Part shown: positions 1-64,000 of the stretch, one piece after another | How the letters are laid out: each line of letters starts with the position of its first letter | Numbering within the stretch: position 1 is the first letter of the stretch | NCBI GenBank assembly: GCA_009923445.1 | Contig: RFTN01000004.1 | Span: 2,438-66,437, forward strand | Length of the DNA stretch: 64,000 bases | DNA from: a bacterium | Lineage (GTDB): Bacteria > Patescibacteriota > Saccharimonadia > Saccharimonadales > SZUA-47 | Direction of reading: 5' to 3' | Notes under the pieces: generated by a model | Database searches by the model: none | The model's input: the letters and a program-made list of their open reading frames with translations, nothing else | What the model was told of the DNA's origin: nothing | Program-made: the position numbers and the translations under genes

Positions 1-151
1 CCAAAGATTCCTGCAAAGTCTGATTTAGTCTTCGATATCGAACTCATTTCTGTTAATTAAATAAAAAAACACAACATGTAGTGTATTGAAATAAGCATAA
101 GCACTATATATACTGACTATACATTCAATAAAAAAGTAAAAGGACAGCACC

Positions 152-403
152 ATGGCATTTAAAAAAATCACCGTTTTTACTACTAATACATGTGCGTATT
201 GTGTCATGGTTAAACGCTATTTAGATAGTAAGGGTTTTAACTACGACGTCGTTAATCTAGACGAGCAACCAGAGCGTCAATCAGAAGTACTGGCAAAAAG
301 CGGTGCGCTAACGGTTCCCGTTACTATTGTCGAAAAAGATGATAGTACCGAAGATGTTGTTATAGGATATAACCTAAGCAGGCTAGCACCCTTGCTAGTT
401 TAG
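152..403 (+). CDS. glutaredoxin/NrdH-like small redox protein
   Basis: 83-aa ORF. It has a CxxC motif in 'ITVFTTNTCAYCVMVKRYL' and a downstream 'TVP' cis-Pro motif, typical of the Grx/NrdH fold. It sits directly upstream of trxB. Confidence 0.7.
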   Translation: MAFKKITVFTTNTCAYCVMVKRYLDSKGFNYDVVNLDEQPERQSEVLAKSGALTVPVTIVEKDDSTEDVVIGYNLSRLAPLLV

Positions 404-408
404 CCATA

Positions 409-1587
409 ATGAAAAAAGTTTTAGTATACGGGGCGCATTGGTGCGCAGAATGCGTGGCAGTTAAGTCGTGGTTAACGAAACATGATATTGCATTTGACTA
501 TCATGATGTTGATGTCGAGGGTCGCGACGGCATGCATCAATATGACAAAACAAACGAAACAATTCCACTGTTAGTAATAGATGATGAGGTTTTGATTAAT
601 CCATCTTACGATATACTAAGTTCAAGACTATTATCTAGTAAGGGGAAACAAGTGGAGAAGGATACAAAAATACACGATGTAGTTATGGTTGGTGCGGGCC
701 CGGCTGCACTAGCAGCAGCCGTATACACTGCGCGCGAGGATATACAGACAACTATTTTCGAAAAGGGCGTTATAGGTGGCCTTGCAGCTATTACCGACAA
801 GGTAGATAACTATCCCGGGTTCCAAGACGGTATTGAGGGCTTAAAATTAGCAGACAATTTACGTCTACAGGCAGAGCGTTTCGGGGCTGTAATTGAACTA
901 GGCGAGGTTAATGCGGTCAAAAAAGTTGGTGATGTTTTTAAGCTAGACACTACTAGTGGTGAAATGACAGCCAAAACCGTACTTGTAGCAACAGGAAGCG
1001 AATGGGTTAAACTTGGTATTCCTGGCGAAGTTGAATTTTATGGTCGTGGTGTTCATAACTGCGCAACTTGTGATGGGGCTTTTTACCGCGACAAGCGTTT
1101 GGTCGTGGTGGGGGGCGGTAACTCGGCAGCCCAAGAAGCTTTATTTTTAACTCGTTTTGCATCACACATAGATATATTGATAAGGGGCGAAGGTTGGAAG
1201 GCGAGTGATGTATTAGTACACGAAGTAGAGGCAAACAAAAAGTTGCATGTACATTTTAATACAACAACCCAAGAGATTGTTGGCGTAGACGGTAAGGTCA
1301 CAAAAGTTGTTGGTAAAAATACAAAAACTGGCAAACTGCACGATTTTGAAACCGACGGCGTATTTGTTTTTGTAGGCCTTAAGCCTGTTACTTACTTCTT
1401 AAAAAACACTGGTGTAGAATTTGACGATGGCGGTTTTATAAAAACAGATCTTAAACTGCAAACTAAAGTGCCGGGTTTGTTTGTGGCTGGTGACGTACGT
1501 AGTGGTGCAACAATGCAAATAGCTAGCGCAGTTGGCGAAGGTGCCACAGCAGCACTCAGTATTCGCGAATATATCGAGGCAAAATAG
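409..1587 (+). CDS. trxB: thioredoxin-disulfide reductase with N-terminal Grx-like domain
   Basis: The N-terminal ~75 aa carry a CAEC motif (Grx/Trx-like). The rest is a TrxB core: FAD motif 'VGAGPAALAAAVY', redox centre 'CATCDG', NADPH motif 'GGGNSAAQEA' and C-terminal 'GDV'. Confidence 0.85.
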   Translation: MKKVLVYGAHWCAECVAVKSWLTKHDIAFDYHDVDVEGRDGMHQYDKTNETIPLLVIDDEVLINPSYDILSSRLLSSKGKQVEKDTKIHDVVMVGAGPAALAAAVYTAREDIQTTIFEKGVIGGLAAITDKVDNYPGFQDGIEGLKLADNLRLQAERFGAVIELGEVNAVKKVGDVFKLDTTSGEMTAKTVLVATGSEWVKLGIPGEVEFYGRGVHNCATCDGAFYRDKRLVVVGGGNSAAQEALFLTRFASHIDILIRGEGWKASDVLVHEVEANKKLHVHFNTTTQEIVGVDGKVTKVVGKNTKTGKLHDFETDGVFVFVGLKPVTYFLKNTGVEFDDGGFIKTDLKLQTKVPGLFVAGDVRSGATMQIASAVGEGATAALSIREYIEAK

Positions 1588-1589
1588 AT

Positions 1590-1985
1590 TTAATTAAGGC
1601 TGCCAATCTTTAAGTTCGCAAGCTCCATATTAGCGCGACTATTGTGCTTTGGGTTGCTCGTAAATAGACTTGTGCCGTCTTTACCGCATGCTCGTGTGAT
1701 TTCAGCAACTCCACCCGGATGAATAGGTACATAACTAGTTATGTCGTACACAGAGCCGTTAATTATTGTCCAGCAATCAGTTTTATTGTTGTGAGTAGCT
1801 ACATCAGCCTTTGAGTATGTTGATTTTGGTGGTGTTGATTCTGTCGACGAACTGTTAGTGGGTGTGCTAGCTTGGTTGTTTGTGGTGATTTCTGTCGGTC
1901 CACTGGCGCTATTGTTCTTTAGAAAAAATAATCCCGCAACTATAACTACCGCTATTACAGTGATGATTGTTAAAATTTTCTTCAT
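1590..1985 (-). CDS. membrane-anchored cytochrome b5-like heme-binding domain protein
   Basis: It has an N-terminal TM helix, an S/T/P-rich linker, and then 'DCWTIINGSVYDITSYVPIHPGG', a cyt-b5-like HPGG motif. Confidence 0.65.
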   Translation of the reverse strand: MKKILTIITVIAVVIVAGLFFLKNNSASGPTEITTNNQASTPTNSSSTESTPPKSTYSKADVATHNNKTDCWTIINGSVYDITSYVPIHPGGVAEITRACGKDGTSLFTSNPKHNSRANMELANLKIGSLN

Positions 1986-1993
1986 ATTTATTC

Positions 1994-2701
1994 TTATATT
2001 TTGACATTAGTTTTACTATATATTCTCTTATCATCCTGAGAATAAACTGAGCGGTAAATATCTGGATAATTAGTACACAACATAATGTTTGGATAAAGTT
2101 TTTGGGCAAAACGCATCCATAGTTTGTGATTGATTGTATACACCATTATCTGTTTTTTATAAAATTTACACATCAGGTAAGGCAGTGGGCCAAGCCACCA
2201 TTTGTTTAAGCTTATACCGCTAAAACCCCTGTCTCTAGCAAGTTCTATAGCACGTATTGGCCCGGCTTGGTATTTTTGTGAAATTAGTGTTATTGAATCA
2301 GGAAATGCTTTTTTTAGTGCATCGAGGGACGACTCGTGTGGCGTAGTAAAGCCACTCCCCTTAGGTAGTGAATGAATCCGTAAGAATGTAATTAAATCGT
2401 AAACAGAATCCGCACATTTAATATCAAACATAAAAGGTACGCCCTGATCATCTTTGGTTAGTAACTCCTCTAGTGTGAGTAGGCTAGGAATTTCTTTTTT
2501 AAGTTGATCATACGTCTCGGGCCGATCATTTCCGTTATACGTCTGTTTTATATCGCCGTGGTACATAACAAACACACCATCAGACGTACGGTGTACGTCG
2601 ACTTCAATAAAGATGGGATTGTATTTTTTGGCTAAAGAAATAGCTTTCCAGCTATTTTCATGGGCTAATCCGGCCGCGCCTCTATGTGAAACGAGTGACA
2701 T
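1994..2701 (-). CDS. glycerophosphodiester phosphodiesterase family protein
   Basis: GDPD motifs are present: 'SHRGAAGLAHENS', 'EVDVHRTSDG' and 'FDIK'. Confidence 0.75.
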   Translation of the reverse strand: MSLVSHRGAAGLAHENSWKAISLAKKYNPIFIEVDVHRTSDGVFVMYHGDIKQTYNGNDRPETYDQLKKEIPSLLTLEELLTKDDQGVPFMFDIKCADSVYDLITFLRIHSLPKGSGFTTPHESSLDALKKAFPDSITLISQKYQAGPIRAIELARDRGFSGISLNKWWLGPLPYLMCKFYKKQIMVYTINHKLWMRFAQKLYPNIMLCTNYPDIYRSVYSQDDKRIYSKTNVKI

Positions 2702-2742
2702 ATTGCTATTATAGAGTAAGAAGAAATAAAAGGAGTACTTAA

Positions 2743-3264
2743 ATGGTAGATGTCAGCTACGGTAAAGATGCACCAGATACAATTAATGTGATTATTGAGA
2801 TTAGAAAAGGCGAGAAAAATAAGTACGAATTCGATAAAGAATCGGGTCGATTAGTACTCGATAGAGTAAATGGTACGCTACTTGGCTACCCGTCAGACTA
2901 TGGGTATGTACCTGACACGCTCTGTGAAGATGGCGACCCACTTGATGCGCTACTTATAATTGATGAGTCAGTTCCACACGGCGTTGTTGTGCCGAGTCGC
3001 CCAATTGGTGTTTTGTATTTTGAAGACGACGGCGAAATGGACGAAAAATTAATTGTTGTTCCTACAGATGATGTAAGTAAAGATCATATTAAAGATTTAG
3101 CTGACTTGGGTGATAACTTTAAAAAAGTTATCGAGCATTTTTATAGTCATTACAAAGATTGGAAGAAAAACTGGACTGGTGTAGATGGCAAATTACATGG
3201 CTGGGGCGATGCCGAGGCTGCAAAAGAAGTCATTAAAAAATCTATTAAAGACGCAGCAAAATAA
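2743..3264 (+). CDS. ppa: inorganic pyrophosphatase (family I)
   Basis: Motifs 'IEIRKGEKNKYEFD' and 'DGDPLDALL'; the 173-aa length is typical. Confidence 0.9.
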   Translation: MVDVSYGKDAPDTINVIIEIRKGEKNKYEFDKESGRLVLDRVNGTLLGYPSDYGYVPDTLCEDGDPLDALLIIDESVPHGVVVPSRPIGVLYFEDDGEMDEKLIVVPTDDVSKDHIKDLADLGDNFKKVIEHFYSHYKDWKKNWTGVDGKLHGWGDAEAAKEVIKKSIKDAAK

Positions 3265-3356
3265 AACCCTAGAAACGCTCAATAGGTTGCGTACACCACT
3301 GTATTTATGTATGCTTATGCTTAGATGTATATAAGTATAAAAAGTGGGAGTAGTTC

Positions 3357-4370
3357 ATGAAAACACGTGTAGCAATAAATGGCTTTGGGCGTATAGGTCG
3401 CATGGCATTCAGAATAATTTCTAGTCGTAGCGATCTTGAAGTAGTTGGCATTAATGACCTGACTGACACCAAAACGTTAGCGCATTTGCTAAAACATGAC
3501 ACTAACTACGGGTTGTTCAGTCACGAAGTTTCTAGTGATGAGACTTCTATAATTGTTGACGGCGTTCATGTACCTGTTAGTGCTGAAAAAGATCCAACTG
3601 CATTGCCATGGGCAAATCTACAGGTCGACGTTGTTATTGAATCTACAGGCCGATTTACTACGACCGAAACAGCAAGCGCACATTTGCAAGCAGGCGCTAA
3701 AAAAGTAGTGATTAGTGCTCCTGCCAAAGATGACGCAACTGCAACGCTAGTTATTGGCGCTAACGAAGACGAGCTAAAAAACGCTGGTGATGTTATAAGT
3801 AATGCAAGCTGTACTACAAACAGCATTGCTGCCGTCATGGATATTATGACTCGTGAATTTGGTATTGAAAAAGCCATGCTAACCACAGTACATAGCTATA
3901 CCGCAAGCCAAGACTTGCAAGACGGTCCAGGCAAAGATCTGCGCGAAGCTCGCGCCGCAGCCGAAAACCTCGTGCCGACTACGACGGGTGCTGCAAAAGC
4001 AGTGGCACTAGCCATTCCAGAGCTTAAGGGTAAGTTTGACGGCTTGAGTGTACGCGTACCAACAAGTGTTGTAAGTCTTAGTGATGTTACGATGCTATTA
4101 AAAAAGAACACTACCAAAGACGACATAAACGCAGTATTTAAAAAAGCAGCAAGCGAACCATATTACCAAGGAATATTGGCCGTATCAGATGAGCCGCTCG
4201 TGAGTCGTGACTATGTTGGCAATAGCTATTCGGGTACAGTTGATTTGCTTTTAACAAACGTAGTCGATGGAAACTTAGCAAAAGTTGTCGTTTGGTACGA
4301 TAACGAATGGGGCTATAGCAACAGATTAGTTGAAATGGTTGCAGACGTTGGTAAGATCATTCACGCGTAG
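3357..4370 (+). CDS. gap: glyceraldehyde-3-phosphate dehydrogenase
   Basis: Motifs 'INGFGRIGR', the active site 'SNASCTTN', and 'WYDNEWGYS'. Confidence 0.95.
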   Translation: MKTRVAINGFGRIGRMAFRIISSRSDLEVVGINDLTDTKTLAHLLKHDTNYGLFSHEVSSDETSIIVDGVHVPVSAEKDPTALPWANLQVDVVIESTGRFTTTETASAHLQAGAKKVVISAPAKDDATATLVIGANEDELKNAGDVISNASCTTNSIAAVMDIMTREFGIEKAMLTTVHSYTASQDLQDGPGKDLREARAAAENLVPTTTGAAKAVALAIPELKGKFDGLSVRVPTSVVSLSDVTMLLKKNTTKDDINAVFKKAASEPYYQGILAVSDEPLVSRDYVGNSYSGTVDLLLTNVVDGNLAKVVVWYDNEWGYSNRLVEMVADVGKIIHA

Positions 4371-4419
4371 AAAGATTTAAAATGAATCATTTTAAAAACG
4401 CATTAAAAGGAAGTATGTA

Positions 4420-4869
4420 GTGATAGTTTTTGTAGGGTCTGACCACAACGGCTTTGCTATGAAAAAGCAGGTTTTGGCGTACCTAAAAAAACGAAACATC
4501 GAAGCAGTTGATTGCGGAGATGAAGTACTAAATCCAGATGATGATTTTCCAATTTTTGCAGCTAAAGCGGTCGCCGCAATTAAGACTACTCACGATAAAG
4601 ACCCTAGAGCGTTATTGCTATGTGGGAGCGGTCAAGGTATGGTTATGGCCTCAAATAGGTTTAAGGGCATTAGAGCAGGTTTGGGCTGGAGTGTAGAGGC
4701 TGCCAAGGGTATTCGTAACGATGAAGACGCTAACATTATGGCTCTGCCGTCTGAAATGTTAAAAAACGACACAATCTTAGCTCACGCAATAATAGATGCA
4801 TTTATAAATACACCTTTTGCAGGTGCGAACCGTTACATAAGAAGAAACCGAGAACTTGATGAGTTATAA
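4420..4869 (+). CDS. rpiB: ribose-5-phosphate isomerase B
   Basis: RpiB/LacA family motifs 'VGSDHNG' and 'CGSGQGM'. GTG start. Confidence 0.85.
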   Translation: MIVFVGSDHNGFAMKKQVLAYLKKRNIEAVDCGDEVLNPDDDFPIFAAKAVAAIKTTHDKDPRALLLCGSGQGMVMASNRFKGIRAGLGWSVEAAKGIRNDEDANIMALPSEMLKNDTILAHAIIDAFINTPFAGANRYIRRNRELDEL

Positions 4870-5491
4870 TATTTGCCCTACGGTAACAGCTTATTCGCCC
4901 GAGGAATATAAACAGCAAATAGAGCTAGTTAGTTCGTTATCTAAAAGGATTCATATAGATTATATGGATGGTATGTTTGCGCCAACCGTTTCTCAAACCA
5001 TACACGAATCTTGGTGGCCCAAGCATGTTAAAGCAGACCTACACATTATGTATAAGTATCCGATGAAAGTTATCGACGATGTGCTTGACCATCATCCGCA
5101 TTTAGTAATAGTACACGCAGAGTCTGATCATGTAAGTAGTTTTGTGCACGATTTGCACGAACATCGAATAAAAGTAGGCATTGCTTTATTGCCCGATACG
5201 CCCGCCGAGGTTGCGCATCATTTCATAAAGGTTATTGACCATGTGCTCATATTTTCGGGAAACCTTGGTCATCATGGCGGTCACGCAGACTTAGCACTTT
5301 TAGAAAAAGTTGCATTGATAAAACAAATGAGACCAGATATAGAAATTGGCTGGGACGGCGGAATTGACGAGCAAAACATCATAGCCCTAAAAGAGGCAGG
5401 AGTGAGCGTGTTTAATGTGGGTAGCGCTATTCATAACGCAGATAACCCACATGACACTTATCAACGTATGCAAGAACTGATACAATCATAA
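4856..5491 (+). CDS. rpe: ribulose-phosphate 3-epimerase family protein
   Basis: Motifs 'IHIDYMDGMFAP', 'DLHIMY' and 'IVHAES' indicate an Rpe-like TIM barrel. It lies in a pentose-phosphate context. Confidence 0.7.
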   Translation: MMSYNICPTVTAYSPEEYKQQIELVSSLSKRIHIDYMDGMFAPTVSQTIHESWWPKHVKADLHIMYKYPMKVIDDVLDHHPHLVIVHAESDHVSSFVHDLHEHRIKVGIALLPDTPAEVAHHFIKVIDHVLIFSGNLGHHGGHADLALLEKVALIKQMRPDIEIGWDGGIDEQNIIALKEAGVSVFNVGSAIHNADNPHDTYQRMQELIQS

Positions 5492-5496
5492 GCAAT

Positions 5497-6399
5497 ATGG
5501 GTAAAAACGCTACAGCCAATAAACGACCTATTAAAGAGTTGGAACTTATTGCCACTAAAATACGTGAAGATATAATAATAAGTTTAGAAAAAGCCGGCTC
5601 GGGACACAGTGCTGGTCCGCTAGGTCTAGCAGATATATTTACAGCACTTTATTTTGATGTTATGAAGCATGACCCGTCAAAGCCCCTATGGGACGAACGA
5701 GATATATTGTTACTTAGCAATGGTCACTGCGCACCAGTACTCTACACAACACTCGCACATAGCGGCTATTTTGAAAAAGCCGAACTATCAACACTCCGAA
5801 AATTCGGAAGTCGTCTGCAGGGACATCCCGAACGAGAAAGGTTGCCGGGTATTGAAACTACGAGCGGACCCTTGGGCTGCGGATTGTCGCAAGCAGCTGG
5901 TATGGCTTTGGCGATGAAGATAAATAAAAATCACCACCGATGGATCTATTGTATTTTGGGCGATGGCGAACAAAACGAAGGTAATATTTGGGAAGCTGCA
6001 ATGCTCATTAACAAGTATAATTTGCATAATATTATTGCTATCACCGACCGTAACAATATTCAAATCGATGGTACAACAGAATATGTCATGCCACTTGAGG
6101 ACTTAGGGGCTAAATGGGAAGCATTCGGTTGGCACGTTATAGACATTGATGGAAACAACATAGATGCAATTATTGATGCTTGTGCAATGGCGCGCAGTAT
6201 TGTCGAAAAACCGGTCATGATTCTTGCCCATACTATTCCTGGTAAGGGAGTTGATTTTATGGAAGGTGACTATCATTGGCATGGCATGCCTGTCGGTATT
6301 GCAGATATCGCTGGCGCGCCACCTAAAAACGAGCAAGCAAAAGTAGCCCTACACGAACTCCGTACGCTCGAGGGTAAGATTCGGAGCGAGCATCAATGA
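5497..6399 (+). CDS. tkt: transketolase, N-terminal (TPP-binding) subunit
   Basis: Motifs 'GSGHSAGPLG' and 'GDGEQNEGNIWEA'. Split-gene architecture; its stop overlaps the next start. Confidence 0.9.
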   Translation: MGKNATANKRPIKELELIATKIREDIIISLEKAGSGHSAGPLGLADIFTALYFDVMKHDPSKPLWDERDILLLSNGHCAPVLYTTLAHSGYFEKAELSTLRKFGSRLQGHPERERLPGIETTSGPLGCGLSQAAGMALAMKINKNHHRWIYCILGDGEQNEGNIWEAAMLINKYNLHNIIAITDRNNIQIDGTTEYVMPLEDLGAKWEAFGWHVIDIDGNNIDAIIDACAMARSIVEKPVMILAHTIPGKGVDFMEGDYHWHGMPVGIADIAGAPPKNEQAKVALHELRTLEGKIRSEHQ

Positions 6400-7379
6400 G
6401 AGATTTACATATAGTCGATATAAGTTCAAACGATATTGTGTACGAACCAATACGTAAGGGATTCGGAAGGGGTCTAGTAGAAGCGGGAAGGCAAAACGAT
6501 CAAGTTGTTGCCCTTTGTGCGGACCTTACTGAATCTACTCAGATACATTTGTTCGCAAAAGAATTTCCTGAGCGATATATCGAAGTGGGTATAGCAGAGC
6601 AAAATCTTGTTACTGTAGCAGCTGGTCTTGCTGCAATGGGCAAGATTCCTTTTACGAGTAGTTATGCAGCTTTTAGCCCTGGCCGAAACTGGGAACAATA
6701 TAAGACGACTGCTTGTATAAATAATCAACCAGTTAAAATAGTTGGGTCTCACGCAGGCTTATATACGGGTCCGGACGGTGCCACACACCAAATGCTTGAA
6801 GATATTGCCCTTATGCGTGTCTTACCTAATAACGTTGTAATTGTGCCCTGTGACAGTATTGAGGCCTACAAAGCAACGCTTGCGCTATCCCAGGATAAGC
6901 GACCGGGCTATATAAGACTCGCACGAGATAATTCAGCTGTTATGACGACAGATGATACGCCGTTTCAAATAGGTAAGGCGCAAGTGTTTAGCCCCGGACA
7001 AGATGTCACGATTATTGCTTGTGGCACCATGGTTTATCAGGCATTACTCGCAGCCGAAATGCTTTATCACGACGGCATTGATGCTGAAGTTATTAACGTA
7101 GCCACAATAAAACCACTCGATACAGACACCATTCTTGCAAGTGCAAAAAAAACCGGCTGTGTTATAACGGTCGAAGAGGCACAAATTAATGGCGGTCTTG
7201 GTAGTGCTGTAGCAGAAGTCCTGAGTGAAAACTATCCGCTTCCTCTTGTGCGTATGGGGGTCAGGGACCGCTTTGGTGAGTCTGGTACACCCGCAGAACT
7301 GCTCGAACATTTTGGGTTAACTGCAAAGCATATAGCCCTTCAGGCACACAGTATTGTAAAGAAAAGTGTTGATAGCTAA
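6396..7379 (+). CDS. tkt: transketolase, C-terminal (pyrimidine-binding) subunit
   Basis: Motifs 'GIAEQNLV' and 'GPDGATHQMLEDIA'. ATGA overlap with the N-terminal subunit gene. Confidence 0.9.
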   Translation: MRDLHIVDISSNDIVYEPIRKGFGRGLVEAGRQNDQVVALCADLTESTQIHLFAKEFPERYIEVGIAEQNLVTVAAGLAAMGKIPFTSSYAAFSPGRNWEQYKTTACINNQPVKIVGSHAGLYTGPDGATHQMLEDIALMRVLPNNVVIVPCDSIEAYKATLALSQDKRPGYIRLARDNSAVMTTDDTPFQIGKAQVFSPGQDVTIIACGTMVYQALLAAEMLYHDGIDAEVINVATIKPLDTDTILASAKKTGCVITVEEAQINGGLGSAVAEVLSENYPLPLVRMGVRDRFGESGTPAELLEHFGLTAKHIALQAHSIVKKSVDS

Positions 7380-7423
7380 TACATAAGCGGGTACACTAGA
7401 GTTTATAAGGGTGGTATTAAATT

Positions 7424-8335
7424 TTGAGTATATCGTTACGACAAATAAGAGAAAATTGTTACAAAGCGCGAGAACTTATGGCTCGTGCAAGAACTGAAAA
7501 GTTTGCGGTTGGAGCATTCAATTTAGACAACCAAGAAACTTTAATAGCAGTTGTACGAGCCGCTAAAGCCAAACAGGCGCCCGTAATGGTCGAAGTTTCT
7601 AAAGGCGAAGTAGACGCCCTTGGTCTAGATAATGTGCGTGACATGGTCGATAATTATAAAGAGCAATTTGGCGTAGAGATATACATTAACCTCGATCATA
7701 GCCCTACGGTTGCAGATGCAATTGCGGGCATAGAGGCTGGATTTGAGTTCATACATATAGACGTCAGTCAGGCTAATCATGATGCAACCGAGCAAGATAT
7801 AATTGATGCTACAAAGCAAGTTGTTGAATGGGCAAAACTAACGGGAGCGTTGGTCGAAAGTGAGCCGCATTATTTTGGTGGTAGTAGCAATGTGCACACT
7901 GAAGCATTTGACTTTAATGAAATTAAAAAGACGTTTTCAACACCCGAGGGCAGTAAATCTTTTGTAGAAGCAACCGGTATCGATACGTACGCTGCCGCAA
8001 TTGGTAACTTGCATGGTACGTACCCAGTACCTAAAACCTTAGATATTGAACTGTTGGCACAAATTCGTGAAGCAATAGATTGTAATATAAGTCTCCACGG
8101 AGGTAGCGGCACCCCAGGCCACTATTTTGTAGAAGCTATAAAAGTTGGCGTACAAAAAATTAACATTAATAGTGATATGCGCCGTGCGTATCGAGACACA
8201 CTAGAAAAAGTCCTTGCCGAAAATAAATCAGAATACGCGGTGGTTAAGTTAATGGGTGCGGTCGAAGACGCAGTTCAAGAAGTAGTCGAAAGTAAAATAG
8301 ATCTATTCAATAGTTCAGGAAAGGCAAAAATATGA
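7424..8335 (+). CDS. fba: class II fructose-bisphosphate aldolase
   Basis: Motifs 'FAVGAFN', 'NLDHS', 'LHGGSG' and 'KININSD'. TTG start. Confidence 0.85.
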   Translation: MSISLRQIRENCYKARELMARARTEKFAVGAFNLDNQETLIAVVRAAKAKQAPVMVEVSKGEVDALGLDNVRDMVDNYKEQFGVEIYINLDHSPTVADAIAGIEAGFEFIHIDVSQANHDATEQDIIDATKQVVEWAKLTGALVESEPHYFGGSSNVHTEAFDFNEIKKTFSTPEGSKSFVEATGIDTYAAAIGNLHGTYPVPKTLDIELLAQIREAIDCNISLHGGSGTPGHYFVEAIKVGVQKININSDMRRAYRDTLEKVLAENKSEYAVVKLMGAVEDAVQEVVESKIDLFNSSGKAKI

Positions 8336-9339
8336 CAGACAATCGCCCCGATGTGCTAGCTATTGGTGATGTCGTCACCGATGCGTTCATTAAGTTATTA
8401 GACGACCAAGCGACCACATATGCAGATGAGAATGGAAACAAAATACTTGCTATGCCATATGGTATGAAAATACCCTTTCACCACGCTGAGGTGATTGAAG
8501 CTGTTGGTAACGCGGCTAATGCAGCTGTAAGTTTCGCCAAACTCGGGTTACACGCCGGTCTTGTGTCTAACGTAGGCTCTGACGCATGGGGACGCGATAT
8601 TATACATGCACTTCAAGAGCGCAAAGTTGATACTCGTTTTGTACATATCAACCAGCATAAAGTGAGTAATTATCATTATATATTGTGGTACAAAGACGAA
8701 CGCACTATTTTAATTAAACATGAAGAATATGACTATAACTGGCCTCGATTCAGAAAAAGTGACATACCGAAGTGGGTGTATTTTAGTAGTATAAGTAAAA
8801 ACGCATTAGATTATCACGACGAGGTAGTAGAGTGGCTAAACGATAATCCAGATGTAAAGCTCGCATTCCAACCGGGCACTTTCCAGATTGAGGCTGGCAC
8901 AGAACGTCTTAAAGAGCTGTATCAACGAACAGAAGTAGTGGTGCTAAACCGTGAAGAGGCAGTTATTGTAACAGGTGGCAACTATGACGACTTGCATGAT
9001 TTAATGAACCGCATGCATAGCTACGGTCCAAAAATAGTTGTTATAACCGATGGTCCAGATGGTGCATATGCGAGCGATGGAGAGAATAGGTTTAAAATGC
9101 CTAATTATCCAGATCCTGCTCCTCCTGTTGAACGTACGGGAGCAGGTGATAGCTTTGCGAGCGCGCTTGTGGCGGCGTTAGCTAAAGGCGCTACACTAGA
9201 AGCAGCACTGCTATGGGCACCAATAAATTCTATGAATGTAGTGCAGCACGTTGGTGCTCAAGAAGGACTACTTACTGTAGACGAAATTGAATATTATATG
9301 CGTAACGCTCCAGAGTGGTATCACCCAGAGCGTTTTTAG
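8332..9339 (+). CDS. PfkB-family carbohydrate kinase
   Basis: Contains 'GNAANAAV' and the PfkB signature 'TGAGDSFASALVAAL'. ATGA overlap with fba. Substrate unknown. Confidence 0.75.
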   Translation: MTDNRPDVLAIGDVVTDAFIKLLDDQATTYADENGNKILAMPYGMKIPFHHAEVIEAVGNAANAAVSFAKLGLHAGLVSNVGSDAWGRDIIHALQERKVDTRFVHINQHKVSNYHYILWYKDERTILIKHEEYDYNWPRFRKSDIPKWVYFSSISKNALDYHDEVVEWLNDNPDVKLAFQPGTFQIEAGTERLKELYQRTEVVVLNREEAVIVTGGNYDDLHDLMNRMHSYGPKIVVITDGPDGAYASDGENRFKMPNYPDPAPPVERTGAGDSFASALVAALAKGATLEAALLWAPINSMNVVQHVGAQEGLLTVDEIEYYMRNAPEWYHPERF

Positions 9340-9341
9340 AC

Positions 9342-10052
9342 TTACAGTTTCTGCTCTTGTTTGTGTATATACGACCTATATTTTTGTAGATCAAGCAAGC
9401 CTACTACAGTACCTGTACTTATTAAATTAGTGCCTATCATATGACCTGCTTTATTATCTAGAGTTGGAGTTAATAACGCAGCAATACCAAGTCCGTGTAA
9501 AAATGTCTTCAATTTACCTAATGCTTTTGCATTCGTAGACCAGCCGTGTTGTTCTGCGTAATCTCTAAGCTCAGACTTAGTATCATCGCGAATTTTAGAT
9601 ACTGCTATATTTGTAGCAATTTGCTCGGCTGATCTAGCATCATGATTACGTGCCATACGAACAACAAGTGCACCAGTGAGCGAATAATAATAGCGTTTAT
9701 CGGTTTGCTCATCGCCCCTAGGATTATCATAAATACCATAATGATGTAATATAGCCCACTGCTCAGAATTGGGTTTAGTATCTCTGTTATTTAATTTGAC
9801 TCCCTTAAAAAGTGCCTTTGATGCAGAACGAACGGCAAGATCTTTTGCAAATCCATCTACCCAGTCAAGCGCAGAAGCTACGGCGTGGGTACCAAGTTCG
9901 GTCCATTTTGCATTTTTAGTTAGTGCTACTTCTGTTGCGAGTGCGTAACCAAGACCTTCGTGTACGTTAGTAGCAAGCTCAGAAATTCTCGAAAAAAAAT
10001 CAGCATCATCTAACTGTCGTCTTTGGGTAATCGTAGGGGTATCTGACCTCAT
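9342..10052 (-). CDS. hypothetical protein
   Basis: I start it at internal Met146 of the 381-aa track ORF ('MRSDTPT...'), because the upstream extension overlaps the divergent gene at 10129. No family recognised. Confidence 0.4.
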   Translation of the reverse strand: MRSDTPTITQRRQLDDADFFSRISELATNVHEGLGYALATEVALTKNAKWTELGTHAVASALDWVDGFAKDLAVRSASKALFKGVKLNNRDTKPNSEQWAILHHYGIYDNPRGDEQTDKRYYYSLTGALVVRMARNHDARSAEQIATNIAVSKIRDDTKSELRDYAEQHGWSTNAKALGKLKTFLHGLGIAALLTPTLDNKAGHMIGTNLISTGTVVGLLDLQKYRSYIHKQEQKL

Positions 10053-10128
10053 ATATATAAGCAGCTTAACAGTGCTTGAGTTACCTGTGCAAGCATAAGC
10101 TTTACAGAGGAGGTAATTATAGGCTACT

Positions 10129-11385
10129 ATGATTACAGAAAAGAGTGGAATGACTAAGTTTTTAAGTGATGTATTATCTGTTGAACGATCTGTCTTTACT
10201 GATAGAATCGCTAAACTAGAACAGGCTACTCGAGCGCAGGGTATCGATATAGCGTTAACCATGCAAATTAAGCAGGAAACGAATGAAAAACTGCTATCTC
10301 TGGGGCTTGATCCTAGCGATACAACAGCCGCAGAGTTGTATAGTGCATTACAAGTAAAGGCGCTTGCAGATAACAAACGCCTTCTTAAAACGATAGGCTT
10401 GACTGTTAACGCGAGCTCGGTTGATATTATGCAGGCTTTAGTTGTATACGCTAATAAACGGCTAAAAGTGAATTGTACTATAGCCATAAAGAGTAGGGCG
10501 CTAAAAAAAATTCTTACCGATGCCGTGCCGCTGCGAACAATGAAAGTCCTTCGCTATAGATCTGCGGCATCAATGTTAAAACGCGAGCATCCAAACGAAC
10601 TTTACGTTTTAGCACAGTTACTCGAAAGTGACAGTTATAAAAAAAGGTTACAAAATGCATTACGACAATTAAAACCTTCAGATTACGAAGAGACTTCAAT
10701 CCAGCTTTATTACCTAGATAAAACAAGATGGGAACATGTACGAACAGTAATCAAAAAAAATGTTGTGCCAATTTTTGCAGTACCTGAAGTTGGTACAATA
10801 GTGGTATTGCCAATTCTAACAAGTAAAACTCCTTGCCTAGCTTTAATGAGTCTAGCACTACTATTTAAAGAACTGCGTCTTATAAAGCAAGCTTCAATGT
10901 ATGTCAAGCTACGCATGCTCGACCCTTCATTTCATCAGCACCTCGAGATGTTGCATCTTGCTAATAACTTAGAGATTTTCAAATTAGTAGATATTCAAGT
11001 TTATTGGCATCATATACATACCCTTATTGGTGATGGTAGGGCGCACTACGAGTTTAGTCCACATATTACAAAGTCAGATACACAATGGTCGCATATCGAG
11101 TCAGAAATGTCATCGCTAGATAAAGAATTGAAGTTCTGGGAAGGTACACATAGACTGGCCTTTATGCAGGGCGATCAACTTGTTTCGCTCCATGTTATAG
11201 ATGTGTGTTTTAGCGTCATGTACAAAACACCTATACATGCTGCACCAAAGCGTTTCGTACAAAATAATATTTCTGACGAATTGATTTATGCGTATCTTTC
11301 GGCGCCTCCCTATAGCTCTATAGTTCAGGATGAACTTATCAAAATTGCAGACGCACAAGATAATTTCGTGTATTATGAAGCATAA
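10129..11385 (+). CDS. hypothetical protein (418 aa)
   Basis: Long intact ORF, divergent from 9342..10052. No motif recognised. Confidence 0.5.
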   Translation: MITEKSGMTKFLSDVLSVERSVFTDRIAKLEQATRAQGIDIALTMQIKQETNEKLLSLGLDPSDTTAAELYSALQVKALADNKRLLKTIGLTVNASSVDIMQALVVYANKRLKVNCTIAIKSRALKKILTDAVPLRTMKVLRYRSAASMLKREHPNELYVLAQLLESDSYKKRLQNALRQLKPSDYEETSIQLYYLDKTRWEHVRTVIKKNVVPIFAVPEVGTIVVLPILTSKTPCLALMSLALLFKELRLIKQASMYVKLRMLDPSFHQHLEMLHLANNLEIFKLVDIQVYWHHIHTLIGDGRAHYEFSPHITKSDTQWSHIESEMSSLDKELKFWEGTHRLAFMQGDQLVSLHVIDVCFSVMYKTPIHAAPKRFVQNNISDELIYAYLSAPPYSSIVQDELIKIADAQDNFVYYEA

Positions 11386-11399
11386 GGATTATTAAAAAA

Positions 11400-12008
11400 A
11401 TGAATTATTCTATTTGTGTTTCAGGGGCAGCAGCTGGCAGTACGGTAGAGGGTGCGCACGATTCTGCGCACCAGCTTGGTAAGGCAATTGCAGAGGCGGG
11501 GCATATAATAACTACCGGCGCAACTGTAGGCTTGCCTATGTTTGCCGCTCGTGCTGCAAAAGACGCCGGTGGTCGTAGTATAGGGTTTAGCCCAGCCAGC
11601 TCATTACGCGAACACGTTAACAAGTACCGACTACCAATTGGTTTTTTTGACTATGTAGTATATACGGGTATGAATTATGTTGGTCGAGATGTATTTTTAG
11701 TACAAAGTAGTGATGCCGTGATAACCGTTGGAGGCCGCTTTGGTAGTTTGCATGAATTTACGACTGCGCTAGAAAGTCGTATGGTGTGTGGTGTTTTACT
11801 TGGCTCTGGAGGAGCGGCTGATGTAATTCCCGAGCTCATGAAACAATTGCCCGCACCTAACGAAAAACTTGTAGTATTTGATAGCGATCCGGTTCGTTTA
11901 GTGCAAAAAATAATTTCAATACTCGACAGTGATATGCGAGATATAAATACGAAAGCTATCGAGCAAGAGTGGTTTGTTAAGTCGAGTAGCGGTACGCACG
12001 CAGGTTAG
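11400..12008 (+). CDS. LOG/TIGR00725-like Rossmann-fold nucleotide-binding protein
   Basis: Motifs 'ICVSGAA', '[11 protein letters not shown]' and '[16 protein letters not shown]', the pattern typical of the LOG/DprA-like SLOG fold. Confidence 0.6.
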
Positions 12009-12036
12009 AGACTCAATCTGTTACAATAGTGAACAG

Positions 12037-14004
12037 ATGAATCAGCTTTTTGAGCTTACAAGCGAATACAAACCAACCGGAGACCAGCCTACGGCTATCA
12101 AGGCATTGACGGACGGACTTAATAGTGGCGCTAAAGAACAAGTCTTGCTTGGTGTAACTGGCAGCGGCAAAACATTTACAATGGCGAATGTCATTGCGAA
12201 CGTACAGCGGCCAACGCTCGTAATTAGCCACAATAAAACATTAGCCGCACAGCTTTATGAAGAGTTTAAGCGGTTTTTTCCTAACAATGCAGTACACTAT
12301 TTTGTTAGTTACTTTGATTATTATCAGCCTGAGGCATATGTGCCTCGTAGTGATACCTACATTGAAAAAGATAGCGATATAAACGAAGAAATTGATCGGC
12401 TTAGGCACGCCGCTACAGATGCACTTTTAAGTCGACGCGACACAATAATTATTGCAAGCGTAAGTTGTATTTATGGTATTGGTAGCCCGAGTGATTATGC
12501 TGACCTGTCGCAAACGGTTAGTGTAGGGGAGCGCCGTATTCGCGATAAATTTATACGCCAACTTACTGATATTCAATATCAGCGTAATGATATTGATTTT
12601 CACCGAAGTACATTCCGTGTAAGAGGCGAGACTATTGATGTCTTTCCGACAAGTGAAGAAGTAGCATATCGGATAGAATTTCAAGATGAAATCGTGGATC
12701 GTATTTTACAAATTCAACCTCTCACTGGTGAAATTTTAGACAAACCTTCGCACGTAACTATTTATCCAAGTAGTCACTACGTAACACCATTTGAAAAGCT
12801 AAAAGATGCTCTAGCCAAAATTCAGTTTGAACTAGACGACCGCATTAAACTTTTTAACAAAGAAAACAAACTGCTAGAAGCGCAACGCCTGCAGCAGCGA
12901 ACTCGTTTTGACCTTGAAATGTTAGAACAAACAGGTTTTGTTAAAGGAATCGAAAACTATAGTCGCTACTTAACGGACCGCGAAGAAGGCGAACAGCCAG
13001 CCACATTACTTGATTATTTTCCAGATGATTTTTTGATGCTTATAGACGAAAGCCATATGACCATGCCGCAAATAAGAGGCATGTTTAATGGTGACCGTGC
13101 TCGTAAAGAGGTTTTGGTTGATTATGGGTTTAGGCTGCCAAGCGCACTCGACAACCGCCCATTAAAATTTACCGAATTTGAAAAGCATGTTAACCAAGCA
13201 ATTTATGTTAGTGCCACACCTGCCGAGTATGAGCTTAGCCGTGGCGGTACACCTGTAGAGCAAGTTATTAGGCCAACAGGCCTGCTAGACCCACCAATCA
13301 CAATCAGGCCAACTGCAAACCAAGTAGACGATTTGTTGGCCGAAATCCGTGATACGGTCGTAAAGGGACAGCGGGTGCTTGTAACTACGCTTACAAAGCG
13401 CATGAGCGAAGACCTAACTGAATATTTGCATGAGCTAGGTATTAAAGTAGCTTATCTACATAGCGATGTTGAAACCTTAGACCGTACCGATATTTTGCGT
13501 GACTTGCGCCTAGGTATTTACGATGTACTAATTGGTATTAACCTGCTGCGCGAAGGCTTAGATTTGCCCGAGGTATCACTGGTGGCTATTTTAGATGCCG
13601 ATAAAGAAGGTTTTTTACGTAGCGGCCCAGCACTTATACAAACTATTGGTCGTGCAGCGCGGCACGAGACTGGCCGGGTGATAATGTATGGTGATCATAT
13701 TACTAAGAGTATGCAGCACGCTATAGACGAAACGACCCGCCGTCGTACTGTACAAGAGGCTTACAATAAAAAACATGGCATTACCCCGCAGGGCGTTAAA
13801 AAGCAGATTGCCGAACGCCTAAAGCGCGAAGAATCGGCGACTGATAAAAAGAAGCACATTGACCTACGTAAAATCCCTAAAGAAGAATATCAGCACCTTA
13901 TACGTGACTTAACTAGCCAAATGGACCTGGCAGCCGCTAACCTCGACTTCGAGAAAGCCGCAGACCTACGCGACACGATTGCCGAAATAAAAGCCAAATT
14001 ATAG
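12037..14004 (+). CDS. uvrB: excinuclease ABC subunit B
   Basis: Starts 'MNQLFEL...KPTGDQ'. Walker A 'GVTGSGKT', helicase motifs and a C-terminal UVR motif 'FEKAADLRD'. Start taken at Met22 of the track ORF. Confidence 0.95.
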
Positions 14005-14051
14005 TTCCTATAGCTAGCGTCTCTGTAAAATTCTTTGTATACTTACTACAC

Positions 14052-14342
14052 ATGTCACAACTTTCAAAACAAGACATATTAAAATTGGCTCGCCTGGCAC
14101 GACTTCGTTTAAGTGATGTCGAAGTTGAAAAATACCAAAAAGAACTTAGTGCAATACTGGGTTATGTCGAACATTTAGATAGCGTAGACACCTCTGGTCT
14201 TACGCCCACTTATCAGGTATCGGGGCTTACTAACGTTGTACGTGAAGATGAAATAATTGACTACGGTACGTCACAAGAAGATCTATTGAAAAACGTTCCA
14301 ATACGTGACGGCGCTTACGTTAAAGTTAAGAGGATGCTTTAG
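14052..14342 (+). CDS. gatC: Asp/Glu-tRNA amidotransferase subunit C
   Basis: 96 aa with 'LARLRLSDVEVEKYQKEL'. Directly precedes gatA. Confidence 0.9.
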   Translation: MSQLSKQDILKLARLARLRLSDVEVEKYQKELSAILGYVEHLDSVDTSGLTPTYQVSGLTNVVREDEIIDYGTSQEDLLKNVPIRDGAYVKVKRML

Positions 14343-15760
14343 TGGCGAACTGGAAAACAATAGCAGAAGAAGCCGCGGATGTTGCGAGTGGTACTAACAG
14401 CGCTATAAAAAATGTTGAAAAAGCACTAAAACTTATCGAAGATAATTCCGAATACCAAGCAATTATTAACGTCATTAAAGACCGAGCGCTATATCGTGCA
14501 AAAGAAATCGATGCCAAAGTAGCTAAAGGTGAAAAAGTAGGCAGACTAGTGGGCGTGCCATTTATAGCTAAAGATAACTTTTTAACGTATGGTAGTGAAA
14601 CAACTGCAGCTAGTAATATTTTAAAAGGTTTCGAAGCGCCATATCAGTCAACTGCCATAAACAAGCTCGAAGCAGAGGGCGCAATTTGCGTAGCAAAAGC
14701 CAACCTTGACGCGTTTGCGCACGGTGGCAGTACCGAAAATAGTGATTTTTTTGTAACTAAAAATCCACTTGATAAGACTCGAGTTGCAGGCGGTAGTAGT
14801 GGTGGCTCAGCTGCCGCTGTTGCTCTCGGCTTAGCGCCTTTTGCTCTCGGGAGTGATACGGGTGGCAGTATACGCCAACCATCTAGCTTTTGTGGTGTTG
14901 TAGGCCTTAAGCCAACGTATGGATTAGTAAGTCGAAGTGGTGTTGTTGCCATGGCAAGTAGCACTGATGTTATTGGACCAATTACAACAAGCGTACAAGA
15001 TGCCGCGCTTGTACTTGACGTTATGAGCGGTACTGACCCTCTAGATAGCACGACCATTGTCAGGAACAACCAACCATACACCGTGTATAAACAACCAAAT
15101 ACTCCCAAAATTGGTGTCATTAAAGAGTATATGGACGAAGGAGTTGACCCCGAGGTTAAAAAAGTTATAGAAGAAGCAATACAGCGGCTTAAAAACGCAG
15201 GCGCCAAAATCGAATATGTGAGTTTACCCAGTTTACCGCTTGCTCTCGCCGTGTACTACATTGTTGTGCCCGCAGAGGTTAGTAGCAATTTAAGTCGCTA
15301 TGACGGACAACGATTCGGCTTCAGTGATGGTACGGCTGTTAACCTAGATGACAGTTATGAGCTTAGTCGCAGTCGCGGTTTTGGTGCAGAAGCAAAACGC
15401 CGTATTATGATCGGTACCCACGTGCTGAGTAGTGGTTACTACGATGCGTATTATAAAAAAGCACAAACTGTACGTACAAAGTTATGCCAAGAATTTACTT
15501 CCGTTTTCGAAAAAGTTGATTACTTATTGGGCCCTGTTGTGCCTGAAGTAGCGTTTAAAATTGGCGCAAACAGCGAAGATCCGCTAAAAATGTATTTGGT
15601 AGATATTATGACAGTTGCTAGTAACCTTGTCGGCGTACCAGCAATAAGTGTACCTGCAGGAACCGCGCAGGGCATGCCTGTCGGTATTCAGTTAATAGCT
15701 CCGCAACAGCATGATCTGGACCTGTTGCAACTCGCAAAATGGTACGAGGAAACAAGATGA
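14342..15760 (+). CDS. gatA: Asp/Glu-tRNA amidotransferase subunit A
   Basis: Amidase signature 'GGSSGGSAAAVA' and 'GSDTGGSIRQP'. GTG start. Confidence 0.95.
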   Translation: MANWKTIAEEAADVASGTNSAIKNVEKALKLIEDNSEYQAIINVIKDRALYRAKEIDAKVAKGEKVGRLVGVPFIAKDNFLTYGSETTAASNILKGFEAPYQSTAINKLEAEGAICVAKANLDAFAHGGSTENSDFFVTKNPLDKTRVAGGSSGGSAAAVALGLAPFALGSDTGGSIRQPSSFCGVVGLKPTYGLVSRSGVVAMASSTDVIGPITTSVQDAALVLDVMSGTDPLDSTTIVRNNQPYTVYKQPNTPKIGVIKEYMDEGVDPEVKKVIEEAIQRLKNAGAKIEYVSLPSLPLALAVYYIVVPAEVSSNLSRYDGQRFGFSDGTAVNLDDSYELSRSRGFGAEAKRRIMIGTHVLSSGYYDAYYKKAQTVRTKLCQEFTSVFEKVDYLLGPVVPEVAFKIGANSEDPLKMYLVDIMTVASNLVGVPAISVPAGTAQGMPVGIQLIAPQQHDLDLLQLAKWYEETR

Positions 15761-16161
15761 TAGAGCTACTTCTTACCATAGCGCTAATAGGTTCAATTGT
15801 TTTGGTGGTACTAATATTTGCAAGCAAACGAATACCTAAGCAGCTTAACAAAAGTTATTTTACTAAAGAATGGCGTTACCTACAGGTAATGTGTGGCAGT
15901 AAAGATACGTGGCCGCTAGCAATAATTAATGCCGATAAACTACTCGACACTGCCTTAAAAAAACGACGATTCAGTGGTAAAACAATGGGGGAACGCTTGG
16001 TTTCGGCGCAAAAAAAGTTCACTAACAATGATAGCGTCTGGTTTGCACACAAATTACGCAACCGTCTAGTGCACGAGCAAGATGTTAGCTTGCGCGAAAA
16101 AGATGTTAAAGAAGCTTTAATAGGATTTAGGCAGGCTCTGAAAGATTTAGGTGCATTATGA
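15757..16161 (+). CDS. hypothetical membrane-anchored protein inserted between gatA and gatB
   Basis: The start at 'MIELLLTIALIGSIVLVVLIF' gives an ATGA overlap with the gatA stop. There is also an ATGA overlap with the gatB start. One N-terminal TM helix. Confidence 0.5.
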   Translation: MIELLLTIALIGSIVLVVLIFASKRIPKQLNKSYFTKEWRYLQVMCGSKDTWPLAIINADKLLDTALKKRRFSGKTMGERLVSAQKKFTNNDSVWFAHKLRNRLVHEQDVSLREKDVKEALIGFRQALKDLGAL

Positions 16162-17615
16162 TAGAAGATGCATATCTTGTAGACGGTTATTACCCAACTA
16201 TTGGCATAGAGTGTCATGTTCAACTAAAAACTAAAACTAAACTTTTTGCTGGAGTTGATAATGATGCGCGCCAGGCAGAGCCCAATACGCTTATTAGTCA
16301 TATATGTTTGGGTATGCCAGGTGCGCTACCCGTGTTAAATAAACACGCTATCGAACTTGCAGCAAAAGCCGCCTTTGCGCTAAGCACCCAACCCCAAAGT
16401 AGCAGTAAATTTGATCGCAAACATTATTTTTACCCAGATTTACCAATGGGATACCAAATAACGCAGTACGATGAACCTATTATTCTGGGCGGCAGTGTTA
16501 CGGCGATTGTAGATGGTGTCGAAAAGTCATTTGATGTTACTAGAGCACACCTAGAGGCAGATGCAGGTAAAAGCACGCATCCTGCTAACCAAGATTATTC
16601 GTTAGTAGATTTAAACAGGGCAGGTACACCACTACTTGAGATTGTCAGCGAACCTTGTATTCATAACGCTAGCGAGGCAAAAGCATACGCGCACGAGCTA
16701 TATTTGTTAATGAAATATGCTGATGTGTCTGACGTTAACTTGTTTTATGGCAACATGCGCTTTGACGTTAATGTTAGTGTAAGCAAAGACCCTAAAATCA
16801 TGGGGACTCGTACAGAAACCAAAAACTTAAATAGTTTTAGAAGTGTATTTGACGCAGTAAATTCAGAGATTAAACGTCAAATTAGTTTACTTGAAAATGG
16901 CGAGCAAATAATACAAGAAACTCGTGGATGGAACGACGATAGTGGCACTAGTTTTAGCCAACGCAGTAAAGAAGACGCCCACGATTATCGCTATTTTCCG
17001 GACCCAGATATTCCGCCCATATCATTAAGCGACGAATTTGTGGAAATGATTAAACAAAGTATGCCCACCATGCCTCATCAATTGCGCGTACGATATACAG
17101 CTGCAGGTATTGATAGCTCGATGATCGAGACACTTTTAGACGAAGTAAGCGCCTCGCAACTAGTTAATGAGATTATTGACGCGCACGGCAATAAAACCGC
17201 TAAAACAGTTGCTAACTGGCTAGGTGGCCCAGTTATTAAAGCTATAGCCGACAATATTTACACATGGCAGGACATATACAAAACTCGCGTACACATTATT
17301 AAGCTTGCTAGCATGGTAGACAGTGGTCTGCTAAGCAGTTCCGGTGCCAAAGAGGTGTTGCAAGCAATAGTAAAAAATAATGTAGACCCGCAAACTATTG
17401 CCGAGCAAAAAAACCTATTACAAGAATCAGATAGCGGTGCTCTAGAAGAAATTGTCGCTAATGTTATAAAAGCTAATGAAAAAGCAGCGCAAGACGTAGC
17501 CAATGGAGAAATGAAAGCTATCGGATTTTTAGTCGGGCAAGTTATGAAGTCTAGTGGTGGTAAGGCTAACCCAGCCATGGTACAGCAAATTATAAAAACA
17601 CAATTAGGAGTTTAA
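16158..17615 (+). CDS. gatB: Asp/Glu-tRNA amidotransferase subunit B
   Basis: Motifs 'IGIECHVQL', 'DRKHYFYPDLP' and 'DLNRAGTPLLEIVSEP', plus a C-terminal YqeY-like tail. Confidence 0.95.
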   Translation: MIEDAYLVDGYYPTIGIECHVQLKTKTKLFAGVDNDARQAEPNTLISHICLGMPGALPVLNKHAIELAAKAAFALSTQPQSSSKFDRKHYFYPDLPMGYQITQYDEPIILGGSVTAIVDGVEKSFDVTRAHLEADAGKSTHPANQDYSLVDLNRAGTPLLEIVSEPCIHNASEAKAYAHELYLLMKYADVSDVNLFYGNMRFDVNVSVSKDPKIMGTRTETKNLNSFRSVFDAVNSEIKRQISLLENGEQIIQETRGWNDDSGTSFSQRSKEDAHDYRYFPDPDIPPISLSDEFVEMIKQSMPTMPHQLRVRYTAAGIDSSMIETLLDEVSASQLVNEIIDAHGNKTAKTVANWLGGPVIKAIADNIYTWQDIYKTRVHIIKLASMVDSGLLSSSGAKEVLQAIVKNNVDPQTIAEQKNLLQESDSGALEEIVANVIKANEKAAQDVANGEMKAIGFLVGQVMKSSGGKANPAMVQQIIKTQLGV

Positions 17616-17617
17616 AA

Positions 17618-18490
17618 ATGCAAACCGTTCGTAAAGCAGTTATAGCAGCGGCAGGATTTGGTACACGTTTTTTGCCGCAAACAAAAGCGATACCAAAAGA
17701 AATGCTACCAATAATTGATAAGCCAGTTATTCAGCTCGTAGTTGAGGGAGTTGTGGCGGCTGGTGTAACAGATGTAATTATTGTAACCGGTCAAGGTAAA
17801 CGGGCAATCGAAGACCATTTTGATAGAGCGCTCGGCCTCGAGCAAGAACTACGCGCTAAAGGTAAAACAGATCAAGCTGATGAAATTCAGCGCATAGCTG
17901 AGCTCGCTAATATTGTGTATGTTCGCCAAAAGGGTGAGCCAAAAGGTAATGCACGCCCCGTGCTCAACGCTGCTCACTTAATTGACAACGAACCGTTCTT
18001 TTACTTTTTTGCTGACGACTTTTTTACAGGTAGCGGTCCGTCATGTGCGGCTCAAATGCTAGAGTCTTATAAAAAAACCGGTAAAACAATTGCAGCACTT
18101 CGCAAAGTAAAACGTGAAGATGCAAGTAAATATGGCATGGTAGAACTTGGCGAGCAAATTGACCAAAAAACATTCCGCATAAATAAATTAGTCGAAAAAC
18201 CTGGACCCGAAAAAACTCCAAGTGAATACGCGGTTGTATGTGGCTATTTGCTAACACCAGATATCATTCCTATGCTAGCGCAAGAAAAAGTAGCACCTGA
18301 CGGCGAGATTCGTGTACCAGATACCGTTAACGAGTTGGCTCAGATTGACAAAGTGTATGGCTGCTTAGTAGATGGCGACTATCATGATACTGGAAGTCCC
18401 GAGCTATATCTTGAAACGCTTATAGACATCGCCTTAAAAGACCCACAATTATCTGATAGATTACGTGACTACATAAAAGACCGTTTATAG
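17618..18490 (+). CDS. galU: UTP--glucose-1-phosphate uridylyltransferase
   Basis: Contains 'AAGFGTRFLPQTKAIPKEMLP' and a 'VEKP' motif. Confidence 0.85.
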   Translation: MQTVRKAVIAAAGFGTRFLPQTKAIPKEMLPIIDKPVIQLVVEGVVAAGVTDVIIVTGQGKRAIEDHFDRALGLEQELRAKGKTDQADEIQRIAELANIVYVRQKGEPKGNARPVLNAAHLIDNEPFFYFFADDFFTGSGPSCAAQMLESYKKTGKTIAALRKVKREDASKYGMVELGEQIDQKTFRINKLVEKPGPEKTPSEYAVVCGYLLTPDIIPMLAQEKVAPDGEIRVPDTVNELAQIDKVYGCLVDGDYHDTGSPELYLETLIDIALKDPQLSDRLRDYIKDRL

Positions 18491-18522
18491 ACAATACTAC
18501 TTTGTGGGGGTACACTTAACGT

Positions 18523-18786
18523 ATGAGTAGTTTTGATATATTAGTAATCATTTTATCAGTTACGTTATTTATTTTTTTAGTGACAGCAATTATTGCAACC
18601 GTAGCATTCATAAAATTAGTAAAAAAATTGCAAGTTGCTGGAGATAGCGCTATGCAAGCAGTAGAAAATGTAGAGTCTATAACAGGCAGCCTTAAAAATA
18701 TGGCCAATGGATCAGTAGTCGCTGCAGCGGCAGCAAGAATCTGGGACAAATTTAGTAGTAAAAGTACTAAAAAAAGGAGTAAGTAA
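18523..18786 (+). CDS. small membrane protein
   Basis: 87 aa with an N-terminal TM helix. Its stop overlaps the start of the next gene. Confidence 0.4.
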   Translation: MSSFDILVIILSVTLFIFLVTAIIATVAFIKLVKKLQVAGDSAMQAVENVESITGSLKNMANGSVVAAAAARIWDKFSSKSTKKRSK

Positions 18787-19190
18787 TGGGTAAAGACAAC
18801 GGTAAAAAAGTAGCCGTCGGTGCAGCGCTTGGATTGGCTGCAGGATTTTTAGCTGGTATTCTCTCGGCTCCAAAAAGTGGTAAAGAAACACGCGAAGACT
18901 TAAAAACAGGCGCTAAAAACGCCGCTAAAGCCGCAGACAAAAAACTGCAAGCTTTACACGAAGATTTAACTAAACAAGTTAGAAAAGTTGAAGAATCTGT
19001 TAAAAATCTTTCAGATGCAGCAAAAAAAGAAGCTAAAGAAGCAATAGATGCAGCAAAAAAAGCTCGCGATCAGCTCGCTTCTGTTATTGCGGCTGTGCGA
19101 AGTGGAAATAGTGTTGATGAAGATTTGGACATAGCTATTAAAAATGCAAGCAATGCCCTAGATAATCTAAAAAAGTATCTAAAAAAATAG
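18786..19190 (+). CDS. YtxH-like general-stress protein
   Basis: An N-terminal Gly/Ala-rich helix 'GAALGLAAGFLAGILSAPKSGKETRE' is followed by a Lys/Ala-rich coiled region. Confidence 0.55.
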   Translation: MGKDNGKKVAVGAALGLAAGFLAGILSAPKSGKETREDLKTGAKNAAKAADKKLQALHEDLTKQVRKVEESVKNLSDAAKKEAKEAIDAAKKARDQLASVIAAVRSGNSVDEDLDIAIKNASNALDNLKKYLKK

Positions 19191-19225
19191 CGCAAAAACT
19201 CCTATAAAACGCTATACTAGTAGTA

Positions 19226-22200
19226 ATGGGTACTGGTAAAAAATCGTCGCTTGTTGCGAGCGATTATGTTCATTTGCATAATCACACGCATTATAGTTTG
19301 TTAGATGGGTTGCAAAAAGTAGACCCAATGCTTGACGCCGTAGTAGATATGGGAATGGAAGCTATTGCCATTACCGATCATGGTACGCTGTCTGGTGCTA
19401 TTGAGTTTTATAACGCAGCGCGTAGTCGAGGTGTAAAGCCTATTATTGGCATGGAAACATATGTAGCTTCACGTACACACAAAGATAAAGATGCTGGCAA
19501 AGATAAAAATAATTATCACTTAATTTTGCTTGCCATGAATAATCAAGGCTATCAAAACTTAATGCGCCTTAGTACTATTGCTAATTTAGAGGGATTTTAT
19601 TATCGCCCCAGGGTTGACCATGATTTACTTGAAAAATACAGCGAAGGTATCATTGTTCTGAGTGGTTGTATAGGTGGTGAGGTAGGCGATAACATTCGTC
19701 AGGGCCAGTACGATAAAGCTAAAGATATTGCGCAGTGGTATAAATCAGTTTTTGGCGACCGATACTATTTAGAAATACAAGATCATGGTCACCCAAAACA
19801 TCCGGCAGTTTGGAGCGAACAAACCACGGTTAACCAACAAGTAATTAAACTAGGCAAAGAATTAGACATAAAAGTCGTCGTAACCTGTGACTCGCATTAT
19901 TTACAGCATGAGGATCAAGAAGCGCACGAAGTTCTGCTTTGCGTACAAACGGGTTCATTCTTAGGTGATGAAAAGCGCATGTCGCTAAAAGATTTTGAGC
20001 TACATCTTACAAATCCTAATGAAATTAAAAAGAGATGGGAAGGAGATTATCCTGACTTTATAGCAAACACAAAACAGATTGCAGATAGATGCGATGTTAC
20101 CATTGATTTGGGTAAGATATTAATTCCAAAGTTTACAGTGCCGGGTGGCGAAACCGAAAAATCTTATTTACATACACTTGCTTGGCAAGGTTTGGCATGG
20201 CGCTATGGTGGCCAATCTTTATCTGCTAGTAGTAAGTTAAGTCAAGCAGCTGCTCAAAAAACTCTCACAAAAGAAATAGTAGAACGGGCAAAATATGAAC
20301 TTGAAATAATGGATTCAATGGGCTTTAACGGCTACTTTTTGATTGTGCAAGATTTTATTACTTGGGGCAAAGATAAAGGAATAATTTTTGGCCCAGGCAG
20401 AGGTTCGGCGGCAGGATCTATAATTGCTTATGCGCTTAGAATAACCGAAATTGAACCGCTTAAGTACAATTTAATGTTTGAGAGATTTTTAAATCCAAGC
20501 AGAATCAGCATGCCAGATATCGATATCGATATACAAGATTCGCGGCGTAATGAAGTAATTGAATATTGTGTTAATAAATACGGGATTGACCGAGTGGCAA
20601 ATATAGTTACTTTTGGTCGTATGGCGGCACGTAATGCTGTTAGGGACGTTGCCAGAGTGCTTCAGGTTCCCTATATTGAAGCCGATAGATTAGCCAAAAT
20701 GATTCCACCCCCTATACAGGGGAGACATATTCCGCTCTCTACCTCTATTTTAGAAAACCAAGATTTAAAGCGAGAGTATGAATCAAGTGAAATGAATAAG
20801 CGAGTGTTTGATCTTGCGATTAAACTTGAAGGTACAATAAGGTCACACGGTGTGCATGCTGCGGGGGTTGTAATTGCGCCAGACGATATAGTAAAATTTG
20901 CTCCGCTTGAAATGGCCCAAAAAGGCGTTATTTCTACCCAGTATTCAATGGGCCCCATTGAGGAGCTGGGGTTACTTAAAATGGACTTTTTAGGGCTTTC
21001 GAACCTAACTATCATAAAAAACGCTCTAAGAATTATCAAAAAAGTTTATAAAAAAGATATTGAACTTAGCGAAATACCAATTGATGACGAAGAAACGTTT
21101 AAATTACTTCAACGGGCCGACACAACAGGAGTTTTTCAGCTAGAATCAGCTGGCATGAAGCGTTATTTGAAAGACTTAAAGCCAACACTCTTTGAAGATA
21201 TTATTGCGATGGGCGCGCTATATAGGCCGGGGCCAATGTCAGAAATTCCGCGCTTTATTGAAGGAAAGAATAATCCAAAATCAATTAGTTATTTACACGA
21301 ATCACTCGAACCGATTTTAAAGGATACCTATGGGGTTATGGTATACCAGGAGCAGATTATTAAACTACTGCAATTGGTAGCGGGCTATACGCCTGGTGAG
21401 GCCGATTTGGTGCGTAAGGCCATTGGTAAGAAAAAACGAGACATAATGGAGGCCGAGGAGCCGAAGTTTATAGAAGGTTGTATAAAACAAGGCTTAAGTC
21501 GTGCTGATGCTAGTAAGTTATGGTCACAAATTCAGCCTTTTGCTGATTATTCGTTTAATAAGGCACACGCTACTTGCTATGCTCAAATATCATATTGGAC
21601 AGCGTACTTAAAGGCACATTATCCTACTGCTTTTATGGCTGCGTTAATGACAAGTGATTATGATGATATTGACAGGTTAGCAATAGAAATAGCCGAATGT
21701 AGGTCTATGGGCATTACTGTCGTGCCGCCAGACATTAACGAATCGTTTATGGAGTTTGCAGTTGTACCAGACGAAAAGAAGATACGTTTTGGCATGCAGG
21801 CAATCAAAAATGTTGGCGCAGGCGCAGTTGACGAAGTACTACGTGCAAGAAGCGAGGTTGGCGCTTTCCCAACTTTAGAATCTTTTTTTACATCAGTGCA
21901 CCCCCGTATCGTAAACAGAAAATCAATTGAAAGTTTTATTAAAACAGGCGCGTTCGATAGGTACGAAAATCGTGGAGTTTTGCTAGAGAATATAGACGTA
22001 TTACTTGCATTTGCAGCAAAAAAACAAAAGGAAGCAGCGAGCGGTCAGACTGATTTATTTGGTAACAAGCTCGAAAGTACACCAATGCATGCTCCTCAGC
22101 TTGTATTGACACACACCACCAGCCAATACGAAATGCGACATTTTTTGGCGTGGGAACGGGAGCTTTTAGGTTTGTTTCTCTCAGAGCATCCCCTACAAAA

Positions 22201-22852
22201 TTACAAAATATTGTTCGAAGAGCAGACGATACCAATAGAAAGTCTTCAGCCCACAATGGACGGTAAAAAAGTTGTAATAGGTGGAATTGTTGAATCAATA
22301 CGCACTATACAAACAAAAAACTCACAATCTATGGCTTTTGTTAAAGTTACCAGTCTTACTGGCGATATAGAGGTGATTTTATTCCCAAGCATTCTTCAAC
22401 AAACAATAGATATGTGGGTACAAGATTCTGTTGTTATTATTAGAGGCAAGTTGAGTACTAGAGATAGAGAAGGAAACATCGTTAGTGAGCTAAAGGTTAT
22501 AGCTGATGAAGCTAGGTTAGTTACGCTCGAGCAAGCAAAAGCTTATCAAGCTACGGGCAAGAAAAAATCTATTTCTAATCAACAAACCAAAAAGAAAAAT
22601 TTAGAAAAAATTAATCCAGTAATTAAGCTGGACCGAATTTATATACGACTCAGCAGTACGCAAGACACAGCCGTACTAAAAAAATTAAAAGATGCTATCG
22701 ATCAGCAGCCGCAGGGTCAGGGTGAGGTGGTGCTTATTGTTGGCCAGGGCGAACAAAAGCAGGCGATTCGACTACCCAACAAGGTCGATACAAATCACGA
22801 ACTAATAAATTCTCTAGAAGAAATTTTTGGTGCCGAAAATGTTAAAAGATAG
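19226..22852 (+). CDS. dnaE: DNA polymerase III alpha subunit
   Basis: PHP domain 'HLHNHTHYSLLDG', plus 'GPGRGSAAGS', 'PDIDIDI', 'FNKAHA' and an OB fold near the C-terminus. Confidence 0.95.
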   Translation: MGTGKKSSLVASDYVHLHNHTHYSLLDGLQKVDPMLDAVVDMGMEAIAITDHGTLSGAIEFYNAARSRGVKPIIGMETYVASRTHKDKDAGKDKNNYHLILLAMNNQGYQNLMRLSTIANLEGFYYRPRVDHDLLEKYSEGIIVLSGCIGGEVGDNIRQGQYDKAKDIAQWYKSVFGDRYYLEIQDHGHPKHPAVWSEQTTVNQQVIKLGKELDIKVVVTCDSHYLQHEDQEAHEVLLCVQTGSFLGDEKRMSLKDFELHLTNPNEIKKRWEGDYPDFIANTKQIADRCDVTIDLGKILIPKFTVPGGETEKSYLHTLAWQGLAWRYGGQSLSASSKLSQAAAQKTLTKEIVERAKYELEIMDSMGFNGYFLIVQDFITWGKDKGIIFGPGRGSAAGSIIAYALRITEIEPLKYNLMFERFLNPSRISMPDIDIDIQDSRRNEVIEYCVNKYGIDRVANIVTFGRMAARNAVRDVARVLQVPYIEADRLAKMIPPPIQGRHIPLSTSILENQDLKREYESSEMNKRVFDLAIKLEGTIRSHGVHAAGVVIAPDDIVKFAPLEMAQKGVISTQYSMGPIEELGLLKMDFLGLSNLTIIKNALRIIKKVYKKDIELSEIPIDDEETFKLLQRADTTGVFQLESAGMKRYLKDLKPTLFEDIIAMGALYRPGPMSEIPRFIEGKNNPKSISYLHESLEPILKDTYGVMVYQEQIIKLLQLVAGYTPGEADLVRKAIGKKKRDIMEAEEPKFIEGCIKQGLSRADASKLWSQIQPFADYSFNKAHATCYAQISYWTAYLKAHYPTAFMAALMTSDYDDIDRLAIEIAECRSMGITVVPPDINESFMEFAVVPDEKKIRFGMQAIKNVGAGAVDEVLRARSEVGAFPTLESFFTSVHPRIVNRKSIESFIKTGAFDRYENRGVLLENIDVLLAFAAKKQKEAASGQTDLFGNKLESTPMHAPQLVLTHTTSQYEMRHFLAWERELLGLFLSEHPLQNYKILFEEQTIPIESLQPTMDGKKVVIGGIVESIRTIQTKNSQSMAFVKVTSLTGDIEVILFPSILQQTIDMWVQDSVVIIRGKLSTRDREGNIVSELKVIADEARLVTLEQAKAYQATGKKKSISNQQTKKKNLEKINPVIKLDRIYIRLSSTQDTAVLKKLKDAIDQQPQGQGEVVLIVGQGEQKQAIRLPNKVDTNHELINSLEEIFGAENVKR

Positions 22853-23896
22853 CTACTTTATTACGCCGCTACTTTGACTAAGTAAAATAGCAACACCCAC
22901 AAGCAGTAGTACTCCAACATCAATAAATGGGTGATGAAGTAAGAATTTTTCACCATTTATAAGGACGCGTTTTACAGCGTAAGCATGCTTGGCCAACCAG
23001 ACAAATACCACGAGCAGTAGTAGTCCTGACAATAATGATGCACTCCAAGGGGCGACCCCCGCTGTTATTGTTTGTAGCTTTGTTATTCGCTTAGCAGGTA
23101 GTGCGGCCGGAATTGTAGACTCCGAAGTTACGGGTTGTTTATTAGTAGAATCGGAATTTTTTTGCGGTGTAATTTTATCGGTTCCTGCTATAACAGTATC
23201 TTGTTTGGTTGGTTGTTCGGTGGGGGCAGAACGGGCAATTATTTTTGATTGTTGAACTTGCGGTTGAGCCGTAGTTTGCGTAGAGTTTTCTGCATCACCG
23301 GTAGGATTTGCATACATCGCAACGACGATTGTTTCTTCGCCGGTACCAACGAATGATGATGCGTTCGCAAAGCCAAAACCAACTTCTCTAAAGCTTGAGT
23401 CTAGCATATTTGTACGATGGCTTGGGCTGTTCATCCATCCAACAACGGTATCTTTGCTCGAGTCAAAGCCATACGCCAAATTTTCGCCAGCCTTTTGGTA
23501 GCTGTAATTAACAGCATCAATAAATACCCAAGGATCTTTGCCGTCTGGAGTGGTATGAGACCAATAGTTACGCGCTACCATGTCATTTGCTTTTGCTTGA
23601 GCTGCACTTGCTAATTTGGCGTTAAGTGTAAGCGCAGGTGCATTGTTTTGTTGGCGCTGAGTATTTGTTGCACTAAGTAGACCGCTTGTACTCATTTCTG
23701 TAGCGTATGCTAGTACGCCGCTACCACCATACTTGTTTACTCCTGGAGTGAGTCGCCAATCGTATCCAAAAATCAAACCTAAAAATACAAGACCAATTAT
23801 GGGTATATACGGCCAGTAAACTTTAATGAATTTCTGGGAGTGTTTTTTATGTGTAACTTTTTTTTGTTTTGTTACTTTTTTTGCAGTTTTTTTCAT
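22853..23896 (-). CDS. CAP/SCP (YkwD-like) domain membrane protein
   Basis: N-terminal TM helix. CAP motifs 'NYWSHTTPDG', 'GENLAYG' and 'GWMNSPSHRTNML'. An S/T/Q-rich linker and C-terminal TM helices follow. Confidence 0.7.
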   Translation of the reverse strand: MKKTAKKVTKQKKVTHKKHSQKFIKVYWPYIPIIGLVFLGLIFGYDWRLTPGVNKYGGSGVLAYATEMSTSGLLSATNTQRQQNNAPALTLNAKLASAAQAKANDMVARNYWSHTTPDGKDPWVFIDAVNYSYQKAGENLAYGFDSSKDTVVGWMNSPSHRTNMLDSSFREVGFGFANASSFVGTGEETIVVAMYANPTGDAENSTQTTAQPQVQQSKIIARSAPTEQPTKQDTVIAGTDKITPQKNSDSTNKQPVTSESTIPAALPAKRITKLQTITAGVAPWSASLLSGLLLLVVFVWLAKHAYAVKRVLINGEKFLLHHPFIDVGVLLLVGVAILLSQSSGVIK

Positions 23897-23945
23897 TGTT
23901 AAACTACTCTTAGTAAATCATAAAACGTTATAAATGTCGATACGC

Positions 23946-24443
23946 TTAAGCTTGGAGTAGTGTGTAACATGCTATAGCAGCAGCCTGAACCACATTTAAT
24001 GATTCTTTATTGCCGTGCATGGGTATTTCGACTATTGTATCTACTTGGTCTAGTACGTTTGTAGATATGCCCGTAACTTCAGTACCAAGCAGTAATACGG
24101 TGCGATCTAATGGTTTGTATTCTGCGAGTTGTACAGAGTGTTTGTCTTGTTCAAGCGCTACCGTGTGCCAACCGTCCGCTTTCAGCTGTGCAACTAAATC
24201 ATAAACTGAAGTGTGATACGACCACGACTGGGATTCTTCGGCGCCAAGGGCTGTTTTATGAATTTGGGCATGCAACTTGTCTTTAATGTGGGGCAAGCGG
24301 TCGTCATTTGATTTACTATTTGGGTAGGGTGTTGTGCCGCACAAATACACATGATCAACGCCTAAGCAATCTGCTGTACGCAGTAATGCACCAACGTTAT
24401 GGGTGCTGCGCATATCTATAGCAATAATTCGTAGCGTAATCAT
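23946..24443 (-). CDS. TrmH/SpoU-family RNA 2'-O-methyltransferase
   Basis: Motifs 'THNVGALLRTADCLG', 'LLLGTEVTGI' and 'IPMHGNKESLNVVQAAAI'. Confidence 0.8.
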   Translation of the reverse strand: MITLRIIAIDMRSTHNVGALLRTADCLGVDHVYLCGTTPYPNSKSNDDRLPHIKDKLHAQIHKTALGAEESQSWSYHTSVYDLVAQLKADGWHTVALEQDKHSVQLAEYKPLDRTVLLLGTEVTGISTNVLDQVDTIVEIPMHGNKESLNVVQAAAIACYTLLQA

Positions 24444-24502
24444 GTATATAGCCTATCAAACACTAGTTAAAAACGTACGCTTATGCTTAAATTGTAGGGT
24501 AT

Positions 24503-26104
24503 ATGTCACAAAACGCTCGATTTGACGAAGAGCAGTCTACTGCAAGGCGTGCCAGAATTTTAGGCATGAGCTATATTGATGTTACTCAAATAGAGCCCAA
24601 AACACTCTATAATGAACTTTTAACACTCGAGGATTTAACAGCATATAGGGTCATACCTATTACAGCAGCCGCGCACGCCATTACTTTTGGTGTTACTACC
24701 AGTACATCTCAACAAACTATGCAAATGTTAAAAAACCGTTTTCTAGATCAGCAAATTAGTTATTCTATAATCTCAGATACCGGTTACCGAGAGTACATGA
24801 AATTGTACAACCCTCCTAAAAAAGTTGAATACGCATCGATAGAAATTACTGGCACAAACGATGAAGAGCTTGTGCAAAATGTATCCGCAACACTCGACCA
24901 AGTAAATGCCGAGGACATGTTGGCTTATTTAGTGCAGCAGGCGCACAAACTTGGTGCTTCAGATATACACCTCGAAACCCAGGTCGACAATACGCGCATT
25001 CGGTTCCGTATAGACGGCGTATTGCATATTATCGCCACGTTATCACCAGATAAGTACCGCATGCTTGTATCTGCAGTTGCCAGTGCAGGAAACGTATCTA
25101 CAGCCTCACAAGAAGCTCAGCAGGGTCATATTATGCAGCAGGTTACTATGCAAGACGGATCGTCTGTTGCAGTAAACTTGCGTCTAGAGACAGCACCTAC
25201 AGTAAACGGCATGGATGTAGTGATGCGCCTTTTTAATATGGACCAAGCTATGTATAACTTAGACAGGCTTGGATTATCGCCAGCTGAACGGCAGGTTATT
25301 GATGCAATTATTGCCAAGCCGAGTGGCCTTGTGTTGGTGGTGGGCCCGACTGGCTCAGGTAAAACTACCACGCTGTACTCGATGTTAAATACGCTTAACA
25401 ATAGCGAGCGAAAAATTGTAACCATCGAAGATCCTGTTGAGTACAGGTTTGCGGGTATGTCACAGCTATCAGTAACGTCACAAAATAGTGGGCAAACAAA
25501 CTTTGCCGAACGATTACGTGCAACACTCAGACTGGACCCTGACGTTATAATGGTTGGCGAAATTAGAGATAACGATACTGCCAAAACCGCACTGCAAGCC
25601 GCACTAACTGGCCATTTAGTACTATCTACATTCCACGCAAGTAGTGCTGCGGCTGCTATGACTCGCTTGGTTGATGTGATCGGCCAAAACCCTTTGTTCA
25701 CATCGGCTATAAGGCTTGTAATGGCTCAGCGTTTAGTGCGTAGGCTTGACCCGCAAACTAAGCAACCCTACAATCCAGATGCTAATGAAATAGCCACGAT
25801 AAAAAATGTTATAGATACGCTGCCAAATACTCTACAAAAACCGTCATTAGACAACTTAACGCTGTACAAGCCGGTTCCTGCTCAAAACAACCCATACGGA
25901 TTTAAGGGGCAAATTGCACTTCGGGAACAGTTTATGATGACAGATAATTTACGTAGTCTACTCACCAGCGACACAATGCTTTCAAGCCAGCACATAGAAC
26001 AAACAGCAGTCAACGATGGTATGACCACTATGCTACATAACGGCATATTGTTGGTTCTAGCAGGCGAAACAACACTAGACGAAGTATTCCGAGTCGTCGG
26101 CTAA
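24503..26104 (+). CDS. pilB: type II secretion / type IV pilus assembly ATPase
   Basis: GspE/PilB family. Walker A 'GPTGSGKTTT', plus 'TIEDPVEY', 'VGEIRD' and 'GHLVLSTFH'. Confidence 0.9.
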   Translation: MSQNARFDEEQSTARRARILGMSYIDVTQIEPKTLYNELLTLEDLTAYRVIPITAAAHAITFGVTTSTSQQTMQMLKNRFLDQQISYSIISDTGYREYMKLYNPPKKVEYASIEITGTNDEELVQNVSATLDQVNAEDMLAYLVQQAHKLGASDIHLETQVDNTRIRFRIDGVLHIIATLSPDKYRMLVSAVASAGNVSTASQEAQQGHIMQQVTMQDGSSVAVNLRLETAPTVNGMDVVMRLFNMDQAMYNLDRLGLSPAERQVIDAIIAKPSGLVLVVGPTGSGKTTTLYSMLNTLNNSERKIVTIEDPVEYRFAGMSQLSVTSQNSGQTNFAERLRATLRLDPDVIMVGEIRDNDTAKTALQAALTGHLVLSTFHASSAAAAMTRLVDVIGQNPLFTSAIRLVMAQRLVRRLDPQTKQPYNPDANEIATIKNVIDTLPNTLQKPSLDNLTLYKPVPAQNNPYGFKGQIALREQFMMTDNLRSLLTSDTMLSSQHIEQTAVNDGMTTMLHNGILLVLAGETTLDEVFRVVG

Positions 26105-26119
26105 ATTATAATTAGCCAT

Positions 26120-27250
26120 CTATCGGATGACATTAGCAACGGCTGTTACTACACCCTCGTCAAATGGACCGGGTATAATTTTATCAACCGTTGGTTCTTG
26201 TACGAGTGCGGCAAGCGCTTCTGCTGCAGCAATTTTGTGTTGATCGGAAATTTTTGTAACGCCGTTATCTAATGCGCCTCTAAAAATACCAGGAAACCCT
26301 AACGAGTTGTTAACTTGGTTAGGGAAGTCGCTACGACCGGTCGCCACAATAAACGCGCCAGCTTCTTTTGCGACATCTGGCATAATTTCTGGCTCGGGGT
26401 TGGCTAGCGCAAAAATTACAGGCTTCGGTTGCATAGTTTTTATCATTGTTGGTGTTAATAGTCCAGCTTTTGATACGCCAACAAACACGTGTGAACCTGC
26501 AACTGCGTCCTCGAGACTGCCGTCTCGCCCAAGTGTGTTGAATTTAAGTAACTTCTTTTTTTCGTCGTTAAGATCTGTTCGTTTCGGGCCAATTATACCT
26601 TTACTATCTACCATAACAATGTCGGAGGCTCCATAAAGTGCTAGTAAGTTAGCAATTGCCGTGCCAGCAGCGCCAGAACCGACAATTGTAATGCGAAGCT
26701 CTTGAATACTGTAATTACCAAGTAGTTTAAGTGAGTTTATTAGACCTGCCAGTACTACAATTGCGGTACCATGCTGGTCGTCGTGCATAATCGGTATGTC
26801 CAGCTCTGCTTTTAAGCGTTCTTCTATTTCAAAACACTTTGGTGCGGCAATGTCTTCGAGATTAATGCCGCCAAAACTAGGGGCAATCGCCCTAACGGCT
26901 GCTACTATTTCGTCTACGCTATGTACATTTAGTACTATCGGTACCGCGTCTATGTTGGCAAAATGCTTAAAAAGCATAGCCTTTCCTTCCATTACGGGCA
27001 TTGCCCCTAGTGGACCAATATCGCCTAAGCCTAAAACTGCAGAGCCGTCACTAATAATTGCAACAAGGTTGTTTGTCCAGGACACTTCCTTGAGCTTAGC
27101 GGCATCATCTTTTGCGTACAAGGCAACGCCGCCGACGCCTGGCGAGTAATAAAGTTTTAGAGTATCTTTAGTGACTTCACCCCTGAGACCAGTATAAATT
27201 TTACCTTTTGATTGTTTGTGTGCAGCAAGTGCTTGTTCGTAAATATCCAT
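26120..27250 (-). CDS. NAD(P)-dependent malic enzyme (short form)
   Basis: Motifs 'YSPGVG', 'VLGLGDIGPLGAMPVMEGK', 'FGGINLEDI' and 'GSGAAGTA'. Confidence 0.9.
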   Translation of the reverse strand: MDIYEQALAAHKQSKGKIYTGLRGEVTKDTLKLYYSPGVGGVALYAKDDAAKLKEVSWTNNLVAIISDGSAVLGLGDIGPLGAMPVMEGKAMLFKHFANIDAVPIVLNVHSVDEIVAAVRAIAPSFGGINLEDIAAPKCFEIEERLKAELDIPIMHDDQHGTAIVVLAGLINSLKLLGNYSIQELRITIVGSGAAGTAIANLLALYGASDIVMVDSKGIIGPKRTDLNDEKKKLLKFNTLGRDGSLEDAVAGSHVFVGVSKAGLLTPTMIKTMQPKPVIFALANPEPEIMPDVAKEAGAFIVATGRSDFPNQVNNSLGFPGIFRGALDNGVTKISDQHKIAAAEALAALVQEPTVDKIIPGPFDEGVVTAVANVIR

Positions 27251-27353
27251 ACACTATAGTGTAGCGCACAAAACTAAACGTTCTGCTATTTTCATATCAG
27301 ATAATTTGTGTTACAATTGTGTCAACGATTAATAATAACGTAGTGAGATAATC

Positions 27354-27794
27354 ATGCAGTCAGTTGTTCAAAAAATCGAACAGAAGTATAAAAAACACGC
27401 CGTCGTAGATGTACGTTCAGGTGATACTGTTCGCGTAAGCCAAAAAATTAAAGAAGGTAACAAAGAGCGTGTGCAGATGTTTGAAGGTCTTGTTATTCGT
27501 ACTGACCGCCCAAACAGCCACACAAGCAGCATTACAGTGCGTCGTATTGCAAGTGGTGTCGGAGTTGAAAAAACCTATTTACTACACAGTCCCTTATTAG
27601 TTAAGGTTGAAGTTGTTAAGCGTAGTAACGTACGTCGAAACTACTTAGGTTACATGCGTTCACTGCGCGGTAAATCTGCTCGTTTGTCTGGCGTAGACTT
27701 TGATAAAACCGCCGTTAACACTGTTGAAGAACAGCCAGAGCTACAAACTGCTACCAAAGATGCAACTGAGGTAGAGGCGCCAACAGAGGCATAA
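27354..27794 (+). CDS. rplS: 50S ribosomal protein L19
   Basis: Contains 'GDTVRVSQKIKEGNKERVQMFEGLVI' and an acidic C-terminal extension. Confidence 0.95.
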   Translation: MQSVVQKIEQKYKKHAVVDVRSGDTVRVSQKIKEGNKERVQMFEGLVIRTDRPNSHTSSITVRRIASGVGVEKTYLLHSPLLVKVEVVKRSNVRRNYLGYMRSLRGKSARLSGVDFDKTAVNTVEEQPELQTATKDATEVEAPTEA

Positions 27795-28136
27795 GTGACC
27801 ACATCTAAAGATATAGGCAATAGAGGCGAAGAAATCGCCTCTATTTATTTAAAGCAGCAAGGCTATACAATTATAGACAGAAATTGGCTTACGCGCTGGT
27901 GCGAAATTGACATAATCGCCCTTAAAGACAACACGGCATTTCTTGTCGAAGTTAAGTATAGATCTAACACCGCACACGGCACTGGCTTTGACTACATTAC
28001 CCCTAAAAAGATACGTCAAATGCAGTTTGCTGCAGAGCTTTGGGCTACCCGTCAAAAAAACGATATAGATATTGTGCTTGCTGCAATGAGTGTTGATGGC
28101 AACACTGAAAGTGTTGAGTTTATTGAAATTGTCTAA
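27795..28136 (+). CDS. YraN-family endonuclease
   Basis: Motifs 'GEEIASIYLKQQGYTIIDRNW', 'EIDIIA' and 'VEVKYR'. GTG start immediately after the rplS stop. Confidence 0.8.
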   Translation: MTTSKDIGNRGEEIASIYLKQQGYTIIDRNWLTRWCEIDIIALKDNTAFLVEVKYRSNTAHGTGFDYITPKKIRQMQFAAELWATRQKNDIDIVLAAMSVDGNTESVEFIEIV

Positions 28137-30738
28137 AGTAGGCGAGAATATCGTCGTAGTCACGGTTGCGCCACGCACTGTGCCACTCAAGCATCTCGAG
28201 GCCTTGTTTGTATGACCTGTCTAGTGCAGGGCTTAAGCGGGGTTCGAAAAACTCTTGATATTGTTTTGTAAATACCGAATCACTATGTACGCGAGCGGCA
28301 TAGATTGGTGTGCGGTAAAAACTAAGGTCAGTCCCCAAGTTTTTGGCAAGCCAGTCCCAGTGTTTTTTAAGCCATACCCACGTTTGCTCGCGGGCACTAT
28401 GGTTTAAAAAGCTGTATGCAATCCAGTAACCGACATCTTGCAATCTAACGGCATCGCTTGTTATTAAATCGAGGGCTCTTTTAATACTTTCTTGGTCTTG
28501 AAAATCGGTTAGTGCAGCGGCGTATGTTAGTTTTTCTTCACTTAACGACGTTCGATTGTATAAATCTAGTAATTTATCAAATGTTTTGCTATTTCCGTGG
28601 CGTGCTACCGTGCCAAAAACAACACCGCGCGTATCGGGATCTATGTCGATATCTCGTTTTACCTCCACACTACTTGCGGCCTCGCGCAGCTGTGGTTCTA
28701 TATCATTCGTATTAGTAGCTTTATCGAATAGTGCATGGCAATTGTCTACTAGCTCTTTGTAGTCGACGCTGGCGAGTAGACTTAGTATAGTGGGTCTCAG
28801 AAGTTGGTCAAAATAGCTATCTGATTTCTTTTTGTGCCAGCCAAGTCGTTTATATTCTGGTTCTGCCAGACTAATAATAAAAGGCTTTATTGCTTCGCGT
28901 AGTTCGTCGCTGCCATGAACAAGACGAATGCCACCAATAACACTTGAAATTGTCGTCCAAACGACAGCGTTATGCTCATTTTTGTAGTGTTGCAAAAACT
29001 TTACTGTCGATACAGTGCTAATATCGCCAGACTTACTCGCCTCAAATAAGTCGGCGAGTAAGCCAAGTCGGTCTAATGGCCCGAGTTTTTCGTTGTCTAT
29101 GAGTGGCACAAGCTGCTCTAGTAGTGATTCTTCATAAGATACGCGGTAAAAGCCACTTCTATGACTGTTAAGCAGTAGTGGTTGCTTACCTTCGAGTACT
29201 AGTGCCATGTGCTGACTAGCCATGACTGCTGCTTCGCCCAACCTATTGTCTAGTAGGGGTATATGCCATGCGTGCGTGTGCAACATTGCTTCTGGTTGTC
29301 GCATATAAAAACGTTTTTGCGACAGCGTAATGTTTGAGTCGCTATCTTTTTTAACCTGCACAATAGGATAACCTGGTACCGATGTCCATACGTGCATAAA
29401 CTGCTTAATGTCTTTTTTGCTCGCTTCGCTTAAAGCTTGCCATAAGTCCTGAGTATCAGTATTGCTGTAGGCATGACGCCCAAGATATATATGCATTCCT
29501 TTTTTAAATGCTTCTGGACCAATGTATGCGTGTAACTGATGTATGACGCTCGCCCCTTTAGCGTAGCTAATAGCGTCGAATATTGTTCTGATCTCGTCAG
29601 GGTGATGAACGGGTACCTCTATCGCATGTGTGTTATCAAGTGAGTCAAGTTTCATAGCTTGTTGTTGCTCATCAACAATAAATTGGGTCCACATTTGCCA
29701 CTCAGGGAACAAAGCATCAACTGCCAGGTATTCTATCCAGCTCGCAAAGCCTTCGTTTAACCATAAATCAGTCCACCAGCGCATAGTAACAAGGTTACCG
29801 AACCACATATGTGCGAGTTCGTGCGCCACAACCATGGCGACATATTGTTTTGTTGGTAGGCTCGTGTTTTTTGGGTCTACAACCATACATTGCTCTCTGA
29901 AGGTAATGCAGCCCCAGTTTTCCATTGCACCGCTTGCAAAGTCGGGCAGAGCAATAAGATCACACTTTTTTAACGGGTAGTTAATACCAAAATAATCTTC
30001 ATAAAAATCTATACAACGAACAGCAGTTTGCAGGGCAAAGTCGGTGAAGGGTGTGTTATCTGGCGTTGCATAGGTTCTGACAGTGACGCCGCGAGACGTC
30101 TTTGCTTCTCTGTATTGCATATCGCCAACAACAAAAGCTAGCAAATATGTACTCATTTTGGGGGTTGGCTCAAAAATGGTCACCATTATATTGTCTTTTG
30201 TTTCTTGGCTTACTACTGGAGTATTGCTTAAAACTGTTGTATTGCCCCTGGTAGTAAGTGAAAGTGTGAATACAGCCTTTGCCTCTGGTTCATCAATGCA
30301 GGGTACTACTTCACGGGCATGATGACTTTCGAACTGCGTGGCAATAAACTGTTTTTTGACGCCATTTTCTTCATAAAAACAAGGATACATACCATTCATG
30401 GGTCGTGTAATTGAACCGTTAAATTCTATGACAATCTCGTATTCGCCGGCATACATTTGCTTATGAGTATGTAGTCGCACCTCATCAAAGCCGGCATGCT
30501 TATTTATGCGGGCAATGTCATGCACTGCTGTGCCGTTTTTAGTCTTGTGACACACCTCGGCACTAGTTATATTCAATGCTTTTTGATGAAATGTGATCCG
30601 ATTGCTGGGCCTTCCAACTTTTTTACCACTTATTTTGACTCGTCCGGTAAAAGTCATAGTTACTTCATCTATGACTATAGAAAGATCGTAGCTAGCGGGT
30701 ATAAACTGCTGGTAGAGTCGTTTTACTTGAGTACTCAC
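28120..30738 (-). CDS. pepN: aminopeptidase N (M1 family)
   Basis: Motifs 'GAMENWG' and 'HELAHMWFGNLVT...WLNEGFA'. I prefer the GTG at 30738, which has 'AAGGAG' about 11 nt upstream, over the track ATG at 30771. Confidence 0.9.
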   Translation of the reverse strand: MSTQVKRLYQQFIPASYDLSIVIDEVTMTFTGRVKISGKKVGRPSNRITFHQKALNITSAEVCHKTKNGTAVHDIARINKHAGFDEVRLHTHKQMYAGEYEIVIEFNGSITRPMNGMYPCFYEENGVKKQFIATQFESHHAREVVPCIDEPEAKAVFTLSLTTRGNTTVLSNTPVVSQETKDNIMVTIFEPTPKMSTYLLAFVVGDMQYREAKTSRGVTVRTYATPDNTPFTDFALQTAVRCIDFYEDYFGINYPLKKCDLIALPDFASGAMENWGCITFREQCMVVDPKNTSLPTKQYVAMVVAHELAHMWFGNLVTMRWWTDLWLNEGFASWIEYLAVDALFPEWQMWTQFIVDEQQQAMKLDSLDNTHAIEVPVHHPDEIRTIFDAISYAKGASVIHQLHAYIGPEAFKKGMHIYLGRHAYSNTDTQDLWQALSEASKKDIKQFMHVWTSVPGYPIVQVKKDSDSNITLSQKRFYMRQPEAMLHTHAWHIPLLDNRLGEAAVMASQHMALVLEGKQPLLLNSHRSGFYRVSYEESLLEQLVPLIDNEKLGPLDRLGLLADLFEASKSGDISTVSTVKFLQHYKNEHNAVVWTTISSVIGGIRLVHGSDELREAIKPFIISLAEPEYKRLGWHKKKSDSYFDQLLRPTILSLLASVDYKELVDNCHALFDKATNTNDIEPQLREAASSVEVKRDIDIDPDTRGVVFGTVARHGNSKTFDKLLDLYNRTSLSEEKLTYAAALTDFQDQESIKRALDLITSDAVRLQDVGYWIAYSFLNHSAREQTWVWLKKHWDWLAKNLGTDLSFYRTPIYAARVHSDSVFTKQYQEFFEPRLSPALDRSYKQGLEMLEWHSAWRNRDYDDILAYFRQFQ

Positions 30739-30860
30739 GTGTTGGTTGGCTCCTTTTTTACATTTGTGCAATATGTATTACCTATAGTATACTAATAGTG
30801 TTCTGATTCGGCCAAACGGTCGAATTTTTTCATTCCAACCATCAATAATAGGAGAAGCAA

Positions 30861-32015
30861 ATGGATTTTGATTTAAAGAGTTTAGCTGCAGCTATAAAAG
30901 TAATTGCAGAAGAAAAAAACCTACCAGAAGATGCTGTGCAAGAAATTGTAGAACAAGCATTGGCAGCTGCGTATCGACGTGATTACGGTGACCGCGAGCA
31001 AGAGGTGCGCGTTAGCATTAATATGAATACTGGCGCCATAGACGCGTACATTAGCAAAGATGTCGTTGAGGTTGTTGGTGATGAACGCTTTGAAATTAGC
31101 GTCGAAGACGCCAAAAAATTAAAAAAAGATGCTGCCAAGGGAGACATAGTTGAACTTTATCAGTCAGTTGAGAGCTTTGGCCGTGTTGCTGCACAAACAG
31201 CAAAGCAAGTTGTATTGCAGCGCTTACGCGAGGCCGAGCGTGAAATTATGCTTGCCGAATACGAGGGTAAAATTGGTACCGTAATTAATGGTATCGTAGC
31301 TCGAGTCGAAGCTCGTTTGGTACGCATTGACCTTGGAAAGGCTCAAGCCATTATGCCAATGAGCGAGCAAATTCAGGGCGAGCGCTACTACCCAGGTCAG
31401 CGTGTTAAAGTTTACTTAAAAGATATTGAAAAAGGTTTTAGGGGTCCGCAAATGATCGTAAGTCGTGGTGCGGCAGCATTTGTAGACTTTTTGTTTCGAG
31501 CTGAAGTACCAGAAATGGAAAGCGGGGCAGTTGTTATAAAAAACATTGCCCGCGAAGCAGGTGTGCGCACTAAAATAGCTGTTGCAAGCACTGTGCAAGG
31601 TGTAGACCCGGTCGGTACGTTTGTTGGTGGACACGGTACTCGTGTTAATGCTGTCATGAGCGAAATTGGTGACCAAGAAAAAATTGATATTGTAGTGTGG
31701 GATGAAAATCCGGTTACTTATATAAGTAACGCCTTAAGCCCAACTAAAGTAAACAATGTTGTTATAACTGACGGTAAAGCCAAGGTGTACGTAGCCGACG
31801 ACCAACTAAGTATTGCAATTGGCAAGGGCGGCCAAAACGTACGCCTTGCAAGCAAGCTTACTGCTCACGAAATCGATATTGAGCCCGACAAGGGTACTAT
31901 AGTAGACGCTAAAGCCGAAGAACAAGTGACGGTTCTACCAGATAAACCAAAGCTAAAGCGCAAGAGTGACCTTGAAAACTCACTTCTAAACGCAATCGAA
32001 GAACACGGCGAATAG
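30861..32015 (+). CDS. nusA: transcription termination/antitermination factor NusA
   Basis: S1 and KH domains, with 'GQRVKVYL', 'ARVEARLVRIDLGKAQAIMP' and 'AIGKGGQNVRLASKLT'. Confidence 0.95.
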   Translation: MDFDLKSLAAAIKVIAEEKNLPEDAVQEIVEQALAAAYRRDYGDREQEVRVSINMNTGAIDAYISKDVVEVVGDERFEISVEDAKKLKKDAAKGDIVELYQSVESFGRVAAQTAKQVVLQRLREAEREIMLAEYEGKIGTVINGIVARVEARLVRIDLGKAQAIMPMSEQIQGERYYPGQRVKVYLKDIEKGFRGPQMIVSRGAAAFVDFLFRAEVPEMESGAVVIKNIAREAGVRTKIAVASTVQGVDPVGTFVGGHGTRVNAVMSEIGDQEKIDIVVWDENPVTYISNALSPTKVNNVVITDGKAKVYVADDQLSIAIGKGGQNVRLASKLTAHEIDIEPDKGTIVDAKAEEQVTVLPDKPKLKRKSDLENSLLNAIEEHGE

Positions 32016-32018
32016 ACC

Positions 32019-32639
32019 ATGGTGCAGGCTCCTGAAATATGGGGTGGGGAAATAACAGACGTCATTCGTGATGTTACATTATCGAGGGGAGTAGTGTCTC
32101 CTAGAGTAGCTTGGCAGGCATCACGCACAGCGATGCGTTATGCGTTCGAGGCTGATTTCTTGCCTTTTGCCGAGACAATACAACTTCTAAATGATTCATC
32201 CAGATTGGTGCGTATAGGTACGTACTCTCCTTTAGAATACTCAGATACCCAAGGCACCATAATCGGTAACCCAAGAGAAATTTCACGAAGCCTGTCTTTT
32301 GTAACAGCTTTAAAGGCATTGCATAGAAGCGTAGGTAGTGATTTTTCAGAAGCTACATTTGCAGGAGTTATGGTTGATCTAGAAAATGCGAGCAGAGACT
32401 TGCATTCGGATTTTGGTGATTATTCGCGCTCGTTTATTCAATTGGCAGGGCAGAGACGCATTGGGTTTATTGACACGACTGTCACTGGTTTTAGAAATGC
32501 TTTCGCAACTATTGTATTGAATCCTGGCGATGTATATTCGATGCGTTTCCGTGAAGATGAATCTACGATCTATCATGCTATCGATTATATTGGTGAACCT
32601 TACTCAGTGGGTGTATACATTAACCACGACGCAGAGTAA
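32019..32639 (+). CDS. hypothetical protein (206 aa)
   Basis: Intact ORF 3 nt after nusA with no obvious RBS and no recognisable motif. It occupies the slot usually taken by ylxR/infB. Confidence 0.4.
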   Translation: MVQAPEIWGGEITDVIRDVTLSRGVVSPRVAWQASRTAMRYAFEADFLPFAETIQLLNDSSRLVRIGTYSPLEYSDTQGTIIGNPREISRSLSFVTALKALHRSVGSDFSEATFAGVMVDLENASRDLHSDFGDYSRSFIQLAGQRRIGFIDTTVTGFRNAFATIVLNPGDVYSMRFREDESTIYHAIDYIGEPYSVGVYINHDAE

Positions 32640-32640
32640 A

Positions 32641-32667
32641 TTAGCACTCTATATTGACGAGTGCTAA
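32641..32667. promoter_or_regulatory. CIRCE operator (HrcA binding site)
   Basis: Exact match to the consensus TTAGCACTC-N9-GAGTGCTAA ('ttagcactc tatattgac gagtgctaa'), 144 nt upstream of clpC. Confidence 0.85.
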
Positions 32668-32683
32668 TTTGGCGTAGTATTAT
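32654..32683 (+). promoter_or_regulatory. putative sigma70-type promoter overlapping CIRCE
   Basis: TTGACG (32654-32659), an 18-nt spacer, then TATTAT (32678-32683). The -35 lies inside the CIRCE spacer and right arm. Confidence 0.5.
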
Positions 32684-32810
32684 GTTTGTATTGGAACAAA
32701 AACAGCGTCCAATCTAAGACAGGAAAAAGAGCAACCGGAGCAAAAATCATATTTTTTGCACCGCGCGCTGAGGAAAACCGTAGGTTGTCCTCAGAAAACG
32801 AAGCGATAAC

Positions 32811-35300
32811 ATGCAAGATGCACAAGACTTTCAGGACTTTTTAAACCATCTAACCGACAACGCGTTGGCTAGCTTAAAACATGCCGATGGCATTGCTCGG
32901 GCTGCTGGCAGTGCTTATGTGGGTACTGAGCATTTGTTAATGGGTGTTTTGGCACAAGAAACCTCTCAAGGGGCCAAGCTCTTAAAACAATCTGGCGTTA
33001 CTTTAGATAAAACTCGCTTAGCAATGAACCTAGGCCCTAAAAACATGACACTAAACATGGGCGCTAAAGGCTTAAGCGAGGCTGCTAAATTAACTCTTAA
33101 AATGAGTTGGGAAATCGCTCAAGAATATGCCCAAGAATTTTGTGGTACCGAGCATATTTTATACAGTATTTTAAGTCAAAAAAACGCAAGTGCTACCGTG
33201 CTTTTGCGTAGCATGAGCGTGAACATTGATGGTATTACTGCCGAACTCGAACAAAAGCTTAACCGTCAAAGCTACGAAGATGATCAATCAGGTTCTGTTA
33301 GCACTAAAACCAAGCGCAAAGTTAAAAAAAGTACAGTAGATCAATACGGTATAGATTTAACCGAGCAAGCCAGAGCAGGTAAGTTAGACCCAGTTGTCGG
33401 CCGCGAGGCGCAAATACGCCGTACTATCACCATTTTAAACCGCCGCACCAAAAATAACCCAGTATTAATTGGCGAACCAGGTGTTGGTAAAACCGCCATT
33501 GTCGAAGGCTTAGCCCAGCGCATAGCTGCCGAAGACGTGCCAGATGCCATGTTAGACAAGCGAATAGTAATGCTTGATTTGGCAAGTATGATAGCCGGTA
33601 CAAAATACCGCGGCGAGTTCGAAGAACGTCTTAAAAAGGTGATGCAAGAGCTAGAAGAAGATACTAAAACCATTGTATTTATAGACGAAATTCACTTACT
33701 TGTTGGGGCAGGTGCAGCCGAGGGCGCCATGGACGCTGGCAATATACTAAAGCCAGCATTAGCGCGCGGAAAAATTCAGGTGATTGGCGCTACTACAACT
33801 AGTGAATACACAAAGCATATCGAAAAAGATGCTGCACTCGAGCGCCGCTTTCAGCCTATTCAGGTTCCAGAGACAAACCAGGCCGAAACGCTCGCCATAT
33901 TGCGTGGCCTAAAAAAGCATTACGAAGATTTTCATTCGGTTATTATAAGTGATGAAGTGTTGCAAGATACCGTACAGCTAGCATCGCGCTACATTCAAGA
34001 TAGATTTATGCCCGATAAGGCCATAGACTTACTAGACGAAACAGCCGCACATTTGCGTGTAGATAAAGGTAAAACTCCGCCACAATTAAGAGCGTTGCAA
34101 AAAGATCTCAAAAACGTTCAAATAGCCATTGAGGATGCTGTCGATGCCGAAGATTACGAAAAAGCTGCCCGCGAAAAGCAAAAGGCAAGCCAGATTCAAG
34201 AAGACCTTGACGCACTTACTAAAAACAACAAAGCTGCAAAGCGCATTGAGGTAAGTAGCGAAGATATCGCTGCTGTCGTATCGCGCATGACTGGCGTTCC
34301 TGTAAATAAGGTTATACATAGTGAAGCAAAATACTTACTTAATCTTGAAAAAAACATCTCTAAGCACGTTATTGGCCAAGACGAGGCCGTAACGGCTGTA
34401 GCTAGGGCTGTAAGGCGAAGCCGAAGCGGTATTAGCAGTGCAAAACGCCCTATTGGGTCATTTATTTTTATGGGTCCTACGGGCGTAGGTAAAACCGAAC
34501 TCGCCCGCGTACTTGCGCGAGAGTTTTTTGGCAGCGAAAAAAGCCTATTGAAGATCGATATGAGTGAATTTAGCGAGCGACATACTGCAAGCCGTTTAGT
34601 GGGTGCGCCGGCTGGCTATATTGGCTACGAAGAAGGTGGTCAATTGACCGATAAAGTGCGCCGCCAGCCATATAGTGTCGTATTATTTGACGAAATTGAA
34701 AAAGCTCATCCAGACGTGTTTAACATGTTGTTACAAATTTTAGAAGACGGCGTTTTAACAGATGCAAAAGGTCGTAGGGTAGACTTTAGTAATACAATTA
34801 TTATTATGACTAGCAACGTTGGTGCCGAAAAGCTTCAAAAAGAAGTAAAACTTGGTTTTGAAGCAACGAGCGATATTGATTTAGGTAACCTTGACGCCTT
34901 GCACGAAGCCAACAAAAGTAAAGTGCACGACGAACTTAAAAAACTCATGCGCCCTGAGCTTATAAATCGCATAGATAAAGTGGTGGTATTTAGGGCGCTT
35001 ACTAAAAAAGACGCACTGCGCATTTTAGATGTACAGCTCGATGATTTACGTAACCGACTAGTTAAGCAGGGCTTAATCTTAGAACTTACCCAAAAAGCCA
35101 AAGAATGGCTAGTTGAAAAAGGCTATGATTCGCAATACGGCGTTAGGCCTTTGCGTCGTTTACTTCAAGATGAACTTGAAGATCACTTGGCTGGTGGCTT
35201 GCTTGAAGACACGTACCACAAGGGCGACCGCATACATGTTAAAGCTAACAAAACAGGTTTAAGTTTTAACACAGCTAACGAACGACATAAACTTATATAA
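32811..35300 (+). CDS. clpC: ATP-dependent Clp protease ATP-binding subunit ClpC
   Basis: N-terminal Clp repeat, two AAA modules ('GEPGVGKTAI' and 'GPTGVGKTEL') and a short middle domain with the UVR-like 'AEDYEKAAREKQ'. Confidence 0.9.
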   Translation: MQDAQDFQDFLNHLTDNALASLKHADGIARAAGSAYVGTEHLLMGVLAQETSQGAKLLKQSGVTLDKTRLAMNLGPKNMTLNMGAKGLSEAAKLTLKMSWEIAQEYAQEFCGTEHILYSILSQKNASATVLLRSMSVNIDGITAELEQKLNRQSYEDDQSGSVSTKTKRKVKKSTVDQYGIDLTEQARAGKLDPVVGREAQIRRTITILNRRTKNNPVLIGEPGVGKTAIVEGLAQRIAAEDVPDAMLDKRIVMLDLASMIAGTKYRGEFEERLKKVMQELEEDTKTIVFIDEIHLLVGAGAAEGAMDAGNILKPALARGKIQVIGATTTSEYTKHIEKDAALERRFQPIQVPETNQAETLAILRGLKKHYEDFHSVIISDEVLQDTVQLASRYIQDRFMPDKAIDLLDETAAHLRVDKGKTPPQLRALQKDLKNVQIAIEDAVDAEDYEKAAREKQKASQIQEDLDALTKNNKAAKRIEVSSEDIAAVVSRMTGVPVNKVIHSEAKYLLNLEKNISKHVIGQDEAVTAVARAVRRSRSGISSAKRPIGSFIFMGPTGVGKTELARVLAREFFGSEKSLLKIDMSEFSERHTASRLVGAPAGYIGYEEGGQLTDKVRRQPYSVVLFDEIEKAHPDVFNMLLQILEDGVLTDAKGRRVDFSNTIIIMTSNVGAEKLQKEVKLGFEATSDIDLGNLDALHEANKSKVHDELKKLMRPELINRIDKVVVFRALTKKDALRILDVQLDDLRNRLVKQGLILELTQKAKEWLVEKGYDSQYGVRPLRRLLQDELEDHLAGGLLEDTYHKGDRIHVKANKTGLSFNTANERHKLI

Positions 35301-35327
35301 ATCGGGTATACTTAGTCTTAGTACTAT

Positions 35328-36287
35328 ATGCGCAAATTTTTAAGTAACTTTTTAATCGTACTGTTGTTTGTTGTCCCGGGGCTCATTTTTTGGCAACGCC
35401 AAAATTTGTATGACTGGTGGACGCTTCGATCATATACTCCCCCTGCTGAGGTAGTGAGTTTAGCTGATAAAACTACTATGACCGACAATGCGCGTAAAAT
35501 TTTTTACGTTGCAAAGCCGCAAGTGCAATCGCAAAAAGATAACTTTAGGCAAGCTTGCCAATCTGCCGAAAAGACCATAGTACTCGGGTGCTATAAAACC
35601 ATAGGAGGCATTTATGTTTATGCTGTTGACGATCAACGCCTTAATGGCATACAAGAAGTAACAGCTGCTCACGAAATGCTGCATGCGGCGTACGACAGGC
35701 TTAGCAAAAAAGAGCGCGTACGTATTGACGACTTGACTGCAAAAGCGTTTTCAACTGTTACAGATGAACGCATACGTAAAAACATCGACAGCTACCGCGA
35801 ACGCGATGCTACGGTAGTACCAAATGAGCTTCATTCAATATTAGGAACCGAAGTTGCAGTACTTTCACCCGAGCTAGAGACATACTACGCACAATATTTT
35901 GCGTCTCGGGCGAGTGTTGTTAAGCTTTCTCAGCAATATGAAGCCGAGTTTAGCAAGCGTGAAGCCAAGGTAGAACAATACGATAACCAGATTAAAGCGT
36001 TAAAAGTAGAAATAGATAACCTTAAAAATACACTCGATAGTCAAGATGCTAAAATTAGCGCTCAAAAAGCTACCATGGACAGCTATTTATCTAACAAATC
36101 GTTTGCAGAGTACAATGCATTAGTCCCAAGTTTTAATGTGCTAGTAAAGTCGTTTAACGCAAATGTATCTTCGCTAAAGGCAAAAATTGAACAATACAAT
36201 TCAATAGTGCAGGCCAGAAACGCGATTGTCACAGAAGAGCAAGAGCTTTTGCAGGCCATAGATACACGTATACCAAACACAAAGTAA
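35328..36287 (+). CDS. membrane-anchored putative HExxH metalloprotein with coiled-coil tail
   Basis: N-terminal TM helix, 'VTAAHEMLHAAYD' (HExxH) and a C-terminal heptad-rich region. Confidence 0.45.
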   Translation: MRKFLSNFLIVLLFVVPGLIFWQRQNLYDWWTLRSYTPPAEVVSLADKTTMTDNARKIFYVAKPQVQSQKDNFRQACQSAEKTIVLGCYKTIGGIYVYAVDDQRLNGIQEVTAAHEMLHAAYDRLSKKERVRIDDLTAKAFSTVTDERIRKNIDSYRERDATVVPNELHSILGTEVAVLSPELETYYAQYFASRASVVKLSQQYEAEFSKREAKVEQYDNQIKALKVEIDNLKNTLDSQDAKISAQKATMDSYLSNKSFAEYNALVPSFNVLVKSFNANVSSLKAKIEQYNSIVQARNAIVTEEQELLQAIDTRIPNTK

Positions 36288-36316
36288 GGGTTATAATACC
36301 TGCAAAGGAGTCATTA

Positions 36317-37657
36317 GTGGCAAAAAAAGCATCTGTTAAATTCGTGTGTAGTAGTTGTGGAGCTGCTTTTGGGTCGTGGACTGGTCGCTGCAACACGTGC
36401 GGCGAATGGAACACTATACAAGAAAAAATTGATACGACGCTGTCGCTACGTGGCCATAAAGGCATGCTTGATCCTAGGCCACTCAGCCAAGTACTAGTGC
36501 AAGATACCGTAGCACGTATTCCAACTGCAATGCCAGACTTAGATACAGTATTGGGCGGCGGTTTGGTGCCTGGTGGGGTTGTATTGCTAGCAGGAGAGCC
36601 TGGTATAGGTAAGAGTACGCTGTTACTGCAGGTTGCTGCTGCCGTACAAAAGCACGGCAAAGTGTTGTATGTTAGCGGTGAGGAATCAGCTCACCAAGTT
36701 GCAATGAGAGCTACACGGCTTGGTGTAGTCGCAGACCACATAGACATCGCTTCAACAGCTGCAACTAATGACATTGCTGCAACAATTCAAAAAGGTGGAT
36801 ACCAGCTAGCAATTGTCGACTCAATTCAAACAGTAGGAGTCGAAGAAATAAGTTCATCTCTTGGTTCGGTTAGTCAAATTACAAACAGTACGCAGCTGTT
36901 AAGTGCCGCTGCAAAGGCGTCAAACACGGCCTTAATACTAGTAGGCCATGTTACCAAAGAAGGTTCAATTGCCGGCCCAAAGGTGCTTGAACACACCGTA
37001 GATGCCGTATTACAGCTAGAAGGCGACCGCTACGGAGGCTTTAAGTTACTGCGTTCAATTAAAAACCGCTTTGGTGCCACGGGCGAAACTGGCATTTTCG
37101 AAATGACAGAAAAAGGTCTCGCATCAGTGGCTAACCCATCTGCAGCGCTGCTTGCAGAGCGTCAAATAGCAGACGGATCGGTCGTACATGCCACTATAGA
37201 GGGCAGCAGGGCGCTTTTAGTAGAAATTCAGGCGCTTGTTAACCCCACGAGCTATGGCTACCCCAAACGGGCTGCTAGTGGCTTTGACAGTAACAGGCTT
37301 AACCTACTTATTGCCATGCTGGAACGTCGTACTAAACTAAAATTAGGCGACAAAGATATTTATATAAACGTTGTTGGCGGCATTCGCCTAAACGAACCCG
37401 CAGCAGACTTAGCGGTCGTTATGGCTATTGCTTCTGCCGCTAAAGGTATGCAATTAAAAAAACATGCAGTCGTATTTGGCGAACTAGGACTAAGTGGCGA
37501 GCTAAGGCACGTACCAATGACCGAAAAACGTGTACAAGAAGCTAAAAAACTTGGTTTTGACGGCGCAATTGGACCTCAAGTTTCAAAAAAAATAACTGGG
37601 CTTGTTTCTGTTAAAACAGTGCGCGAAGCCCTTAATACATTCTTAGAAAAAGAGTAA
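36317..37657 (+). CDS. radA: DNA repair protein RadA
   Basis: Zinc finger 'CSSCG...CNTCGEWNT', Walker A 'GEPGIGKSTLLLQ', 'KNRFG' and a Lon-like C-terminal domain. GTG start. Confidence 0.95.
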   Translation: MAKKASVKFVCSSCGAAFGSWTGRCNTCGEWNTIQEKIDTTLSLRGHKGMLDPRPLSQVLVQDTVARIPTAMPDLDTVLGGGLVPGGVVLLAGEPGIGKSTLLLQVAAAVQKHGKVLYVSGEESAHQVAMRATRLGVVADHIDIASTAATNDIAATIQKGGYQLAIVDSIQTVGVEEISSSLGSVSQITNSTQLLSAAAKASNTALILVGHVTKEGSIAGPKVLEHTVDAVLQLEGDRYGGFKLLRSIKNRFGATGETGIFEMTEKGLASVANPSAALLAERQIADGSVVHATIEGSRALLVEIQALVNPTSYGYPKRAASGFDSNRLNLLIAMLERRTKLKLGDKDIYINVVGGIRLNEPAADLAVVMAIASAAKGMQLKKHAVVFGELGLSGELRHVPMTEKRVQEAKKLGFDGAIGPQVSKKITGLVSVKTVREALNTFLEKE

Positions 37658-37658
37658 T

Positions 37659-38363
37659 ATGAACGAATCAATTCAAACATTCATTATCACCGTAAATACA
37701 CTATTAGTGCTAAGCCTATTTATGAAAAGCAAACCGCAAAGTAGTGGTAAAAAAAAGGCCAGCCTAGTACTAGACACCTGCGCTCTTATAGACGGTCGTA
37801 TCAAAGACATATATTCAACTGGCATAGTAAACACAGAAGTTGTGGTACCGCAGTTTATTTTGCGCGAACTACAAATGCTCGCCGATGGTAGCGATAATCA
37901 TAAACGCTCACGCGCCCGCTACGGGTTAGACATTGCCGAGTCGCTACGCGAACAGCTTGGTAGTTTGTATATTGTTGATGACTATCAGCCGGGCGCTGCA
38001 ACAACTGATGATAAATTACTATTATTGGCTAAAAAGCGCGGTGCCATTTTATGCACAACAGACTATAACCTAAATAAGGTAGCAGCTAACGAGGGAGTTA
38101 TTGTTTTTAATGTAAACGAACTTGCACACGCTATGCGACCAAATTTTTTACCTGGCGAGGAGCAAGAAGTAAAGCTGCTCCAAAAGGGTGAATCTCGTGG
38201 TCAAGCAGTTGGCTACCTAGAAGACGGCACTATGGTGGTCGTAGATAATGCAGCTCACTTACTACAAACAAAACAAGTTGTTGTAATAGAACGTAGTTTG
38301 CAAACGTTGGCGGGTAAAATGAGCTTTGCTCATCTTAAAAACAAGTCTAAAAGAATCAAATAA
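37659..38363 (+). CDS. PIN/TRAM-domain protein (YacL-like)
   Basis: N-terminal TM helix, PIN motif 'LVLDTCALIDGRI', 'TTDYNLNKVA' and a C-terminal TRAM-like domain. The radA-yacL order is conserved. Confidence 0.75.
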   Translation: MNESIQTFIITVNTLLVLSLFMKSKPQSSGKKKASLVLDTCALIDGRIKDIYSTGIVNTEVVVPQFILRELQMLADGSDNHKRSRARYGLDIAESLREQLGSLYIVDDYQPGAATTDDKLLLLAKKRGAILCTTDYNLNKVAANEGVIVFNVNELAHAMRPNFLPGEEQEVKLLQKGESRGQAVGYLEDGTMVVVDNAAHLLQTKQVVVIERSLQTLAGKMSFAHLKNKSKRIK

Positions 38364-38413
38364 TAACGTACAGGCTTCAAAGTTTATAAATCTAAAGGGC
38401 TAACTTATAAACC

Positions 38414-41031
38414 CTAAGGAGCTTTAACGAACAGCTCCGACTTTGCATCGCTGCCACTGTAGAGTAGGCTGTCGGATACCTCTGCTGTAATTGTTTTTGT
38501 ATCGTTAAAAGTTGACTTATAGGTAACCGAATATGGTCCTGAACTGTCAATACTTACCGACCCACCTTCTATTACTTGCCCATCAATCTTAAAAGTTAAT
38601 GCACCCTTAAATTTATCACCACTTAGTGGGGCTGTACCTTGTGTAATTGTTGCAGTAAGCTTGTACGTACCAATTGTTGGTGTAGTGCTAATTGTAAGAC
38701 TTACTGTCGGGCTAATATCTTCACATTTATGAACATCATCTTTTTCTTGACCGGTATCGCTACTGCCTGTTACGAATTTATCACCAGAATACAGCGCTGC
38801 TTCTGCAAAGCTACGTTCTTCTTTTGCAAGTGCAGGGGTACAGTCAGTTGCGATTTTACCAGATACTTTGTCGTATATTTGTTTTTCGCCTGGCTTAATC
38901 GTTGGCTTGACAAACCACGAAGGGTACAGGTCGGTACTGCGACTAGGCTCGCGTGATCCAAGTCCAACGTGCGAGGTTATAACATATGCTGGTAATGTTT
39001 GTAGGCCGGCAGGAACTGCGCGTTTTTCTGGTTTAAGTTCGTCGTGAACACGGCGCATCCAGTTGCCCCAAATGGGCTCTGTCATGGTCTCCATAAAGGC
39101 GCGAGACGCTTTTTGTCTGCTATGATAACCAACCCACACACCAGCAGCATATTGTGTAGAAAAGCCCATAAGCCAACCATCTTTACCGTCATTAGTGGTG
39201 CCGGTTTTTAGTGAAAACTCGTGCCCCTTGTAACGATGGGGTTTATTACTAAAATAGCTAGCGTCAGGATCTGCCATCATGTCAGCAACAATATACGCAG
39301 ATTCTGGTCGTACGACCTGCTCTCCAACTGGTTGTGTCCATTCATATACTTTTTTGTTAGAAGAATCTTCGATTTTAAGTATGTATGTCTGGTCAATACG
39401 GTTACCGTTTCGTGAAATTGTTGTGTATGCATTTACATGCTTATCTAGGCTTAAAAAGGCACCGTCGCCAATTGCTGAGCTCGCATAACACTGAGTTTCT
39501 TCTGTTAGCTTCTCATCGGCATAACACTTGTAGCCGCCGCTGCCGTCTTTGTCTTGTAAGCCAAGCTTATTTGCTAGACCAATAGTCTTGTCAACTCCTG
39601 CAATCAACATTGCTTTAATGGCCGGTACGTTACGCGACCCACCCAGTGCATACCGAAGTGTTACTGGCCCAGGGTAGCGCAAATCGTAATCGTACAAACA
39701 GTTACCACCAGCTTTTGGTACTGCCTTATTTGTACACGGGTAGCCGTCAATAGGCCCTTGTATGTCATACAACACGGTTCCAGCCCCAAAAGTATTTGTG
39801 TTTTCAATAAGAGATAAGTAGTCATAAGGCTTAAAACTTGATCCTGGGGGTAGCGGCTGCTGAGCAAAGTTTATTTCACCTGCTCGTGAACTATCTGCAA
39901 AATCAGCACCTCCCACTAAGGCAACAACCTGACCCGTCTTAACATCCTCGGCAACAAATGCGGCAGTATCAAAAGCATAAAAACTAGGACTCGCGAGCAT
40001 AATTTTAAGCTCTTTTGCGACTTCTTCTTCGGCAATTTTTTGCTTCGGCATATCTAGTGTTGTGGTAACCTTCCAGCCGCCTCGTTTGTAGTTTTTCTCC
40101 GTATACTTAGCTTCAAGCTGATTTTTTGCTGCTAGTACAAAGTAAGGTGCTTGTATACCTGTATATTTAGGCTGACGTGGCTTTATCTTTGCCAGTACAT
40201 CAACTTTTTTTGCTTCATCACGTTGCTCTGGTTTAATTTTGCCCATATCGGTCATAACGTCAAGAACGTAATTTGAACGAGCCAGTAATTGATCTTTTTT
40301 AAATGATTGGCTATAGGGTGAATAGTAGGTTGGTGACTTGGGTATAGATGCTAAAAAGGCTGCTTCATCTAAGGTAAGGTCTTTAGCATTCTTTTGAAAA
40401 TAGGTTCGTGCCGCCACTTCAACTCCGTATTCAATGCCACCATATGGAGCGACTTGTTGTACGCCGCCCTAATAATGCCCTTTGTATCAAATCCGCCGTG
40501 TTTAAAGAAATCTCTATCTTCAACAGCAATAGTGGCATCTTTCATATAATCAGAAATATTATCATATGGAACCGGAACACGTTTTACGGCGTCATAATCT
40601 TCCCACAATAGGGTTTGGCCGGTGCGATCGTAATAACGCACACTGCCGCCTTTGTTACTACCAGAAATATCACGCAAATCAGGTAAGTCTTTTCTAAAGT
40701 AGGCAAATATAGCCATAAGACTAAAAAAGCCTACGACTAGCGCAACACCAGCAAATTTTAAGGCTAGTGTCAGTCCGTCTCGGCTAAACCAAAAAGCAAA
40801 TACTCGTTTTGGGTGTAAACGCCAAAAAAAGCGCTTCACACGTGACTTAGGCAGGCCTTTTAGGCGTGCTGCTTTGCGAGCAAGCTTGGCTTCGCGCCGA
40901 GCAATACTCTTTTCGGTCATAGTGCGGTGAATTTTAACTGTCGAACCAGATTTTGTTACAAACTTATTACCCTTTACTCGTCGTTTTCTGATAGGGGTGA
41001 TAGGCTCTTTAGATTGTGGTTTGTCTGCCAT
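38414..41031 (-). pseudogene. class A penicillin-binding protein (PBP1A), frameshifted with internally deleted GT51 domain
   Basis: There are two overlapping ORFs. ORF 40369..41031 has the TM helix and GT51 motif 1 'AVEDRDFFKHGGFD...IIRAAYN'. ORF 38414..40417 resumes at '...YGVEVAARTYF...LTLDEAAFLA' and has an intact transpeptidase domain ('SSFKP', 'SRN', 'KTGTT'). GT51 motifs GGSTITQQ, RKxxE and SKxxILExYLN are absent. Confidence 0.75.
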
Positions 41032-41116
41032 AATTGTTGTCGCTTGTACTCCAAATTGTTACCTAAACAGTATAGCAAGTTTGCCTGCACATTAGCTACT
41101 TTGTATACTAAGGTAT

Positions 41117-42367
41117 ATGACATTATCAGAAGAACTCATTTGGCGTGGTTTTGTAAACCAAACTACGTTTAAAGACATTAAAGAGCTAGACAGTAAAAAA
41201 TGGACGTTTTATCATGGTTTTGACGCTAGCGCAGACAGTCAGACAATTGGTAACTTGGCCGCCATGATGTTCGACAAGGCTTTTATACGCCATGGCCATA
41301 AAGCTATTTTACTTGCCGGTGGTGCCACAAGCCTTATTGGCGACCCGGGCGGTAAAGATAAAGAACGTGTCTTGCAAACCGAAGAAACGATTGCGCAAAA
41401 CGTAGCTGCGGCTGAAAGTGAGCTAAAGCGTATCTTTGGAGATAGCCAGTTTACTCTTGTGAATAACCTTGACTGGACAAAAGAATTAAAAGTATTAGAC
41501 TTTTTGCGTGACATTGGCAAGCACTTTAGTATGACGCCGCTAGTTCAGCGAGATTATATTGCGCAGAGAATTGGTGAAGGCGGAGCCGGTATTAGTTATA
41601 CAGAGTTTAGCTATACCTTATTACAGGGAATGGACTTTTTACATTTATATGATAAATACGGCGTTAACTTGCAACTTGGTGGTGCCGATCAATGGGGTAA
41701 CTGCTTAAGTGGCGTAGATCTTATTCGTAAAGCCCGAGGTGCAGAAGTGCACACACTAACAATACAACTAGTCATAAACAAAACGACTGGTAAAAAATTT
41801 GGCAAAAGCGAAGACGGAGCCGTATGGTTAGACGCAGATAAAACCAGCCCATACGCGTTTTATCAATTTTGGATAAATGTCGATGACCAAGGGGTTGAAG
41901 ATTACTTGAAGATCTATACAGAGCTAGATAAAGACGCCGTTGACGATATTATGAACGCCCACAAAGAGGCAAGCAGTAATCGCTTTGCGCAGAAGCGGCT
42001 CGCCTACGAGGTAACTGCGCTTGTACATGGTAAGCACATTGCCGAATCGGTGCAGCGAGCGAGCGAAGTATTGTTTGGTGGTAACAGTTACTCTGAATTA
42101 AGTGCAGCAGATTTTGTGGTTCTAAAGGGCGAACTCACTTACGCCGAGGGCCCAGAAGTACCAATCATAGATGTTTTAGTGGCCAATGACCTTGCAAAGT
42201 CTAAAACCGAAGCACGTCAATTTTTGGCATCTAACGCAATATATGTGAACGGCCAACAAATACCACTCAACAAAACTACCATCGAAACCTCTGATACCAT
42301 ACATGGCTATGTTATTATTAGGCGCGGTAAAAACCAGCAAATGCTCTATAAATTAATTCATTCATAA
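41117..42367 (+). CDS. tyrS: tyrosine--tRNA ligase
   Basis: Class I fold with 'YHGFDASADSQTIGN' (HIGH-like) and 'KFGKS' (KMSKS), plus a C-terminal S4 domain. Confidence 0.95.
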   Translation: MTLSEELIWRGFVNQTTFKDIKELDSKKWTFYHGFDASADSQTIGNLAAMMFDKAFIRHGHKAILLAGGATSLIGDPGGKDKERVLQTEETIAQNVAAAESELKRIFGDSQFTLVNNLDWTKELKVLDFLRDIGKHFSMTPLVQRDYIAQRIGEGGAGISYTEFSYTLLQGMDFLHLYDKYGVNLQLGGADQWGNCLSGVDLIRKARGAEVHTLTIQLVINKTTGKKFGKSEDGAVWLDADKTSPYAFYQFWINVDDQGVEDYLKIYTELDKDAVDDIMNAHKEASSNRFAQKRLAYEVTALVHGKHIAESVQRASEVLFGGNSYSELSAADFVVLKGELTYAEGPEVPIIDVLVANDLAKSKTEARQFLASNAIYVNGQQIPLNKTTIETSDTIHGYVIIRRGKNQQMLYKLIHS

Positions 42368-42380
42368 ACAAAAGGACCCT

Positions 42381-43127
42381 ATGCCAAAGCAAAAAGCCGA
42401 TCAATACAATGACCCAACACACAATTATTTACGCTATTGGGATGGTCGCGACTACGAGCACGCAGCCGAAGAAGTCGCTATAAGACGCCTACTAAAAAAT
42501 CGAACCTTTAAGCACGCTGTTGATGTTGGCGGTGGTTATGGGCGTATCTGTCCAATACTTAAAGACTATTCAGATCAAGTCACTTTGGCTGAGCCTTCTC
42601 AACAACAGCTCGACATTGGTAAAGACTTTTTAAAGGGTAAAAAAGGTATAGATATGGTGTTGGCGCAAGCTGCCGAACTGCCATTTAAAGATGCTAGCAT
42701 AGACCTTGTAACTGTTTTTAGGGTCATACATCACATACCCGACCCAGCCGAAGAATTTGCCGAAATCGCACGTATACTTGAGCCAAACGGTTATTTACTT
42801 ATAGAGTTTGCTAATTATTCTAATGCCAAAAACCGTGTAAAACATGCCGTTAAATTTAAGCGCATGCCACACGAACCAGTAGACATACGCACCAAAGACA
42901 GCGACATTCCATTCGTAAACCATAACCCACACACAGTACGCAAACAACTTGCTCACGCTGGGCTACAGGTTGAAAAAGTATTGTCTGTAAGTAACCTTAG
43001 GTCGCCTCGTATTAAAAAATTACTTAGCAAAAAAAGTCTTGTTAACCTTGAGAAGGCTATGCAGGTTCCGCTTGCACATGCCTATTTTGGGCCGAGTACG
43101 GTATATCTACTTCGCAAGCGCGTGTAG
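42381..43127 (+). CDS. class I SAM-dependent methyltransferase
   Basis: Motif I 'VDVGGGYGR' and 'FRVIHHIPDP'. Confidence 0.75.
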   Translation: MPKQKADQYNDPTHNYLRYWDGRDYEHAAEEVAIRRLLKNRTFKHAVDVGGGYGRICPILKDYSDQVTLAEPSQQQLDIGKDFLKGKKGIDMVLAQAAELPFKDASIDLVTVFRVIHHIPDPAEEFAEIARILEPNGYLLIEFANYSNAKNRVKHAVKFKRMPHEPVDIRTKDSDIPFVNHNPHTVRKQLAHAGLQVEKVLSVSNLRSPRIKKLLSKKSLVNLEKAMQVPLAHAYFGPSTVYLLRKRV

Positions 43128-43139
43128 TACACTGCATAA

Positions 43140-44699
43140 GTGAGCACGTCACTAAGATACATAAAAGGGGTGGGTCAAGCGCAAGAGCGCTTATTTGCTG
43201 TGCTTGGCGTCACTACTGTAGAAGAGCTTATTGCCTATGTGCCTAGGGCGTATAACGATTATTCAGACGTACAAAAAATCGCTCAACTAAAACCTGGTAT
43301 TGTTACATTGCAGGTAACATTTAGTAACATTACAGCGCGTTATGTCAGGCGTGGTCTGCACATTACCGAAGCTCTCGCAAGCGACGAATCGGGTAGTGTA
43401 AAAATTGTATGGTTTAATCAGCCGTTCCGCAAAACACAGCTAGTCGCAAATACACAGTACTTTTTAAGTGGCGAATTTGGCTTAAGTCGTCAGCGTATGA
43501 GTATTGTTAGTCCTGTAGTTGAGCGTGCCGATAATCTTCCTATTCACACCGCCCGTATTGTGCCAATTTACCGCGAAACTAAAGGTTTAAATTCTGCGTC
43601 AATACGCAAGGCGGTTAATGCGGCATTTTTACAGGCCGACCGTGTAAGCGAAACATTACCACAGTGCGATTCAGTCGTATTGTTGACGGGTTCGCTTAAA
43701 CCTGCCCAAAAGCGCCAAGCGCACGAAGCATTACAGCAGGGTAGTGCAAAACTCGCAGTTGGTACACACGCCTTGATTACAGATAAAGTTGCAATACATA
43801 ACTTGGGCCTTGTTATTGTCGACGAGCAACATCGTTTTGGCGTAGATCAGCGCAAAAAATTACAAAGCAAAGCCAAAAGCATGCCGCACGTGCTACATAT
43901 GACAGCAACGCCTATTCCACGCACACTCGCGCTTACGTTATATGGTGAGCTAGATATATCTATTATTGGCGTTATGCCCCTTGGTCGTTTGCCAATAAAA
44001 ACTACTATAGTGTCGCCAAATTCTAGAGCTAACATGTATAAACATGTGTTGCAGCGCCTACTGTTGGGCGAGCAAGTATTTGTTGTGTGTCCGCTTATTA
44101 CCGAAAGCGACATGCTACAGGCGCCATCTGCCGAGAATGTGTACAAACTAATGGCAAAACAGTTTAAAGACCACAGCGTAGGGTTATTGCACGGCAAGCT
44201 AAAAGCTGACCAAAAAGAAGCTATTATGCAGCAGTTTATAGACGGCAAATTAGATATTTTAGTCGCTACTACTGTCATAGAAGTGGGCGTTAACGTACCC
44301 AACGCAACAATTATGATCATAGAAGGTGCAGACAGGTTTGGTTTGGCACAGATGCATCAGTTACGCGGGCGAGTGGGCAGGTCAAATCAACAGGGACACT
44401 GTTATGTTATACCAAGCGACTCTAAGGCTCCTAGTGCGCGGTTGCGGGCATTTGCTAGCACCAATAACGGCTTTACACTGTCCGAACTCGATCTAAAACT
44501 ACGTGGACCCGGAGCGTTATACGGCACAATGCAGTCGGGCGCTTTAGACTTACGAGTAGCCACGTTATCTGACACAAAACTAATAGCCGCTGCAAGGGCA
44601 GGGGCCGAAGAATTTATCTCTAAAGATGAAAATCTGCTACACTACCCAGTAGTAGCAGAACACGTATCACGCATACGCACAATTACAAACTTAAATTAA
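43140..44699 (+). CDS. recG: ATP-dependent DNA helicase RecG, lacking helicase motifs I/Ia
   Basis: The wedge domain, 'VGTHAL', 'DEQHRFGV', 'MTATPIPRTLA' and 'QLRGRVGRS' are present. No GxGKT Walker A occurs anywhere in the protein. At 519 aa it is about 100+ aa short. Confidence 0.85.
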   Translation: MSTSLRYIKGVGQAQERLFAVLGVTTVEELIAYVPRAYNDYSDVQKIAQLKPGIVTLQVTFSNITARYVRRGLHITEALASDESGSVKIVWFNQPFRKTQLVANTQYFLSGEFGLSRQRMSIVSPVVERADNLPIHTARIVPIYRETKGLNSASIRKAVNAAFLQADRVSETLPQCDSVVLLTGSLKPAQKRQAHEALQQGSAKLAVGTHALITDKVAIHNLGLVIVDEQHRFGVDQRKKLQSKAKSMPHVLHMTATPIPRTLALTLYGELDISIIGVMPLGRLPIKTTIVSPNSRANMYKHVLQRLLLGEQVFVVCPLITESDMLQAPSAENVYKLMAKQFKDHSVGLLHGKLKADQKEAIMQQFIDGKLDILVATTVIEVGVNVPNATIMIIEGADRFGLAQMHQLRGRVGRSNQQGHCYVIPSDSKAPSARLRAFASTNNGFTLSELDLKLRGPGALYGTMQSGALDLRVATLSDTKLIAAARAGAEEFISKDENLLHYPVVAEHVSRIRTITNLN

Positions 44700-44705
44700 A
44701 ACTTC

Positions 44706-45527
44706 GTGTATTCAGGAACAACATTTACCAATGCATCTGGTGCTATACTTGGTGCGCATCAAAAAATTGATCGCGTCGCCTATAAACATTTGCAAAAAAT
44801 TACATCATCAATGCACGGGTTCCCAACTTTAAAACAAGTATTATATTTTGAGGGTAAAAATGGTCCCGATGGCATTAAACGCAAAAGCCCCGCGCGTGAC
44901 GAACCATGGCATTTTTATAATCCTTTTGATGACGATGATACCGAGTTAATAGGTTATATTACTCGCCATTACGACGAACTTGTGGCTGAGCTTAAAAAGG
45001 GCAACATGGAACGTGCAGCGTTTAATGCAGCCTGGCTCGCACATTCAATAGTCGATGGCCTTACGCCAGCACACCATTTTCCGTACGAAGAAAAAATCAG
45101 CGAACTGCGTGGTGAAGGAATCGAAAGTCGCACTACCATTAAAGACAAGTTACTAATACCTGGCGATACAATTGCAGAAACAATTAAAAAAAACTGGGCA
45201 ATATGGGGAAGTGGTGGTGTTATGAGTATGCACGTCATGTTTGAAATGGGCGTAGCGATTATGTTGGCGCCACTATCGTTTCCTAAAGCGGTGCCATCTG
45301 AAGCAAACATTCAAAAAGTGACCGAAATCGGCTACGTGGAATGGTTCGAGCGGAGTGCTCGTGAAATAGCCTTACTAGATATGTATGACGGTTTTTACGA
45401 CAAAGGTTGGAACGTTAAAATGGCACGCCAAGTACGTAACCATTTAGGTCCGGTCATGATTAAAACGGTTTGCCTAGCTTGGTTTTGTGCTGCACGCGAC
45501 GCCGGCCTATTAAAGGGCAAAAAGTAA
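44706..45527 (+). CDS. hypothetical protein, possible zinc phospholipase C/P1-nuclease-like fold
   Basis: 'AWLAHSIVDGLTPAHHF' resembles the H-x3-D-x3-P-x-H zinc-site pattern of that family. GTG start. The assignment is weak. Confidence 0.4.
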   Translation: MYSGTTFTNASGAILGAHQKIDRVAYKHLQKITSSMHGFPTLKQVLYFEGKNGPDGIKRKSPARDEPWHFYNPFDDDDTELIGYITRHYDELVAELKKGNMERAAFNAAWLAHSIVDGLTPAHHFPYEEKISELRGEGIESRTTIKDKLLIPGDTIAETIKKNWAIWGSGGVMSMHVMFEMGVAIMLAPLSFPKAVPSEANIQKVTEIGYVEWFERSAREIALLDMYDGFYDKGWNVKMARQVRNHLGPVMIKTVCLAWFCAARDAGLLKGKK

Positions 45528-46060
45528 TGCGCATTGTTGCTGGCGATTTAAAAGGTCGTGTTTTAGCTGACCCAAAAAGCCATCGTACTCACCCAATGAG
45601 CGAGAAAATACGAGGCGCATTATTTAATGTGCTGGGCGAGCTTAGTGGCCTAACAGTTCTAGACGCCTTTACAGGAAGCGGTGCCATAGCCATAGAGGCT
45701 ATCAGCAGGGGTGCGGCACATGTAATGGCCATAGACTTAGATATTGATGCTTACAAATGCGCTGCAGCCAATGTAGCAAGCTTAAAACTTAACGACAAAA
45801 TTACAGTGTTACGCACAAATGCCAAGTCGTGGAGCAACGGCCATCTAGATAAACTGTACGATATTGTTATTGCCGACCCACCCTTTGACGTCGTAAATGA
45901 TGCGCTGCTCGAGAAGATTGCTCGACACACAAAACAAGAAGGACTGTTTGTTATATCTATACCAAGTAACTACATAGCGCGTAAAAATCCTCATTTTAAT
46001 GAACTTCTAAAAAAAGAGTACGGCGACGCCACTCTTGTATTTTATAAACGAATATGTTAA
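45527..46060 (+). CDS. rsmD: 16S rRNA (guanine966-N2)-methyltransferase RsmD
   Basis: Starts 'MRIVAGDLKGRVL'. Contains 'LDAFTGSGAIAIEA' and the 'DPPF' motif. TAATG overlap with the upstream gene. Confidence 0.85.
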   Translation: MRIVAGDLKGRVLADPKSHRTHPMSEKIRGALFNVLGELSGLTVLDAFTGSGAIAIEAISRGAAHVMAIDLDIDAYKCAAANVASLKLNDKITVLRTNAKSWSNGHLDKLYDIVIADPPFDVVNDALLEKIARHTKQEGLFVISIPSNYIARKNPHFNELLKKEYGDATLVFYKRIC

Positions 46061-46079
46061 TAATGTGGTATAATGGGGT

Positions 46080-46664
46080 GTGGATAACTTTTTACCAGAT
46101 CATACTATAGATCAAATCATCACAAGTCAGCTGCATGAGAAGGATGTTGAATTTGATAGTAGGCGGCAAGCAAATAATCATTTAGATTTAGGTTACCAAG
46201 AGACTGAGTCACAGTTACGCGCACCTATTTTAAATGCCTTCAGTAAATTGTTGTTTTCAAAAAATATCGAAGTAGATTTTATAATACCCATGCCAGGTAG
46301 TGCCGTAGGCTGGATAGAAGCATTTAACAAGCTACGAGTATATTCACCCGAGATTATTTCATTGCGTAAGGTAACCCGGAGAAAATTTGAATTAATAGAT
46401 GATATAGATGAGAGTAAGTATGCTAATAAGCAAGGAATAGTGTTTGATGATACAACTATTGATGGTGGCTCGGGCGAAGCTGCGGCAGACTATTTAACTG
46501 ATAGTAAATTTGCGATCACCGCCATAGTTTCATTATTTGTCAGGGGCGAACAGCTAGCAAAAAGTAGCTATCCAAGATTTTGTATAGCGCATCGTCTTAT
46601 ACCCTCAAATCTAGACTGGAAAAAATTTAGACAACAGGGTAAAATAGAGCAGTTAAGATCCTAG
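46080..46664 (+). CDS. phosphoribosyltransferase-like protein
   Basis: 'GIVFDDTTIDGGSGEAA' resembles the PRPP-binding loop of type I PRTases. GTG start. The assignment is weak. Confidence 0.4.
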   Translation: MDNFLPDHTIDQIITSQLHEKDVEFDSRRQANNHLDLGYQETESQLRAPILNAFSKLLFSKNIEVDFIIPMPGSAVGWIEAFNKLRVYSPEIISLRKVTRRKFELIDDIDESKYANKQGIVFDDTTIDGGSGEAAADYLTDSKFAITAIVSLFVRGEQLAKSSYPRFCIAHRLIPSNLDWKKFRQQGKIEQLRS

Positions 46665-46667
46665 TTA

Positions 46668-46751
46668 GCGCGAGTGGTGGAATGGTAGACACGCATGCCT
46701 TAGGAGCATGTGCCGCAAGGTGTGAAGGTTCAAGTCCTTTCTCGCGCACCA
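46668..46751 (+). tRNA. tRNA-Leu (anticodon UAG), type II with long variable arm, CCA encoded
   Basis: Manual fold: acceptor GCGCGAG/CTCGCGC, D arm GTGG-AATGGTAGA-CACG, anticodon stem CATGC/GCATG with loop CTTAGGA, variable arm TGCCGCAAGGTGT, T arm GAAGG-TTCAAGT-CCTTT, then A-CCA. It is colinear with E. coli tRNA-Leu. Confidence 0.9.
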
Positions 46752-46760
46752 AAACAATAT

Positions 46761-46790
46761 GCCGACCTTTTTGGTCGGCTTGTTGTTTTG
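46761..46790 (+). terminator. rho-independent terminator after tRNA-Leu
   Basis: Hairpin 'gccgacc ttttt ggtcggc' followed by the T-rich tract 'ttgttgtttt'. Confidence 0.7.
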
Positions 46791-46811
46791 TCGCAAAAAG
46801 ACTTGAACCGT

Positions 46812-46906
46812 AGGGGAGTAGTGCCAGTGGCACTACGAGTAGGAGCGTCACTTGAAAACTTGTTTTCAAAGCAAGCGACGATTCTCAAGTCCTTTCTCGC
46901 GCACCA
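46812..46906 (+). repeat. structured repeat element E1, ending in a duplicate of the tRNA-Leu 3' end
   Basis: The order is 'aggggag', hairpin H1 'gtagtgcc agt ggcactac' (46818-46836), hairpin H3 'ttgaaaac tt gttttcaa' (46852-46869), 'agca', then 'tcaagtcctttctcgcgcacca'. It is homologous to the elements at 52903 and 58385. Confidence 0.7.
46885..46906 (+). repeat. 22-bp direct repeat of tRNA-Leu 3' end (att-like)
   Basis: 'tcaagtcctttctcgcgcacca' is identical to 46730-46751 (half of the T loop, the T-stem 3' strand, the acceptor 3' strand and CCA). Confidence 0.9.
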
Positions 46907-46923
46907 ATTTGACCTAGGTTTGA

Positions 46924-47784
46924 TTAGTTTGTAATTTGGGCAAAAATTAGAACCATTGTTACTACAAAGCCCGTAAACAAGTTTAGCCAAATAAAACGCC
47001 TCCAGGCACGGTTTGTTTTAAACGACTCTTTTTCAGAAACAAATAAGAATTTTTGTATGTTTATTGCATACAGTAAACCGCATAGTGCTATAACTAAGCC
47101 GCCAGTGTTTTGCGCCGCAATTATTACGGCCGCTACTATATACAACACAAAAGCAAACCGCACAGTAGTGGCTGCACCAAGCACAGTTGCTATAGATGCT
47201 ATGTTGGCCTTTTTGTCAGGAATAATATCTTGTACGGCACCAAATGCATGACTGGCCATTCCCCAAAGAAAAAACGCAGCCACAAAAGGCCATGCCGACG
47301 ATGGCCAATGCAGTAGCGAAATCGCATAAACAAGCGGACCCACAAAATGTATGCTACTGGTTATAGAGTCTAGCACGGGCCGTTCTTTAAAACGCAAATA
47401 TGCAACAGAGTAAGCCAACACAAAAAAAGTAAGAGCCAGCAGCACCAAGGCGGGCACAAGCCCCTGTGTAGCTAACAGTATCGCCAAAATAGGCACGTTA
47501 GTTATAACACAGGCCTTAATAATAGTAGGGTGAAACTGCTTTTGTTCGCGCATGCCCTCTATGCCGCCCTTGCGCGGGTTGCGTATATCTGACTCGTAAT
47601 CAAACACGTCGTTAACGCCGTACATTAGCAAGTTATAGGGGAACAAAAAATACAAAGTAGCTAGCAGCCACACGGCCGAATTGCTACCGCCGCACACTAC
47701 ATAACCAGCCGCAAAAGGGTAGGCTGTGTTTGGCCAAGAAATCGGCCGAGATACAAGAACTAATTTACGTAGAGTGTTTATCAT
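46924..47784 (-). CDS. crtEb: UbiA-family prenyltransferase, lycopene elongase-like
   Basis: Polytopic membrane protein with the UbiA Asp-rich motif 'NDVFDYESD'. It is the last gene of the crt operon, with an ATGA overlap with crtYf. Confidence 0.8.
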   Translation of the reverse strand: MINTLRKLVLVSRPISWPNTAYPFAAGYVVCGGSNSAVWLLATLYFLFPYNLLMYGVNDVFDYESDIRNPRKGGIEGMREQKQFHPTIIKACVITNVPILAILLATQGLVPALVLLALTFFVLAYSVAYLRFKERPVLDSITSSIHFVGPLVYAISLLHWPSSAWPFVAAFFLWGMASHAFGAVQDIIPDKKANIASIATVLGAATTVRFAFVLYIVAAVIIAAQNTGGLVIALCGLLYAINIQKFLFVSEKESFKTNRAWRRFIWLNLFTGFVVTMVLIFAQITN

Positions 47785-48119
47785 GATCGCTTGTCTTTGC
47801 TGGCAAATTTATTCCAAAGCGATGGCACTAGTATAGCCGCTATTACCGCATAAAAGAAATCTTCAATAGGGGCCTTACCTACATAAATACCTAGTATTTT
47901 AGAAGTGTCGTAGTCGCAGATTTTTAATGCAACAATTAGTGAGTCGAATATAGTAGTTAGTACCAGCAAACTTATAAACGTATATAGCCACGCTTTTGAG
48001 GGCTTTTTAACACGTATGCTAAACAGTAAAACAACTAGTAGCACAACGATTATGTTAAATACTAGGTACGTTTGCATACACGACTCCAGCCCGTATAAAG
48101 CACCAACGACACATAGCAC
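47781..48119 (-). CDS. crtYf: heterodimeric carotenoid cyclase subunit (small membrane protein)
   Basis: A ~100-aa, 3-TM protein with 'PIEDFFY', typical of small lycopene/C50 cyclase subunits. The likely true start is ATG at 48077. Confidence 0.7.
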   Translation of the reverse strand: MLCVVGALYGLESCMQTYLVFNIIVVLLVVLLFSIRVKKPSKAWLYTFISLLVLTTIFDSLIVALKICDYDTSKILGIYVGKAPIEDFFYAVIAAILVPSLWNKFASKDKRS

Positions 48120-48382
48120 AACAAAAATAAGAAGAACAATTCTTCAATAGGGAACTCGGGGGCGATTCTAATCGGCAGCGTATATTTGCTGCCACCATGA
48201 AAAAATATTCCAAGTGCTATACCCAGTACATCCCAAACTATAAAAACTAGCATGGTAATACCTAGTGTTTTGTAAGTTCTTTTTTTATCAAACCAAAAAG
48301 CAAGCTTATATTTTTTATCTAGCACTAACATGCCAGAAATACTTACCAGCAGCGCCAAAAGGTAGTAGAACTGTTCAATCAT
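48062..48382 (-). CDS. crtYe: heterodimeric carotenoid cyclase subunit (small membrane protein)
   Basis: A 106-aa, 3-TM protein with the 'PIEELFF' motif. Its start overlaps the crtI stop. Confidence 0.7.
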   Translation of the reverse strand: MIEQFYYLLALLVSISGMLVLDKKYKLAFWFDKKRTYKTLGITMLVFIVWDVLGIALGIFFHGGSKYTLPIRIAPEFPIEELFFLFLLCYVSLVLYTGWSRVCKRT

Positions 48383-49898
48383 GGCTGTCTACTAACCTTT
48401 CAATACTAGCAACTTGACCACCTTTTTTATTGCCCGCAATGCGCTTGTATACAAGCTCGGCACCTATGAGGCACATTGGCAGGCCAACACCTGGTACTGT
48501 GTTGCCGCCGACATAATAGAGGTTAGAGAGTTTACGACTTTTGTTGGGGGTTCTAAAAAATGCACTTTGTTTTAAAAGATGCGACTGACCAAGCATTGAA
48601 TTTTGCCATGAGTTAAACGCGCTGCCAAAATCGTTGGGGCCAAATAGGCGCTTTGTTTTAAGTCTATTTACTAAATCAACTCCTGTCATAACAGCTATTT
48701 GCTCAATATAGTGGTTGCTAAGCGACTCAAGATCGGCATCGTTAATGTCAATACTAGCCGGCAGGGGGACAAGTACAAAAACGTTTTCGCAGCCTTTGGG
48801 TGCAACTGCAGGATCTGTTTTGCTTGGCGTCGATATATAAATAGAGGCTTTTTTAGGAATAGTTTTAGTCGTGTAAATTGCATCAAAGTTATGTTGCCAT
48901 TCGTCAACAAACAATAAATTGTGATGTTCGAATTCAGGAATTTTTCCGCTTACGCCTAAGTACATTAGCAGTGCGCTTGGCCCGGGTTGCTTTTTCTTCC
49001 AATAGCTTGCATCAAAACTACGATCTTGTTTTTTAAGTAGCTTTGTTTCTGTATAATGCATATCTGCATTCGAAACTACAATATCCGCCTTAACAATACT
49101 GTCATTTTCAAGTTGCACGGCCGTAGCCTTACCCTCGCTTGATTGTATTGCGCTTACAGGGCTATTGTAGTGGTAGGTTACCGATAGTTTTTTACTCATT
49201 GCAACTAAACTTTGTATTATTGTGTAAATTCCGCCTTTGGGGTAAAAAACACCTTCTTTAAAATCAAGCGCACTCATTAGGCTGTATAGAGCCGGCGCAC
49301 TAAAAGGCGATGTTCCTAAAAACACCATAGGGTATTCTAAAATTTGCTTTAATCGTTGGTCGCTAACATAAGACGACACATAAGAGTCTATAGAGCGAGT
49401 CGTCATGCGCAGCAGGCTTGGAGCATTTTTTAGTATGTCGGTGTGAGTTAAGTCGCTAAGCGTTTCGAAATTTGTGTATAAAAAGTGCTTTAGTGACATG
49501 CGGTACATATGTTCGGACTTTTTAACATATGACTCTAGGGCGGCACCGGCACCTTTTTCTATGTGCTCAAAGGTTGCTGAGTCAGTTGCTAGGTCGCTTG
49601 TAATTGTTATGGGAGCCTTAGCTTCAAAAAATACTTTATAGGCTGGGTCTAAACGCTTTAGGCTTAACCAGTCGTCGATATTTTCGTTAAGTAAACTAAA
49701 GTAGTGTGCAAATACTTCGGGCATTAAATACCACGACGGCCCACTATCAAAAATAAACCCGTCAAGTTCAATCAGGCCGGCTCGTCCTCCAGCAGTGGGG
49801 CCTTGCTCGTACACATGTACGTCGTAGCCAGCTTTTGCAAGCAAATTTGCTGTTGCTATGCCACCAATACCTGCGCCTATTACAATAACTTTACTCAC
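48375..49898 (-). CDS. crtI: phytoene desaturase
   Basis: FAD motif 'VIVIGAGIGGIATANLLAKAG' and C-terminal 'YYVGGNTVPGVGLPMCLIGA'. The GTG start at 49898 forms a GTGA overlap with the crtB stop. Confidence 0.9.
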   Translation of the reverse strand: MSKVIVIGAGIGGIATANLLAKAGYDVHVYEQGPTAGGRAGLIELDGFIFDSGPSWYLMPEVFAHYFSLLNENIDDWLSLKRLDPAYKVFFEAKAPITITSDLATDSATFEHIEKGAGAALESYVKKSEHMYRMSLKHFLYTNFETLSDLTHTDILKNAPSLLRMTTRSIDSYVSSYVSDQRLKQILEYPMVFLGTSPFSAPALYSLMSALDFKEGVFYPKGGIYTIIQSLVAMSKKLSVTYHYNSPVSAIQSSEGKATAVQLENDSIVKADIVVSNADMHYTETKLLKKQDRSFDASYWKKKQPGPSALLMYLGVSGKIPEFEHHNLLFVDEWQHNFDAIYTTKTIPKKASIYISTPSKTDPAVAPKGCENVFVLVPLPASIDINDADLESLSNHYIEQIAVMTGVDLVNRLKTKRLFGPNDFGSAFNSWQNSMLGQSHLLKQSAFFRTPNKSRKLSNLYYVGGNTVPGVGLPMCLIGAELVYKRIAGNKKGGQVASIERLVDSHD

Positions 49899-50725
49899 CT
49901 TATAAATACTCCGCTTATTAGTATCTTTGCAAGTAGCCAAAGTTTATAAAAACTATTCAGACGCACGCGTTCGGACTTAATAGTTGATAGTGTTGCAGCG
50001 TCTAGTTTTTTAAGTAGCTTGCTGTAATAAGCATAGCTTAAGCTCACCGCTTTTTTAGACGAACGGGGCAACGTATGCAGGGCTTTAGTGGCCGTTTTAA
50101 AGTCGCTGTATATGTCTGCCGCAACGGCCTGTTTAGCGGTATCGTCAAACGTGTCATAGCTATAACCCGGAAAATAAAAGCGTTTACGCACCGTGTAGTC
50201 ATTTTGAATATCTCGCAAAAAATTAACTTTTTGAAACGCTGAACCCAATGCCCGTGCACCATGCTCAAGGTTGTTGTACATAGTTTTGTCATTTAAGGTA
50301 AATACTTTTAAGCACAACAAGCCCACAACTTCGGCTGAGCCGTAAATGTACTTGTCGTAATCTTTTTTTGAATACGTCATGGGCTGCAGATCCATACGCA
50401 TACTGTCAAAAAAGGGCGTTATTAACGACCAGCTTATATCAAATTCTTTTACAGTTACTACAAAGCTTTGAATAATTGGGTTCGTGCTGTAGTTTCTTTT
50501 AACGGCGGTGCATAGTTCGGTCTCTAACTCGTCAAGCGCATCTTTTGCGGCTACACCTTGGTAGGTGTCTACAATTTCATCGGCTATTCGTACTAAGCCA
50601 TAAATTGCATATATATGCTTGCGAACGGGTTTTGCAAACAGCTTTGAGCTTAAGCCAAACGAACTACTATAACGCAGGGTCAGTAGCCGGCTTATTTGGT
50701 ACGAAACATCATTGTATAGGTCCAT
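49895..50725 (-). CDS. crtB: phytoene synthase
   Basis: Squalene/phytoene synthase motifs 'YGLVRIADEIVD', 'YIYGSAEVVGLL' and 'AFQKVNFLRDI'. Confidence 0.9.
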   Translation of the reverse strand: MDLYNDVSYQISRLLTLRYSSSFGLSSKLFAKPVRKHIYAIYGLVRIADEIVDTYQGVAAKDALDELETELCTAVKRNYSTNPIIQSFVVTVKEFDISWSLITPFFDSMRMDLQPMTYSKKDYDKYIYGSAEVVGLLCLKVFTLNDKTMYNNLEHGARALGSAFQKVNFLRDIQNDYTVRKRFYFPGYSYDTFDDTAKQAVAADIYSDFKTATKALHTLPRSSKKAVSLSYAYYSKLLKKLDAATLSTIKSERVRLNSFYKLWLLAKILISGVFIR

Positions 50726-50728
50726 AAT

Positions 50729-51784
50729 TTAAAATTCGCGCACGGTAGATTTATTAATAAGTTCTGTAAATGCAGCTTGAGCCGATTTGTTTATGTGTAG
50801 CTGGGCTAGTGCTTGACTAGCGTTGTTTGAGTATTCTAAAACCTTGTCTTTTGCTTTTTTGTAAGCACCGCTTGCCACCAATAGGTCGCGTATAATGTCT
50901 GCCTCTTTTTCGCTACAGCTGCTATTACCAAAAATTGAATTAAATGTTGCTAAATCTTTGGCATTTGAGTTCTGGTTAAAATATTCTACTAAAATAGTCA
51001 TTTTACCCTCACGTATATCGCTTGTAGTTGATTTACCTGTTACGGCTTTGTCGCCAAATGTGCCAATAATGTCGTCGGTAAACTGAAAAGCTATGCCTAA
51101 GTTTTCGGCATACACCCGCAAAAGATCTTGCTCGCTAGTTGGAGCACCCGCCAATACGGCGCCAGTTAACAGTGGCCCTATAAAGCTATAGCTAGCAGTT
51201 TTGTATCGGGCAACTGTTGCGGTTTGAATTTCCCCAGTTGGTTTAAAAGAAATCTCGTTATCGAGTAGTTCGCCGGCGGTCACCTCAAAAATACTCGTCG
51301 ACAACAACTGTTGGCACGCGCTCAGTGTATCTTTAGAAACATGTGCCGCAAGCATCGTTTTATATGCTGCAGATATAAGCAGGTCACCACCAAGCAGTGC
51401 AGCACTCAGTGCAAAATGTTGGCGACTTTTTTCATTGGCAACAAATTGGCTATAGGTTTGGCGATAGGCGCCGTCAATGTTTGGTACACCGTAGCGCAAT
51501 GTATCGTTGTCTATAATATCGTCATGAATAAGCATACTTTGATGAATAAGCTCCTGAGAAAGCGCCAGCGGCATAACAGCGGCTATGTCGCTACCACCAT
51601 ATGCCCTATATGCTAAAAGCGTCATTTTGGGGCGTAAGCGTTTGCCACCCGAATTAACAAGCCTTTGAATTTGTAACCAAAGCAGTTCGTAGTTTGGGTG
51701 TATGGTTTTAGCACTCGCTAGCTGCTCTTCAAAAAAAAGGGCGAGTGATTCTTCGATTTTATCTTTGTGGTCATGTAAATGCAT
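50729..51784 (-). CDS. crtE: polyprenyl (geranylgeranyl) diphosphate synthase
   Basis: FARM 'LIHDDIIDND' and SARM 'FQFTDDIIG', plus 'GGKRLRP'. First gene of the crt operon. Confidence 0.85.
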   Translation of the reverse strand: MHLHDHKDKIEESLALFFEEQLASAKTIHPNYELLWLQIQRLVNSGGKRLRPKMTLLAYRAYGGSDIAAVMPLALSQELIHQSMLIHDDIIDNDTLRYGVPNIDGAYRQTYSQFVANEKSRQHFALSAALLGGDLLISAAYKTMLAAHVSKDTLSACQQLLSTSIFEVTAGELLDNEISFKPTGEIQTATVARYKTASYSFIGPLLTGAVLAGAPTSEQDLLRVYAENLGIAFQFTDDIIGTFGDKAVTGKSTTSDIREGKMTILVEYFNQNSNAKDLATFNSIFGNSSCSEKEADIIRDLLVASGAYKKAKDKVLEYSNNASQALAQLHINKSAQAAFTELINKSTVREF

Positions 51785-51818
51785 ATTATTCTTTAGTATA
51801 TTTTATACTAAATCAACT

Positions 51819-51879
51819 AAGTAAGTTCTTTATTGTTAGTTAAAAGCGCTATATAACTATGGGTTAAGTAAAAAACGTA
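51819..51879. repeat. repeat C (upstream flank of crtE), homologous to right half of 54801-54941
   Basis: 'aagtaagttcttt...ataactatgggttaag...' aligns with gaps to 54878-54941, including an exact 14-mer 'aactatgggttaag'. Confidence 0.7.
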
Positions 51880-51921
51880 CAGGATACCCTGAAGTAGGAC
51901 ACTTAAGCTTGTATTGTTATC

Positions 51922-52480
51922 CTACTTAAGTATACCTCGTTGGCTGTTTTGTAGCCCAAGACTTGTCTTGGGCGATCGTTTAGGTACGTCAGTACCTGAG
52001 CGATCTTTCATTTGTAACTGTTTGCAAATCTGTATTCTTCGGTATGAAGTGGCGTATCCATTTGTTGGTATTCTCAACCAGTCCTTTCTCCTAGCTATGG
52101 TATGGATGCGTAAAGTAGAATGGAGCTCCAGGCAACTGTTCATAGTATCTCCAGTGGGTAAAAGCTATGTCGTTGTCGGTCAGGATAGTCTTGACTCTAA
52201 CTCCATCAAACAGCTTACGTAGGGCTCGCGAGAGCTACGGTTTTGTTCGATTGGGCATTAGCTCTATCATAGTTTGTTTGCTTAGAGTGTCGACTTCCAC
52301 AAGTAACACAGCCTTGCCACCGCTCTTTGTCGGGCTGACGATGAAGTCGAGTTCGTAGTGACCAAGCTCATCACGCAGGATGCGTTCTTCAATCCATCTA
52401 CGTTCACCAATGATTCCCCGGCGGTACATAGCTTACCGTCGTTTAGGCTTACCTTTGAAGTACAGCTTATGTTGCAGAAT
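51922..52480 (-). pseudogene. IS30-family transposase remnant (N-terminally truncated, frameshifts and an in-frame stop)
   Basis: Minus-strand fragments read 'IEERILRDELGHYELDFIVS...AVLLVEVDTLSK', 'KTILTDNDIAFTHW' and 'FTHPYHS*EKGLVENTNKWIRHFIPKNTD', where TAG replaces the conserved Trp. Together they match the IS30 DDE core in three different frames. Confidence 0.8.
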
Positions 52481-52581
52481 CCGGGAGCTTGACAAAAGTA
52501 AAAGTATTATTACTTTACACGGATCTCCTCGTACAGAAGTATACATATTCATCTAGCAACTTAAGTGATATACTAACGTTC

Positions 52582-52803
52582 ATGAACGATGATACTATTC
52601 AAGATTTAAAGCAATTCATATCTGCAACCGTACATCAAGAAATTGCTGGTTTAGAAGAAAGGCTAGAAAACAAGATAGATAGTAGATCCGATGAAATTCT
52701 TTCTGCAATCGGCGATACTACAAGCGATAGGTTTGATTCAGTTGAAGAAGATGTAAAGAATCTCGACACAAGAGTCACAAGACTCGAATCTAACCCAGCG
52801 TAA
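52582..52803 (+). CDS. small coiled-coil protein
   Basis: 73 aa counted from internal Met32 of the track ORF. Heptad-like 'IAGLEERLENKIDSRSDEILSAI...VKNLDTRVTRLES'. No family recognised. Confidence 0.4.
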   Translation: MNDDTIQDLKQFISATVHQEIAGLEERLENKIDSRSDEILSAIGDTTSDRFDSVEEDVKNLDTRVTRLESNPA

Positions 52804-52902
52804 TACTTTTTTCATGATAAGTTTTAATTATAGCTTTTTTTATTATGTAGCTAAACCAGCACAAAGACTAAATACCGATGAACAGTAAGCATTTCTGTAG
52901 CT

Positions 52903-53058
52903 GCGGGGTGAGAAAGTCCAGTGGACTTTAGCAAGGCCGGAAACTGATTTCAAGCTTGCTTGGAGTAGGCTTGAGGCGGGGTCGCGAGTAATCGTGACTT
53001 TGCATACTTTTGCACCTGCAAAATAAAAGTATGTCGAATAGGCTAGCGAAGCAGGCCA
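52903..53058 (+). repeat. structured repeat element E2
   Basis: 'gcggggtgag', hairpin H1 'aaagtcc agt ggacttt' (52913-52929) and 'agcaagg' form the same module as E1 and E3. A possible degenerate 'gtcgaat...aggcca' end lies at 53030-53058. There is no plausible coding frame. Confidence 0.55.
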
Positions 53059-53184
53059 TCGAAAAGTGACTTCCTGATGATACTGTTGAAGCACAGCAAA
53101 TTATTGAAGAACTAGTTAGCGGGGTCATTGAATTCTATATTACAATTGAAAAAATTATGAAAGTGTTGTATTATATTATTCCTA

Positions 53185-54675
53185 ATGTTTGGTAGAAAAG
53201 ATAAGACAATTGAACAAGCACATGAATCGGTTGCGCCGATTAAGCTACCTGAAGCTCCAGAAGAACTTACACTTGCCCCTGCGAGTATAGTAACTTATGA
53301 AAATTTGGACATATCTGATGTTTATGAACAAGTACTTTCTGTAAACGGCAGCGTTAAGCTGATCAACACAAGACTGCCTCTTCCAGCAGATGACGTAACG
53401 CTTAATGTTGAGACTGACGGAGATACTTTTGACGTATATGGAACAATAAGCTTGCTAGATAAAAAACGTGCTGCAGGGGTTGTTAAAAAAGTTGCTAAGC
53501 TTATAGAGAAGTCTAGTGAAGATACGGGCGGCACTATAACTACATACAGGGATGGTTTAGACGTAAAGGATCAAAACGGAACGCGCCTCCTTATCGCTCA
53601 AGGTGCCTATTACTCGGAAAACGAAAGCATCATCGTGAGCACTGGTAAACTTAAGGATGGATACGACTCGACATTGGATGTATTTGAGTCTCCTGAGCTA
53701 ACTAAGGAGCTATTTAAAGCGACAGTAGAACAGACGCTTGGGGCAATGGCGATGGTGTTGAATGTTGCATACGCAATGGAAGAAAACCAAACTGGGCGCG
53801 AAGTTACTTTGCGCGTTGTCCAGAAAAATTCTCAAAAATTGCAAGATACAAAATCACAAGAAGAAGTTGAGCAATTGGTAAATGATGGGGCACATCCAAA
53901 GCTAACACTTGATGATATTGGTGGCCAAGCTGAAGCAAAAGAAGAGATCAAGAGTTTGGCGTACGCATTATCACACCCAGAATCATACCGAAGGTGGGGT
54001 GCACAGCCTCCTAAAGGCATACTTTTTGAAGGTCCGCCCGGCACAGGCAAGACATTATTGGCTCGTGTAGTGGCGTCAGAGGCAGATGCTTCGTTCTTCC
54101 CAGTATCGGTAGCAGATGTTACTTCTAAGTGGTATGGCGACTCTGAAAAAAAGATCAAACGAATATTCGAACAAGCAGCCCGAGCAGAGAAGGCTATTAT
54201 ATATTTTGACGAACTTGATGCTTTATCGCCATCGCGCAACAGCTCTCACGAGGCAACGAGTCGCGTAGTCAGCATAATCTTGCAGTGTATGGACGGGTTC
54301 CTAGCTAAAGGAAATGTGTTTGTTATTGCATCGACAAATAATGCAGATAAGATAGATGAAGCATTACTTCGTACTGGCCGCTTTGATAGGAAAATATACA
54401 TAGGTTTGCCGGATAGTGAAGCACGCAAATCTATCTTTAACATACATATGAAAAAAGCATGCGAAACAGCAGATAGACAACTATTCGATGAGATTGATCT
54501 TGACGAACTTGCTGAGGCCGCAGAAGGAATAAGTGGTGCGGATATTAAGGAAATGGTAAGAAGAACGCTCGAACAAAAAGTGCGTACAGAAATGATTTCT
54601 AAACAGGCGAATGACAACCCTGTCACTACACAGGATATATTGAATCAGCTATCTGCTTACAAAAAGATAAATTGA
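53185..54675 (+). CDS. AAA+ ATPase (classic FtsH/CDC48-type AAA module) with uncharacterised ~240-aa N-terminal domain
   Basis: Walker A 'GPPGTGKTLLAR', Walker B 'IIYFDELDAL' and a second region of homology 'ASTNNADKIDEALLRTGRFDRKIYI'. The N-terminal half has no recognisable motif. Confidence 0.8.
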   Translation: MFGRKDKTIEQAHESVAPIKLPEAPEELTLAPASIVTYENLDISDVYEQVLSVNGSVKLINTRLPLPADDVTLNVETDGDTFDVYGTISLLDKKRAAGVVKKVAKLIEKSSEDTGGTITTYRDGLDVKDQNGTRLLIAQGAYYSENESIIVSTGKLKDGYDSTLDVFESPELTKELFKATVEQTLGAMAMVLNVAYAMEENQTGREVTLRVVQKNSQKLQDTKSQEEVEQLVNDGAHPKLTLDDIGGQAEAKEEIKSLAYALSHPESYRRWGAQPPKGILFEGPPGTGKTLLARVVASEADASFFPVSVADVTSKWYGDSEKKIKRIFEQAARAEKAIIYFDELDALSPSRNSSHEATSRVVSIILQCMDGFLAKGNVFVIASTNNADKIDEALLRTGRFDRKIYIGLPDSEARKSIFNIHMKKACETADRQLFDEIDLDELAEAAEGISGADIKEMVRRTLEQKVRTEMISKQANDNPVTTQDILNQLSAYKKIN

Positions 54676-54800
54676 CCTTTAACATAGGGTTAAATTACGG
54701 TTTTGTATCGTGCATCAGATAAGAATAATCTTAAACTTGTTACTCCTGAACCTACGCTAAGTAATAACGTACTGATAGGTAATAATGTATTTGCTACTTC

Positions 54801-54941
54801 ACAAAGCCCGAAAACAAGTTTAGCCAAATAAAACGCCTCCAGGCAGGGTTTGTTTTAAGCGACTCTTTTTCATAAACAAGTAAGTTCTTTGAATGTATGT
54901 TAGTTGCGTTATAAAACTATGGGTTAAGCGGAAAATACGTA
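54801..54941. repeat. composite ghost junction: copy of crtEb 3' end fused to copy of crtE upstream flank
   Basis: 54801-54880 matches 46964-47043 (76/80 by manual alignment). 54878-54941 matches 51819-51879 with gaps. The switch point is at 'aagtaagttcttt'. Confidence 0.85.
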
Positions 54942-55513
54942 ACGTTTGCATCATGAAAAGGGAAGGCGTTCCAGCTTGGGCAGCTTTGGTGTACTAAATG
55001 GTCAAAAACATCCTCTGGTGTTTGGGGCCCCTGCATATGTTTAGGCAGCCAAGAGCTTGTCAGGGTAAATAAATCGCCGTGTTGGTTAAGTGGTACCAGT
55101 CCTACACCGTGCGGCTCGCTGTCAGGGCTGTATATGATATTTTGTTCTAGATCGTGCTCTTCGGTTGCGTCTATATCTAGTATTACGCCGTACCCATTTT
55201 TAACCATATGACGTAGTAGCTTACAAAAACTTTTCTCGCTTGATTCGTTGGCAAAGCCAAGGTCACGCCAAGAATCTAGCCCAATATCTGTCGCTATCAT
55301 GTTCATTGCAACGGTCATAAGGCTATTTTTACGATGTTTAGTAAGGTGTGCAGACTCGTCAATTGCACAAAACCCAACGTATGCAAGATACGACTCTGTG
55401 CTAACTTCGTTAGTACTAAGCCTATCGAAGGCCGTTGGGTAACACACCGGCAAGGGAGCGTCCGGTCCGGTTAACCCCTTGCGCACTTTGTCTTGGTAGC
55501 TTTGCTCACTCAT
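54917..55513 (-). CDS. hypothetical protein (198 aa)
   Basis: Intact ORF with no confident motif. Its last codons ('...PLNP*') lie inside the repeat, which also occurs, degraded, upstream of crtE. Confidence 0.5.
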   Translation of the reverse strand: MSEQSYQDKVRKGLTGPDAPLPVCYPTAFDRLSTNEVSTESYLAYVGFCAIDESAHLTKHRKNSLMTVAMNMIATDIGLDSWRDLGFANESSEKSFCKLLRHMVKNGYGVILDIDATEEHDLEQNIIYSPDSEPHGVGLVPLNQHGDLFTLTSSWLPKHMQGPQTPEDVFDHLVHQSCPSWNAFPFHDANVTYFPLNP

Positions 55514-55572
55514 ATAGAATGAGACAGATTATCTGTTAGTTTACGTTTTTATGCAAGGTATTAACCGGTTTG

Positions 55573-55610
55573 TTAGGCAAAAAACTGTATAAACAACCAG
55601 GTGGAAGGGC
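55573..55610. repeat. degraded copy R1 of the DUF2177 gene 3' end
   Basis: 'ttaggcaaaaaactgtataaacaaccaggtggaagggc' compared with 61472-61509 gives about 33/38 identical. Confidence 0.5.
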
Positions 55611-55636
55611 ACCGGGTTCTGGTCTCATCGTTCGTA

Positions 55637-55664
55637 GGTTTAAATTCCTTATCCTCAGCCAAAT
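55637..55664 (+). repeat. tRNA-3'-end-like motif, copy a
   Basis: 'ggtttaaattccttatcctcagccaaat' has a T-loop-like segment followed by '...CCNCAGCCAAAT'. Confidence 0.5.
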
Positions 55665-55773
55665 TGATTATTCAGCTAATACAACCAAACCTCATATCTG
55701 GAAGTTGAAAAGTTCGAATACCCTTATCTCCTAGGAAAAGTTACTCATTCCTGACTCAAAACCAAAAAACCCG

Positions 55774-55802
55774 TTGACATAAAGTTAATCTTTAGTTAAA
55801 CT
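55774..55802 (+). promoter_or_regulatory. putative promoter of the Phd/RelE operon (leaderless transcript predicted)
   Basis: TTGACA (55774-55779), a 17-nt spacer, then TAAACT (55797-55802). The ATG at 55809 is 7 nt downstream of the -10. The spacer contains the near-palindrome 'aagttaatctttagttaaactt'. Confidence 0.55.
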
Positions 55803-55808
55803 TAGTGC

Positions 55809-56036
55809 ATGAGTACAAATAAATCTGTTAGCCTTAAAGAACTACGCGAACAGTTCCCTAAGTATATTGAAGCTATTTCTAAGGGACAAAGCTTTACGGT
55901 AGTTAAACGATCAAAACCTATTTTTCAGTTAAACCCAATCAGTGACGAAGGCGATTGGCAAACTATTGCTGATTTTACTACCATCGAAGATAATGGCGTT
56001 AAAGCTGAAGATGTACTGGCAGTACTAGAGGCATAA
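55809..56036 (+). CDS. type II antitoxin, Phd/YefM family
   Basis: 75 aa. 'VSLKELREQFPKYIEAISKGQSFTVVKRSKPIF' is typical of the Phd/YefM N-terminal fold. Confidence 0.75.
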   Translation: MSTNKSVSLKELREQFPKYIEAISKGQSFTVVKRSKPIFQLNPISDEGDWQTIADFTTIEDNGVKAEDVLAVLEA

Positions 56037-56042
56037 TTTATT

Positions 56043-56288
56043 ATGGCTGATAAGATAAAAAAGCTTTTAGCCAAACTTAAATCTCAAGAGCGTGAATTAG
56101 TTAAGTTGTTGATATTGCGAGTCAAATTAGACGATACCCTAGGGCTAGATATTAAGCAACTAAAAGGTCATTCTGATCTTTTTAGAGTACGAAAGGGAAG
56201 GTTAAGAATTGTATTTAGAAAAGATGCAAACAGCTTTTTAATTGTAAGAATAGACCGCCGGAACGAAAAAACTTACAAAGATCTTTAA
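56043..56288 (+). CDS. type II toxin, RelE/ParE superfamily
   Basis: 81 aa. 'LKGHSDLFRVRKGRLRIVFRKDANSFLIVRIDRRNEKTY' matches the RelE/ParE core pattern. It lies 7 nt after the antitoxin gene. Confidence 0.75.
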   Translation: MADKIKKLLAKLKSQERELVKLLILRVKLDDTLGLDIKQLKGHSDLFRVRKGRLRIVFRKDANSFLIVRIDRRNEKTYKDL

Positions 56289-56304
56289 AACAAGTTCAGC
56301 CAGG

Positions 56305-56339
<35 letters not shown>

Positions 56340-56346
56340 CTACAAA

Positions 56347-56374
56347 AGTTAGAATCCATCATCCCCAGCCAAAT
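56347..56374 (+). repeat. tRNA-3'-end-like motif, copy b
   Basis: 'agttagaatccatcatccccagccaaat'. Confidence 0.55.
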
Positions 56375-56540
56375 TTGTTTTATAGTATTTTCATCTGTTA
56401 TTTCGGTTTTGATTTTTCGGTTATTGTGAAATAATTCAATCATTTGTAAAATCCTTATCTTTTAATTAAGTTCGAATCCTTTATGCCCTTTTACGGCTAC
56501 CCATATATATGCTTAAGTAAAAATCTGCTAATATAATCCT

Positions 56541-56690
56541 ATGAAGAAATATGATTTTTTAATTCTATTAGTAGTTTCAGCGTTTTTCGGATTTTTTATA
56601 GCAACAGCAAAAGACAGGGCTAGGTATGTTATTTCGATCTTACCCGTAATCGCTGTAATCATTTTAGCTTTTAGACAGAGAAAGAGTTAA
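56541..56690 (+). CDS. possible small hydrophobic peptide (49 aa)
   Basis: 'MKKYDFLILLVVSAFFGFFIATAKDRARYVISILPVIAVIILAFRQRKS' has two predicted TM segments. It is below the track's size cutoff and has no clear RBS. Confidence 0.3.
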   Translation: MKKYDFLILLVVSAFFGFFIATAKDRARYVISILPVIAVIILAFRQRKS

Positions 56691-56849
56691 GGTAAGTTCT
56701 TCTAGAGATCCATTCCTTTAGTATTGCTGTCGGACTAGCGTGTCTTAACTAGAAAGCACCGTTCCATCGGGATACTTTCTTATTAATAGTCATCACAGTC
56801 CGTCATTATGGTTTCCTTTTTCAAACATTGTGAAGAAGTTCATGAACTT

Positions 56850-56903
56850 GTAAATCCTCATCTGTAAAAGTTCCATTAACGTCCTGCCTCCCCGGCCAAA
56901 TTG
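56850..56903 (+). repeat. tRNA-3'-end-like motif, long variant, copy d
   Basis: 'gtaaatcctcatc|tgtaaaagttccattaacgtcctgcct|ccccggccaaattg' is the same ends as the short copies, with a 27-nt internal segment. Confidence 0.7.
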
Positions 56904-57035
56904 AATTTCAACTAGTCCACCAAACTTTCTTATATGCTGATGTTTTGTTGTTTTTTAATTATGATCAGTGAGCTACCTATATAGGTAATGCCTTATATTG
57001 AAACTTTGTATAGTTACTGATATACTTATAAAGTT

Positions 57036-57947
57036 ATGAACTACCAAGAATATCTAAAATCAATCATTAAAGCGTCAGGCTGGTCTCAGGAGCAACTTGC
57101 ATCGCAATTGGGCGTAACTTTCGTAACTGTAAATTCCTGGATAAATAGTAGATCTAAACCCAGAGCAAAAGCACTGGTACGTATAGAAAAACTCTATTTC
57201 GACACTGTTGGTACCGAAACGGTAGATACTAATATACTCGCTAAGCTAAAAGCTCAGGCCCTAAAGAGCAAAATTACCCCTCAGCAGCTAGTAAGCAACA
57301 AAGAATTACTTGATAAACTAACACTTTACTTAACCTATCATACGAATACTATCGAAGGTAGTACTATGACATTATCTGATGTCGGGGATGTTATCTTTGA
57401 TCGCAAAGTATTGTCTAACCGCACGGCAATTGAACAGGCAGAGGCACGCAACCACCAGGCAACACTCCATTGGTTAATAGATTTACTAAATCAAGATAAA
57501 AAATTAGTAATAAGCGAAGGACTTATATTAGATACCCATTTGCGACTTATGAATGGAATTATTAGTGATGCCGGTAAATACCGTAACCATGCAGTTAGGA
57601 TTCTAGGCTCGAGGGTGGTATTGGCAAACCATTTAAAAGTTCCTGAACTTGTTAAGGAACTTAGTGGGGACGATTCGCTAAAGTACGATCTGATCTCCAA
57701 ACTAGCTCGAACACATGCACAATTTGAGCAGATTCACCCTTTTAGCGATGGCAACGGTCGAACGGGTAGATTGATCATGCTTATTCAGGCCCTAATTGAC
57801 AGTAAGGTTCCGCCCCTAGTGCGTAAAGAACGCAAGTTTGCATACTATAAGGTCCTTGAAATTGCTCAAACAAAAGGTATTTATGAGCCTCTAGAATTAT
57901 TTATTGCTGAATCTATGTTATTTAGTAACGAGCTCCTCAGTAGTTAA
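57036..57947 (+). CDS. Fic-domain protein with N-terminal XRE-type HTH
   Basis: HTH 'SGWSQEQLASQLGVTFVTVNSWINSRSKP', Fic motif 'HPFSDGNGRTGRL' and an upstream 'TNTIEGS' (S/TxxxEG-type) helix. Confidence 0.85.
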   Translation: MNYQEYLKSIIKASGWSQEQLASQLGVTFVTVNSWINSRSKPRAKALVRIEKLYFDTVGTETVDTNILAKLKAQALKSKITPQQLVSNKELLDKLTLYLTYHTNTIEGSTMTLSDVGDVIFDRKVLSNRTAIEQAEARNHQATLHWLIDLLNQDKKLVISEGLILDTHLRLMNGIISDAGKYRNHAVRILGSRVVLANHLKVPELVKELSGDDSLKYDLISKLARTHAQFEQIHPFSDGNGRTGRLIMLIQALIDSKVPPLVRKERKFAYYKVLEIAQTKGIYEPLELFIAESMLFSNELLSS

Positions 57948-58011
57948 AGAGCCGTCTTCCGTAGAGTCATCGAGCAGTTTCTGGATTTCTTCTATATCAT
58001 CAACGTTCAGA

Positions 58012-58060
58012 AGATCCTCATCTGTAAAAGTTCCATTTACGTTCTGCCTCCCCAGCCAAG
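58012..58060 (+). repeat. tRNA-3'-end-like motif, long variant, copy e
   Basis: 'agatcctcatctgtaaaagttccatttacgttctgcctccccagccaag' has about 43/46 identity with copy d. Confidence 0.7.
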
Positions 58061-58105
58061 CATAAGCATTATACACACAACGAAATTTATGCTAGTCTAA
58101 AACAC

Positions 58106-58282
58106 ATGAAAGAAAACATCCCTACTCCAGATTCTAATGCTACGTCAGAAAATATTACTGATTCCATCGAAGCTCAAAGTTTACCGCTAATAAGACTTAT
58201 CCCTTTACCTAGGACATTGGCGCTTGGTGAGCAGATGGAGCCTGGAGTTGCTTATACTCCTCGCATTACTATTCCAAGATAA
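58106..58282 (+). CDS. possible small protein (58 aa)
   Basis: 'MKENIPTPDSNATSENITDSIEAQSLPLIRLIPLPRTLALGEQMEPGVAYTPRITIPR'. It is followed by a strong terminator and is below the track cutoff. Confidence 0.3.
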   Translation: MKENIPTPDSNATSENITDSIEAQSLPLIRLIPLPRTLALGEQMEPGVAYTPRITIPR

Positions 58283-58304
58283 AGTTGCGAAGTACGTCTA
58301 CTAA

Positions 58305-58317
58305 GGGCAGCCAAATT
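58305..58317 (+). repeat. tRNA-3'-end-like motif, short copy g
   Basis: 'gggcagccaaatt' lies directly before the terminator hairpin. Confidence 0.4.
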
Positions 58318-58345
58318 AAAAACCGTCCGTTTGGGCGGTTTTTAA
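58317..58345. terminator. bidirectional rho-independent terminator
   Basis: 'aaaaaccgtcc gttt gggcggttttt' has an A tract, a GC hairpin and a T tract. Confidence 0.75.
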
Positions 58346-58384
58346 TTTGCTTGAGTTGGAGGATTCGAATTCCGAGTGAGCATT

Positions 58385-58499
58385 CGGGGTGAAAACTGCC
58401 AGTGGCAGTTTGCAAGGCAATCTTCACTTGCAAACTAGTTTGCAAAGCAGAAGTTGCGGGCCTGCAGGATGCAGGTCGAATCCCTCATCCCCGGCCAGA
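58385..58499 (+). repeat. structured repeat element E3, ending in tRNA-3'-end-like motif (copy f)
   Basis: The order is 'cggggtga', H1 'aaactgcc agt ggcagttt' (58393-58411), H2 'ttgcaag...cttgcaa', H3 'ttgcaaac ta gtttgcaa', 'agca', then '...ggtcgaatccctcatccccggcca'. Confidence 0.7.
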
Positions 58500-58586
58500 T
58501 GCAACAGCAGAATCTCAGACCCAAGACCCTTAGCTGGTGCGCATAGAACTGTCATGACATTCTTGAGCAACTAGATAAGCTAATTG

Positions 58587-58982
58587 TTAGCGGTTCAACC
58601 ACCATAAACTTATCTGTAAGACACTAGCTATACCAACCCATAAAAGATAGGGGACGTAGGCGAGTGTAATCCATTTTGAATAAGGAAATATTGCGACCAT
58701 ACACCATATAATGGTAAAAAATACGAGCAAGATAACAATACTCGACATAAACTGGTTGCGAAATCCAAATTGAATTGGCGTGTATACAAGGTTAAAGAAA
58801 AGATTAAGCCAAAACGGCAGCGCAATAATCCAGGTGATTTTATTGTTGTTTAATAACACAAGTACATATATGTTTACTGCAAAAATTATTGGATATATTA
58901 CTGACCATACTCGCCCAAACACATCTGGTTGTGGTGCCCAGCTCGGTTTTGTAAGTGATTCATACCATTGTCGTGTATCCAT
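58587..58982 (-). CDS. tspO: TspO/MBR (tryptophan-rich sensory protein) family membrane protein
   Basis: 'WYESLTKPSWAPQPDVFGRVWSVIYPI', five TM segments and a Trp-rich composition. Confidence 0.85.
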   Translation of the reverse strand: MDTRQWYESLTKPSWAPQPDVFGRVWSVIYPIIFAVNIYVLVLLNNNKITWIIALPFWLNLFFNLVYTPIQFGFRNQFMSSIVILLVFFTIIWCMVAIFPYSKWITLAYVPYLLWVGIASVLQISLWWLNR

Positions 58983-59265
58983 AGCTCGATAGTATCAGTA
59001 ATGATGGGTAGGTTCCAAGTATTGTTGTAAATGCTAAGCAGCTACTACTAGCGGTGCTAGTAGTGCACCTGAAGGCGCAACACATACCGGTACGCACGAT
59101 CGCAGGGATTAGATACCAAGAAGCCACTATCGACATTGCCGATACGTATAGCCAATCCCAACTATTAAGTCTAAAGCGATTAATATTTTTCATGACAGTC
59201 ATCGCAACAATGTCATTACTGTTGCCATAGCATATACCCAACAAAAAAGTAGCCTAGTTTAGTAG

Positions 59266-59397
59266 GCCCTGGCCTTAGGCAAAAAACTTAATAAACAACC
59301 AAGTGGCAAGGCTACATACACCAGCTGTTAGCACTGTGCCCCATAGCAAATCAACCACGGTTACTTTTATTGGCCAGTCTTTATATACGGCTTGCGA
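59266..59397 (-). repeat. copy R2: displaced 3'-terminal fragment of the DUF2177 gene
   Basis: 132 bp with about 120 identities to 61463-61594. The reverse strand still reads '...KDWPIKVTVVDLLWGTVLTAGVCSLATWLFIKFFA*'. Homology ends abruptly at 59397. Confidence 0.9.
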
Positions 59398-59503
59398 ATT
59401 ATTTTTGATTACATTAATGATCACGTAGATATACGGATGTGAGTTACTGACTTGTATTCTAATTTAAAGGTGCTACTATCAAAGTATTAACAAGGAGAAA
59501 CTC

Positions 59504-59698
59504 ATGAGCGAATTATTATTAAATAGTAATGAAAATTTAGTTCTAGATACAGGCCTTGAAACTGAGATATTAAAAACAGAAAATAGTATAAGAACATTAG
59601 GAAAAGTAACGGTGTTAGAATTGCTTGCAGAACCAATGAATGCAATAACTCCAGAAATGACATATCAGAGCGCTTGGACGAACAGGGAAGATAGGTAA
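59504..59698 (+). CDS. candidate RiPP (graspetide-type) precursor peptide
   Basis: 64 aa with a strong RBS ('aaggaga' 6 nt upstream). The leader is acidic. The C-terminal 'AITPEMTYQSAWTNREDR' is rich in Thr/Ser and Glu/Asp. It is the first gene of a cassette that ends with an ATP-grasp ligase. Confidence 0.55.
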   Translation: MSELLLNSNENLVLDTGLETEILKTENSIRTLGKVTVLELLAEPMNAITPEMTYQSAWTNREDR

Positions 59699-59724
59699 TT
59701 ACTACTTCTGCACTGGGAAGCTAA

Positions 59725-60336
59725 GTGAAATACGCATACCCCAGACATAGGAGCCTTATTCTTAAATGGCTAAAAGAAGATCAGGCTCGGCTGACAGCAC
59801 TTGGTAAAAAACTAAACGGGTTGTATGATTTGGACTCAAAGATCCAAGCCATTAAACCCGTTGCAAAAGCCTGCCAGTTAAGAGCTGTAGAAGTCCTTGA
59901 TTTGCTTAATGAAATACATGAGCCAATCAAGACCAACATTGGATTAGACGGATCGGAGGCCATTATTATACTTACACTCCACTCAAACGTTACTTATATG
60001 GAGAAGGTTCTACACATATATGAGGAATGTATAGAAAAAGACCCATCTAGTATTGCATCCGATTCTGTCGCATCGCTTGTTGATAGGGTGGGATTAGTAA
60101 AAACGGGCTCACAGAAACTAGGTACGATATGGCTTGAGGACGAAAATGGCAGTAGTTTCATACCGCCAATACAGGAAATAGAGTCAGTAAATAAGAGAAG
60201 AATCAGATACAGGCTGGGACCTATTGTGAACCGTGTGACAGGTGATAATACAATAGAAGCCATAAAAAAATTACAAAAACCCGTCCCTCAAGATATTTAC
60301 GATTTGAATTTTGTTTTCATGAATATGGAGCTGTAG
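59725..60336 (+). CDS. hypothetical protein (203 aa) between precursor and ATP-grasp ligase
   Basis: GTG start, same strand, 4-nt gap to the ligase gene. No motif recognised. Confidence 0.5.
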   Translation: MKYAYPRHRSLILKWLKEDQARLTALGKKLNGLYDLDSKIQAIKPVAKACQLRAVEVLDLLNEIHEPIKTNIGLDGSEAIIILTLHSNVTYMEKVLHIYEECIEKDPSSIASDSVASLVDRVGLVKTGSQKLGTIWLEDENGSSFIPPIQEIESVNKRRIRYRLGPIVNRVTGDNTIEAIKKLQKPVPQDIYDLNFVFMNMEL

Positions 60337-60340
60337 GACT

Positions 60341-61333
60341 ATGAGTACGAAGGGTAATATTTTAATAGCTTCTTCAGATCATTCAAAAGAAGAGTATGTA
60401 CCCGTTGCGCAGCAACTTAGCAGTGCTGGCTATAATCCTGTTATATACAAAGTGGACAAAGTTCTTGACTCAGATGAGTCCTTTACGTTGAATATTACTA
60501 ATAATGGTGAATTATCAATATTCTACGAAGGCGTAGATATATCTCCAAAAAATATTCTTGCAAGCTGGTATAGAAAAGTTTCAGACTTTAATATTAGAGA
60601 TAAAGCATCAGATAAGGCGGCTCTATTATTGCTTCAAGATGAAGTAGACTCTTTACATCAATCAATATGGCCCCTGTACGATGAGAGTATATGGCTGAAT
60701 GCCCCAGAAAACATATATAAGGCCGCTCGCAAATTAGGTCAATTGCTTGTGGCTAAAAAGGCAGGATTTAACATACCCGAAACAATCGTAACTAGCGATT
60801 GGGGAGCTATAAAAACACGCTTTTTTGAAGATTTATCTTATAAAAACATAATAGTAAAGATGATGCGTGGGGTCATTGTTAAAGATAATACAGAAATGGC
60901 CCTACCGACAACAATTCTAGACAGTAATAAGGTAAATTTAATATCAGAAAGAGCGGTGTCATTCCCCGGCCTATACCAGGAATATATTAACAAGTATCGT
61001 GAATGGAGAGTGACAGTGGTGGGGGAGGAGGTATTCCCGGTGTCTATTTATACAGACAAAGACGCCAAGGATGATTGGCGCAAACACCAAATGACCTCAA
61101 GCGTTACATTTAAAAGTGAGCGCATAGATTGCGATATATCAGAAAAATGTATTAAGTTCCTTGATGATATAAATTTGAAATTTGGTGCATTTGATTTTGT
61201 AGAAAAAACTAGCGGTGAATTTGTTTTTTTAGAATGTAACGCAAATGGCCAGTACTATGCACTAGAAGAAAGATTCAATCTTCCAATATCTAGTGCCATA
61301 ACTAGTGAGCTAATAAAAATAGCCAAAGCTTAG
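60341..61333 (+). CDS. ATP-grasp peptide maturase (MdnC/MvdD-like)
   Basis: It is colinear with microviridin-type ligases as I recall them: 'ILIASSD...', 'ASWYRK', 'KLGQLLVAKKAGFNIPETIVTS', 'EWRVTVVGEEVF', 'DDWRK', 'GAFDFVEKTSGEFVFLECNANGQY' and 'LPISSAI'. Confidence 0.8.
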   Translation: MSTKGNILIASSDHSKEEYVPVAQQLSSAGYNPVIYKVDKVLDSDESFTLNITNNGELSIFYEGVDISPKNILASWYRKVSDFNIRDKASDKAALLLLQDEVDSLHQSIWPLYDESIWLNAPENIYKAARKLGQLLVAKKAGFNIPETIVTSDWGAIKTRFFEDLSYKNIIVKMMRGVIVKDNTEMALPTTILDSNKVNLISERAVSFPGLYQEYINKYREWRVTVVGEEVFPVSIYTDKDAKDDWRKHQMTSSVTFKSERIDCDISEKCIKFLDDINLKFGAFDFVEKTSGEFVFLECNANGQYYALEERFNLPISSAITSELIKIAKA

Positions 61334-61471
61334 AAGATTGCTACTATTCAGTCAAAAACCACAGGATTATTTTTTACGCCGGTATAGTTAAAGTTTTTTA
61401 ACGGCACTGAGATTAATCCATCGTCAACTTTTTAAGACATAAAGAAGTTGCGTTAGTATATTGCCCTGGCC

Positions 61472-61909
61472 TTAGGCAAAGAACTTAATAAACAACCAGG
61501 TGGCAAGGCTACATACACCGGCCGTTAGCACTGTGCCCCACAGCAAATCAACCGCGGTTACTTTTATGGGCCAATCTTTAAACACTGCTTGCGATGTTAA
61601 ATCAAAGGTACTGTAGGCAACTAGGCCAAATAGCGCCCCGCGTGTGGCAGCATACATAACCGACTTGTCGGCAACAGCTGGCTGCACCACAAACACCACC
61701 AACCCCACAATATATATGACATAAAACAGCCCAGCGGCCAGTAAGTTAGGCTTGTCTGTCATGAGGTGGCCAATGTTACTTTTATAAAACTTTGGCGCAA
61801 CCTTAACCAACCAAACACTATCTAGTGCCAATAAACTTGCAAAACTTAAGCCAAATAATTTTATAAATTCCATACGTATAAGTGTAGGGTAGTGTTTATG
61901 CTTCAGCAA
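61472..61909 (-). CDS. DUF2177-type membrane protein
   Basis: 'LALDSVWL...FY...IGHLM...LFYVIYIVGLVVF...GALFGLVAYSTFDLT...WP...DLLWGT' matches my recollection of DUF2177. The likely start is Met13 (61873). Its 3' end is the repeated att-like sequence. Confidence 0.7.
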   Translation of the reverse strand: MLKHKHYPTLIRMEFIKLFGLSFASLLALDSVWLVKVAPKFYKSNIGHLMTDKPNLLAAGLFYVIYIVGLVVFVVQPAVADKSVMYAATRGALFGLVAYSTFDLTSQAVFKDWPIKVTAVDLLWGTVLTAGVCSLATWLFIKFFA

Positions 61910-61943
61910 GTCACATATTACGAAGCGGTTAAGGATAGCTAGT

Positions 61944-62492
61944 TCAAGCTTGTTTGATAGTAGGAGTTGTTTTTTTAGCTTTAGGCTTTAGTAGTTTTGC
62001 AAGGTCATAAACATCTTGTGGTTTTATCTGAAACTCATCTATGTTGTATGATCTAACCAACTCTATAAACTTGTTTTCTGCTTTTACTTGACTTCTTTGT
62101 TGGCAACAGGTTCTAATGATAGACGTGGTAGTGAAGTCATTTTCAGAACTACCAATTCGCTTACCTGCTATGAGATGTGTCCTAAAATTTCCAGTCGGCA
62201 CATCTTCAATTGAAGGCAACCCCACCACCTCTAATAATCTATCGTAATTTCTCTGGACTTTATCGCTATCACTAACATATAATACGCCCGCAAATTCACT
62301 ATCCTCGGCATGGGTAAAAGCTATCTCTCCGATACGTCTACCAACGTCTCCTAATTGAAATAGTGGCGATAGGGACTGATATTCGCGTGGAACGGCATCT
62401 AAATTACGTCCGAAATATCCGACAACATTATCGTACTGGCGACCTGCAAGGGTTATATTTGCTTCAAAAGTATGTAAAGCCATAGTAATCAA
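61944..62492 (-). CDS. hypothetical protein (182 aa)
   Basis: Intact ORF with a basic C-terminal tail. No motif recognised. Confidence 0.45.
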   Translation of the reverse strand: MITMALHTFEANITLAGRQYDNVVGYFGRNLDAVPREYQSLSPLFQLGDVGRRIGEIAFTHAEDSEFAGVLYVSDSDKVQRNYDRLLEVVGLPSIEDVPTGNFRTHLIAGKRIGSSENDFTTTSIIRTCCQQRSQVKAENKFIELVRSYNIDEFQIKPQDVYDLAKLLKPKAKKTTPTIKQA

Positions 62493-62652
62493 TATTATAG
62501 CATATATTAATGTTAATGTCTAGTACCTCGTACTCATTCACAACCTTAGCGTAATAGATATGTTTGTTGATGGCGATCCTGCAAAGCGCAAAATCGTTAA
62601 CGCATTGCCTCTACAACAATTGTAAAATGTATAAAAACTCAGCTGGGTTTAA

Positions 62653-63567
62653 CTACATAGCAAGGTCGGCGTAAATGACTGTGTTTTGTGAATAACGCCC
62701 TGTAAGGCGGTTGTACGTGCCGCCGCATGTAATGATTCGTAAGCCTGCGTGGTCTATGTCGCCGTATACCTCATGTGTTAAAAAATTATCTTGGCCGTAC
62801 TGAGCTATTCTAGACACGATAAACTGCACCGTGATTCCGTCGCTACGGGTTATGTTAATAGTATCTGCTATATGAAGCTTGCTAAGGTTCCAGAACACCG
62901 AAGGGCCTTTGTATGAGTCTACGTGACCTACAAGTATCGACGGACCTTGTTCGCCAGGTGTGGGCCCGTATTGGTACCAGCCCACAAGGCCACTTAAAAC
63001 ACTCGGTGTTTCTAGGGTTCCGTCATCAAGTAGCCCAACTTTTTGAATATCAGCATTGACGCCAATACTTGGAATGTCGATTTTTGTAGGAACAGAAGCA
63101 GTTAGGTATTGCTGTTTTATTGGCTCTGGTAGGTCTGGTGATATTTTTTGAACTTGCACTGCTTGGGCATTAACCGTTGGTGGATTTGTGCGCCCAAAGC
63201 CAGCAACTTGTAAGCCAAAAATGAATAACCCAACACATCCAGCAAATGTTAACACGTTCGCAAAATTAAATTTAAATAATGATGTATTGGTAGCGGCTTT
63301 ACGGCTGGCATGAATTTTTTTATATTCAATGGCGACTTCTTTAGTGCCCAATACACCGACTCTAAAAACAAGTTGCTTACTTTTTTTAGATCTTTTGTGA
63401 ATGGGCGTGCTAAATGATCTGAACTTTACAGTTACTTTTGCGCGTTTTGCAATGTTAAATTCATATTTTTTTATACGCCACAAGGTTTTGTGTGAACGCC
63501 AAAACAACGGTCTATGTTTTTTAGACCGTTGTTGTATTTTGGTTTTAGGTGAAGAAGTAGCCTTCAC
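62653..63567 (-). CDS. sortase-family transpeptidase (class E/F-like)
   Basis: Basic N-terminus and a TM anchor. Catalytic His in 'ILVGHVDS', Cys in 'LRIITCGG' and a downstream Arg in 'TGRYSQN'. Confidence 0.8.
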   Translation of the reverse strand: MKATSSPKTKIQQRSKKHRPLFWRSHKTLWRIKKYEFNIAKRAKVTVKFRSFSTPIHKRSKKSKQLVFRVGVLGTKEVAIEYKKIHASRKAATNTSLFKFNFANVLTFAGCVGLFIFGLQVAGFGRTNPPTVNAQAVQVQKISPDLPEPIKQQYLTASVPTKIDIPSIGVNADIQKVGLLDDGTLETPSVLSGLVGWYQYGPTPGEQGPSILVGHVDSYKGPSVFWNLSKLHIADTINITRSDGITVQFIVSRIAQYGQDNFLTHEVYGDIDHAGLRIITCGGTYNRLTGRYSQNTVIYADLAM

Positions 63568-63596
63568 ACTATGCCGTCGCCTCCTGTAGCAAACTG

Positions 63597-64000
63597 TTAT
63601 TTAAGGGTAATTTTTTTTAGTAATGCACCAGCAGTTAGTAGTACAGCAGACACTGCAAGTCCTATAGCTGCAATGTTGCCTTGCCCGCCAGCATTAACTG
63701 CCCCCTTGGGGGTTACGGCTACCTGTGTTGTAGGGGTAGTAGTAGCTGTAGTTGTCGTAGTTGTCGCACTTAGTACAGCTTGACAATTCGCAGCTGCGGT
63801 AAAGCTATATGACCAGTTAATTAGGGCACCTTTTTGCAAGAAATAGCCCTTGATAACTTGAGCGGTTACCGTAACATTTGCTGGCGCCGTAACGGTATAT
63901 GCACCTGCCACAACAACTTGTTCGCCGACCAAATACTCAACTCCCGCTGAAGTAGGTACGGTATAGTTACCTTTTGTATCACATGTTGCATTAGTAAATG
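63597..64000 (-). CDS. surface protein, C-terminal part (ORF runs off the window end)
   Basis: The reading frame is open to position 64000. It has a Thr-rich linker 'TTTTTTATTTPTT', then 'KGAVNAGGQGN', a hydrophobic helix and the basic tail 'KKITLK', a sortase-substrate-like tripartite end. It lies adjacent to the sortase gene. Confidence 0.6.
   Translation of the reverse strand, partial: FTNATCDTKGNYTVPTSAGVEYLVGEQVVVAGAYTVTAPANVTVTAQVIKGYFLQKGALINWSYSFTAAANCQAVLSATTTTTTATTTPTTQVAVTPKGAVNAGGQGNIAAIGLAVSAVLLTAGALLKKITLK

Follow-up and report, generated by a model that had tools for sequence, protein, structure and literature searches.

Integrative elements that target tRNA genes carry an insert that regenerates the tRNA; the segment displaced in this way, 21-23 nt from T-loop to CCA, is kept as a direct repeat where the insert ends, with variable DNA past that point. 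A direct repeat from T-loop to CCA is a known signature of integration at the T-loop sublocation. The same arrangement surrounds the element that we describe here from Saccharibacteria, ultra-small epibionts with genomes of roughly 1 Mb, in which a structured module, termed M, lies in a short insert beside a tRNA gene. M also resembles MITEs, REP/BIME sequences, Rickettsia palindromic elements and Correia/RUP repeats in being short, non-coding, multi-copy, lineage-restricted, nested and decaying, and in that such small repeats can lie within RNA-gene sequences. Archaeal BHB-type tRNA introns and split tRNAs have been proposed to transpose between tRNA positions, and share with M the placement of related structured inserts at D-loop and T-loop positions of many tRNA identities, and integron attC sites and cassettes are likewise structured, imperfectly palindromic non-coding units bordering swapped DNA. 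Stem-loops are also targeted, and terminator hairpins used, by group IIC introns (terminators), IS1397/ISKpn1 and the IS110 family (REP hairpins), but these encode their own enzyme and are far larger than M. We know of no hairpin-targeting mobile element that regenerates its target by partial duplication.

ARAGORN identified a single tRNA in the window, the whole 64-kb stretch of DNA that was analysed, namely a tRNA-Leu with anticodon TAG at 46668-46751 (+). The features of this locus are listed below.

46668..46751, + strand: tRNA-Leu(UAG), intact, with CCA encoded (ARAGORN; Rfam RF00005, 58.6 bits).
46727..46809, no strand assigned: long imperfect palindrome of tRNA 3' part, terminator and inverted tRNA 3' part (arms aligned; 14 nt, 93% complementary).
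46730..46752, + strand: first copy of the direct repeat, running from tRNA position 55 through CCA and one further A (23 nt, 100% identity with copy 2).
46750..46790, no strand assigned: bidirectional intrinsic-terminator hairpin with a G+C stem (46761-46779) and A/T-rich extended arms (46750-46767 and 46773-46790).
46796..46809, + strand: inverted T-arm copy AAAAGACTTGAACC, from the inverted-repeat search.
46815..46884, + strand: degenerate module M, with hairpin A (46818-46836) and a CUUG-looped hairpin B (about 46846-46880) but no hairpin C.
46885..46907, + strand: second copy of the direct repeat, a tRNA-Leu 3' end (position 55 to CCA, plus A) that has been displaced or duplicated (23-nt identity).
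46924..47784, − strand: UbiA-family prenyltransferase, last gene of the crt cluster (PF01040; NF009608, 377 bits).

The preliminary description of this DNA had reported a downstream duplication of the tRNA-Leu 3' end, and the duplication was confirmed. The 22-mer TCAAGTCCTTTCTCGCGCACCA occurs exactly twice in the window, at 46730-46751 and 46885-46906, with no further copies at up to three mismatches, and 0/100 shuffles contained any match, which rules out a chance repeat. Exact identity extends one base beyond the 22-mer, to 23 nt (46730-46752 vs 46885-46907), and spans, in tRNA numbering, position 55 (the second T of the T-loop) to CCA. An assembly artefact was ruled out by the identity of 263 nt around the repeat in three assemblies of the source organism, one of them from a different assembler, and by homologous units in dozens of independent metagenomes. 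Occurrence of the 22-mer at random non-tRNA sites, which had been put forward as a refuting observation, was absent from the rest of the window and limited in IMG/VR to one match, inside a tail-like ORF of a high-GC contig without a tRNA, which we judged to be due to chance; since the M pattern had 0 matches in IMG/VR, a phage attP was ruled out as well. ARAGORN and Rfam found no second tRNA, tmRNA or tRNA-like gene on either strand of the locus, and repeat copy 2, read by hand, has neither T-arm nor acceptor pairing. In our reading, the repeat is a real footprint of tRNA-regenerating insertion, and the attL/attR idea of the preliminary description captures its topology.

Between the two repeat copies, the insert consists of a terminator and a structured segment, as had been noted previously. 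The inverted T-arm copy (46796-46809) and the long palindrome (46727-46809), whose centre is the terminator loop, had been overlooked. A G-rich stretch after the inverted T-arm can pair with the 3' strand of the T-stem. The covariance model R1, described below, matched the insert at 46806-46897 (51.3 bits, E 1.7e-11), with 19 model positions corresponding to hairpin C swapped for 2 nt. As a promoter for the downstream unit, TTGAAC in the inverted arm was rejected by eye, since it has no suitable -10 at the right spacing. The window locus is a decayed copy, and an ordinary one within its family. The UbiA gene lies 18 nt past repeat copy 2, is convergent with tRNA-Leu and lies outside the element; the crt operon, previously said to begin at this point, in fact ends there, since the neighbour is its last gene, on the minus strand. 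The crt cluster encodes a polyprenyl synthase, a phytoene-synthase family protein, CrtI, two lycopene-cyclase-domain proteins and the UbiA prenyltransferase, and GC content is flat, with no shift marking the block as foreign.

We assessed the distribution of the insert with a pattern derived from the shared hairpins, applied in a first search to 185,579 species genomes. The pattern was found at 7 places, all in Candidatus Saccharibacteria MAGs and each at a different tRNA, and in 57 contigs from metagenomes; about 65 true modules were obtained from the pattern searches. Fifty copies, the window insert and 49 others, were aligned to build the M consensus and R1, and an R1 scan returned 3 copies in the 64-kb window and 82 in 357 kb of related loci, with no autonomous relative of M seen among these sampled loci. 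M was found only in Saccharibacteria MAGs and metagenome contigs, and the TyrRS encoded in the window groups with Saccharibacteria/Patescibacteria. All 45 of the modules within 260 nt of a tRNA share the strand of that tRNA, and at least 18 anticodons are represented. A search for the unit beside other tRNAs, which the preliminary description had proposed, therefore succeeded, and the 3' end duplicated at each was that tRNA's own.

The two other R1 matches in the window are as follows.

58314..58497, + strand: second family unit, without an adjoining tRNA gene (R1 101.2 bits, E 2.2e-24).
52900..53010, + strand: third M copy, diverged and in a non-tRNA context (R1 32.7 bits, E 1e-06).

The second unit comprises a terminator (about 58314-58348), an inverted T-arm (58358-58373) and an M of full length (matched by R1 at 58381-58487, the module proper starting at 58390), and ends in a tRNA-like 3' end, TCGAATCCCTCATCCCCGGCCA, at 58476-58497.

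The M consensus of about 86 nt (TGAGAA...GTGAC) is predicted to form three hairpins and a closing stem that is supplied by host sequence. Hairpin A is followed by hairpin B, with its CUUG loop, and by hairpin C, which has a triloop and contains a conserved G.U pair. Compensatory (double) changes were found in 16 of the 28 pairs, 97.5% of alignment cells were paired compared to 30-51% with slid partners, and double-change cells numbered 243 compared to 12-30 in controls; shuffled controls also scored far below the M structure. The predicted RNA-type fold of M is supported by these compensatory changes, which amount to very strong covariation. The junction hairpin alternates between UUC[GCAA]GGA and UUCG[GAAA]CGAA, such that the GNRA variant and the stem change together, and a + strand G.U is kept in 42 of 50 copies at one pair. 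Because the loops are of GNRA and CUUG type and the G.U pairs are strand-specific, the alignment suggests that M is selected as RNA, or as a folded + strand. Searches against Rfam 15 with the module from the window and from four loci with full copies (E up to 5-10) returned tRNA only, and a known RNA family or ribozyme was rejected on this basis. A 7-nt GAGAAGU in M, which by eye we take to resemble loop A of the hairpin ribozyme, gave no match to RF00173. Full-text literature searches found no published description of the element, and the M family looks undescribed.

Two stereotyped layouts were distinguished around tRNA genes. In the downstream type (~25 loci), the tRNA is followed by a terminator, an inverted arm, a short spacer, a copy of tRNA 44-53, M and a copy of tRNA 56-76. 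The inverted arm is a diverged (75-80%) copy of about tRNA 45-67, sometimes extending to 76, and is cognate-specific in nearly all of these loci; the 5' flank of M equals tRNA 44-53, mostly at 10/10 positions, and its 3' flank repeats the final 21-22 nt of the adjacent tRNA itself, with matches of 21/21 at most loci and also of 22/22. M starts 63-82 nt past the tRNA end. In the upstream type (~13 loci), M comes after tRNA 1-53 (or 1-25); the tRNA sequence then continues for 10-12 nt, or about 17-28 nt in D-loop copies, before a stretch resembling an inverted T-arm and finally the real tRNA, which in T-loop copies lies 42-51 nt past M. Most loci were gathered with the M-specific pattern, such that locus frequencies are biased: within this M-biased collection, and counted independently of M, a downstream copy of the last 17 nt or more was present at 32 of 72 unique tRNA loci, starting 153-176 nt past the tRNA in 27 of the 32, and an upstream copy of the first 17 nt at 12 of 75 tRNA loci. 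Inverted-arm scores were 19.6 at loci with a copy, 13.3 without a copy and 11.6 for shuffled sequence. The duplicated stretch measures 17-25 nt or more where the tRNA 3' end is copied, and 25-62 nt where the 5' part is. No M-less duplicate was found, so duplication seems coupled to the module. Inserts of similar length that are R1-negative and unrelated to M occupy the same slot at other tRNAs.

M follows a strict position rule, always lying after ...RGG with one or two loop bases replaced. The commonest site is the T-loop after G53, and in several upstream copies M lies in the D-loop or on the 3' side of the D-stem. Copies also occupy loops of non-tRNA, terminator-like hairpins (L030, L037 and L058) and a repeated hairpin between pth and dprA (L016, L019, L045 and L061), with the same partial-duplication layout in L030, L037, L058, L045 and L061; in L030 and L037, M is antisense to every neighbouring gene. 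Nested copies, inside hairpin C of another M, were found in L016, L024, L032, L043 and L068, and truncated or degenerate copies comprise that of the window, a remnant in L061 and the downstream copies in L014 and L015. In-silico removal of M from about 70 copies yielded no convincing complete tRNA, the only calls being two lenient ones by ARAGORN, both in partial copies, which indicates that the host sequences are partial copies; among the same ~70 copies, M was never seen to interrupt an otherwise complete tRNA. M thereby differs from archaeal tRNA introns, being bacterial, with interrupted copies that are always partial, an uninterrupted tRNA adjoining them and no evident need for splicing. 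It differs as well from MITEs and the other small repeats, since its ends (TGAGAA... and ...GTGAC) are not inverted repeats, such that element-borne terminal inverted repeats are absent and the unit's inverted arms are copies of the local tRNA rather than of the element. A short target-site duplication of fixed length is absent too, with one or two loop bases replaced at the junction. Three-hairpin covariation, GNRA and CUUG loops, strand-specific G.U pairs and insertion into hairpin loops with a partial duplication, direct and inverted, that regenerates the target further set M apart from those repeats. Of the second option in the preliminary description, a non-autonomous, MITE-like passenger using the tRNA-Leu att site, the idea of a small passenger at a tRNA is supported in essence, but neither the tRNA-Leu-specific att use nor the MITE hallmarks are.

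The first option had been an integrase-borne island of which almost everything was deleted. Read this way, the repeat would be the attL/attR scar of a tyrosine-integrase island or prophage inserted at the T-loop of tRNA-Leu, with 133 nt left behind. A repeat spanning T-loop to CCA next to an intact tRNA is what such a scar would show, but the explanation is largely refuted and we consider it very improbable. No integrase, transposase or reverse transcriptase (RT) Pfam domain was found in window ORFs of at least 150 aa, the insert is one of a family whose size and layout recur at 18 or more other anticodons, M is also present in D-loops and non-tRNA hairpins, and IMG/VR held no match to the M pattern and only the one 22-mer match away from any tRNA. 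A stereotyped layout of about 155 nt at this many anticodons would not be expected from random deletion of large islands. M thus departs from tRNA-targeting integrative elements in the size of its insert (~133-155 nt) and the absence of an integrase within 64 kb, in occupying at least 18 anticodons, D-loops (with duplication of the 5' part) and non-tRNA hairpins rather than one tRNA or sublocation, and in a unit that holds a structured module exactly in the loop together with an inverted tRNA 3' half.

Mismatches in the outer palindrome (inverted arm vs copy) were predominantly A.C on the + strand (9, compared to 2 G.T), and selection for + strand pairing of this palindrome was rejected accordingly. 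Read on the other strand, the A.C mismatches are G.U pairs, which would fit an RNA made from the minus strand: the crt transcript would have a 3' UTR ending at the bidirectional terminator, and the 22 nt of this UTR that can pair with the 3' end of tRNA-Leu would serve as an antisense element or bind the tRNA. The convergence of the crt cluster on the element and the bidirectional nature of the terminator agree with this, but the conserved G.U pairs of M are on the + strand, the layout at other loci is constant where downstream genes vary in identity and orientation, and no module within 260 nt of a tRNA departs from the strand of that tRNA. We therefore give a minus-strand RNA almost no credence.

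We also compared the tRNA-Leu(UAG) locus across relatives. The PRTase-like protein encoded upstream of tRNA-Leu has only eight homologues, and in two of their contigs (L008 and L010, from distant relatives) a tRNA-Leu(UAG) identical in sequence to that of the window lies downstream of the PRTase-like gene. No orthologous locus was found in relatives among GTDB genomes via this gene, and the contigs of close relatives identified by TyrRS stop just short of the locus. One near relative is GCA_043759925.1, with a TyrRS 83% identical to that of the window. Downstream of the tRNA, L008 has a terminator, an inverted T-arm, hairpins, CAAGTCCTTTCTCGCGCACCA and a second terminator, followed by a second unit, and upstream it has a partial 5' copy of tRNA-Leu broken by the same hairpin module; in L010 just one unit, of a different kind, lies downstream and none upstream. 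The number and type of units at tRNA-Leu(UAG) therefore differ among L008, L010 and the window. The comparison that had been proposed for this locus thus pointed to polymorphism, though between distant genomes. Set against L010, L008 shows that it is the interrupted copy of tRNA-Leu that retains the native upstream flank, which implies that the inserted DNA supplies a fresh tRNA 5' part. The same tRNA-Gly has M downstream in L013 and in an upstream D-loop copy in L023. Two tRNA-Gly genes that differ at acceptor pair 7:66 each have a downstream copy with their own base, downstream copies at tRNA-Glu likewise carry the substitutions of their own tRNA, and the M copies at these tRNA-Gly and tRNA-Glu loci differ by compensatory substitutions.

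Our favoured reading, which we hold with about even confidence, is that the window insert together with one repeat is a worn copy of a mobile mini-cassette, widespread in Saccharibacteria, that is non-coding and non-autonomous and regenerates the tRNA. M would land in a hairpin loop, mostly the T-loop after G53, with D-loops, terminator loops and hairpin C of other M copies as occasional alternatives, and insertion would be coupled to a partial duplication by which the interrupted gene is regenerated. In the downstream form, a fresh tRNA 56-76 with terminator would complete the tRNA, and the original 3' end, now joined to M and 10 nt of T-stem, would lie some 155 nt further downstream, behind the inverted tRNA 3' half. 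One possible route is a Campbell-type single crossover between the tRNA gene and a small circular or rod-like intermediate comprising partial tRNA and M; the other is replicative template switching at the terminator palindrome. Both the downstream and the upstream layout would fit the crossover, and two template switches would give the same result. Neither a trans-acting enzyme, nor an excised form, nor a clean empty/filled pair at >97% flank identity was found, and for this reason we infer mobility from pattern, with M presumably mobilized in trans through such an intermediate and acting as RNA or as a folded + strand during spread. We counted as signs of mobility the nested and truncated copies, the differences between L013 and L023 and between L008 and L010, the copies in non-tRNA hairpins and the contig breaks in close relatives, and as signs of regeneration the identity of the flanks to their own tRNA, the stereotyped spacing and the native flank beside the pseudo-copy in L008. 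A mobile cassette is preferred over a collapsed island because no recombinase, transposase or RT is encoded in the 64 kb, and because of the tiny, constant size and the recurrence at tRNAs, D-loops and non-tRNA hairpins.

If the cassette reading is true, Saccharibacteria carry dozens of copies of an undescribed element that has remodelled about half of the sampled tRNA loci with the tRNAs unbroken, and partial-duplication regeneration would be a new model for the safe targeting of essential genes by a non-coding element. It would also explain assembly breaks at tRNA loci in these MAGs, and M units could mislead predictors of att sites and islands. R1 is a covariance model ready for annotation.

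The main rival is a host-functional, tRNA-linked non-coding RNA, which we regard as possible though doubtful. The unit would encode an RNA of about 115 nt, with the three-hairpin module on the cognate T-stem, that ends in the acceptor 3' strand, discriminator base and CCA of the tRNA and so mimics a tRNA 3' half; candidate roles are a decoy or sponge for proteins that bind or cleave tRNA, a primer, or a charged minihelix-like RNA. L012 and L035 share 88.6% identity over 3 kb, and from the tRNA, itself included, through the terminator, inverted arm and M to the end of the copy they have 6 differences in 270 nt (93-100% per 60-nt window) compared to 73-90% identity in flanking coding DNA. Purifying selection for a host function would account for this greater conservation of the unit than of the flanking genes no less readily than recent spread would, and the downstream copies that track their own tRNA, with M at the same tRNA differing between loci by compensatory changes, also fit a function that needs tRNA identity. 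Occupation of the same slot by unrelated modules indicates that the slot may matter more than M, and is likewise a point against the cassette. The stereotyped spacing, the presence of a 3' copy at 32 of the 72 tRNA loci, and the GNRA and CUUG motifs with conserved + strand G.U pairs are further expected of a host RNA. Against such a function, degeneration, truncation or nesting affects many copies, that of the window, which lacks hairpin C, among them, and a CCA end is missing wherever M occupies the D-loop of a 5' partial copy or a non-tRNA hairpin. The downstream units are preceded by a strong terminator and by no recognizable promoter, M is antisense to all its neighbours in L030 and L037, the orphan unit at 58314-58497 has no tRNA gene nearby, and the inverted arm is decaying with no + strand wobble compensation (9 A.C vs 2 G.T). 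If the unit is nevertheless a functional tRNA-end mimic, it would add a new layer to the tRNA biology of the Candidate Phyla Radiation.

We tentatively entertain, at rather low probability, the broader reading that a new class of RNA shadows about half of these Saccharibacteria tRNA genes, either as tRNA-3'-half mimics in tRNA metabolism or defence, or as a ribozyme-like self-inserting element. In the latter variant, the element could move through RNA hairpin loops and become fixed in DNA with a regenerated target.

Exchange of the DNA beyond the copies raises one further alternative, in which the unit is an attC-like, folded-DNA recombination site at which cassettes beside tRNAs are exchanged by a recombinase encoded elsewhere, the tRNA-end repeat serving as crossover core. 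We consider this improbable. No recombinase was found near any examined unit, and no IntI-type integrase in the window or in the other loci examined; M also occurs in D-loops and nested in other M copies, its GNRA and CUUG loops suggest folding of RNA rather than DNA, and variable DNA beside tRNA genes is common for other reasons. Unlike attC sites, moreover, M is conserved in sequence and structure, and its unit contains tRNA-derived arms. Several observations speak for exchange. Homology between L012 and L035 falls to 55% directly past the CCA of the copy, and between L042 and L059, with flanks 99.5% identical, the DNA directly past the copy is swapped (225 nt compared to about 480 nt with a HIT-like ORF). 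L069 has 3.2 kb of toxin-antitoxin-like genes, with no integrase, between two 197-nt repeats that each combine M with a fragment of tRNA-Lys, and two blocks of the window, the crt cluster and an AAA/Fic block, are each bracketed by M copies.

The structured three-hairpin module M, with its terminator, inverted T-arm copy and tRNA-like 3' end, was also found at full length away from any tRNA gene. Features of the window considered here, in order along the sequence, are as follows.

46080-46664: 194-aa protein, upstream of tRNA-Leu
46924-51784, minus strand: crt cluster, from domain and family matches
52900-58500: accessory-looking block, flanked by M copies (52900-53010 and 58381-58487)
53185-54675: AAA ATPase, within this block
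57036-57947: HTH-Fic/DOC protein, within this block
58314-58497: full-length M unit with terminator, inverted T-arm and tRNA-like 3' end (101 bits)

The unit at 58314-58497 is an orphan: it ends in the tRNA-like sequence TCGAATCCCTCATCCCCGGCCA, no tRNA gene lies anywhere nearby, and its terminator is preceded only by a possible ...GGGCAGCCA remnant. At other tRNA genes (Ser-GCT, Leu-CAG, Val, Phe, His and Gly-TCC), the slot of M, with an inverted T-arm on one side and a copy of the last 17-22 nt of the tRNA on the other, is filled by structured inserts of similar length (~80-110 nt) that are not matched by R1, the covariance model built from M. These inserts lie on four related contigs.

L012: 3571-3770
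L013: 1101-1290 and 1439-1620
L026
L036: 1828-2010

Motifs such as GCTTGGCYGAGCGAG or CAGCTTTAGCTG recur among some of them, so that further module families besides M probably exist.

M copies also flank gene blocks within the window. The 52900-58500 block, in which several ORFs had no Pfam match and GC falls to 0.32 at 56-57 kb, is bracketed by M copies similarly to a toxin-antitoxin-like block found between two M repeats at a related locus (L069). Two M copies likewise bracket the crt block, whose GC content did not differ from its surroundings in the window. This cluster encodes a polyprenyl synthase, a phytoene-synthase family protein, CrtI, two proteins of ~100 aa with lycopene-cyclase domains, and a prenyltransferase of the UbiA family (NF009608, 377 bits), the same gene set and order as in actinobacterial C50-carotenoid clusters. 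The host is a Saccharibacteria-type genome, and carotenoid synthesis is unexpected in so reduced an epibiont.

A 24-nt sequence covering the second tRNA-Leu repeat and its flanks, CTCAAGTCCTTTCTCGCGCACCAA, matched exactly on a viral contig of high GC content (IMGVR_UViG_3300033074_001989, 10111-10134), where it falls within a tail-like ORF and has no tRNA near it. A match of this length is improbable by chance, but we treated it as coincidence because it lacked supporting context.

Upstream of the tRNA, the 194-aa protein had only 8 homologues among 5.8 billion proteins, with a weak phosphoribosyltransferase (PRTase; PF00156) signal in the homologues and no NCBIfam match for the protein itself; it is a rare, lineage-specific PRTase-like protein. 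Two contigs that are 99.4% identical, L007 (1340-1460) and L008 (1100-1165), are distinguished by a ~35-nt duplication-inversion-duplication a short way upstream of where the tRNA-Leu copy is interrupted by M. The difference reflects either genuine template switching, as has been proposed to explain the units, or an artefact of MEGAHIT. The closest available relatives by TyrRS, L075 (83% identical) and L078 (73%), have synteny from the PBP gene through rsmD in common, and both contigs terminate (6295-6319 and 14555-14686, respectively) where the PRTase/tRNA-Leu/repeat region starts, which suggests that the repeat family breaks short-read assemblies.

Follow-up and report, generated by a model that had tools for sequence, protein, structure and literature searches.

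A folded ~90-nt element of Saccharibacteria embedded in tRNA-derived sequence, possibly the core of miniature integrative units

What are the three short, hairpin-rich sequences that lie beside tRNA 3' ends in a 64,000-nt stretch of a Saccharimonadales contig (the window)? A first-pass annotation had proposed that they are copies (E1, E2, and E3) of one element. The motif CCAGTGG occurs four times in the 64 kb, and three of these occurrences are the hairpin centres of E1, E2, and E3. A covariance model (CM R1; seed, 86 unrelated loci plus E3) was scanned over the whole window with filters off and recovered exactly three credible copies, at the places proposed: E3, E2, and a decayed E1 (Table 1). 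The next-best plus-strand match (11.7 bits; E, 0.5) gave no credible fourth copy in the window. Against Rfam 15, tRNA-Leu alone passed in the window, and E1 to E3 had no relevant match at E values up to 10.

Table 1. Element copies and neighbouring features, with positions in the window
Feature	Position	Strand	Description
Intact tRNA-Leu(TAG)	46668..46751	+	ARAGORN; Rfam tRNA, 58.6 bits; working gene adjoining E1
Terminator-type hairpin GCCGACC-TTTTT-GGTCGGC	46761..46779		Between tRNA-Leu and E1; detected on both strands
A' of E1	46790..46809	+	Degenerate inverted copy of tRNA-Leu T-arm and 3' part; by reading sequence
E1	46812-46884	+	Decayed copy; CM R1, 33 bits, E 4e-6, match spanning 46812-46888
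Displaced tRNA-Leu 3' fragment	46885..46907	+	T-loop to CCA plus 1 nt
E2	52904-52999	+	'Long' subclass; CM R1, 49.2 bits, E 5e-10
Extra hairpin (53002-53033) and tail (53034-53058) 3' of E2	53001..53058	+	Tail TCGAAT...GGCCA, degenerate, tRNA-3'-end-like
Decayed tRNA-Gln, positions 11-74	55597..55661	+	Local alignment to intact Saccharibacteria tRNA-Gln; no ARAGORN call
tRNA-Gln 3' fragment	56348..56371	+	22/24 match; one of several separating small cassettes
Hairpin terminator 5' of E3	58312..58349		Inverted repeat I25, 17-nt arms, 94%
A' of E3, loop, and left-flank copy	58358..58389	+	By reading sequence; layout as in downstream-type units elsewhere
E3	58385-58476	+	Consensus copy, intact, all three helices present; CM R1, 101 bits (E3 is a seed member)
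Displaced tRNA-Gln 3' fragment	58477..58497	+	T-loop to CCA, one mismatch; 3' end of E3

The wider covariance-model scan that the annotation had suggested found further copies at >100 Saccharibacteria loci, with covariation above that of shuffles. The same element is present at >108 true loci, almost all in Saccharibacteria (TM7) MAGs and often in several copies per genome; the model gave 127 matches in 100 loci. Some matches lie within about 200 nt of where the locus starts, possibly at the end of a contig. The family is large, Saccharibacteria-specific, and ~88 to 92 nt long, and it has apparently gone undescribed so far. Its consensus runs from TGA through helix 1 (8 to 10 bp; loop, CC-AGU-GG), GCAAGG, helix 2 (~17 bp), and CGGG to helix 3 (7 bp; GAA-type triloop). 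Further features are loops of the CUUG type and junctions rich in purines.

Over 87 distinct copies, 95% of the cells of this three-hairpin fold were paired, compared with 32 to 45% in slid controls. Compensatory (double-change) cells numbered 575 in the 87-copy alignment and 173 in shuffles, and none of 500 shuffles reached 575, in line with the earlier claim that pairing and not sequence is preserved. The annotation had drawn three hairpins of its own. H1, whose covariation we confirmed, is helix 1 of the family. H3 is the apical part of helix 2. H2 (TTGCAAG/CTTGCAA) is not supported: it was 57.6% paired in the family and 57.2% in shuffles, without covariation. The mutually exclusive H2/H3 fold, which is not conserved, therefore lacks support as well.

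The three copies in the window differ in state. E3, one row of alignment A3, has a fold z-score of -3.3. Helix 2 of E2 contains a conserved internal loop (GCCGGAAAC...GUUGAGGC), and an alignment of its subclass (12 sequences) has compensatory changes at 14 of 22 pairs. Of the helices, E1 retains the first (46818-46836) and, at 46852-46869, the apical portion of the second; it lacks helix 3 and carries GGGGAG for the consensus GGGGTGAG and GAGTAGG for GCAAGG.

G.T wobbles numbered 168 and A.C 27 (~6:1), which indicates that the tRNA-sense strand is the folding strand and agrees with the annotation's proposal of a folded RNA or single-stranded DNA. At one helix position, a G.U pair is conserved in 72 of the 87 copies. 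With this pair, the CUUG-type loops, and the purine-rich junctions, a functional RNA fits just as well.

Without exception, the element sits within tRNA-derived sequence, directly after a G and in the orientation of the neighbouring tRNA (nearest tRNA on the same strand, 105/108). Most insertions are in the T-loop, but the D, variable, and anticodon loops are also used, and some elements have entered other copies of the element; 1 to 2 target bases are gone, usually GT (GT, GC, or TT at every site compared). At least 15 tRNA species serve as hosts. The 5' flank equals the 5' part of an intact tRNA of the same locus for 45 copies, and the 3' flank equals the 3' part of an intact tRNA for 34 copies, 30 of which start 19 to 22 nt from the CCA end. 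The element's neighbour is an intact tRNA of the same kind, with its 3' or 5' part duplicated. The link to tRNA 3' ends and island boundaries stood, while the tRNA-like end, listed by the annotation as an element module, is target sequence. Nor is the element as a whole tRNA derived; a distinct ~90-nt module has been inserted into fragments of tRNA.

The sense orientation within tRNA loops raises the reading of a tRNA intron that splices itself or is spliced by proteins. Intervening sequences of rRNA and the introns of tRNA (bacterial group I, archaeal BHB) likewise occupy loops of stable-RNA genes, in sense, with a few loop bases replaced. Patescibacteria often have group I introns in their tRNA genes (PMC13011429). 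However, the interrupted copies are truncated, dead fragments beside an intact gene, and the target is 1 to 2 nt short once the element is removed, so that excision cannot restore a tRNA. The element is only 90 nt long and lacks a group I or other ribozyme core, and no Rfam intron matched at E values up to 10. We regard an intron as very improbable.

Two arrangements recur. In the downstream type (E1 and E3), the order is intact tRNA, hairpin, inverted target copy, short left-flank copy, element, and an exact tRNA repeat from T-loop to CCA. The upstream type is the mirror-image arrangement 5' of tRNA genes: promoter, tRNA 5' part, element, a few target bases, inverted target copy, second promoter, and intact tRNA. 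The uninterrupted target is often present near the element as this inverted copy. The copy reached significance in 22 of the 31 downstream-type units and 21 of the 36 upstream-type ones, with some of the scores inflated by the palindromic nature of T-arms themselves. It is decayed or missing in about one-third of the units: those of locus L051 have a longer direct left flank in its place, and variable-loop insertions in tRNA-Ala and tRNA-Val are without it.

In the window, the tRNA-Leu gene has a promoter-like site at 46617-46645, and the hairpin behind it lies centrally in a longer imperfect palindrome. The A' segment of E1, gtcgcaaaaaGACTTGAACC, is the reverse complement of GGTTCAAGTC..GCGA. 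As the annotation had noted, E1 ends in the exact tRNA-Leu 3' end; the fragment is a 23-nt direct repeat of 46730-46752. The tail of E2 has only its TCGAAT and CCA ends as recognisable tRNA traces. The cassette array that E3 closes was probably anchored originally at the decayed tRNA-Gln, and weaker tRNA-Gln 3' fragments lie between cassettes at 56882-56898, 58049-58058, and 58308-58313. A remnant tRNA-Gln 3' end (GGGCAGCCAAAT; 58305-58316) precedes the terminator upstream of E3. Behind this terminator come A' (GGAGGATTCGAATTCCGA), which repeats the T-arm region in inverted form, the loop GTGAGCA, and the short direct left-flank copy TTCGGGG. E1 and E3 each lie directly behind a hairpin terminator, also as annotated, and have no promoter-like site; a stand-alone small-RNA gene, one of the options offered, is therefore unlikely for both.

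The units are 155 to 200 nt long, and no ORF family is linked to them. Across 108 loci of 8 kb each, no neighbouring protein family recurred; no integrase, transposase (Y1 included), or reverse transcriptase was among the Pfam matches listed, although with the best 25 families listed a rare integrase neighbour could escape. None of these three enzymes is encoded anywhere in the 64-kb window.

Most likely, the elements mark the points at which tRNA genes received, by recombination, gene cassettes and small DNA units that encode no protein. Our preferred reading, which we rate slightly below an even chance, is that the element is the folded core of miniature integrative units that are mobilised in trans, regenerate the tRNA, and seed cassette arrays via a single-stranded intermediate. 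Among the options offered by the annotation, a recombination-site structure of a miniature integrative element and a mobile repeat fit best. A unit would be a gene-less miniature integrative element of 155 to 200 nt, and its recombination with a tRNA gene would take place at the edge of the folded element. The incoming DNA would supply the tRNA part that keeps the gene functional, and the old part would be displaced and remain joined to the element. We infer a single-stranded intermediate because a duplex circle of 155 to 200 nt would be too stiff, because the element folds on one strand, and because both of its flanks are able to pair with the inverted copy of the target. Much as in integron attC or the attP of CTX phage, such a fold may recreate a duplex copy of the target, from which the element loops out at the crossover. 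Catalysis would fall to a purely hypothetical recombinase encoded elsewhere in the genome. Repeated events at one tRNA, with or without cargo, could have produced the cassette arrays between E1 and E3. Against this reading, tyrosine or serine recombinases and HUH enzymes do not normally leave products with 1 to 2 target bases lost, and the need for a 90-nt conserved fold at the crossover point is not explained.

The main rival is that the element acts as RNA cotranscribed with tRNA genes, either as a functional noncoding RNA or as an RNA-level mobile element; we consider this rival as such rather unlikely. Upstream-type copies, directly 3' of tRNA promoters, would be 5' leaders and downstream-type copies read-through trailers. 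E1, E3, and most downstream-type copies, however, lie just 3' of strong hairpin terminators without a promoter-like site. Mobility at the RNA level would involve entry into exposed D, anticodon, variable, and T loops by ligation or reverse splicing, with DNA regained through reverse transcription and recombination; every insertion site is indeed a loop of folded tRNA and not one DNA motif class. The tRNA-sense folding strand and the strongly conserved G.U pair also favor RNA. Recombination geometry, for its part, also yields the same-strand orientation. Furthermore, the interrupted tRNAs are partial and 1 to 2 bases short, so that RNA excision restores no tRNA; reverse transcriptase is absent among the neighbouring Pfam matches listed, and no known ribozyme family matched. 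A circular downstream-type unit would give a rod-like fold plus a branched conserved domain, reminiscent of viroid-like RNAs. An autonomous ribozyme- or viroid-like agent that inserts itself into exposed tRNA loops and is fixed in DNA by reverse transcription, taking the form of a 155- to 200-nt circle with a rod of target and inverted copy and the conserved three-hairpin domain, appears improbable as a whole; if real, it would be a protein-less mobile RNA parasitising the tRNA genes of ultra-small bacteria.

Several loci bear signs of mobility. At L067, the element forms a simple insertion in the D-loop of a dead tRNA copy, and elsewhere one element is nested within another at CGGG|GT|CGCC. 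Identical tandem units are present at L015, L039, and L121, and unit-bounded cassette arrays at L058, at L121, and in the window. Copies within one genome are only 55 to 80% identical, which suggests that most insertions are old; no before/after insertion pair was found among the loci compared.

The D-loop insertion and the element within an element are clean, ~90 nt long, and free of both target duplication and terminal inverted repeats. They would suit a nonautonomous transposon (IS200/IS605-PATE or REP/RAYT kind) that moves as single-stranded DNA. An HUH (Y1) transposase encoded elsewhere would paste it into the lagging-strand template, 3' of a short G-rich motif, and the tRNA duplications would be secondary repair products. 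PATEs and REP/BIME sequences share further traits with the element: all are small, hairpin-rich, nonautonomous, strand-specific, and multicopy. Its constant orientation, the G or G-run on its left, the hairpin at each end, and its single-strand-specific folding point the same way. Unlike these sequences, the element is specific for tRNA loops, its three unlike hairpins form a junction, and its two end hairpins differ from each other. Peel-and-paste transposition is precise, 3' of a fixed tetra- or pentanucleotide, whereas here 1 to 2 target bases are lost; regular regeneration of an intact tRNA with a duplicated promoter or terminator is not predicted, and Y1 transposase is not among the Pfam matches listed near any copy. 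We hold such a transposon to be distinctly improbable.

We give the same low probability to the reading that the arrangements are by-products of ordinary processes, with the element as a conserved but passive spacer or a structure associated with terminators. Partial duplications of tRNAs could arise from replication template switching at hairpins or from homologous recombination of transformed DNA with tRNA and element as homology arms. A palindrome centred on the terminator favors this reading; Saccharibacteria are naturally competent, and a gene flanked by identical units at L121 is consistent with homologous recombination. The reading does not account for how one 90-nt module came to lie in four different tRNA loops and within itself, invariably after G, for the >15 different tRNA hosts, or for the strong purifying selection that acts on the three helices of each copy.

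As miniature integrative units, these sequences resemble several known systems in part. Like integron attC, the element is a candidate recombination site kept by fold rather than sequence, with one strand folding, and such sites bound small promoter-less cassettes gathering beside a fixed primary site. However, no IntI, attI, or Pc accompanies it (window and 108 loci; Pfam matches listed), and the 87-copy consensus lacks R''-L''/L'-R' boxes and the GTTRRRY core. It consists of three hairpins with conserved TGA, GCAAGG, and CGGG instead of one bulged stem; its primary site is a tRNA loop, and most of its units are gene-less. Folded attP sites of CTX phage and IMEX likewise have an inverted target copy ~100 nt from a hybrid site at one junction, a single strand able to fold into a duplex target mimic (not universal among our units), and a recombinase from the host, as would be the case here. 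CTX-type IMEX use XerC/XerD at dif, whereas our targets are loops of tRNA genes; our units have no phage genes, and the 90 nt between their half-sites is conserved structure at the crossover.

With tRNA-targeting integrative elements, CIMEs (which lack the integrase), and tycheposons or other tandem islands anchored at tRNAs, the units share a direct repeat from tRNA T-loop to CCA and regeneration of the tRNA from element-borne sequence; cassettes (toxin-antitoxin, Fic) likewise pile up beside the tRNA. The units differ in their size of 155 to 200 nt, in lacking an integrase (tyrosine or serine), in a mirror-image type that duplicates the 5' part and promoter, in their additional use of the D, anticodon, and variable loops, and in the conserved folded module at the junction. 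Three loci speak for regeneration of the tRNA with displacement of its old halves. The element occurs on both sides of a tRNA at L067 and L011. At L089, the outer fragments have mutually fitting acceptor strands (CGGGGTG/CACCCCG), and the working tRNA between them has CGGGGAT/ATCCCCG.

The window holds exactly three matches to the covariance model of element E, a roughly 90-nt three-hairpin element embedded in tRNA-derived sequence (E1, E2, and E3; see table). The three CCAGTGG-centered hairpins were found where the first-pass annotation had placed them, and the heptamer occurs four times in 64 kb. Its claims that E1 and E3 are each preceded by a hairpin terminator and that E1 ends in the tRNA-Leu 3' end (an exact 23-nt repeat) were likewise borne out; the tRNA-like end that it gave E3 matches the 3' end of tRNA-Gln at all but one position. 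E1 lies immediately after tRNA-Leu, E2 within a 7.8-kb segment bounded by 84-nt direct repeats, and E3 at the closing end of a cassette array that begins at a decayed tRNA-Gln and whose cassettes are divided by tRNA-Gln 3' fragments. No Rfam family matched E1, E2, or E3, even at an E value of 10. Rfam 15 contains no model for E, and we found no description of it in the literature searched, the nearest paper treating group I introns in Patescibacteria tRNAs, a different subject (PMC13011429).

Coordinates of E copies, repeats, and accessory genes in the window
Feature	Position	Strand	Details
tRNA-Leu(TAG)	46668-46751		sole tRNA called (ARAGORN, Rfam)
E1	46812-46884		decayed, without helix 3
Accessory genes	46.9-58.6 kb		include AAA ATPase, Phd-like antitoxin with small partner ORF, HTH-Fic protein, TspO
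Carotenoid operon	46924-51784	-	polyprenyl synthase, phytoene synthase, desaturase, two small lycopene-cyclase-like subunits, UbiA prenyltransferase
84-nt direct repeat	46964-47047, 54801-54884		94% identical
E2	52904-52999		long subclass; internal loop region, 52936-52975
38-nt repeat	55573-55610, 59275-59312, about 61480-61540		three copies
Decayed tRNA-Gln	55597-55661		start of cassette array
Decayed tRNA-Gln followed by four short cassettes	55597-58497		Phd-like antitoxin and partner ORF; small ORFs; HTH-Fic; 58-aa ORF
(TA)n microsatellite	56306-56337		immediately before a tRNA-Gln 3' fragment
46-nt repeat	56854-56899, 58014-58059		93% identical
E3	58385-58476		intact consensus

A scan of species-representative genomes with the pattern GGGGTGA-N5-7-CCAGTGG-N5-7-GCAAGG yielded at least 117 loci, with about 108 true hairpin-bearing copies among the matches listed. 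Almost all of the named true copies came from Saccharibacteria/Saccharimonadales MAGs, and the few matches in other phyla lacked the hairpin. We aligned 87 distinct 92-nt cores with MAFFT, blind to structure, and built the covariance model from this alignment. Across 100 loci, the model matched 127 times, with two or three matches often lying within 8 kb, confirming that further copies exist outside the window. Copies from the same genome were usually only 55 to 80% identical, and the copies most closely related to them were found in different genomes, in many cases beside a different tRNA; therefore, the family is old and diverse rather than the product of a recent burst.

The 87-core alignment supported three helices, and E has a conserved single-strand fold. 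Paired cells amounted to 95.0% (shuffles, 74.6%; partners slid by 1 to 3 columns, 32 to 45%), 575 cells were changed on both sides (shuffles, 173; observed value reached in 0 of 500), and 24 of the 34 pairs showed compensatory change. Conservation cannot be claimed for positions that the search pattern itself fixed; the covarying stems fall outside those positions. An additional helix proposed by the first-pass annotation, mutually exclusive with its third hairpin, was rejected because its pairing was no higher than in shuffled columns. Given that G.T wobbles (168) far outnumbered A.C mismatches (27) and that one pair was G.U in 72 of the 87 copies, the folding strand is the tRNA-sense strand. 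These RNA-like features, together with the fact that the targets are all tRNA loops, make an RNA-level life cycle or function of E a serious rival to the single-stranded DNA reading that we favor below, but E1, E3, and similar copies lie behind terminators and lack promoters, and we consider it possible rather than probable. If true, E would be mobile RNA of a new class. The longer subclass to which E2 belongs has a distinctive conserved internal loop within helix 2, invariant in sequence (GCCGGAAAC ... GUUGAGGC), which looks like a kink-turn-type protein-binding motif.

E is strictly tied to tRNA fragments. In a census of 144 copies, nearby tRNAs were on the same strand as E in 105 of 108 cases. 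The 5' flank corresponded to the 5' part of an intact tRNA of the same locus in 45 copies, and the 3' flank to the 3' part of an intact tRNA in 34; in 30 of the latter, this part starts 19 to 22 nt before the CCA end. E proper begins at TGA and ends with helix 3, and the GGGG on its left is target sequence; the left edge is clear from a D-loop copy at L067, one of the numbered 8-kb loci from other genomes (GCCAAGCG[TGA...GAC]AAGGCA versus native GCCAAGTGGTAAGGCA). At all sites compared, E was directly preceded by a G, after which one or two bases of the target (GT, GC, or TT) were absent. The E boundary is uncertain by one nucleotide, since the final base of helix 3 may instead belong to the target, and the exact enzymology is not readable from the junctions. 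Several kinds of site were used: the T-loop (tRNA-Gln, Val, Leu, Lys, Arg, Tyr, Ser, and Gly), the anticodon loop (tRNA-Pro[GGG]), the variable loop (tRNA-Ala and Val), the D-loop and anticodon stem (tRNA-Gln), and the CGGG|GT|CGCC junction of another E. Reading E as an intron gives a poorer fit and is highly improbable.

Units, consisting of E and its flanking tRNA-derived sequence, occur in two mirror-image arrangements, in both of which an intact tRNA is regenerated. In the downstream type (E1 and E3), the intact tRNA is followed by a hairpin, the tRNA 3' part copied in inverted and degenerate form, a 7- to 10-nt loop, the last 7 to 10 bases left of the insertion point, E, an exact T-loop-to-CCA repeat of the tRNA, and a second terminator. 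In the upstream type, a promoter and the tRNA 5' part precede E; between E and the intact tRNA come, in order, 7 to 10 target bases, the uninterrupted target in inverted copy, and a second promoter. The inverted copy was significant in about two thirds of the units, and some units had none. Both types were found at one tRNA in several cases (L011, L067, L089, and L114). At L089, the acceptor strands of the two outer fragments fit each other, and the acceptor pair of the working tRNA that they enclose is a different one; therefore, an older gene was apparently split and the working copy supplied by incoming DNA.

Incoming DNA would carry the missing tRNA part and displace the old one. Integrative elements that target tRNA genes follow the same logic, whereas E units measure only 155 to 200 nt, contain no genes, and occur in both polarities. 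A duplex circle of this size would be hard to form. The downstream-type unit drawn as a circle is self-complementary apart from E, its inverted target copy being able to pair with both E flanks, and this paired layout equals that left by the single-strand integration of CTX-type elements. On these grounds we favor, at somewhat less than an even chance, an intermediate of single-stranded DNA on which a recombinase acts in trans. An HUH-type transposon fits less well and is improbable. We class E with miniature, nonautonomous, tRNA-targeting integrative or mobile repeats, and the chance of a more unusual nature is real.

No recurrent ORF family was found near E in 108 loci, apart from housekeeping neighbors of particular tRNAs; the apparent largest neighbor family consisted of opposite-strand ORFs read through E itself and was discarded as a linked protein. 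Among the best 25 Pfam families per scan of 192 ORF-cluster representatives, there were no mobile-element enzymes, and no integrase, transposase, or reverse transcriptase was detected anywhere in the 64-kb window. We also rejected a phage or plasmid attP: the strict pattern gave only 2 chance matches in viral contigs, none of the 120 loci from a relaxed pattern matched the element HMM, and blastn of phage and plasmid collections returned nothing similar to E. E3 adopts a cloverleaf fold with GCCA at its end, but a tmRNA, tRNA-Sec, or allo-tRNA was ruled out by the acceptor-like pairing being target sequence, by negative ARAGORN and Rfam results, and by the multicopy nature of E.

Signs of movement and cassette capture include identical tandem units (L015, L039, and L121), E copies nested within E copies, and units flanking single genes downstream of tRNA-Lys (L058 and L121). 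Some matches lie no more than about 200 nt from where the locus starts, possibly at the end of a contig. That the units are passive by-products of recombination is a poorer fit and seems unlikely, about as much so as the HUH-type reading.

Saccharibacteria genomes are about 1 Mb or less, and their tRNA genes are single copy; despite this, they retain many intact E copies wedged in tRNA fragments. Should the copies be miniature integrative units, they would reveal a targeting of tRNA genes that is protein-less, depends on a fold, and builds the accessory islands of the phylum, with carotenoid synthesis, toxin-antitoxin, and Fic genes as cargo in the window. In TM7 MAGs, E accounts for assembly breaks and miscalled tRNA pseudogenes. 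The covariance model can readily serve to mark island boundaries, and the unit could serve as an integration tool in newly tractable Saccharibacteria.

The window (GC content, 41.8%) belongs to a 114-kb metagenomic scaffold that is also present as MAG contigs (GCA_010027835.1 and others). Housekeeping genes, among them those for transketolase, UvrB, GatCAB, DnaE, NusA, ClpB, RadA, TyrRS, and RecG, lie outside the accessory region, within which sits the carotenoid gene set of a Saccharibacteria genome; a heliorhodopsin gene adjoins an E copy in another locus. Presence/absence polymorphism of the E1 island was sought and rejected, as other assemblies with the same flanking protein share the layout or break at repeats. 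An NCBI MAG contig (RGUJ01000032) terminates near the (TA)n microsatellite and a Logan contig at the 84-nt repeat near E1; thus, the repeats break assemblies.

The 84-nt repeats, candidate cassette boundaries, enclose the carotenoid operon, E2, and the AAA ATPase gene. Each copy holds ...GTTTAGCCAAAT and then a hairpin, similar to the ...CAGCCAAAT remnant before the terminator upstream of E3, and the first overlaps the 3' end of the UbiA ORF. Downstream, the four short cassettes following the decayed tRNA-Gln are divided by tRNA-Gln 3'-end fragments lacking E, and therefore tRNA-end recombination also occurs without E. The 46-nt repeat terminates in a tRNA-Gln-like 3' end and, on the opposite strand, may encode the beginning of a small acidic peptide (..NGTFTDEDL..); L035 has a comparable arrangement at about 200-270. 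The first copy of the 38-nt repeat (TTAGGCAAAAAACT.TATAAACAACCA.GTGG.AAGG) continues into the decayed tRNA-Gln. Finally, about 150 to 250 nt upstream of the E copy of L009 (- strand), a second unit follows tRNA-Val, in which a different insert of about 100 nt separates the inverted copy from the repeat of the tRNA 3' part; this insert keeps GCAAGG, has other hairpins, and may be a divergent E relative overlooked by the model.

Follow-up and report, generated by a model that had tools for sequence, protein, structure and literature searches.

We found that a tiny-genome bacterium of the Saccharibacteria (CPR) holds an intact six-gene operon for a predicted 50-carbon pigment. The operon lies in a 64,000-nt stretch of a bacterial contig (GCA_009923445.1, RFTN01000004.1:2438-66437; hereafter the window, in whose coordinates all positions are given). 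We consider it quite probable that this is an intact, selectively maintained cyclic C50 carotenoid operon, belonging to an old and widespread cassette of the Saccharibacteria flexible genome and not to a recent import.

Host and gene content

A Saccharibacteria-like host had been proposed in the original prediction, and the window can be assigned to a Saccharimonadales bacterium (Saccharibacteria/CPR) and not to an actinobacterium: nearly every named TyrRS relative came from Saccharimonadales, Saccharibacteria or Patescibacteria, with one labelled Nevskiaceae, a sibling MAG at 96% was labelled Saccharibacteria, and the core-gene block of the window was syntenic with sister genomes. The operon consists of six co-directional minus-strand ORFs in the order crtE-crtB-crtI-crtYe-crtYf-crtEb (51784..46924), all located as predicted, and the expected overlaps, GTGA at crtB/crtI and ATGA at crtYf/crtEb, were both seen at the junctions. 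The crtI/crtYe pair overlaps by 8 nt (ATGATTGA) and the crtYe/crtYf pair by 16 nt, the crtE stop codon is followed after a 3-nt gap by the crtB start, and such tight start/stop overlaps imply that crtB through crtEb would be translated as a coupled set. Upstream of crtE, no sequence resembled a sigma-70 promoter convincingly. A candidate bidirectional hairpin terminator (46761..46779; 7-bp stem with 6 G-C pairs and a T-run after it on both strands) is located between tRNA-Leu and the 3' end of the operon, and this hairpin after tRNA-Leu is kept in the sister genome L090.

Pfam and NCBIfam matches agreed with the enzyme functions first proposed for the genes, all of which lie on the minus strand. 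The product of crtE (50729..51784, 351 aa; Pfam PF00348 polyprenyl_synt, E = 1.9e-45) is a predicted GGPP-type short-chain polyprenyl diphosphate synthase with DDIIDND as its first Asp-rich motif (residue 88), for which the best NCBIfam matches were GGPP/FPP-type synthases, every one under its equivalog cutoff; in 21 of 26 Saccharibacteria loci, the operon began with crtE. It is followed by the phytoene synthase gene crtB (49895..50725, 276 aa; Pfam PF00494 SQS_PSY, E = 7e-39) and the phytoene desaturase gene crtI (48375..49898, 507 aa when started at the GTG overlapping the crtB stop; TIGR02734 crtI_fam, 508.7 bits, cutoff 238.1), for which a longer TTG ORF starts at 49940 and which reached 528 bits with the CrtID model NF058655, under its cutoff of 640. 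The lycopene-forming module is thus complete, each gene exceeding the cutoff of its model (PF00348, PF00494, TIGR02734).

Two small cyclase subunits come next: the crtYe-like gene (48062..48382, 106 aa; TIGR03462 CarR_dom_SF, 53.9 bits, cutoff 39.4) and the crtYf-like gene (47781..48077, 98 aa from the ATG at 48077; TIGR03462, 48.7 bits, cutoff 39.4; Pfam PF18916, 39.4 bits, cutoff 27), whose mechanical ORF reaches a GTG at 48119. Both had been described as proteins of about 100 aa with three transmembrane segments; the sizes held for both, and hydropathy gave three hydrophobic segments for the crtYe-like subunit and at least two for the crtYf-like one. As both exceed the TIGR03462 cutoff, are adjacent and have overlapping frames, they form a putative heterodimeric lycopene cyclase.

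The last gene, crtEb (46924..47784, 286 aa), encodes a predicted UbiA-family prenyltransferase of the lycopene elongase type, with both Asp-rich motifs intact (NDVFDYESD at 58 and DIIPD at 186). It scored 377.5 bits (cutoff 217) with NF009608/PRK13105, a model named only 'prenyltransferase', and at most 35 bits with quinone UbiA/MenA models (4-hydroxybenzoate prenyltransferase), and is thus not of the quinone type. It was 45-54% identical to the same-position prenyltransferase of actinobacterial-type crtEBI-YeYf-Eb clusters, these being uncharacterized orthologues and not the characterized CrtEb, CrtE2 or LbtC. Its dN/dS against ELA291 was 0.13, i.e., crtEb is under purifying selection.

Predicted pathway and product

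The predicted pathway follows the steps characterized in Corynebacterium, Micrococcus and Dietzia. GGPP would be supplied by CrtE, CrtB would join two molecules of it to phytoene, and CrtI would desaturate phytoene to lycopene. CrtEb, as a UbiA-type elongase, would then add one C5 unit (DMAPP) per end to give an acyclic C50 flavuxanthin-like intermediate, in which the CrtYe/CrtYf heterodimer would close the end rings; these may be of the epsilon, gamma or beta type. The product, including the C50 elongation itself, is predicted from homology and synteny. The carotenoid would likely serve as a membrane-embedded photoprotectant or antioxidant and/or as a membrane rigidifier. Since freshwater Saccharimonadia were reported to be without the C5 isoprenoid pathway (PMC9166423), IPP/DMAPP may have to be supplied by the host of the epibiont.

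Cyclic C50 clusters have as their hallmark an elongase coupled to small cyclase subunits, and gene set and order agree with the actinobacterial cyclic C50 cluster (as defined in PMC3598387 and PMC6393565) to which the operon had originally been matched. The decaprenoxanthin cluster of Corynebacterium glutamicum (crtE-cg0722-crtB-crtI-crtYe-crtYf-crtEb; Heider et al. 2012, PMC3598387) has the same enzymes in the same order, with the UbiA lycopene elongase last, and is likewise built of overlapping reading frames, which are co-transcribed. In contrast to it, the window lacks a cg0722-like membrane-protein gene between crtE and crtB as well as a divergent MarR-type crtR regulator upstream, where an IS30 remnant is found instead, and its host is a CPR epibiont with 42% GC. 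Micrococcales clusters (Cryobacterium, Arthrobacter, Paenarthrobacter, Georgenia) have a gene order identical to that of the window, and some clusters of this type encode the second cyclase subunit and the elongase as one protein (P0123, 405 aa), a fusion that also occurs inside the Saccharibacteria clade (P0121, 388 aa). The lbtA-lbtBC genes of Dietzia sp. CQ4 (C.p.450, beta-cyclic C50) similarly combine a heterodimeric small-subunit cyclase with a UbiA elongase, whereas subunit and elongase are separate genes in the window, joined only by the ATGA overlap. In the sarcinaxanthin genes of Micrococcus luteus (crtE2/crtYg/crtYh), the elongase precedes the cyclase genes (PMC6393565). Neither C. 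glutamicum nor M. luteus belongs to the actinobacterial-type loci that we sampled.

A UbiA-family elongase beside a CrtI-family desaturase is shared by the window with the haloarchaeal crtI/crtD-lyeJ-cruF cluster and with the 'bacterioruberin genes' of Patescibacteria from Baikal (PMC9948471), the latter being the only publication known to us that mentions C50-type genes for Saccharibacteria. Small cyclase subunits are missing from the haloarchaeal cluster, which has cruF, while the operon of the window has the subunits and no cruF; the operon does not belong to the lyeJ-crtD-cruF type, and this opposite arrangement points to a cyclic and not to an acyclic hydrated C50 product.

We regard it as unlikely that the operon would instead yield a cyclic C40 carotenoid (e.g., beta-carotene, through a CrtYc/Yd-type cyclase) or an acyclic C50 of the bacterioruberin type. 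Generic lycopene-cyclase-domain models also take in heterodimeric C40 beta-cyclases, and the small subunits of the window match only models of this kind. The best score of CrtI was with the bifunctional CrtID model, though under its cutoff, and homologues of lyeJ, crtD and cruF in Patescibacteria were read as a bacterioruberin pathway by Haro-Moreno et al. 2023 (PMC9948471). Nevertheless, in every locus a PRK13105-type elongase gene came right after the cyclase genes and was translationally coupled to them, and some relatives have it fused to one of the two, as in Dietzia LbtBC (PMC6393565). Moreover, cruF, a member of the haloarchaeal crtI-lyeJ-cruF clusters, is missing from the operon, neither subunit resembled Halarchaeum CruF significantly (best E = 0.029 over 69 aa), and haloarchaeal LyeJ is just 30-35% identical to the CrtEb of the window.

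The tRNA-Leu locus and the remnants around the operon

The operon had been said to start 170 bp from a tRNA-Leu. The two are indeed adjacent, but the tRNA-Leu(tag) (46668..46751, plus strand; ARAGORN; Rfam RF00005, 58.6 bits) is 172 nt from the stop codon of crtEb, so that tRNA and operon converge and it is the 3' end of the operon, rather than its start, that lies near the tRNA. A partial copy of the tRNA 3' end (46885..46907, plus strand), 16 nt from the crtEb stop, confirms the duplication noticed initially: 23 of 23 nt are identical to 46730-46752, a repeat with two copies in the window against 0 expected by chance and no third copy there with up to 3 mismatches allowed. With a spacing of 155 bp, the repeats are found together on one side of the operon and bracket 132 bp, with the operon outside. 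L089, L090 and L025 have diverged partial copies at the corresponding position. Comparison with the sister genomes L089 and L090 (72% TyrRS identity) revealed that both have the tRNA-Leu locus, including tRNA, spacer and partial copy, with the operon absent there; the partial copy would accordingly be an old att-like scar predating the divergence from these two genomes. In both sisters the same tRNA comes after RsmD and synteny with the window stops at the tRNA, which is a synteny breakpoint in this lineage.

On the other side, the predicted IS30 remnant was found directly upstream of crtE as a transposase pseudogene of the C-terminal DDE half (about 51904..52429, minus strand; NF033563, 95.2 bits, cutoff 80; Pfam rve, E = 2.2e-5) with stops and one frameshift, whose hand-joined translation spans profile positions 130-267 of 267 in NF033563. 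No IS30-like sequence was found on the tRNA side of the operon. An IS30 composite transposon does not describe the locus, as there is a single decayed half-transposase at 51904-52429, and neither does a tRNA-integrated island, given that the repeats do not bracket the operon, no integrase is present and the GC content equals that of the host. The ghost copy of the operon ends, which had also been noted, was located at 54791..54941 (minus strand) and matches both ends: 54791-54884 corresponds to 46956-47047 in the 3' coding end of crtEb (94% over an 84-nt ungapped core) and 54872-54941 to 51812-51879 upstream of crtE (74% over a 47-nt repeat core). The two halves meet at the microhomology AACAAGTAAG, with ~4.8 kb of interior missing, and most of the changes in the fragment are non-synonymous, with a stop and a 2-nt indel in addition. 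We interpret the ghost as the scar of a second operon copy with its interior deleted. The region after tRNA-Leu would once have carried two copies, one of which would have been lost via the microhomology, leaving a 150-bp scar, and the IS30 element would have decayed beside the remaining copy. A SpoVK/Vps4-type AAA+ ATPase (53185..54675, plus strand; Pfam AAA, E = 1.7e-40; named after the source annotation) is encoded between the live operon and the ghost, and a 198-aa protein of unknown function (54917..55513, minus strand), conserved in close relatives and without a match in a Pfam search, is encoded just upstream of the ghost in the same orientation. The locus is a rearranged, variable region.

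Distribution, phylogeny and origin

The same operon with the same gene order was present in at least 26 other Saccharibacteria/Patescibacteria loci (CrtEb identity 53-71%), and the six-gene order also occurred in ~55 actinobacterial-type loci. In a concatenation of five proteins (1517 columns, 43 actinobacterial-type operons), Saccharibacteria and Actinobacteria were split in 300/300 bootstraps with a stem of 0.26, and single-gene trees recovered this split in 177-200 of 200 bootstraps per gene, all trees being neighbour-joining on corrected p-distances and not maximum likelihood. Mean diversity in the concatenated tree was as deep within Saccharibacteria (0.66) as in the actinobacterial sample (0.59). 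The Crt proteins of the window hence branch with other Patescibacteria and not with Actinobacteria. In agreement with the lack of an obvious compositional break noted at the outset, the GC scan found none: the operon has 0.417 GC against 0.418 in the rest of the window and its GC3 (0.39) falls within the background range (0.31-0.40), although codon usage, pooled over the operon, is modestly different from that in the remaining window (0.096 vs. 0.066 ± 0.011, a deviation that 0.4% of random gene sets attain). In 21 loci of Saccharibacteria, the GC of the operon tracked that of its flanks (r = 0.80, mean difference -0.003). The operon is thus monophyletic within Saccharibacteria and host-like in composition, with a different neighbourhood in each lineage.

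These data bear on the acquired-island reading in the original prediction, according to which a pigment pathway was transferred from an actinobacterial host to its epibiont. That the operon is such a recent genomic island, integrated at tRNA-Leu, appears very improbable. In its favour, the closest named relatives of all six genes outside the CPR are Actinobacteria, mainly Micrococcales, which have them in the same order. The operon also has as neighbours a tRNA whose 3' end is duplicated, a decayed IS30 element and the scar of a second copy, and the sister genomes do not have it at this site. However, each of the six proteins is more similar to its Saccharibacteria counterparts (40-71% identity) than to those from Actinobacteria (29-56%), the Micrococcales clusters belong to the separate clade of the 300/300 split, operon GC shows no break from the host and is far from that of actinobacterial operons (0.60-0.76), and the tRNA repeat brackets 132 bp only and is older than the divergence from L089 and L090. 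It is scarcely credible that binning or assembly attached the operon of some other organism to a Saccharibacteria contig: the MAG is labelled only 'bacterium' at NCBI and two internal deletions elsewhere in the window relative to public copies indicate that assembly quality is not perfect, but the operon was recovered in five assemblies on one contig with TyrRS, RecG, ClpC and DnaE, composition is uniform, and the same operon is found on 0.6-1.0 Mb Saccharibacteria contigs.

A cassette moving horizontally among Saccharibacteria, with a fairly recent arrival from another Saccharibacterium in place of vertical descent, seems possible, if rather doubtful. The modest codon-usage deviation leaves room for it, codon usage and GC3 being slightly off the host mean toward higher-GC Saccharibacteria operons, and one locus (L019) has an operon/flank GC mismatch of -0.087. 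Operon flanks differ among L003, L004, L006 and others, the homologous site in the sisters has no operon, the remnants and the variable tRNA-linked region adjoin the operon, and the nearest CrtEb relatives fall from 95-96% to 71% identity while TyrRS relatives exist at 83-73%. Against this, the operon is bracketed neither by an integrase or transposase nor by a pair of repeats, its bulk GC does not differ from that of the host, a location beside the tRNA-Leu remnant is also seen in ELA291, and as Saccharibacteria genomes are generally poorly syntenic, varied flanks may reflect rearrangement only. With regard to an old cassette of the Saccharibacteria, the reading that we prefer, a CrtEb tree rooted with haloarchaeal LyeJ did not show an Actinobacteria-to-Saccharibacteria direction and did not resolve the deep nodes; this and the 300/300 split leave the host-to-epibiont transfer of this operon unsupported. 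What survives of it is the caveat that any transfer may be old: one ancient exchange between Saccharibacteria and Actinobacteria, in either direction, is plausible because the nearest named non-CPR relatives are syntenic actinobacterial operons.

A complete crt operon and its predicted product

Profile matches confirmed the six-gene carotenoid operon of the original prediction. The region 46924-51784 contains six ORFs, all on the minus strand and in one direction: crtE (51784..50729, 351 aa; polyprenyl synthase PF00348, 1.9e-45), crtB (50725..49895, 276 aa; phytoene synthase PF00494, 7e-39), crtI (49898..48375, 507 aa; CrtI-family desaturase TIGR02734, 509 bits vs. a cutoff of 238), a crtYe-like (48382..48062, 106 aa) and a crtYf-like gene (48077..47781, 98 aa), both matching the lycopene-cyclase domain TIGR03462 (54 and 49 bits, respectively, vs. 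a cutoff of 39.4), and crtEb (47784..46924, 286 aa; UbiA prenyltransferase NF009608/PRK13105, 377.5 bits vs. a cutoff of 217). The coupled junctions that had been predicted, a GTGA shared by crtB and crtI and an ATGA shared by crtYf and crtEb, were found as well, and the other junctions are even tighter (3 nt between the crtE stop and crtB, overlaps of 8 nt for crtI/crtYe and 16 nt for crtYe/crtYf). CrtEb scored ≤ 35 bits against quinone-type UbiA models in the profile search, which agrees with its assignment outside the quinone enzymes. The Asp-rich catalytic motifs are intact in CrtE and CrtEb, and strongly hydrophobic segments were counted in both small cyclase subunits (three in one, at least two in the other). 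A promoter scan 5' of crtE found no sigma-70-like sites above chance.

Judged from gene families and their order, the operon carries the enzyme set of a cyclic C50 carotenoid cluster, as genetically defined in C. glutamicum (PMC3598387); C50 genes of Corynebacterium, Micrococcus, and Dietzia have been reconstituted in E. coli (PMC6393565). By analogy with characterized systems, GGPP would be converted to phytoene and then lycopene, CrtEb would elongate both lycopene ends with DMAPP to yield a flavuxanthin-like C50 compound, and CrtYe/Yf would then close the rings of this intermediate, the type of ring being beyond the sequence. The only related mention found in the literature concerns lyeJ, crtD, and cruF homologues of Patescibacteria, noted in passing and read differently, i.e., as a bacterioruberin pathway (PMC9948471). 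Haloarchaeal bacterioruberin clusters have the composition crtI-lyeJ-cruF (lyeJ encoding the lycopene elongase), whereas the operon studied here has no cruF and two cyclase subunits, which makes a cyclic C50 product the more likely reading. While the C50 pathway itself is already known and public MAG annotations show it as a complete operon conserved across Saccharibacteria, no description of a crtEBI-YeYf-Eb operon in this group was found in the searched literature.

Members of the CPR are viewed as biosynthetically minimal epibionts, with lipid and isoprenoid-precursor synthesis reported missing. A complete, conserved pathway under purifying selection means that Saccharibacteria invest in a costly membrane carotenoid, at ten C5 units per molecule, and raises the questions of where the precursors come from, what the pigment does, and how old the exchange with Actinobacteria is. 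Freshwater Saccharimonadia were reported to lack a C5 pathway and to encode isoprenoid steps only from C10 to C20 (PMC9166423), so the ten C5 units of each pigment molecule, as IPP and DMAPP, may be supplied by the host. No MEP or mevalonate genes were found within the 64-kb window, which says little on this point given how small a part of the genome it covers. The pigment could shield from light those sunlit freshwater lineages that have rhodopsins or heliorhodopsins too, stiffen the membrane of ultra-small cells, or protect against oxidative stress.

Distribution, phylogeny and relation to Actinobacteria

CrtEb relatives number in the thousands. The best 120 share 59-95% identity with the query; several of these lie on 0.8-1.0 Mb contigs and two are named (Candidatus Saccharibacteria bacterium and Candidatus Microsaccharimonas sp.). 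In a scan using one genome per GTDB species, the CrtEb of 24 Saccharibacteria/Patescibacteria loci matched with 53-66% identity (96% in one case), followed by 56 loci at 45-54%, mostly from actinobacterial Micrococcales and including one Sporosarcina, with the order crtE-B-I-Ye-Yf-Eb kept in essentially all loci. In the plasmid collection, the operon was absent from known plasmids except for one Arthrobacter megaplasmid and haloarchaeal replicons.

The original prediction had called a transfer from an actinobacterial host to its epibiont an attractive hypothesis, adding that any such transfer may be old. Each of the six window proteins matches Saccharibacteria copies better (40-71% identity) than actinobacterial-type ones (29-56%), and a neighbour-joining tree of five concatenated proteins (1517 columns, 18 Saccharibacteria and 43 other operons) split Saccharibacteria from all others in every bootstrap (300/300; stem 0.26). 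Mean divergence inside Saccharibacteria (0.66) is as deep as inside the actinobacterial sample (0.59). The same split was recovered by single genes, in 200/200 bootstraps for crtE, crtB, crtI, and crtEb and in 177/200 for the short crtYe. The Crt proteins thus branch with Patescibacteria, which refutes a recent host-to-epibiont transfer. Overall, two readings are corrected: the recent host-derived island is rejected, and a cyclic C50 product is likelier than the bacterioruberin pathway suggested in the literature.

The nearest named non-CPR relatives of the operon are Actinobacteria, and since its architecture is shared by two distant phyla, a single ancient exchange between Saccharibacteria and Actinobacteria is the simplest account. 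Actinobacteria are the known host phylum of Saccharibacteria and the pathway is widespread among them, so a transfer from Actinobacteria to Saccharibacteria is a biologically attractive candidate for its direction. When the CrtEb tree was rooted with LyeJ, the root fell inside Saccharibacteria in 228/300 bootstraps (76%), nesting the actinobacterial clade in Saccharibacteria diversity, inside Actinobacteria in 43/300, and between the two in 7/300. This root was set aside as a guide to the direction of transfer, given the outgroup distance of ~1.7 and probable long-branch attraction; haloarchaeal LyeJ is 30-35% identical to CrtEb. The fuller scenario, in which a C50 pathway running on host-derived IPP/DMAPP was anciently exchanged between epibiont and actinobacterial host lineages, possibly from epibiont to host, seems to us improbable; if true, the operon would mark a long metabolic and genetic coupling between Saccharibacteria and Actinobacteria.

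A tree of CrtEb alone, built from ~70 representatives (50% clusters, mostly of metagenome proteins; the named ones were Paenarthrobacter, Agromyces, one Dehalococcoidia, and one Saccharimonadales GT2 fusion), had deep internal branches of 0.00-0.06 and recovered the exact Saccharibacteria set in 28/200 bootstraps, a value attributable to partial or rogue sequences shifting position. Given these short branches and this support, the tree was set aside in favour of named loci and the concatenation. Two crt operons inside the Saccharibacteria clade were deposited as 'Chloroflexi bacterium' (L020) and 'Candidatus Parcubacteria bacterium' (L023), names that are probably binning or labelling errors. 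In four CrtEb relatives of ~670 aa (P0126, P0127, P0129, and P0136), a PRK13105-type elongase domain is fused to a GT2 glycosyltransferase. These fusions, one of which (P0127) comes from Candidatus Saccharimonadales, may combine elongase and glycosylase functions for glycosylated C50 carotenoids.

Genomic setting and possible mobility of the operon

As had been noted by eye, the operon makes no compositional break (GC 0.417 vs. 0.418 in the remaining window). Across 21 Saccharibacteria loci, operon GC (0.44-0.57) follows that of the flanks (r = 0.80), from which it differs by -0.003 on average; in Actinobacteria, the operons have a GC of 0.60-0.76. GC3 of the operon (0.39) does not leave the range of the background, its pooled synonymous codon usage shows only a modest departure (0.096 vs. 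0.066 ± 0.011), and the dN/dS of crtEb between the window and its ELA291 sibling is 0.13. We infer that the operon is long resident and functional.

The operon had been described as starting ~170 bp from a tRNA-Leu with a duplicated 3' end and behaving like an acquired island. The distance holds, at 172 nt, but it is counted from the crtEb stop: the tRNA-Leu(tag) (46668-46751, plus strand) faces the 3' end of the operon convergently, with a bidirectional hairpin terminator at 46761-46779 between them. The duplication is real too, with the last 23 nt of the tRNA repeated exactly at 46885-46907 (two copies only within the window, 0 expected by chance). Both copies, spaced 155 bp apart, fall on the side of the tRNA, so that the operon is not bracketed by them. 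Moreover, two sister genomes (L089 and L090, TyrRS 72% identical) show RsmD followed by the same tRNA-Leu and a hairpin, then by a spacer homologous to that of the window and a partial copy of the tRNA 3' end that has diverged, and the crt operon is absent from this homologous site. Hence the duplication is a scar that the tRNA locus has long carried and does not signal the arrival of the operon, and the tRNA-integrated island was rejected. An Rfam search of the spacer and the partial tRNA copy returned nothing except the tRNA itself.

In the ELA291 sibling (L025, 94% identical), the partial copy is likewise present after crtEb; beyond it lie what is left of a truncated tRNA and then unrelated DNA of 48-51% GC with an AAA_5 ATPase, a layout that makes the tRNA-Leu site an integration and rearrangement hot spot adjoining the operon. 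This DNA (L025 527-2700; crtEb 41% GC) encodes a 349-aa protein of no known function besides the MoxR/McrB-like ATPase, and looks like a foreign insertion. A 194-aa gene (46080-46664) lies between RsmD and tRNA-Leu in the window lineage only, RsmD leading directly to the tRNA in both sisters; its JGI call is orotate phosphoribosyltransferase-like, it has no significant Pfam match, and its codon usage is the most deviant among all window genes.

On the other side, upstream of crtE, both the IS30 remnant and the ghost copy of the operon ends were verified. The former is the decayed C-terminal (DDE) half of a transposase (51904-52429, minus strand; NF033563, 95 bits with frames joined vs. a cutoff of 80). 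The ghost (54791-54941), flanked by an AAA+ ATPase gene and a 198-aa ORF, joins at a short microhomology a 94% match to the crtEb 3' coding end (54791-54884) and a match to the region upstream of crtE (54872-54941, 74% over the repeat core). Its changes are mostly non-synonymous, with a 2-nt indel and a stop, and it is what remains of a second copy of the operon after deletion of the ~4.8-kb interior. Further along (56000-57950), GC dips to 0.324 (at 56-57 kb), and an (AT)n run (56305-56336) lies next to an HTH-Fic/DOC gene (57036..57947). These features and the two genes beside the ghost mark 52-58 kb as accessory or variable DNA.

The flanks of the operon differ among all lineages examined (e.g., photolyase/Fur/glutaredoxin, HSP20/glyoxalases, or AhpC-thioredoxin). 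Taken with the operon-less site in both sisters, the decayed IS30, the scar of a second copy, and the slightly deviant codon usage, this places the operon in the flexible genome. Movement of the operon among Saccharibacteria is a less probable, though serious, alternative to strictly vertical descent.

The sole large GC mismatch among the 21 loci is on a 926-kb Saccharibacteria contig (L019, operon 0.469 vs. flank 0.556), a candidate for recent intra-phylum transfer. Within 6 kb of the crt operon, a multi-TM PAS sensor histidine kinase occurs in 11/26 Saccharibacteria loci and a response regulator that combines a receiver domain and a Pro-rich tail in 8/26 (one or both in L004, L008, L010, L013, L014, L016, L018, L019, L026, L028, and L029), which suggests signal-dependent regulation; neither is near the operon of the window.

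Host genome

Neither contamination nor an actinobacterial source of the contig, the latter of which would have made the cluster unremarkable, fits the data, and both were excluded. Named TyrRS relatives (64-68% identity) are nearly all Saccharimonadales, Saccharibacteria, or Patescibacteria (one has a Nevskiaceae label), the block of core genes (DnaE, UvrB, GatA/B, RadA, RecG, ClpC, PBP, and sortase) is syntenic with other Saccharimonadales-type genomes, a 96% sibling is labelled Candidatus Saccharibacteria, and the operon was found on the same contig in five assemblies. Compared with two otherwise 100%-identical public contigs (L001 and L002), the window is missing two segments, at 43666 and 40453/40454. 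In recG, an in-frame deletion of 468 nt costs the protein 156 aa, among them the Walker A motif GDVGSGKT (519 vs. 675 aa), and in the PBP gene, 930 aa long when intact, a 175-nt deletion leaves the two ORFs 38414..40417 and 40369..41031; both are either strain variants or assembly artefacts.

Follow-up and report, generated by a model that had tools for sequence, protein, structure and literature searches.

A short piece of the lycopene elongase gene crtEb lies in a metagenome-assembled Candidatus Saccharibacteria (TM7) genome 7.8 kb from the intact gene, and this piece is probably a non-functional recombination scar, marking a place where the carotenoid (crt) operon, or at minimum its 3′ part, once stood in a second copy. 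The window, that is, the whole 64,000-nt stretch of DNA that was analysed, was also found in GCA_010027835.1 contig RGUJ01000032, in ENA ERZ28577356 scaffold_37 and in Logan contigs of SRR8075950. The crtEb comparison covered 80 loci from GTDB species representatives; L027, whose CrtEb protein is 96% identical to that of the window, served as the outgroup for the fragment and its source. Two further sources were used: L005 (ENA ERZ27275550), a related genome syntenic with the window on both sides of the variable segment, and L091, a second metagenome from a different sample or population. Hereafter, C denotes the source region in crtEb, C′ its dead fragment, F1 and F2 the flanks of 198-type genes, and J1 and J2 the junctions. 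The features are as follows.

46668-46908, plus strand: tRNA-Leu (46668-46751) and a non-coding element, the left border of the variable segment (ARAGORN, Rfam and an exact repeat)
46924-51784, minus strand: intact C50-carotenoid operon of crtE (50729-51784), crtB (49895-50725), crtI (48375-49940), crtYe (48062-48382), crtYf (47781-48119) and crtEb (46924-47784; lycopene elongase, UbiA family), each on the minus strand (Pfam polyprenyl_synt, SQS_PSY, Amino_oxidase, Lycopene_cyc twice, and UbiA)
46956-47067, minus strand: C, the source of the fragment inside the functional crtEb (gapped and ungapped repeat alignments)
51785-51879, minus strand: F2, the crtE leader (51785-51829) together with what is left of the end and flank of a 198-type gene (51830-51879) (alignments)
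51925-52430, minus strand: pseudogene of an IS30-family transposase, reduced to the catalytic C-terminal half and interrupted by four stops (NCBIfam NF033563 and Pfam rve)
53061-54675, plus strand: AAA+ ATPase cassette, 496 aa, IetA-like (Pfam AAA; PADLOC IetA, E = 4e-39)
54676-54790, no strand: spacer of 115 unique nt from the stop of the AAA gene to C′, with J2 at its right edge (no match elsewhere)
54791-54878, minus strand: C′, the dead crtEb fragment, about codons 245-276 of 286 (alignment, translation and crtEb matches elsewhere)
54872-54890, no strand: J1, the crossover zone, where CAGAAACAAATAAGAATTTTT of crtEb, CATAAACAAGTAAGTTCTTTG of the fragment and AATCAACTAAGTAAGTTCTTTA of F2 are mutually similar (alignments, start of the L005 homology at 54879, and a shared 13-mer)
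54879-54941, minus strand: F1, the native last 8 codons of the 198-aa gene including the stop (54917-54941) and the first 38 nt of its 3′ flank (54879-54916) (L005 and identity to F2)
54917-55513, minus strand: the 198-aa gene, intact, a rare accessory gene (open reading frame)

The dead crtEb fragment

Ungapped alignment of C and C′ gave a direct repeat of 84 nt (46964-47047 and 54801-54884) in which 79 positions were identical (94%), and the 76 matches over 80 positions given by the initial annotation for 54801-54880 against the crtEb end at 46964-47043 were reproduced. Gapped local alignment widened the repeat to 46956-47067 and 54791-54907, and an exact run of 34 nt was common to C (46975-47008) and C′ (54812-54845). 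On the minus strand, C′ translated to ...LLVYEKESLKTNPAWRRFIWLNLFSGFVK followed by a stop, against ...FLFVSEKESFKTNRAWRRFIWLNLFTGFVVTM... in CrtEb, so that the related C terminus read previously on this strand was recovered. Furthermore, C′ matched crtEb 3′ ends of other genomes, at 76-86% in L027, L012, L025 and even Cryobacterium (L072), which indicated that C′ is truly derived from crtEb and is not a low-complexity match. The 84-nt core of C differed from L027 at one position only.

C′ has lost its coding capacity: the start codon is absent, about 30 codons are left, and the remnant is truncated. Its frame carries a 2-nt insertion and then a premature stop after ...GFVK, and upstream in the same frame stands the stop of the 198-aa gene. 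The 198-aa open reading frame and the fragment's peptide share one reading frame (54791-54941, minus strand), with the TAG stop and 13 codons between them, and read-through of the former would add a CrtEb-like hydrophobic tail; the shared frame is probably a coincidence, with a 1 in 3 chance of occurring.

The substitutions bear on the age of the copy. C′ differed from C by five substitutions, all five nonsynonymous (F to L, S to Y, F to L, R to P, and T to S) and all derived in C′, as the outgroup L027 agreed with the functional crtEb at these sites, whereas none of the 17 synonymous sites differed. The probability of finding no synonymous difference was 0.0015 at a pS of 0.32 and less than 1e-4 at a pS of 0.5. 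These data indicated that C′ left the resident crtEb lineage recently and then decayed without selection; selection on it was relaxed relative to the functional crtEb, as judged from a small sample of five substitutions. C′ thus appears to be a young copy of the resident crtEb that has since drifted neutrally by about 6%, an age argument that is based on 84 nt and 63 nt only, and gene conversion between C and C′ could mimic such youth.

Flanks of the 198-aa gene and the two junctions

The sequence to the right of the fragment, 54872-54941, aligned with 51812-51879 upstream of crtE, and over F1 (54879-54941) 50 of 63 positions were identical to F2 (79%). The local alignment score of 46 compared with 17.1 ± 2.5 (maximum 30) for dinucleotide-preserving shuffles, none of 2000 of which reached 46, and no other 300-nt tile of the window scored above 32. 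Precise alignment of the three regions therefore placed the similarity, including the previously noticed resemblance to the crtE upstream flank, beyond chance. A 13-mer, AAGTAAGTTCTTT, occurred exactly at 51819 and 54878 only. The assignment of 54917-54941 to the last codons of the 198-aa gene also held.

Comparison with L005 settled the identity of F1. F1 was 89-90% identical to L005 over 64 nt, as part of a 732-nt block (54879-55610) at 89%, and the 198-aa protein of L005 was 88% identical to that of the window. Since the L005 homology started exactly at 54879, F1 is the native end and flank of the 198-aa gene and not a displaced copy of the crtE flank. Hence, of the fusion originally described, between a crtEb end and the crtE flank, the crtEb half stood and the right half was reassigned to the 198-aa gene.

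F2, on the other hand, groups elsewhere. It contains a relic reading ...VRFLLNP* at about 51857-51880, which adjoins the 3′ end of the IS30 pseudogene, and both the LNP*-like remnant and the adjacent IS30 fragment of the initial annotation were recovered here; the pseudogene matched NF033563 with E = 5e-28 (98.5 bits, profile positions 121-253 of 267) and Pfam rve with E = 1.7e-6. F2 was 96% identical to L091, and the whole arrangement of F2, about the last 140 nt of the IS30 relic, and crtE was present in L091 too at about 95%; its occurrence in a different sample indicated that this package is old and real. In L090, the homology reached 51829, the common part being the 45-nt crtE leader only, and no significant match to the 198-type relic was found upstream of crtE there. 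F1 and F2 were about 21% diverged, with F1 grouping with L005 (89%) and F2 with L091 (96%), and the F1/F2 split is thus much older than the copying of C′ (21% versus 0 of 17 synonymous sites and about 6%). For reference, the pS between the window and its relatives was 0.14 for crtEb (L027), 0.17 and 0.50 for crtE (L091 and L090, respectively), 0.32 for the 198-aa gene (L005), and 0.76 for a housekeeping gene of 273 aa (L005).

Past the switch point, the L005 flank of the 198-aa gene ran on for about 24 nt in register with F2, into crtE-leader-like sequence. By shuffling, this continuation alone gave a p of about 0.03, with collinearity not counted in. Since the L005 flank continues in register with F2, F1 is truncated at J1, and within this narrow clade a 198-type gene followed by the crtE leader is probably an ancestral order. 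The 13 nt of F1 beside J1 were identical to F2 of the window and matched L005 at 10 of 13 positions, which hints at F2-type ancestry of the flank at this place; such ancestry would fit two former units of a 198-aa gene and a crt operon, followed by later allele replacement.

A former adjacency of a 198-type gene and crtE in this clade is thus likely from the alignments, and a functional link between the 198-aa protein and the carotenoid operon is unsupported. The 198-aa family is very small: 5.8 billion proteins contained only 6 clusters of it; the protein had no match in Pfam, NCBIfam, PADLOC or PHROGs, and its AlphaFold2 model, built from a 6-sequence alignment, had a pLDDT of 38. No homologue was present within the fetched flanks of about 20 Saccharibacteria crt loci, and no crt genes were present on the contigs of five homologue clusters. 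Likewise, an intact 198-aa gene followed by crtE was not found on the contigs of those five clusters, in the two closest crtE relatives or in the 80 crtEb loci, and none of the relatives or contigs checked contained an intact second crt copy. A metagenome scan with the degenerate flank pattern TTARCCCRTAGTTWTATARCGC returned two contigs, both of unrelated context. The earlier suggestion that the protein is or was linked to the operon, for which homologues upstream of crtE in other genomes were to be sought, is thus unsupported as to a shared function, and annotators should not infer a carotenoid role for this protein.

At J1, the parental sequences were crtEb 47041-47067 and the 198-aa gene flank as preserved in L005 and F2. 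The patch of similarity between them fits a microhomology-mediated join, and the switch at a short shared repeat held to this extent, because J1 lies within an imperfect crtEb/198-flank similarity such as illegitimate or short-repeat recombination would give. At J2, about 54790, C′ ends at about codon 276 of the 286 crtEb codons and meets the spacer. The spacer (54676-54790) matched neither the fetched loci nor any other part of the window, and the missing part of the 198-aa gene flank, sought there beyond C′, gave no significant match. A pure insertion of C′ was rejected, as the remainder of the flank is absent beyond C′.

The 10-mer GTAAGTTCTT, of which a third copy at 56692 had been put forward as evidence, proved uninformative, as it occurred five times in the window (48272, 51821, 53261 on the minus strand, 54880 and 56692). 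The copies at 48272, 53261 and 56692 had no flanking similarity and were not conserved in relatives, and on these grounds a role of the 10-mer as a recombination motif was rejected. For the whole window, 0.18 copies were expected, and the three extra copies all fell within 48-57 kb; they are probably due to chance.

Independent contigs addressed the concern that two alleles or strains had been misjoined. The k=31 Logan contig L002 (56334 to 54816) spanned the F1/C′ junction by 63 nt, and the k=31 Logan contig L097 (7863 nt, ending at 54841) spanned the spacer/C′ junction by 51 nt; both stopped within the 34-nt exact run of C and C′. Two further assemblies of larger k (L001/L004 and L003) had the same structure as the window. 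With its own five substitutions and an indel in about 88 nt between unique flanks, and with the assemblies in agreement, C′ is unlikely to be a mis-assembly. In the k=31 Logan assembly, 46979-54841 formed one 7863-nt contig with the 34-nt run at both ends, and taken by itself that graph could also represent a chromosome that has lost the segment alongside a 7.8-kb circle.

The carotenoid operon and its mosaic segment

C50-carotenoid and lycopene elongase genes have previously been reported in Patescibacteria (PMC9948471). The crt gene order of the window recurred in about 20 Saccharibacteria loci, and the nearest crtEb relatives among GTDB species representatives were nearly all labelled Saccharibacteria or Patescibacteria, with Actinobacteria next at about 50% identity. 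The crtE-B-I-Ye-Yf-Eb cluster was widespread in Saccharibacteria metagenome-assembled genomes, CrtEb being 53-66% identical in about 24 species representatives and 96% identical in one (L027), and the relatives that followed were actinobacterial (Cryobacterium, Arthrobacter and Georgenia, about 50%). Known Saccharibacteria hosts belong to the Actinobacteria, among others of that phylum, and the distribution of the cluster is compatible with an old transfer from host to epibiont.

The left border of the variable segment is formed by tRNA-Leu and the element behind it, in which the 3′ 22 nt of the tRNA are repeated exactly (46730-46751 and 46885-46906). The window was 98-99% identical to L005 over 46668-46907, where the homology ended, and 89% identical over 59275-59397; between these anchors the genes of L005 are different ones and occupy 5.6 kb. 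The element after tRNA-Leu (46752-46908, about 155 nt) is present in two tandem copies in L005 (16215-16705), and its 98-99% identity there persists despite the pS of 0.76 in the housekeeping gene. A similarly built element was observed at 58360-58500, with a CCAGTGG-loop hairpin, a second hairpin and a T-arm-like end with CCA, and a related element has coordinates 3716-3830 in L009. None of these nearby tRNA-like elements matched an Rfam family.

Other blocks of the segment have other relatives. The stretch from crt through F2 into the IS30 relic was common to L091 and L027 at about 94-95%. The self-contained AAA cassette (53061-54673) was 93% identical in L092/L093, in an unrelated context; the identity began 124 nt before the start codon and ended with the stop codon (L092 4906-7457), and in these other contigs a Bac_rhodopsin gene stands convergent to the cassette. 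The window lacks an IetS-like protease partner. Relative to L005, 55611-59274 is an insertion with a Phd/ParE-like toxin-antitoxin pair and an HTH-Fic gene. Within it, five remnants resembling tRNA 3′ ends (55638-55668, 56348-56375, 56854-56899, 58014-58059 and 58470-58498) share the pattern ...TCC.TCATCCCC[AG]GCCA; successive pairs of them bracket the Phd/ParE-like pair (55809-56288) and the HTH-Fic gene (57036-57947), and together they look like an array of small cassettes with att-like repeats. A (TA)n microsatellite of about 30 nt (56306-56336) lies just before one of the remnants. The region 46.9-59.3 kb is thus a patchwork of blocks with differing relatives and ages. Elsewhere in the window, L003 and L004, from the same population, carried 467 extra nt at 43666, inside recG (665-675 aa versus a 519-aa open reading frame in the window), and 175 extra nt at 40453; these length differences could reflect assembly collapse or real indels.

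The gene content and repeats were also inspected for a mobile element. The open reading frames of 46.9-54.9 kb were the crt genes, the IS30 pseudogene, a coiled-coil reading frame and the AAA gene, with no tyrosine or serine recombinase gene in the repeat-bounded segment, and 44-58.5 kb contained no long inverted repeat. An IS30 composite transposon was rejected, as there is a single truncated pseudogene and neither a flanking IS pair nor terminal inverted repeats. An integrase-type island with C and C′ as att sites was rejected too, because the intact crtEb is inside the bracketed segment and the fragment is upstream of the operon. Diverged repeats of 60-110 nt are far too long for a transposition target-site duplication, and this origin of the repeat was discarded.

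Origin of the scar and comparison with known systems

In the history that we favour, about 88 nt of crtEb came to stand between two illegitimate junctions, J1 joining the fragment to nucleotide 38 downstream of the 198-aa gene stop and J2 joining it to the spacer behind the AAA cassette. A second copy of at least the crt 3′ part would formerly have been located at 54.8 kb. It may have arisen by tandem or partial duplication of the 7.8-kb crt segment, or it may have been the predecessor of the present operon before a loss and re-acquisition. The body of this copy, which may once have been complete, would have been removed by microhomology-mediated deletion or recombination ending in the 198-aa flank, and the fragment would then have drifted neutrally by about 6%. 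In a separate and older event, insertion of an IS30-family element would have destroyed a 198-type gene directly upstream of crtE and left F2. This is the order of events that we infer, and all of them would fall within the mosaic, horizontally exchanged segment 46908-54878, from tRNA-Leu to the 198-aa gene.

One course of events, possible though we hold it only tentatively, makes the fragment the footprint of loss and regain: the operon would have been deleted when a foreign 198-aa block joined crtEb by homology-facilitated illegitimate recombination, and it would later have been re-acquired from a close relative via the near-invariant tRNA-Leu element as an anchor. If this is true, the pigment operon is an exchangeable cassette among Saccharibacteria populations, and the C/C′ repeat, with its 34-nt run, still allows loss of the 7.8-kb segment in one step. 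An end product identical to that of a lost second copy would be left by a short templated patch. Here one event of replication or repair that switched template twice (microhomology-mediated, of the filler-DNA type) would have placed a copy of about 90 nt of crtEb, 7.8 kb distant, in the gap that separates the AAA gene from the 198-aa gene, and no second operon would ever have existed. In favour of this origin, which we rate as rather unlikely, the fragment is young, close to its source and directly oriented, measures 88-117 nt and ends at two illegitimate junctions; yet the absence beyond C′ of the flank remainder seen in L005 and F2 means that it is not a simple insertion, and such patches are rarely documented in bacteria. 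We regard as decidedly unlikely the initial proposal that a unit of 198-aa gene and crt operon was present twice, with the unit at 54.9 kb losing its operon by deletion between short repeats and the unit at 51.8 kb losing its 198-aa gene to IS30. The 198-type relic in F2 directly upstream of crtE beside the IS30 pseudogene, the continuation of the L005 flank into crtE-leader-like sequence, and the position of J1 in a shared imperfect repeat, next to 13 nt that equal F2 exactly, all speak for it. F1 and F2, however, are 21% diverged and F1 groups with L005, so that many synonymous differences from the resident operon would be expected in the operon of the F1 unit, whereas C′ has none at its 17 synonymous sites, and the proposal could be rescued only by an extra gene conversion or allele replacement. 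What survives of its IS30 part is that an IS30-family element cut the F2 relic; derivation of F1 and F2 from a single duplicated unit does not agree with the youth of C′ and the 21% divergence.

That C and C′ are instead recombination sites of an excisable 7.8-kb crt-AAA element, integrated in the Campbell manner at the crtEb 3′ end, is very improbable. Direct repeats (94%, with the 34-nt exact run) do bracket exactly 46979-54841, and the single repeat-bounded contig of the k=31 graph is compatible with a circle and a deleted chromosome, but an integrase or recombinase is absent from the segment, which has only the IS30 pseudogene; the intact gene lies inside the bracketed segment and not outside; the five differences are all in C′ and spread along it, unlike the product of a simple crossover; and the larger-k assemblies phase the repeats as integrated. 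Scarcely credible is a functional element, either a terminator or 3′ untranslated region of the 198-aa or AAA gene or a trans-antisense regulator of crtEb carried by the AAA transcript. The fragment lies between two convergent genes, and its plus-strand copy is 94% complementary to the crtEb mRNA over 84 nt. Fold z-scores in the fragment (+0.24, +1.46 and +0.98), nonetheless, did not go beyond shuffled controls; no terminator-like site was found in 54676-54916, no promoter match in the fragment, and no Rfam family other than tRNA at the gathering threshold in the whole window. The fragment was also not conserved in any relative compared, and its substitutions are those of neutral decay. Finally, an artefact, be it chance similarity of AT-rich sequence or a chimeric assembly of two strains, has next to no likelihood: the source is a metagenome-assembled genome and the k=31 contigs break within the repeat, but the shuffles rule out chance, C′ carries five private single-nucleotide differences and an indel in about 88 nt with unique sequence on both sides, and Logan contigs span each junction, with three other assemblies in agreement.

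If the fragment is the scar of a former second copy, as we favour, it is inert and its value is historical. The crt operon would sit in a tRNA-Leu-linked segment that illegitimate recombination, IS activity and inter-lineage exchange have rebuilt repeatedly, and at least part of the crt locus would once have been present twice, or would have been lost and regained. Through the direct repeat of the fragment and the live crtEb, pigment could plausibly be lost spontaneously. An open reading frame should not be called at the fragment.

The operon itself shares gene order and Pfam content with the actinobacterial crtE-B-I-Ye-Yf-Eb C50 clusters of the decaprenoxanthin/sarcinaxanthin type, and its CrtEb is 48-53% identical to the homologues of Cryobacterium, Arthrobacter and Microbacterium; in contrast to these clusters, the fragment covers no more than about the final 10% of crtEb and has no capacity to encode an enzyme. 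As in tRNA-linked islands with repeats of the tRNA 3′ end, the variable segment starts after tRNA-Leu and the 22-nt copy, and the cargo of L005 differs there, whereas the repeat pair considered here is a crtEb fragment and not a tRNA end, and an integrase is absent. As in homology-facilitated illegitimate recombination, the mosaic blocks end at illegitimate junctions near conserved anchors (the tRNA-Leu element at 98-99% and the DUF2177 3′ end at 89%), a likeness that is drawn here from block boundaries only. The closest resemblance in kind is to the gene remnants that illegitimate, microhomology-mediated deletion or the remodelling of duplications leaves in bacterial variable regions, remnants which are likewise short, promoterless, frame-damaged, collinear with the parent, joined at short imperfect repeats and neutral. 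Unlike such remnants, the parent crtEb is intact 7.8 kb away in direct orientation, so that the repeat pair could delete the whole operon, and an older relic of the junction partner itself stands upstream of crtE. The scar is thus an instance of a known phenomenon, a gene remnant of illegitimate recombination in a tRNA-linked hypervariable region.
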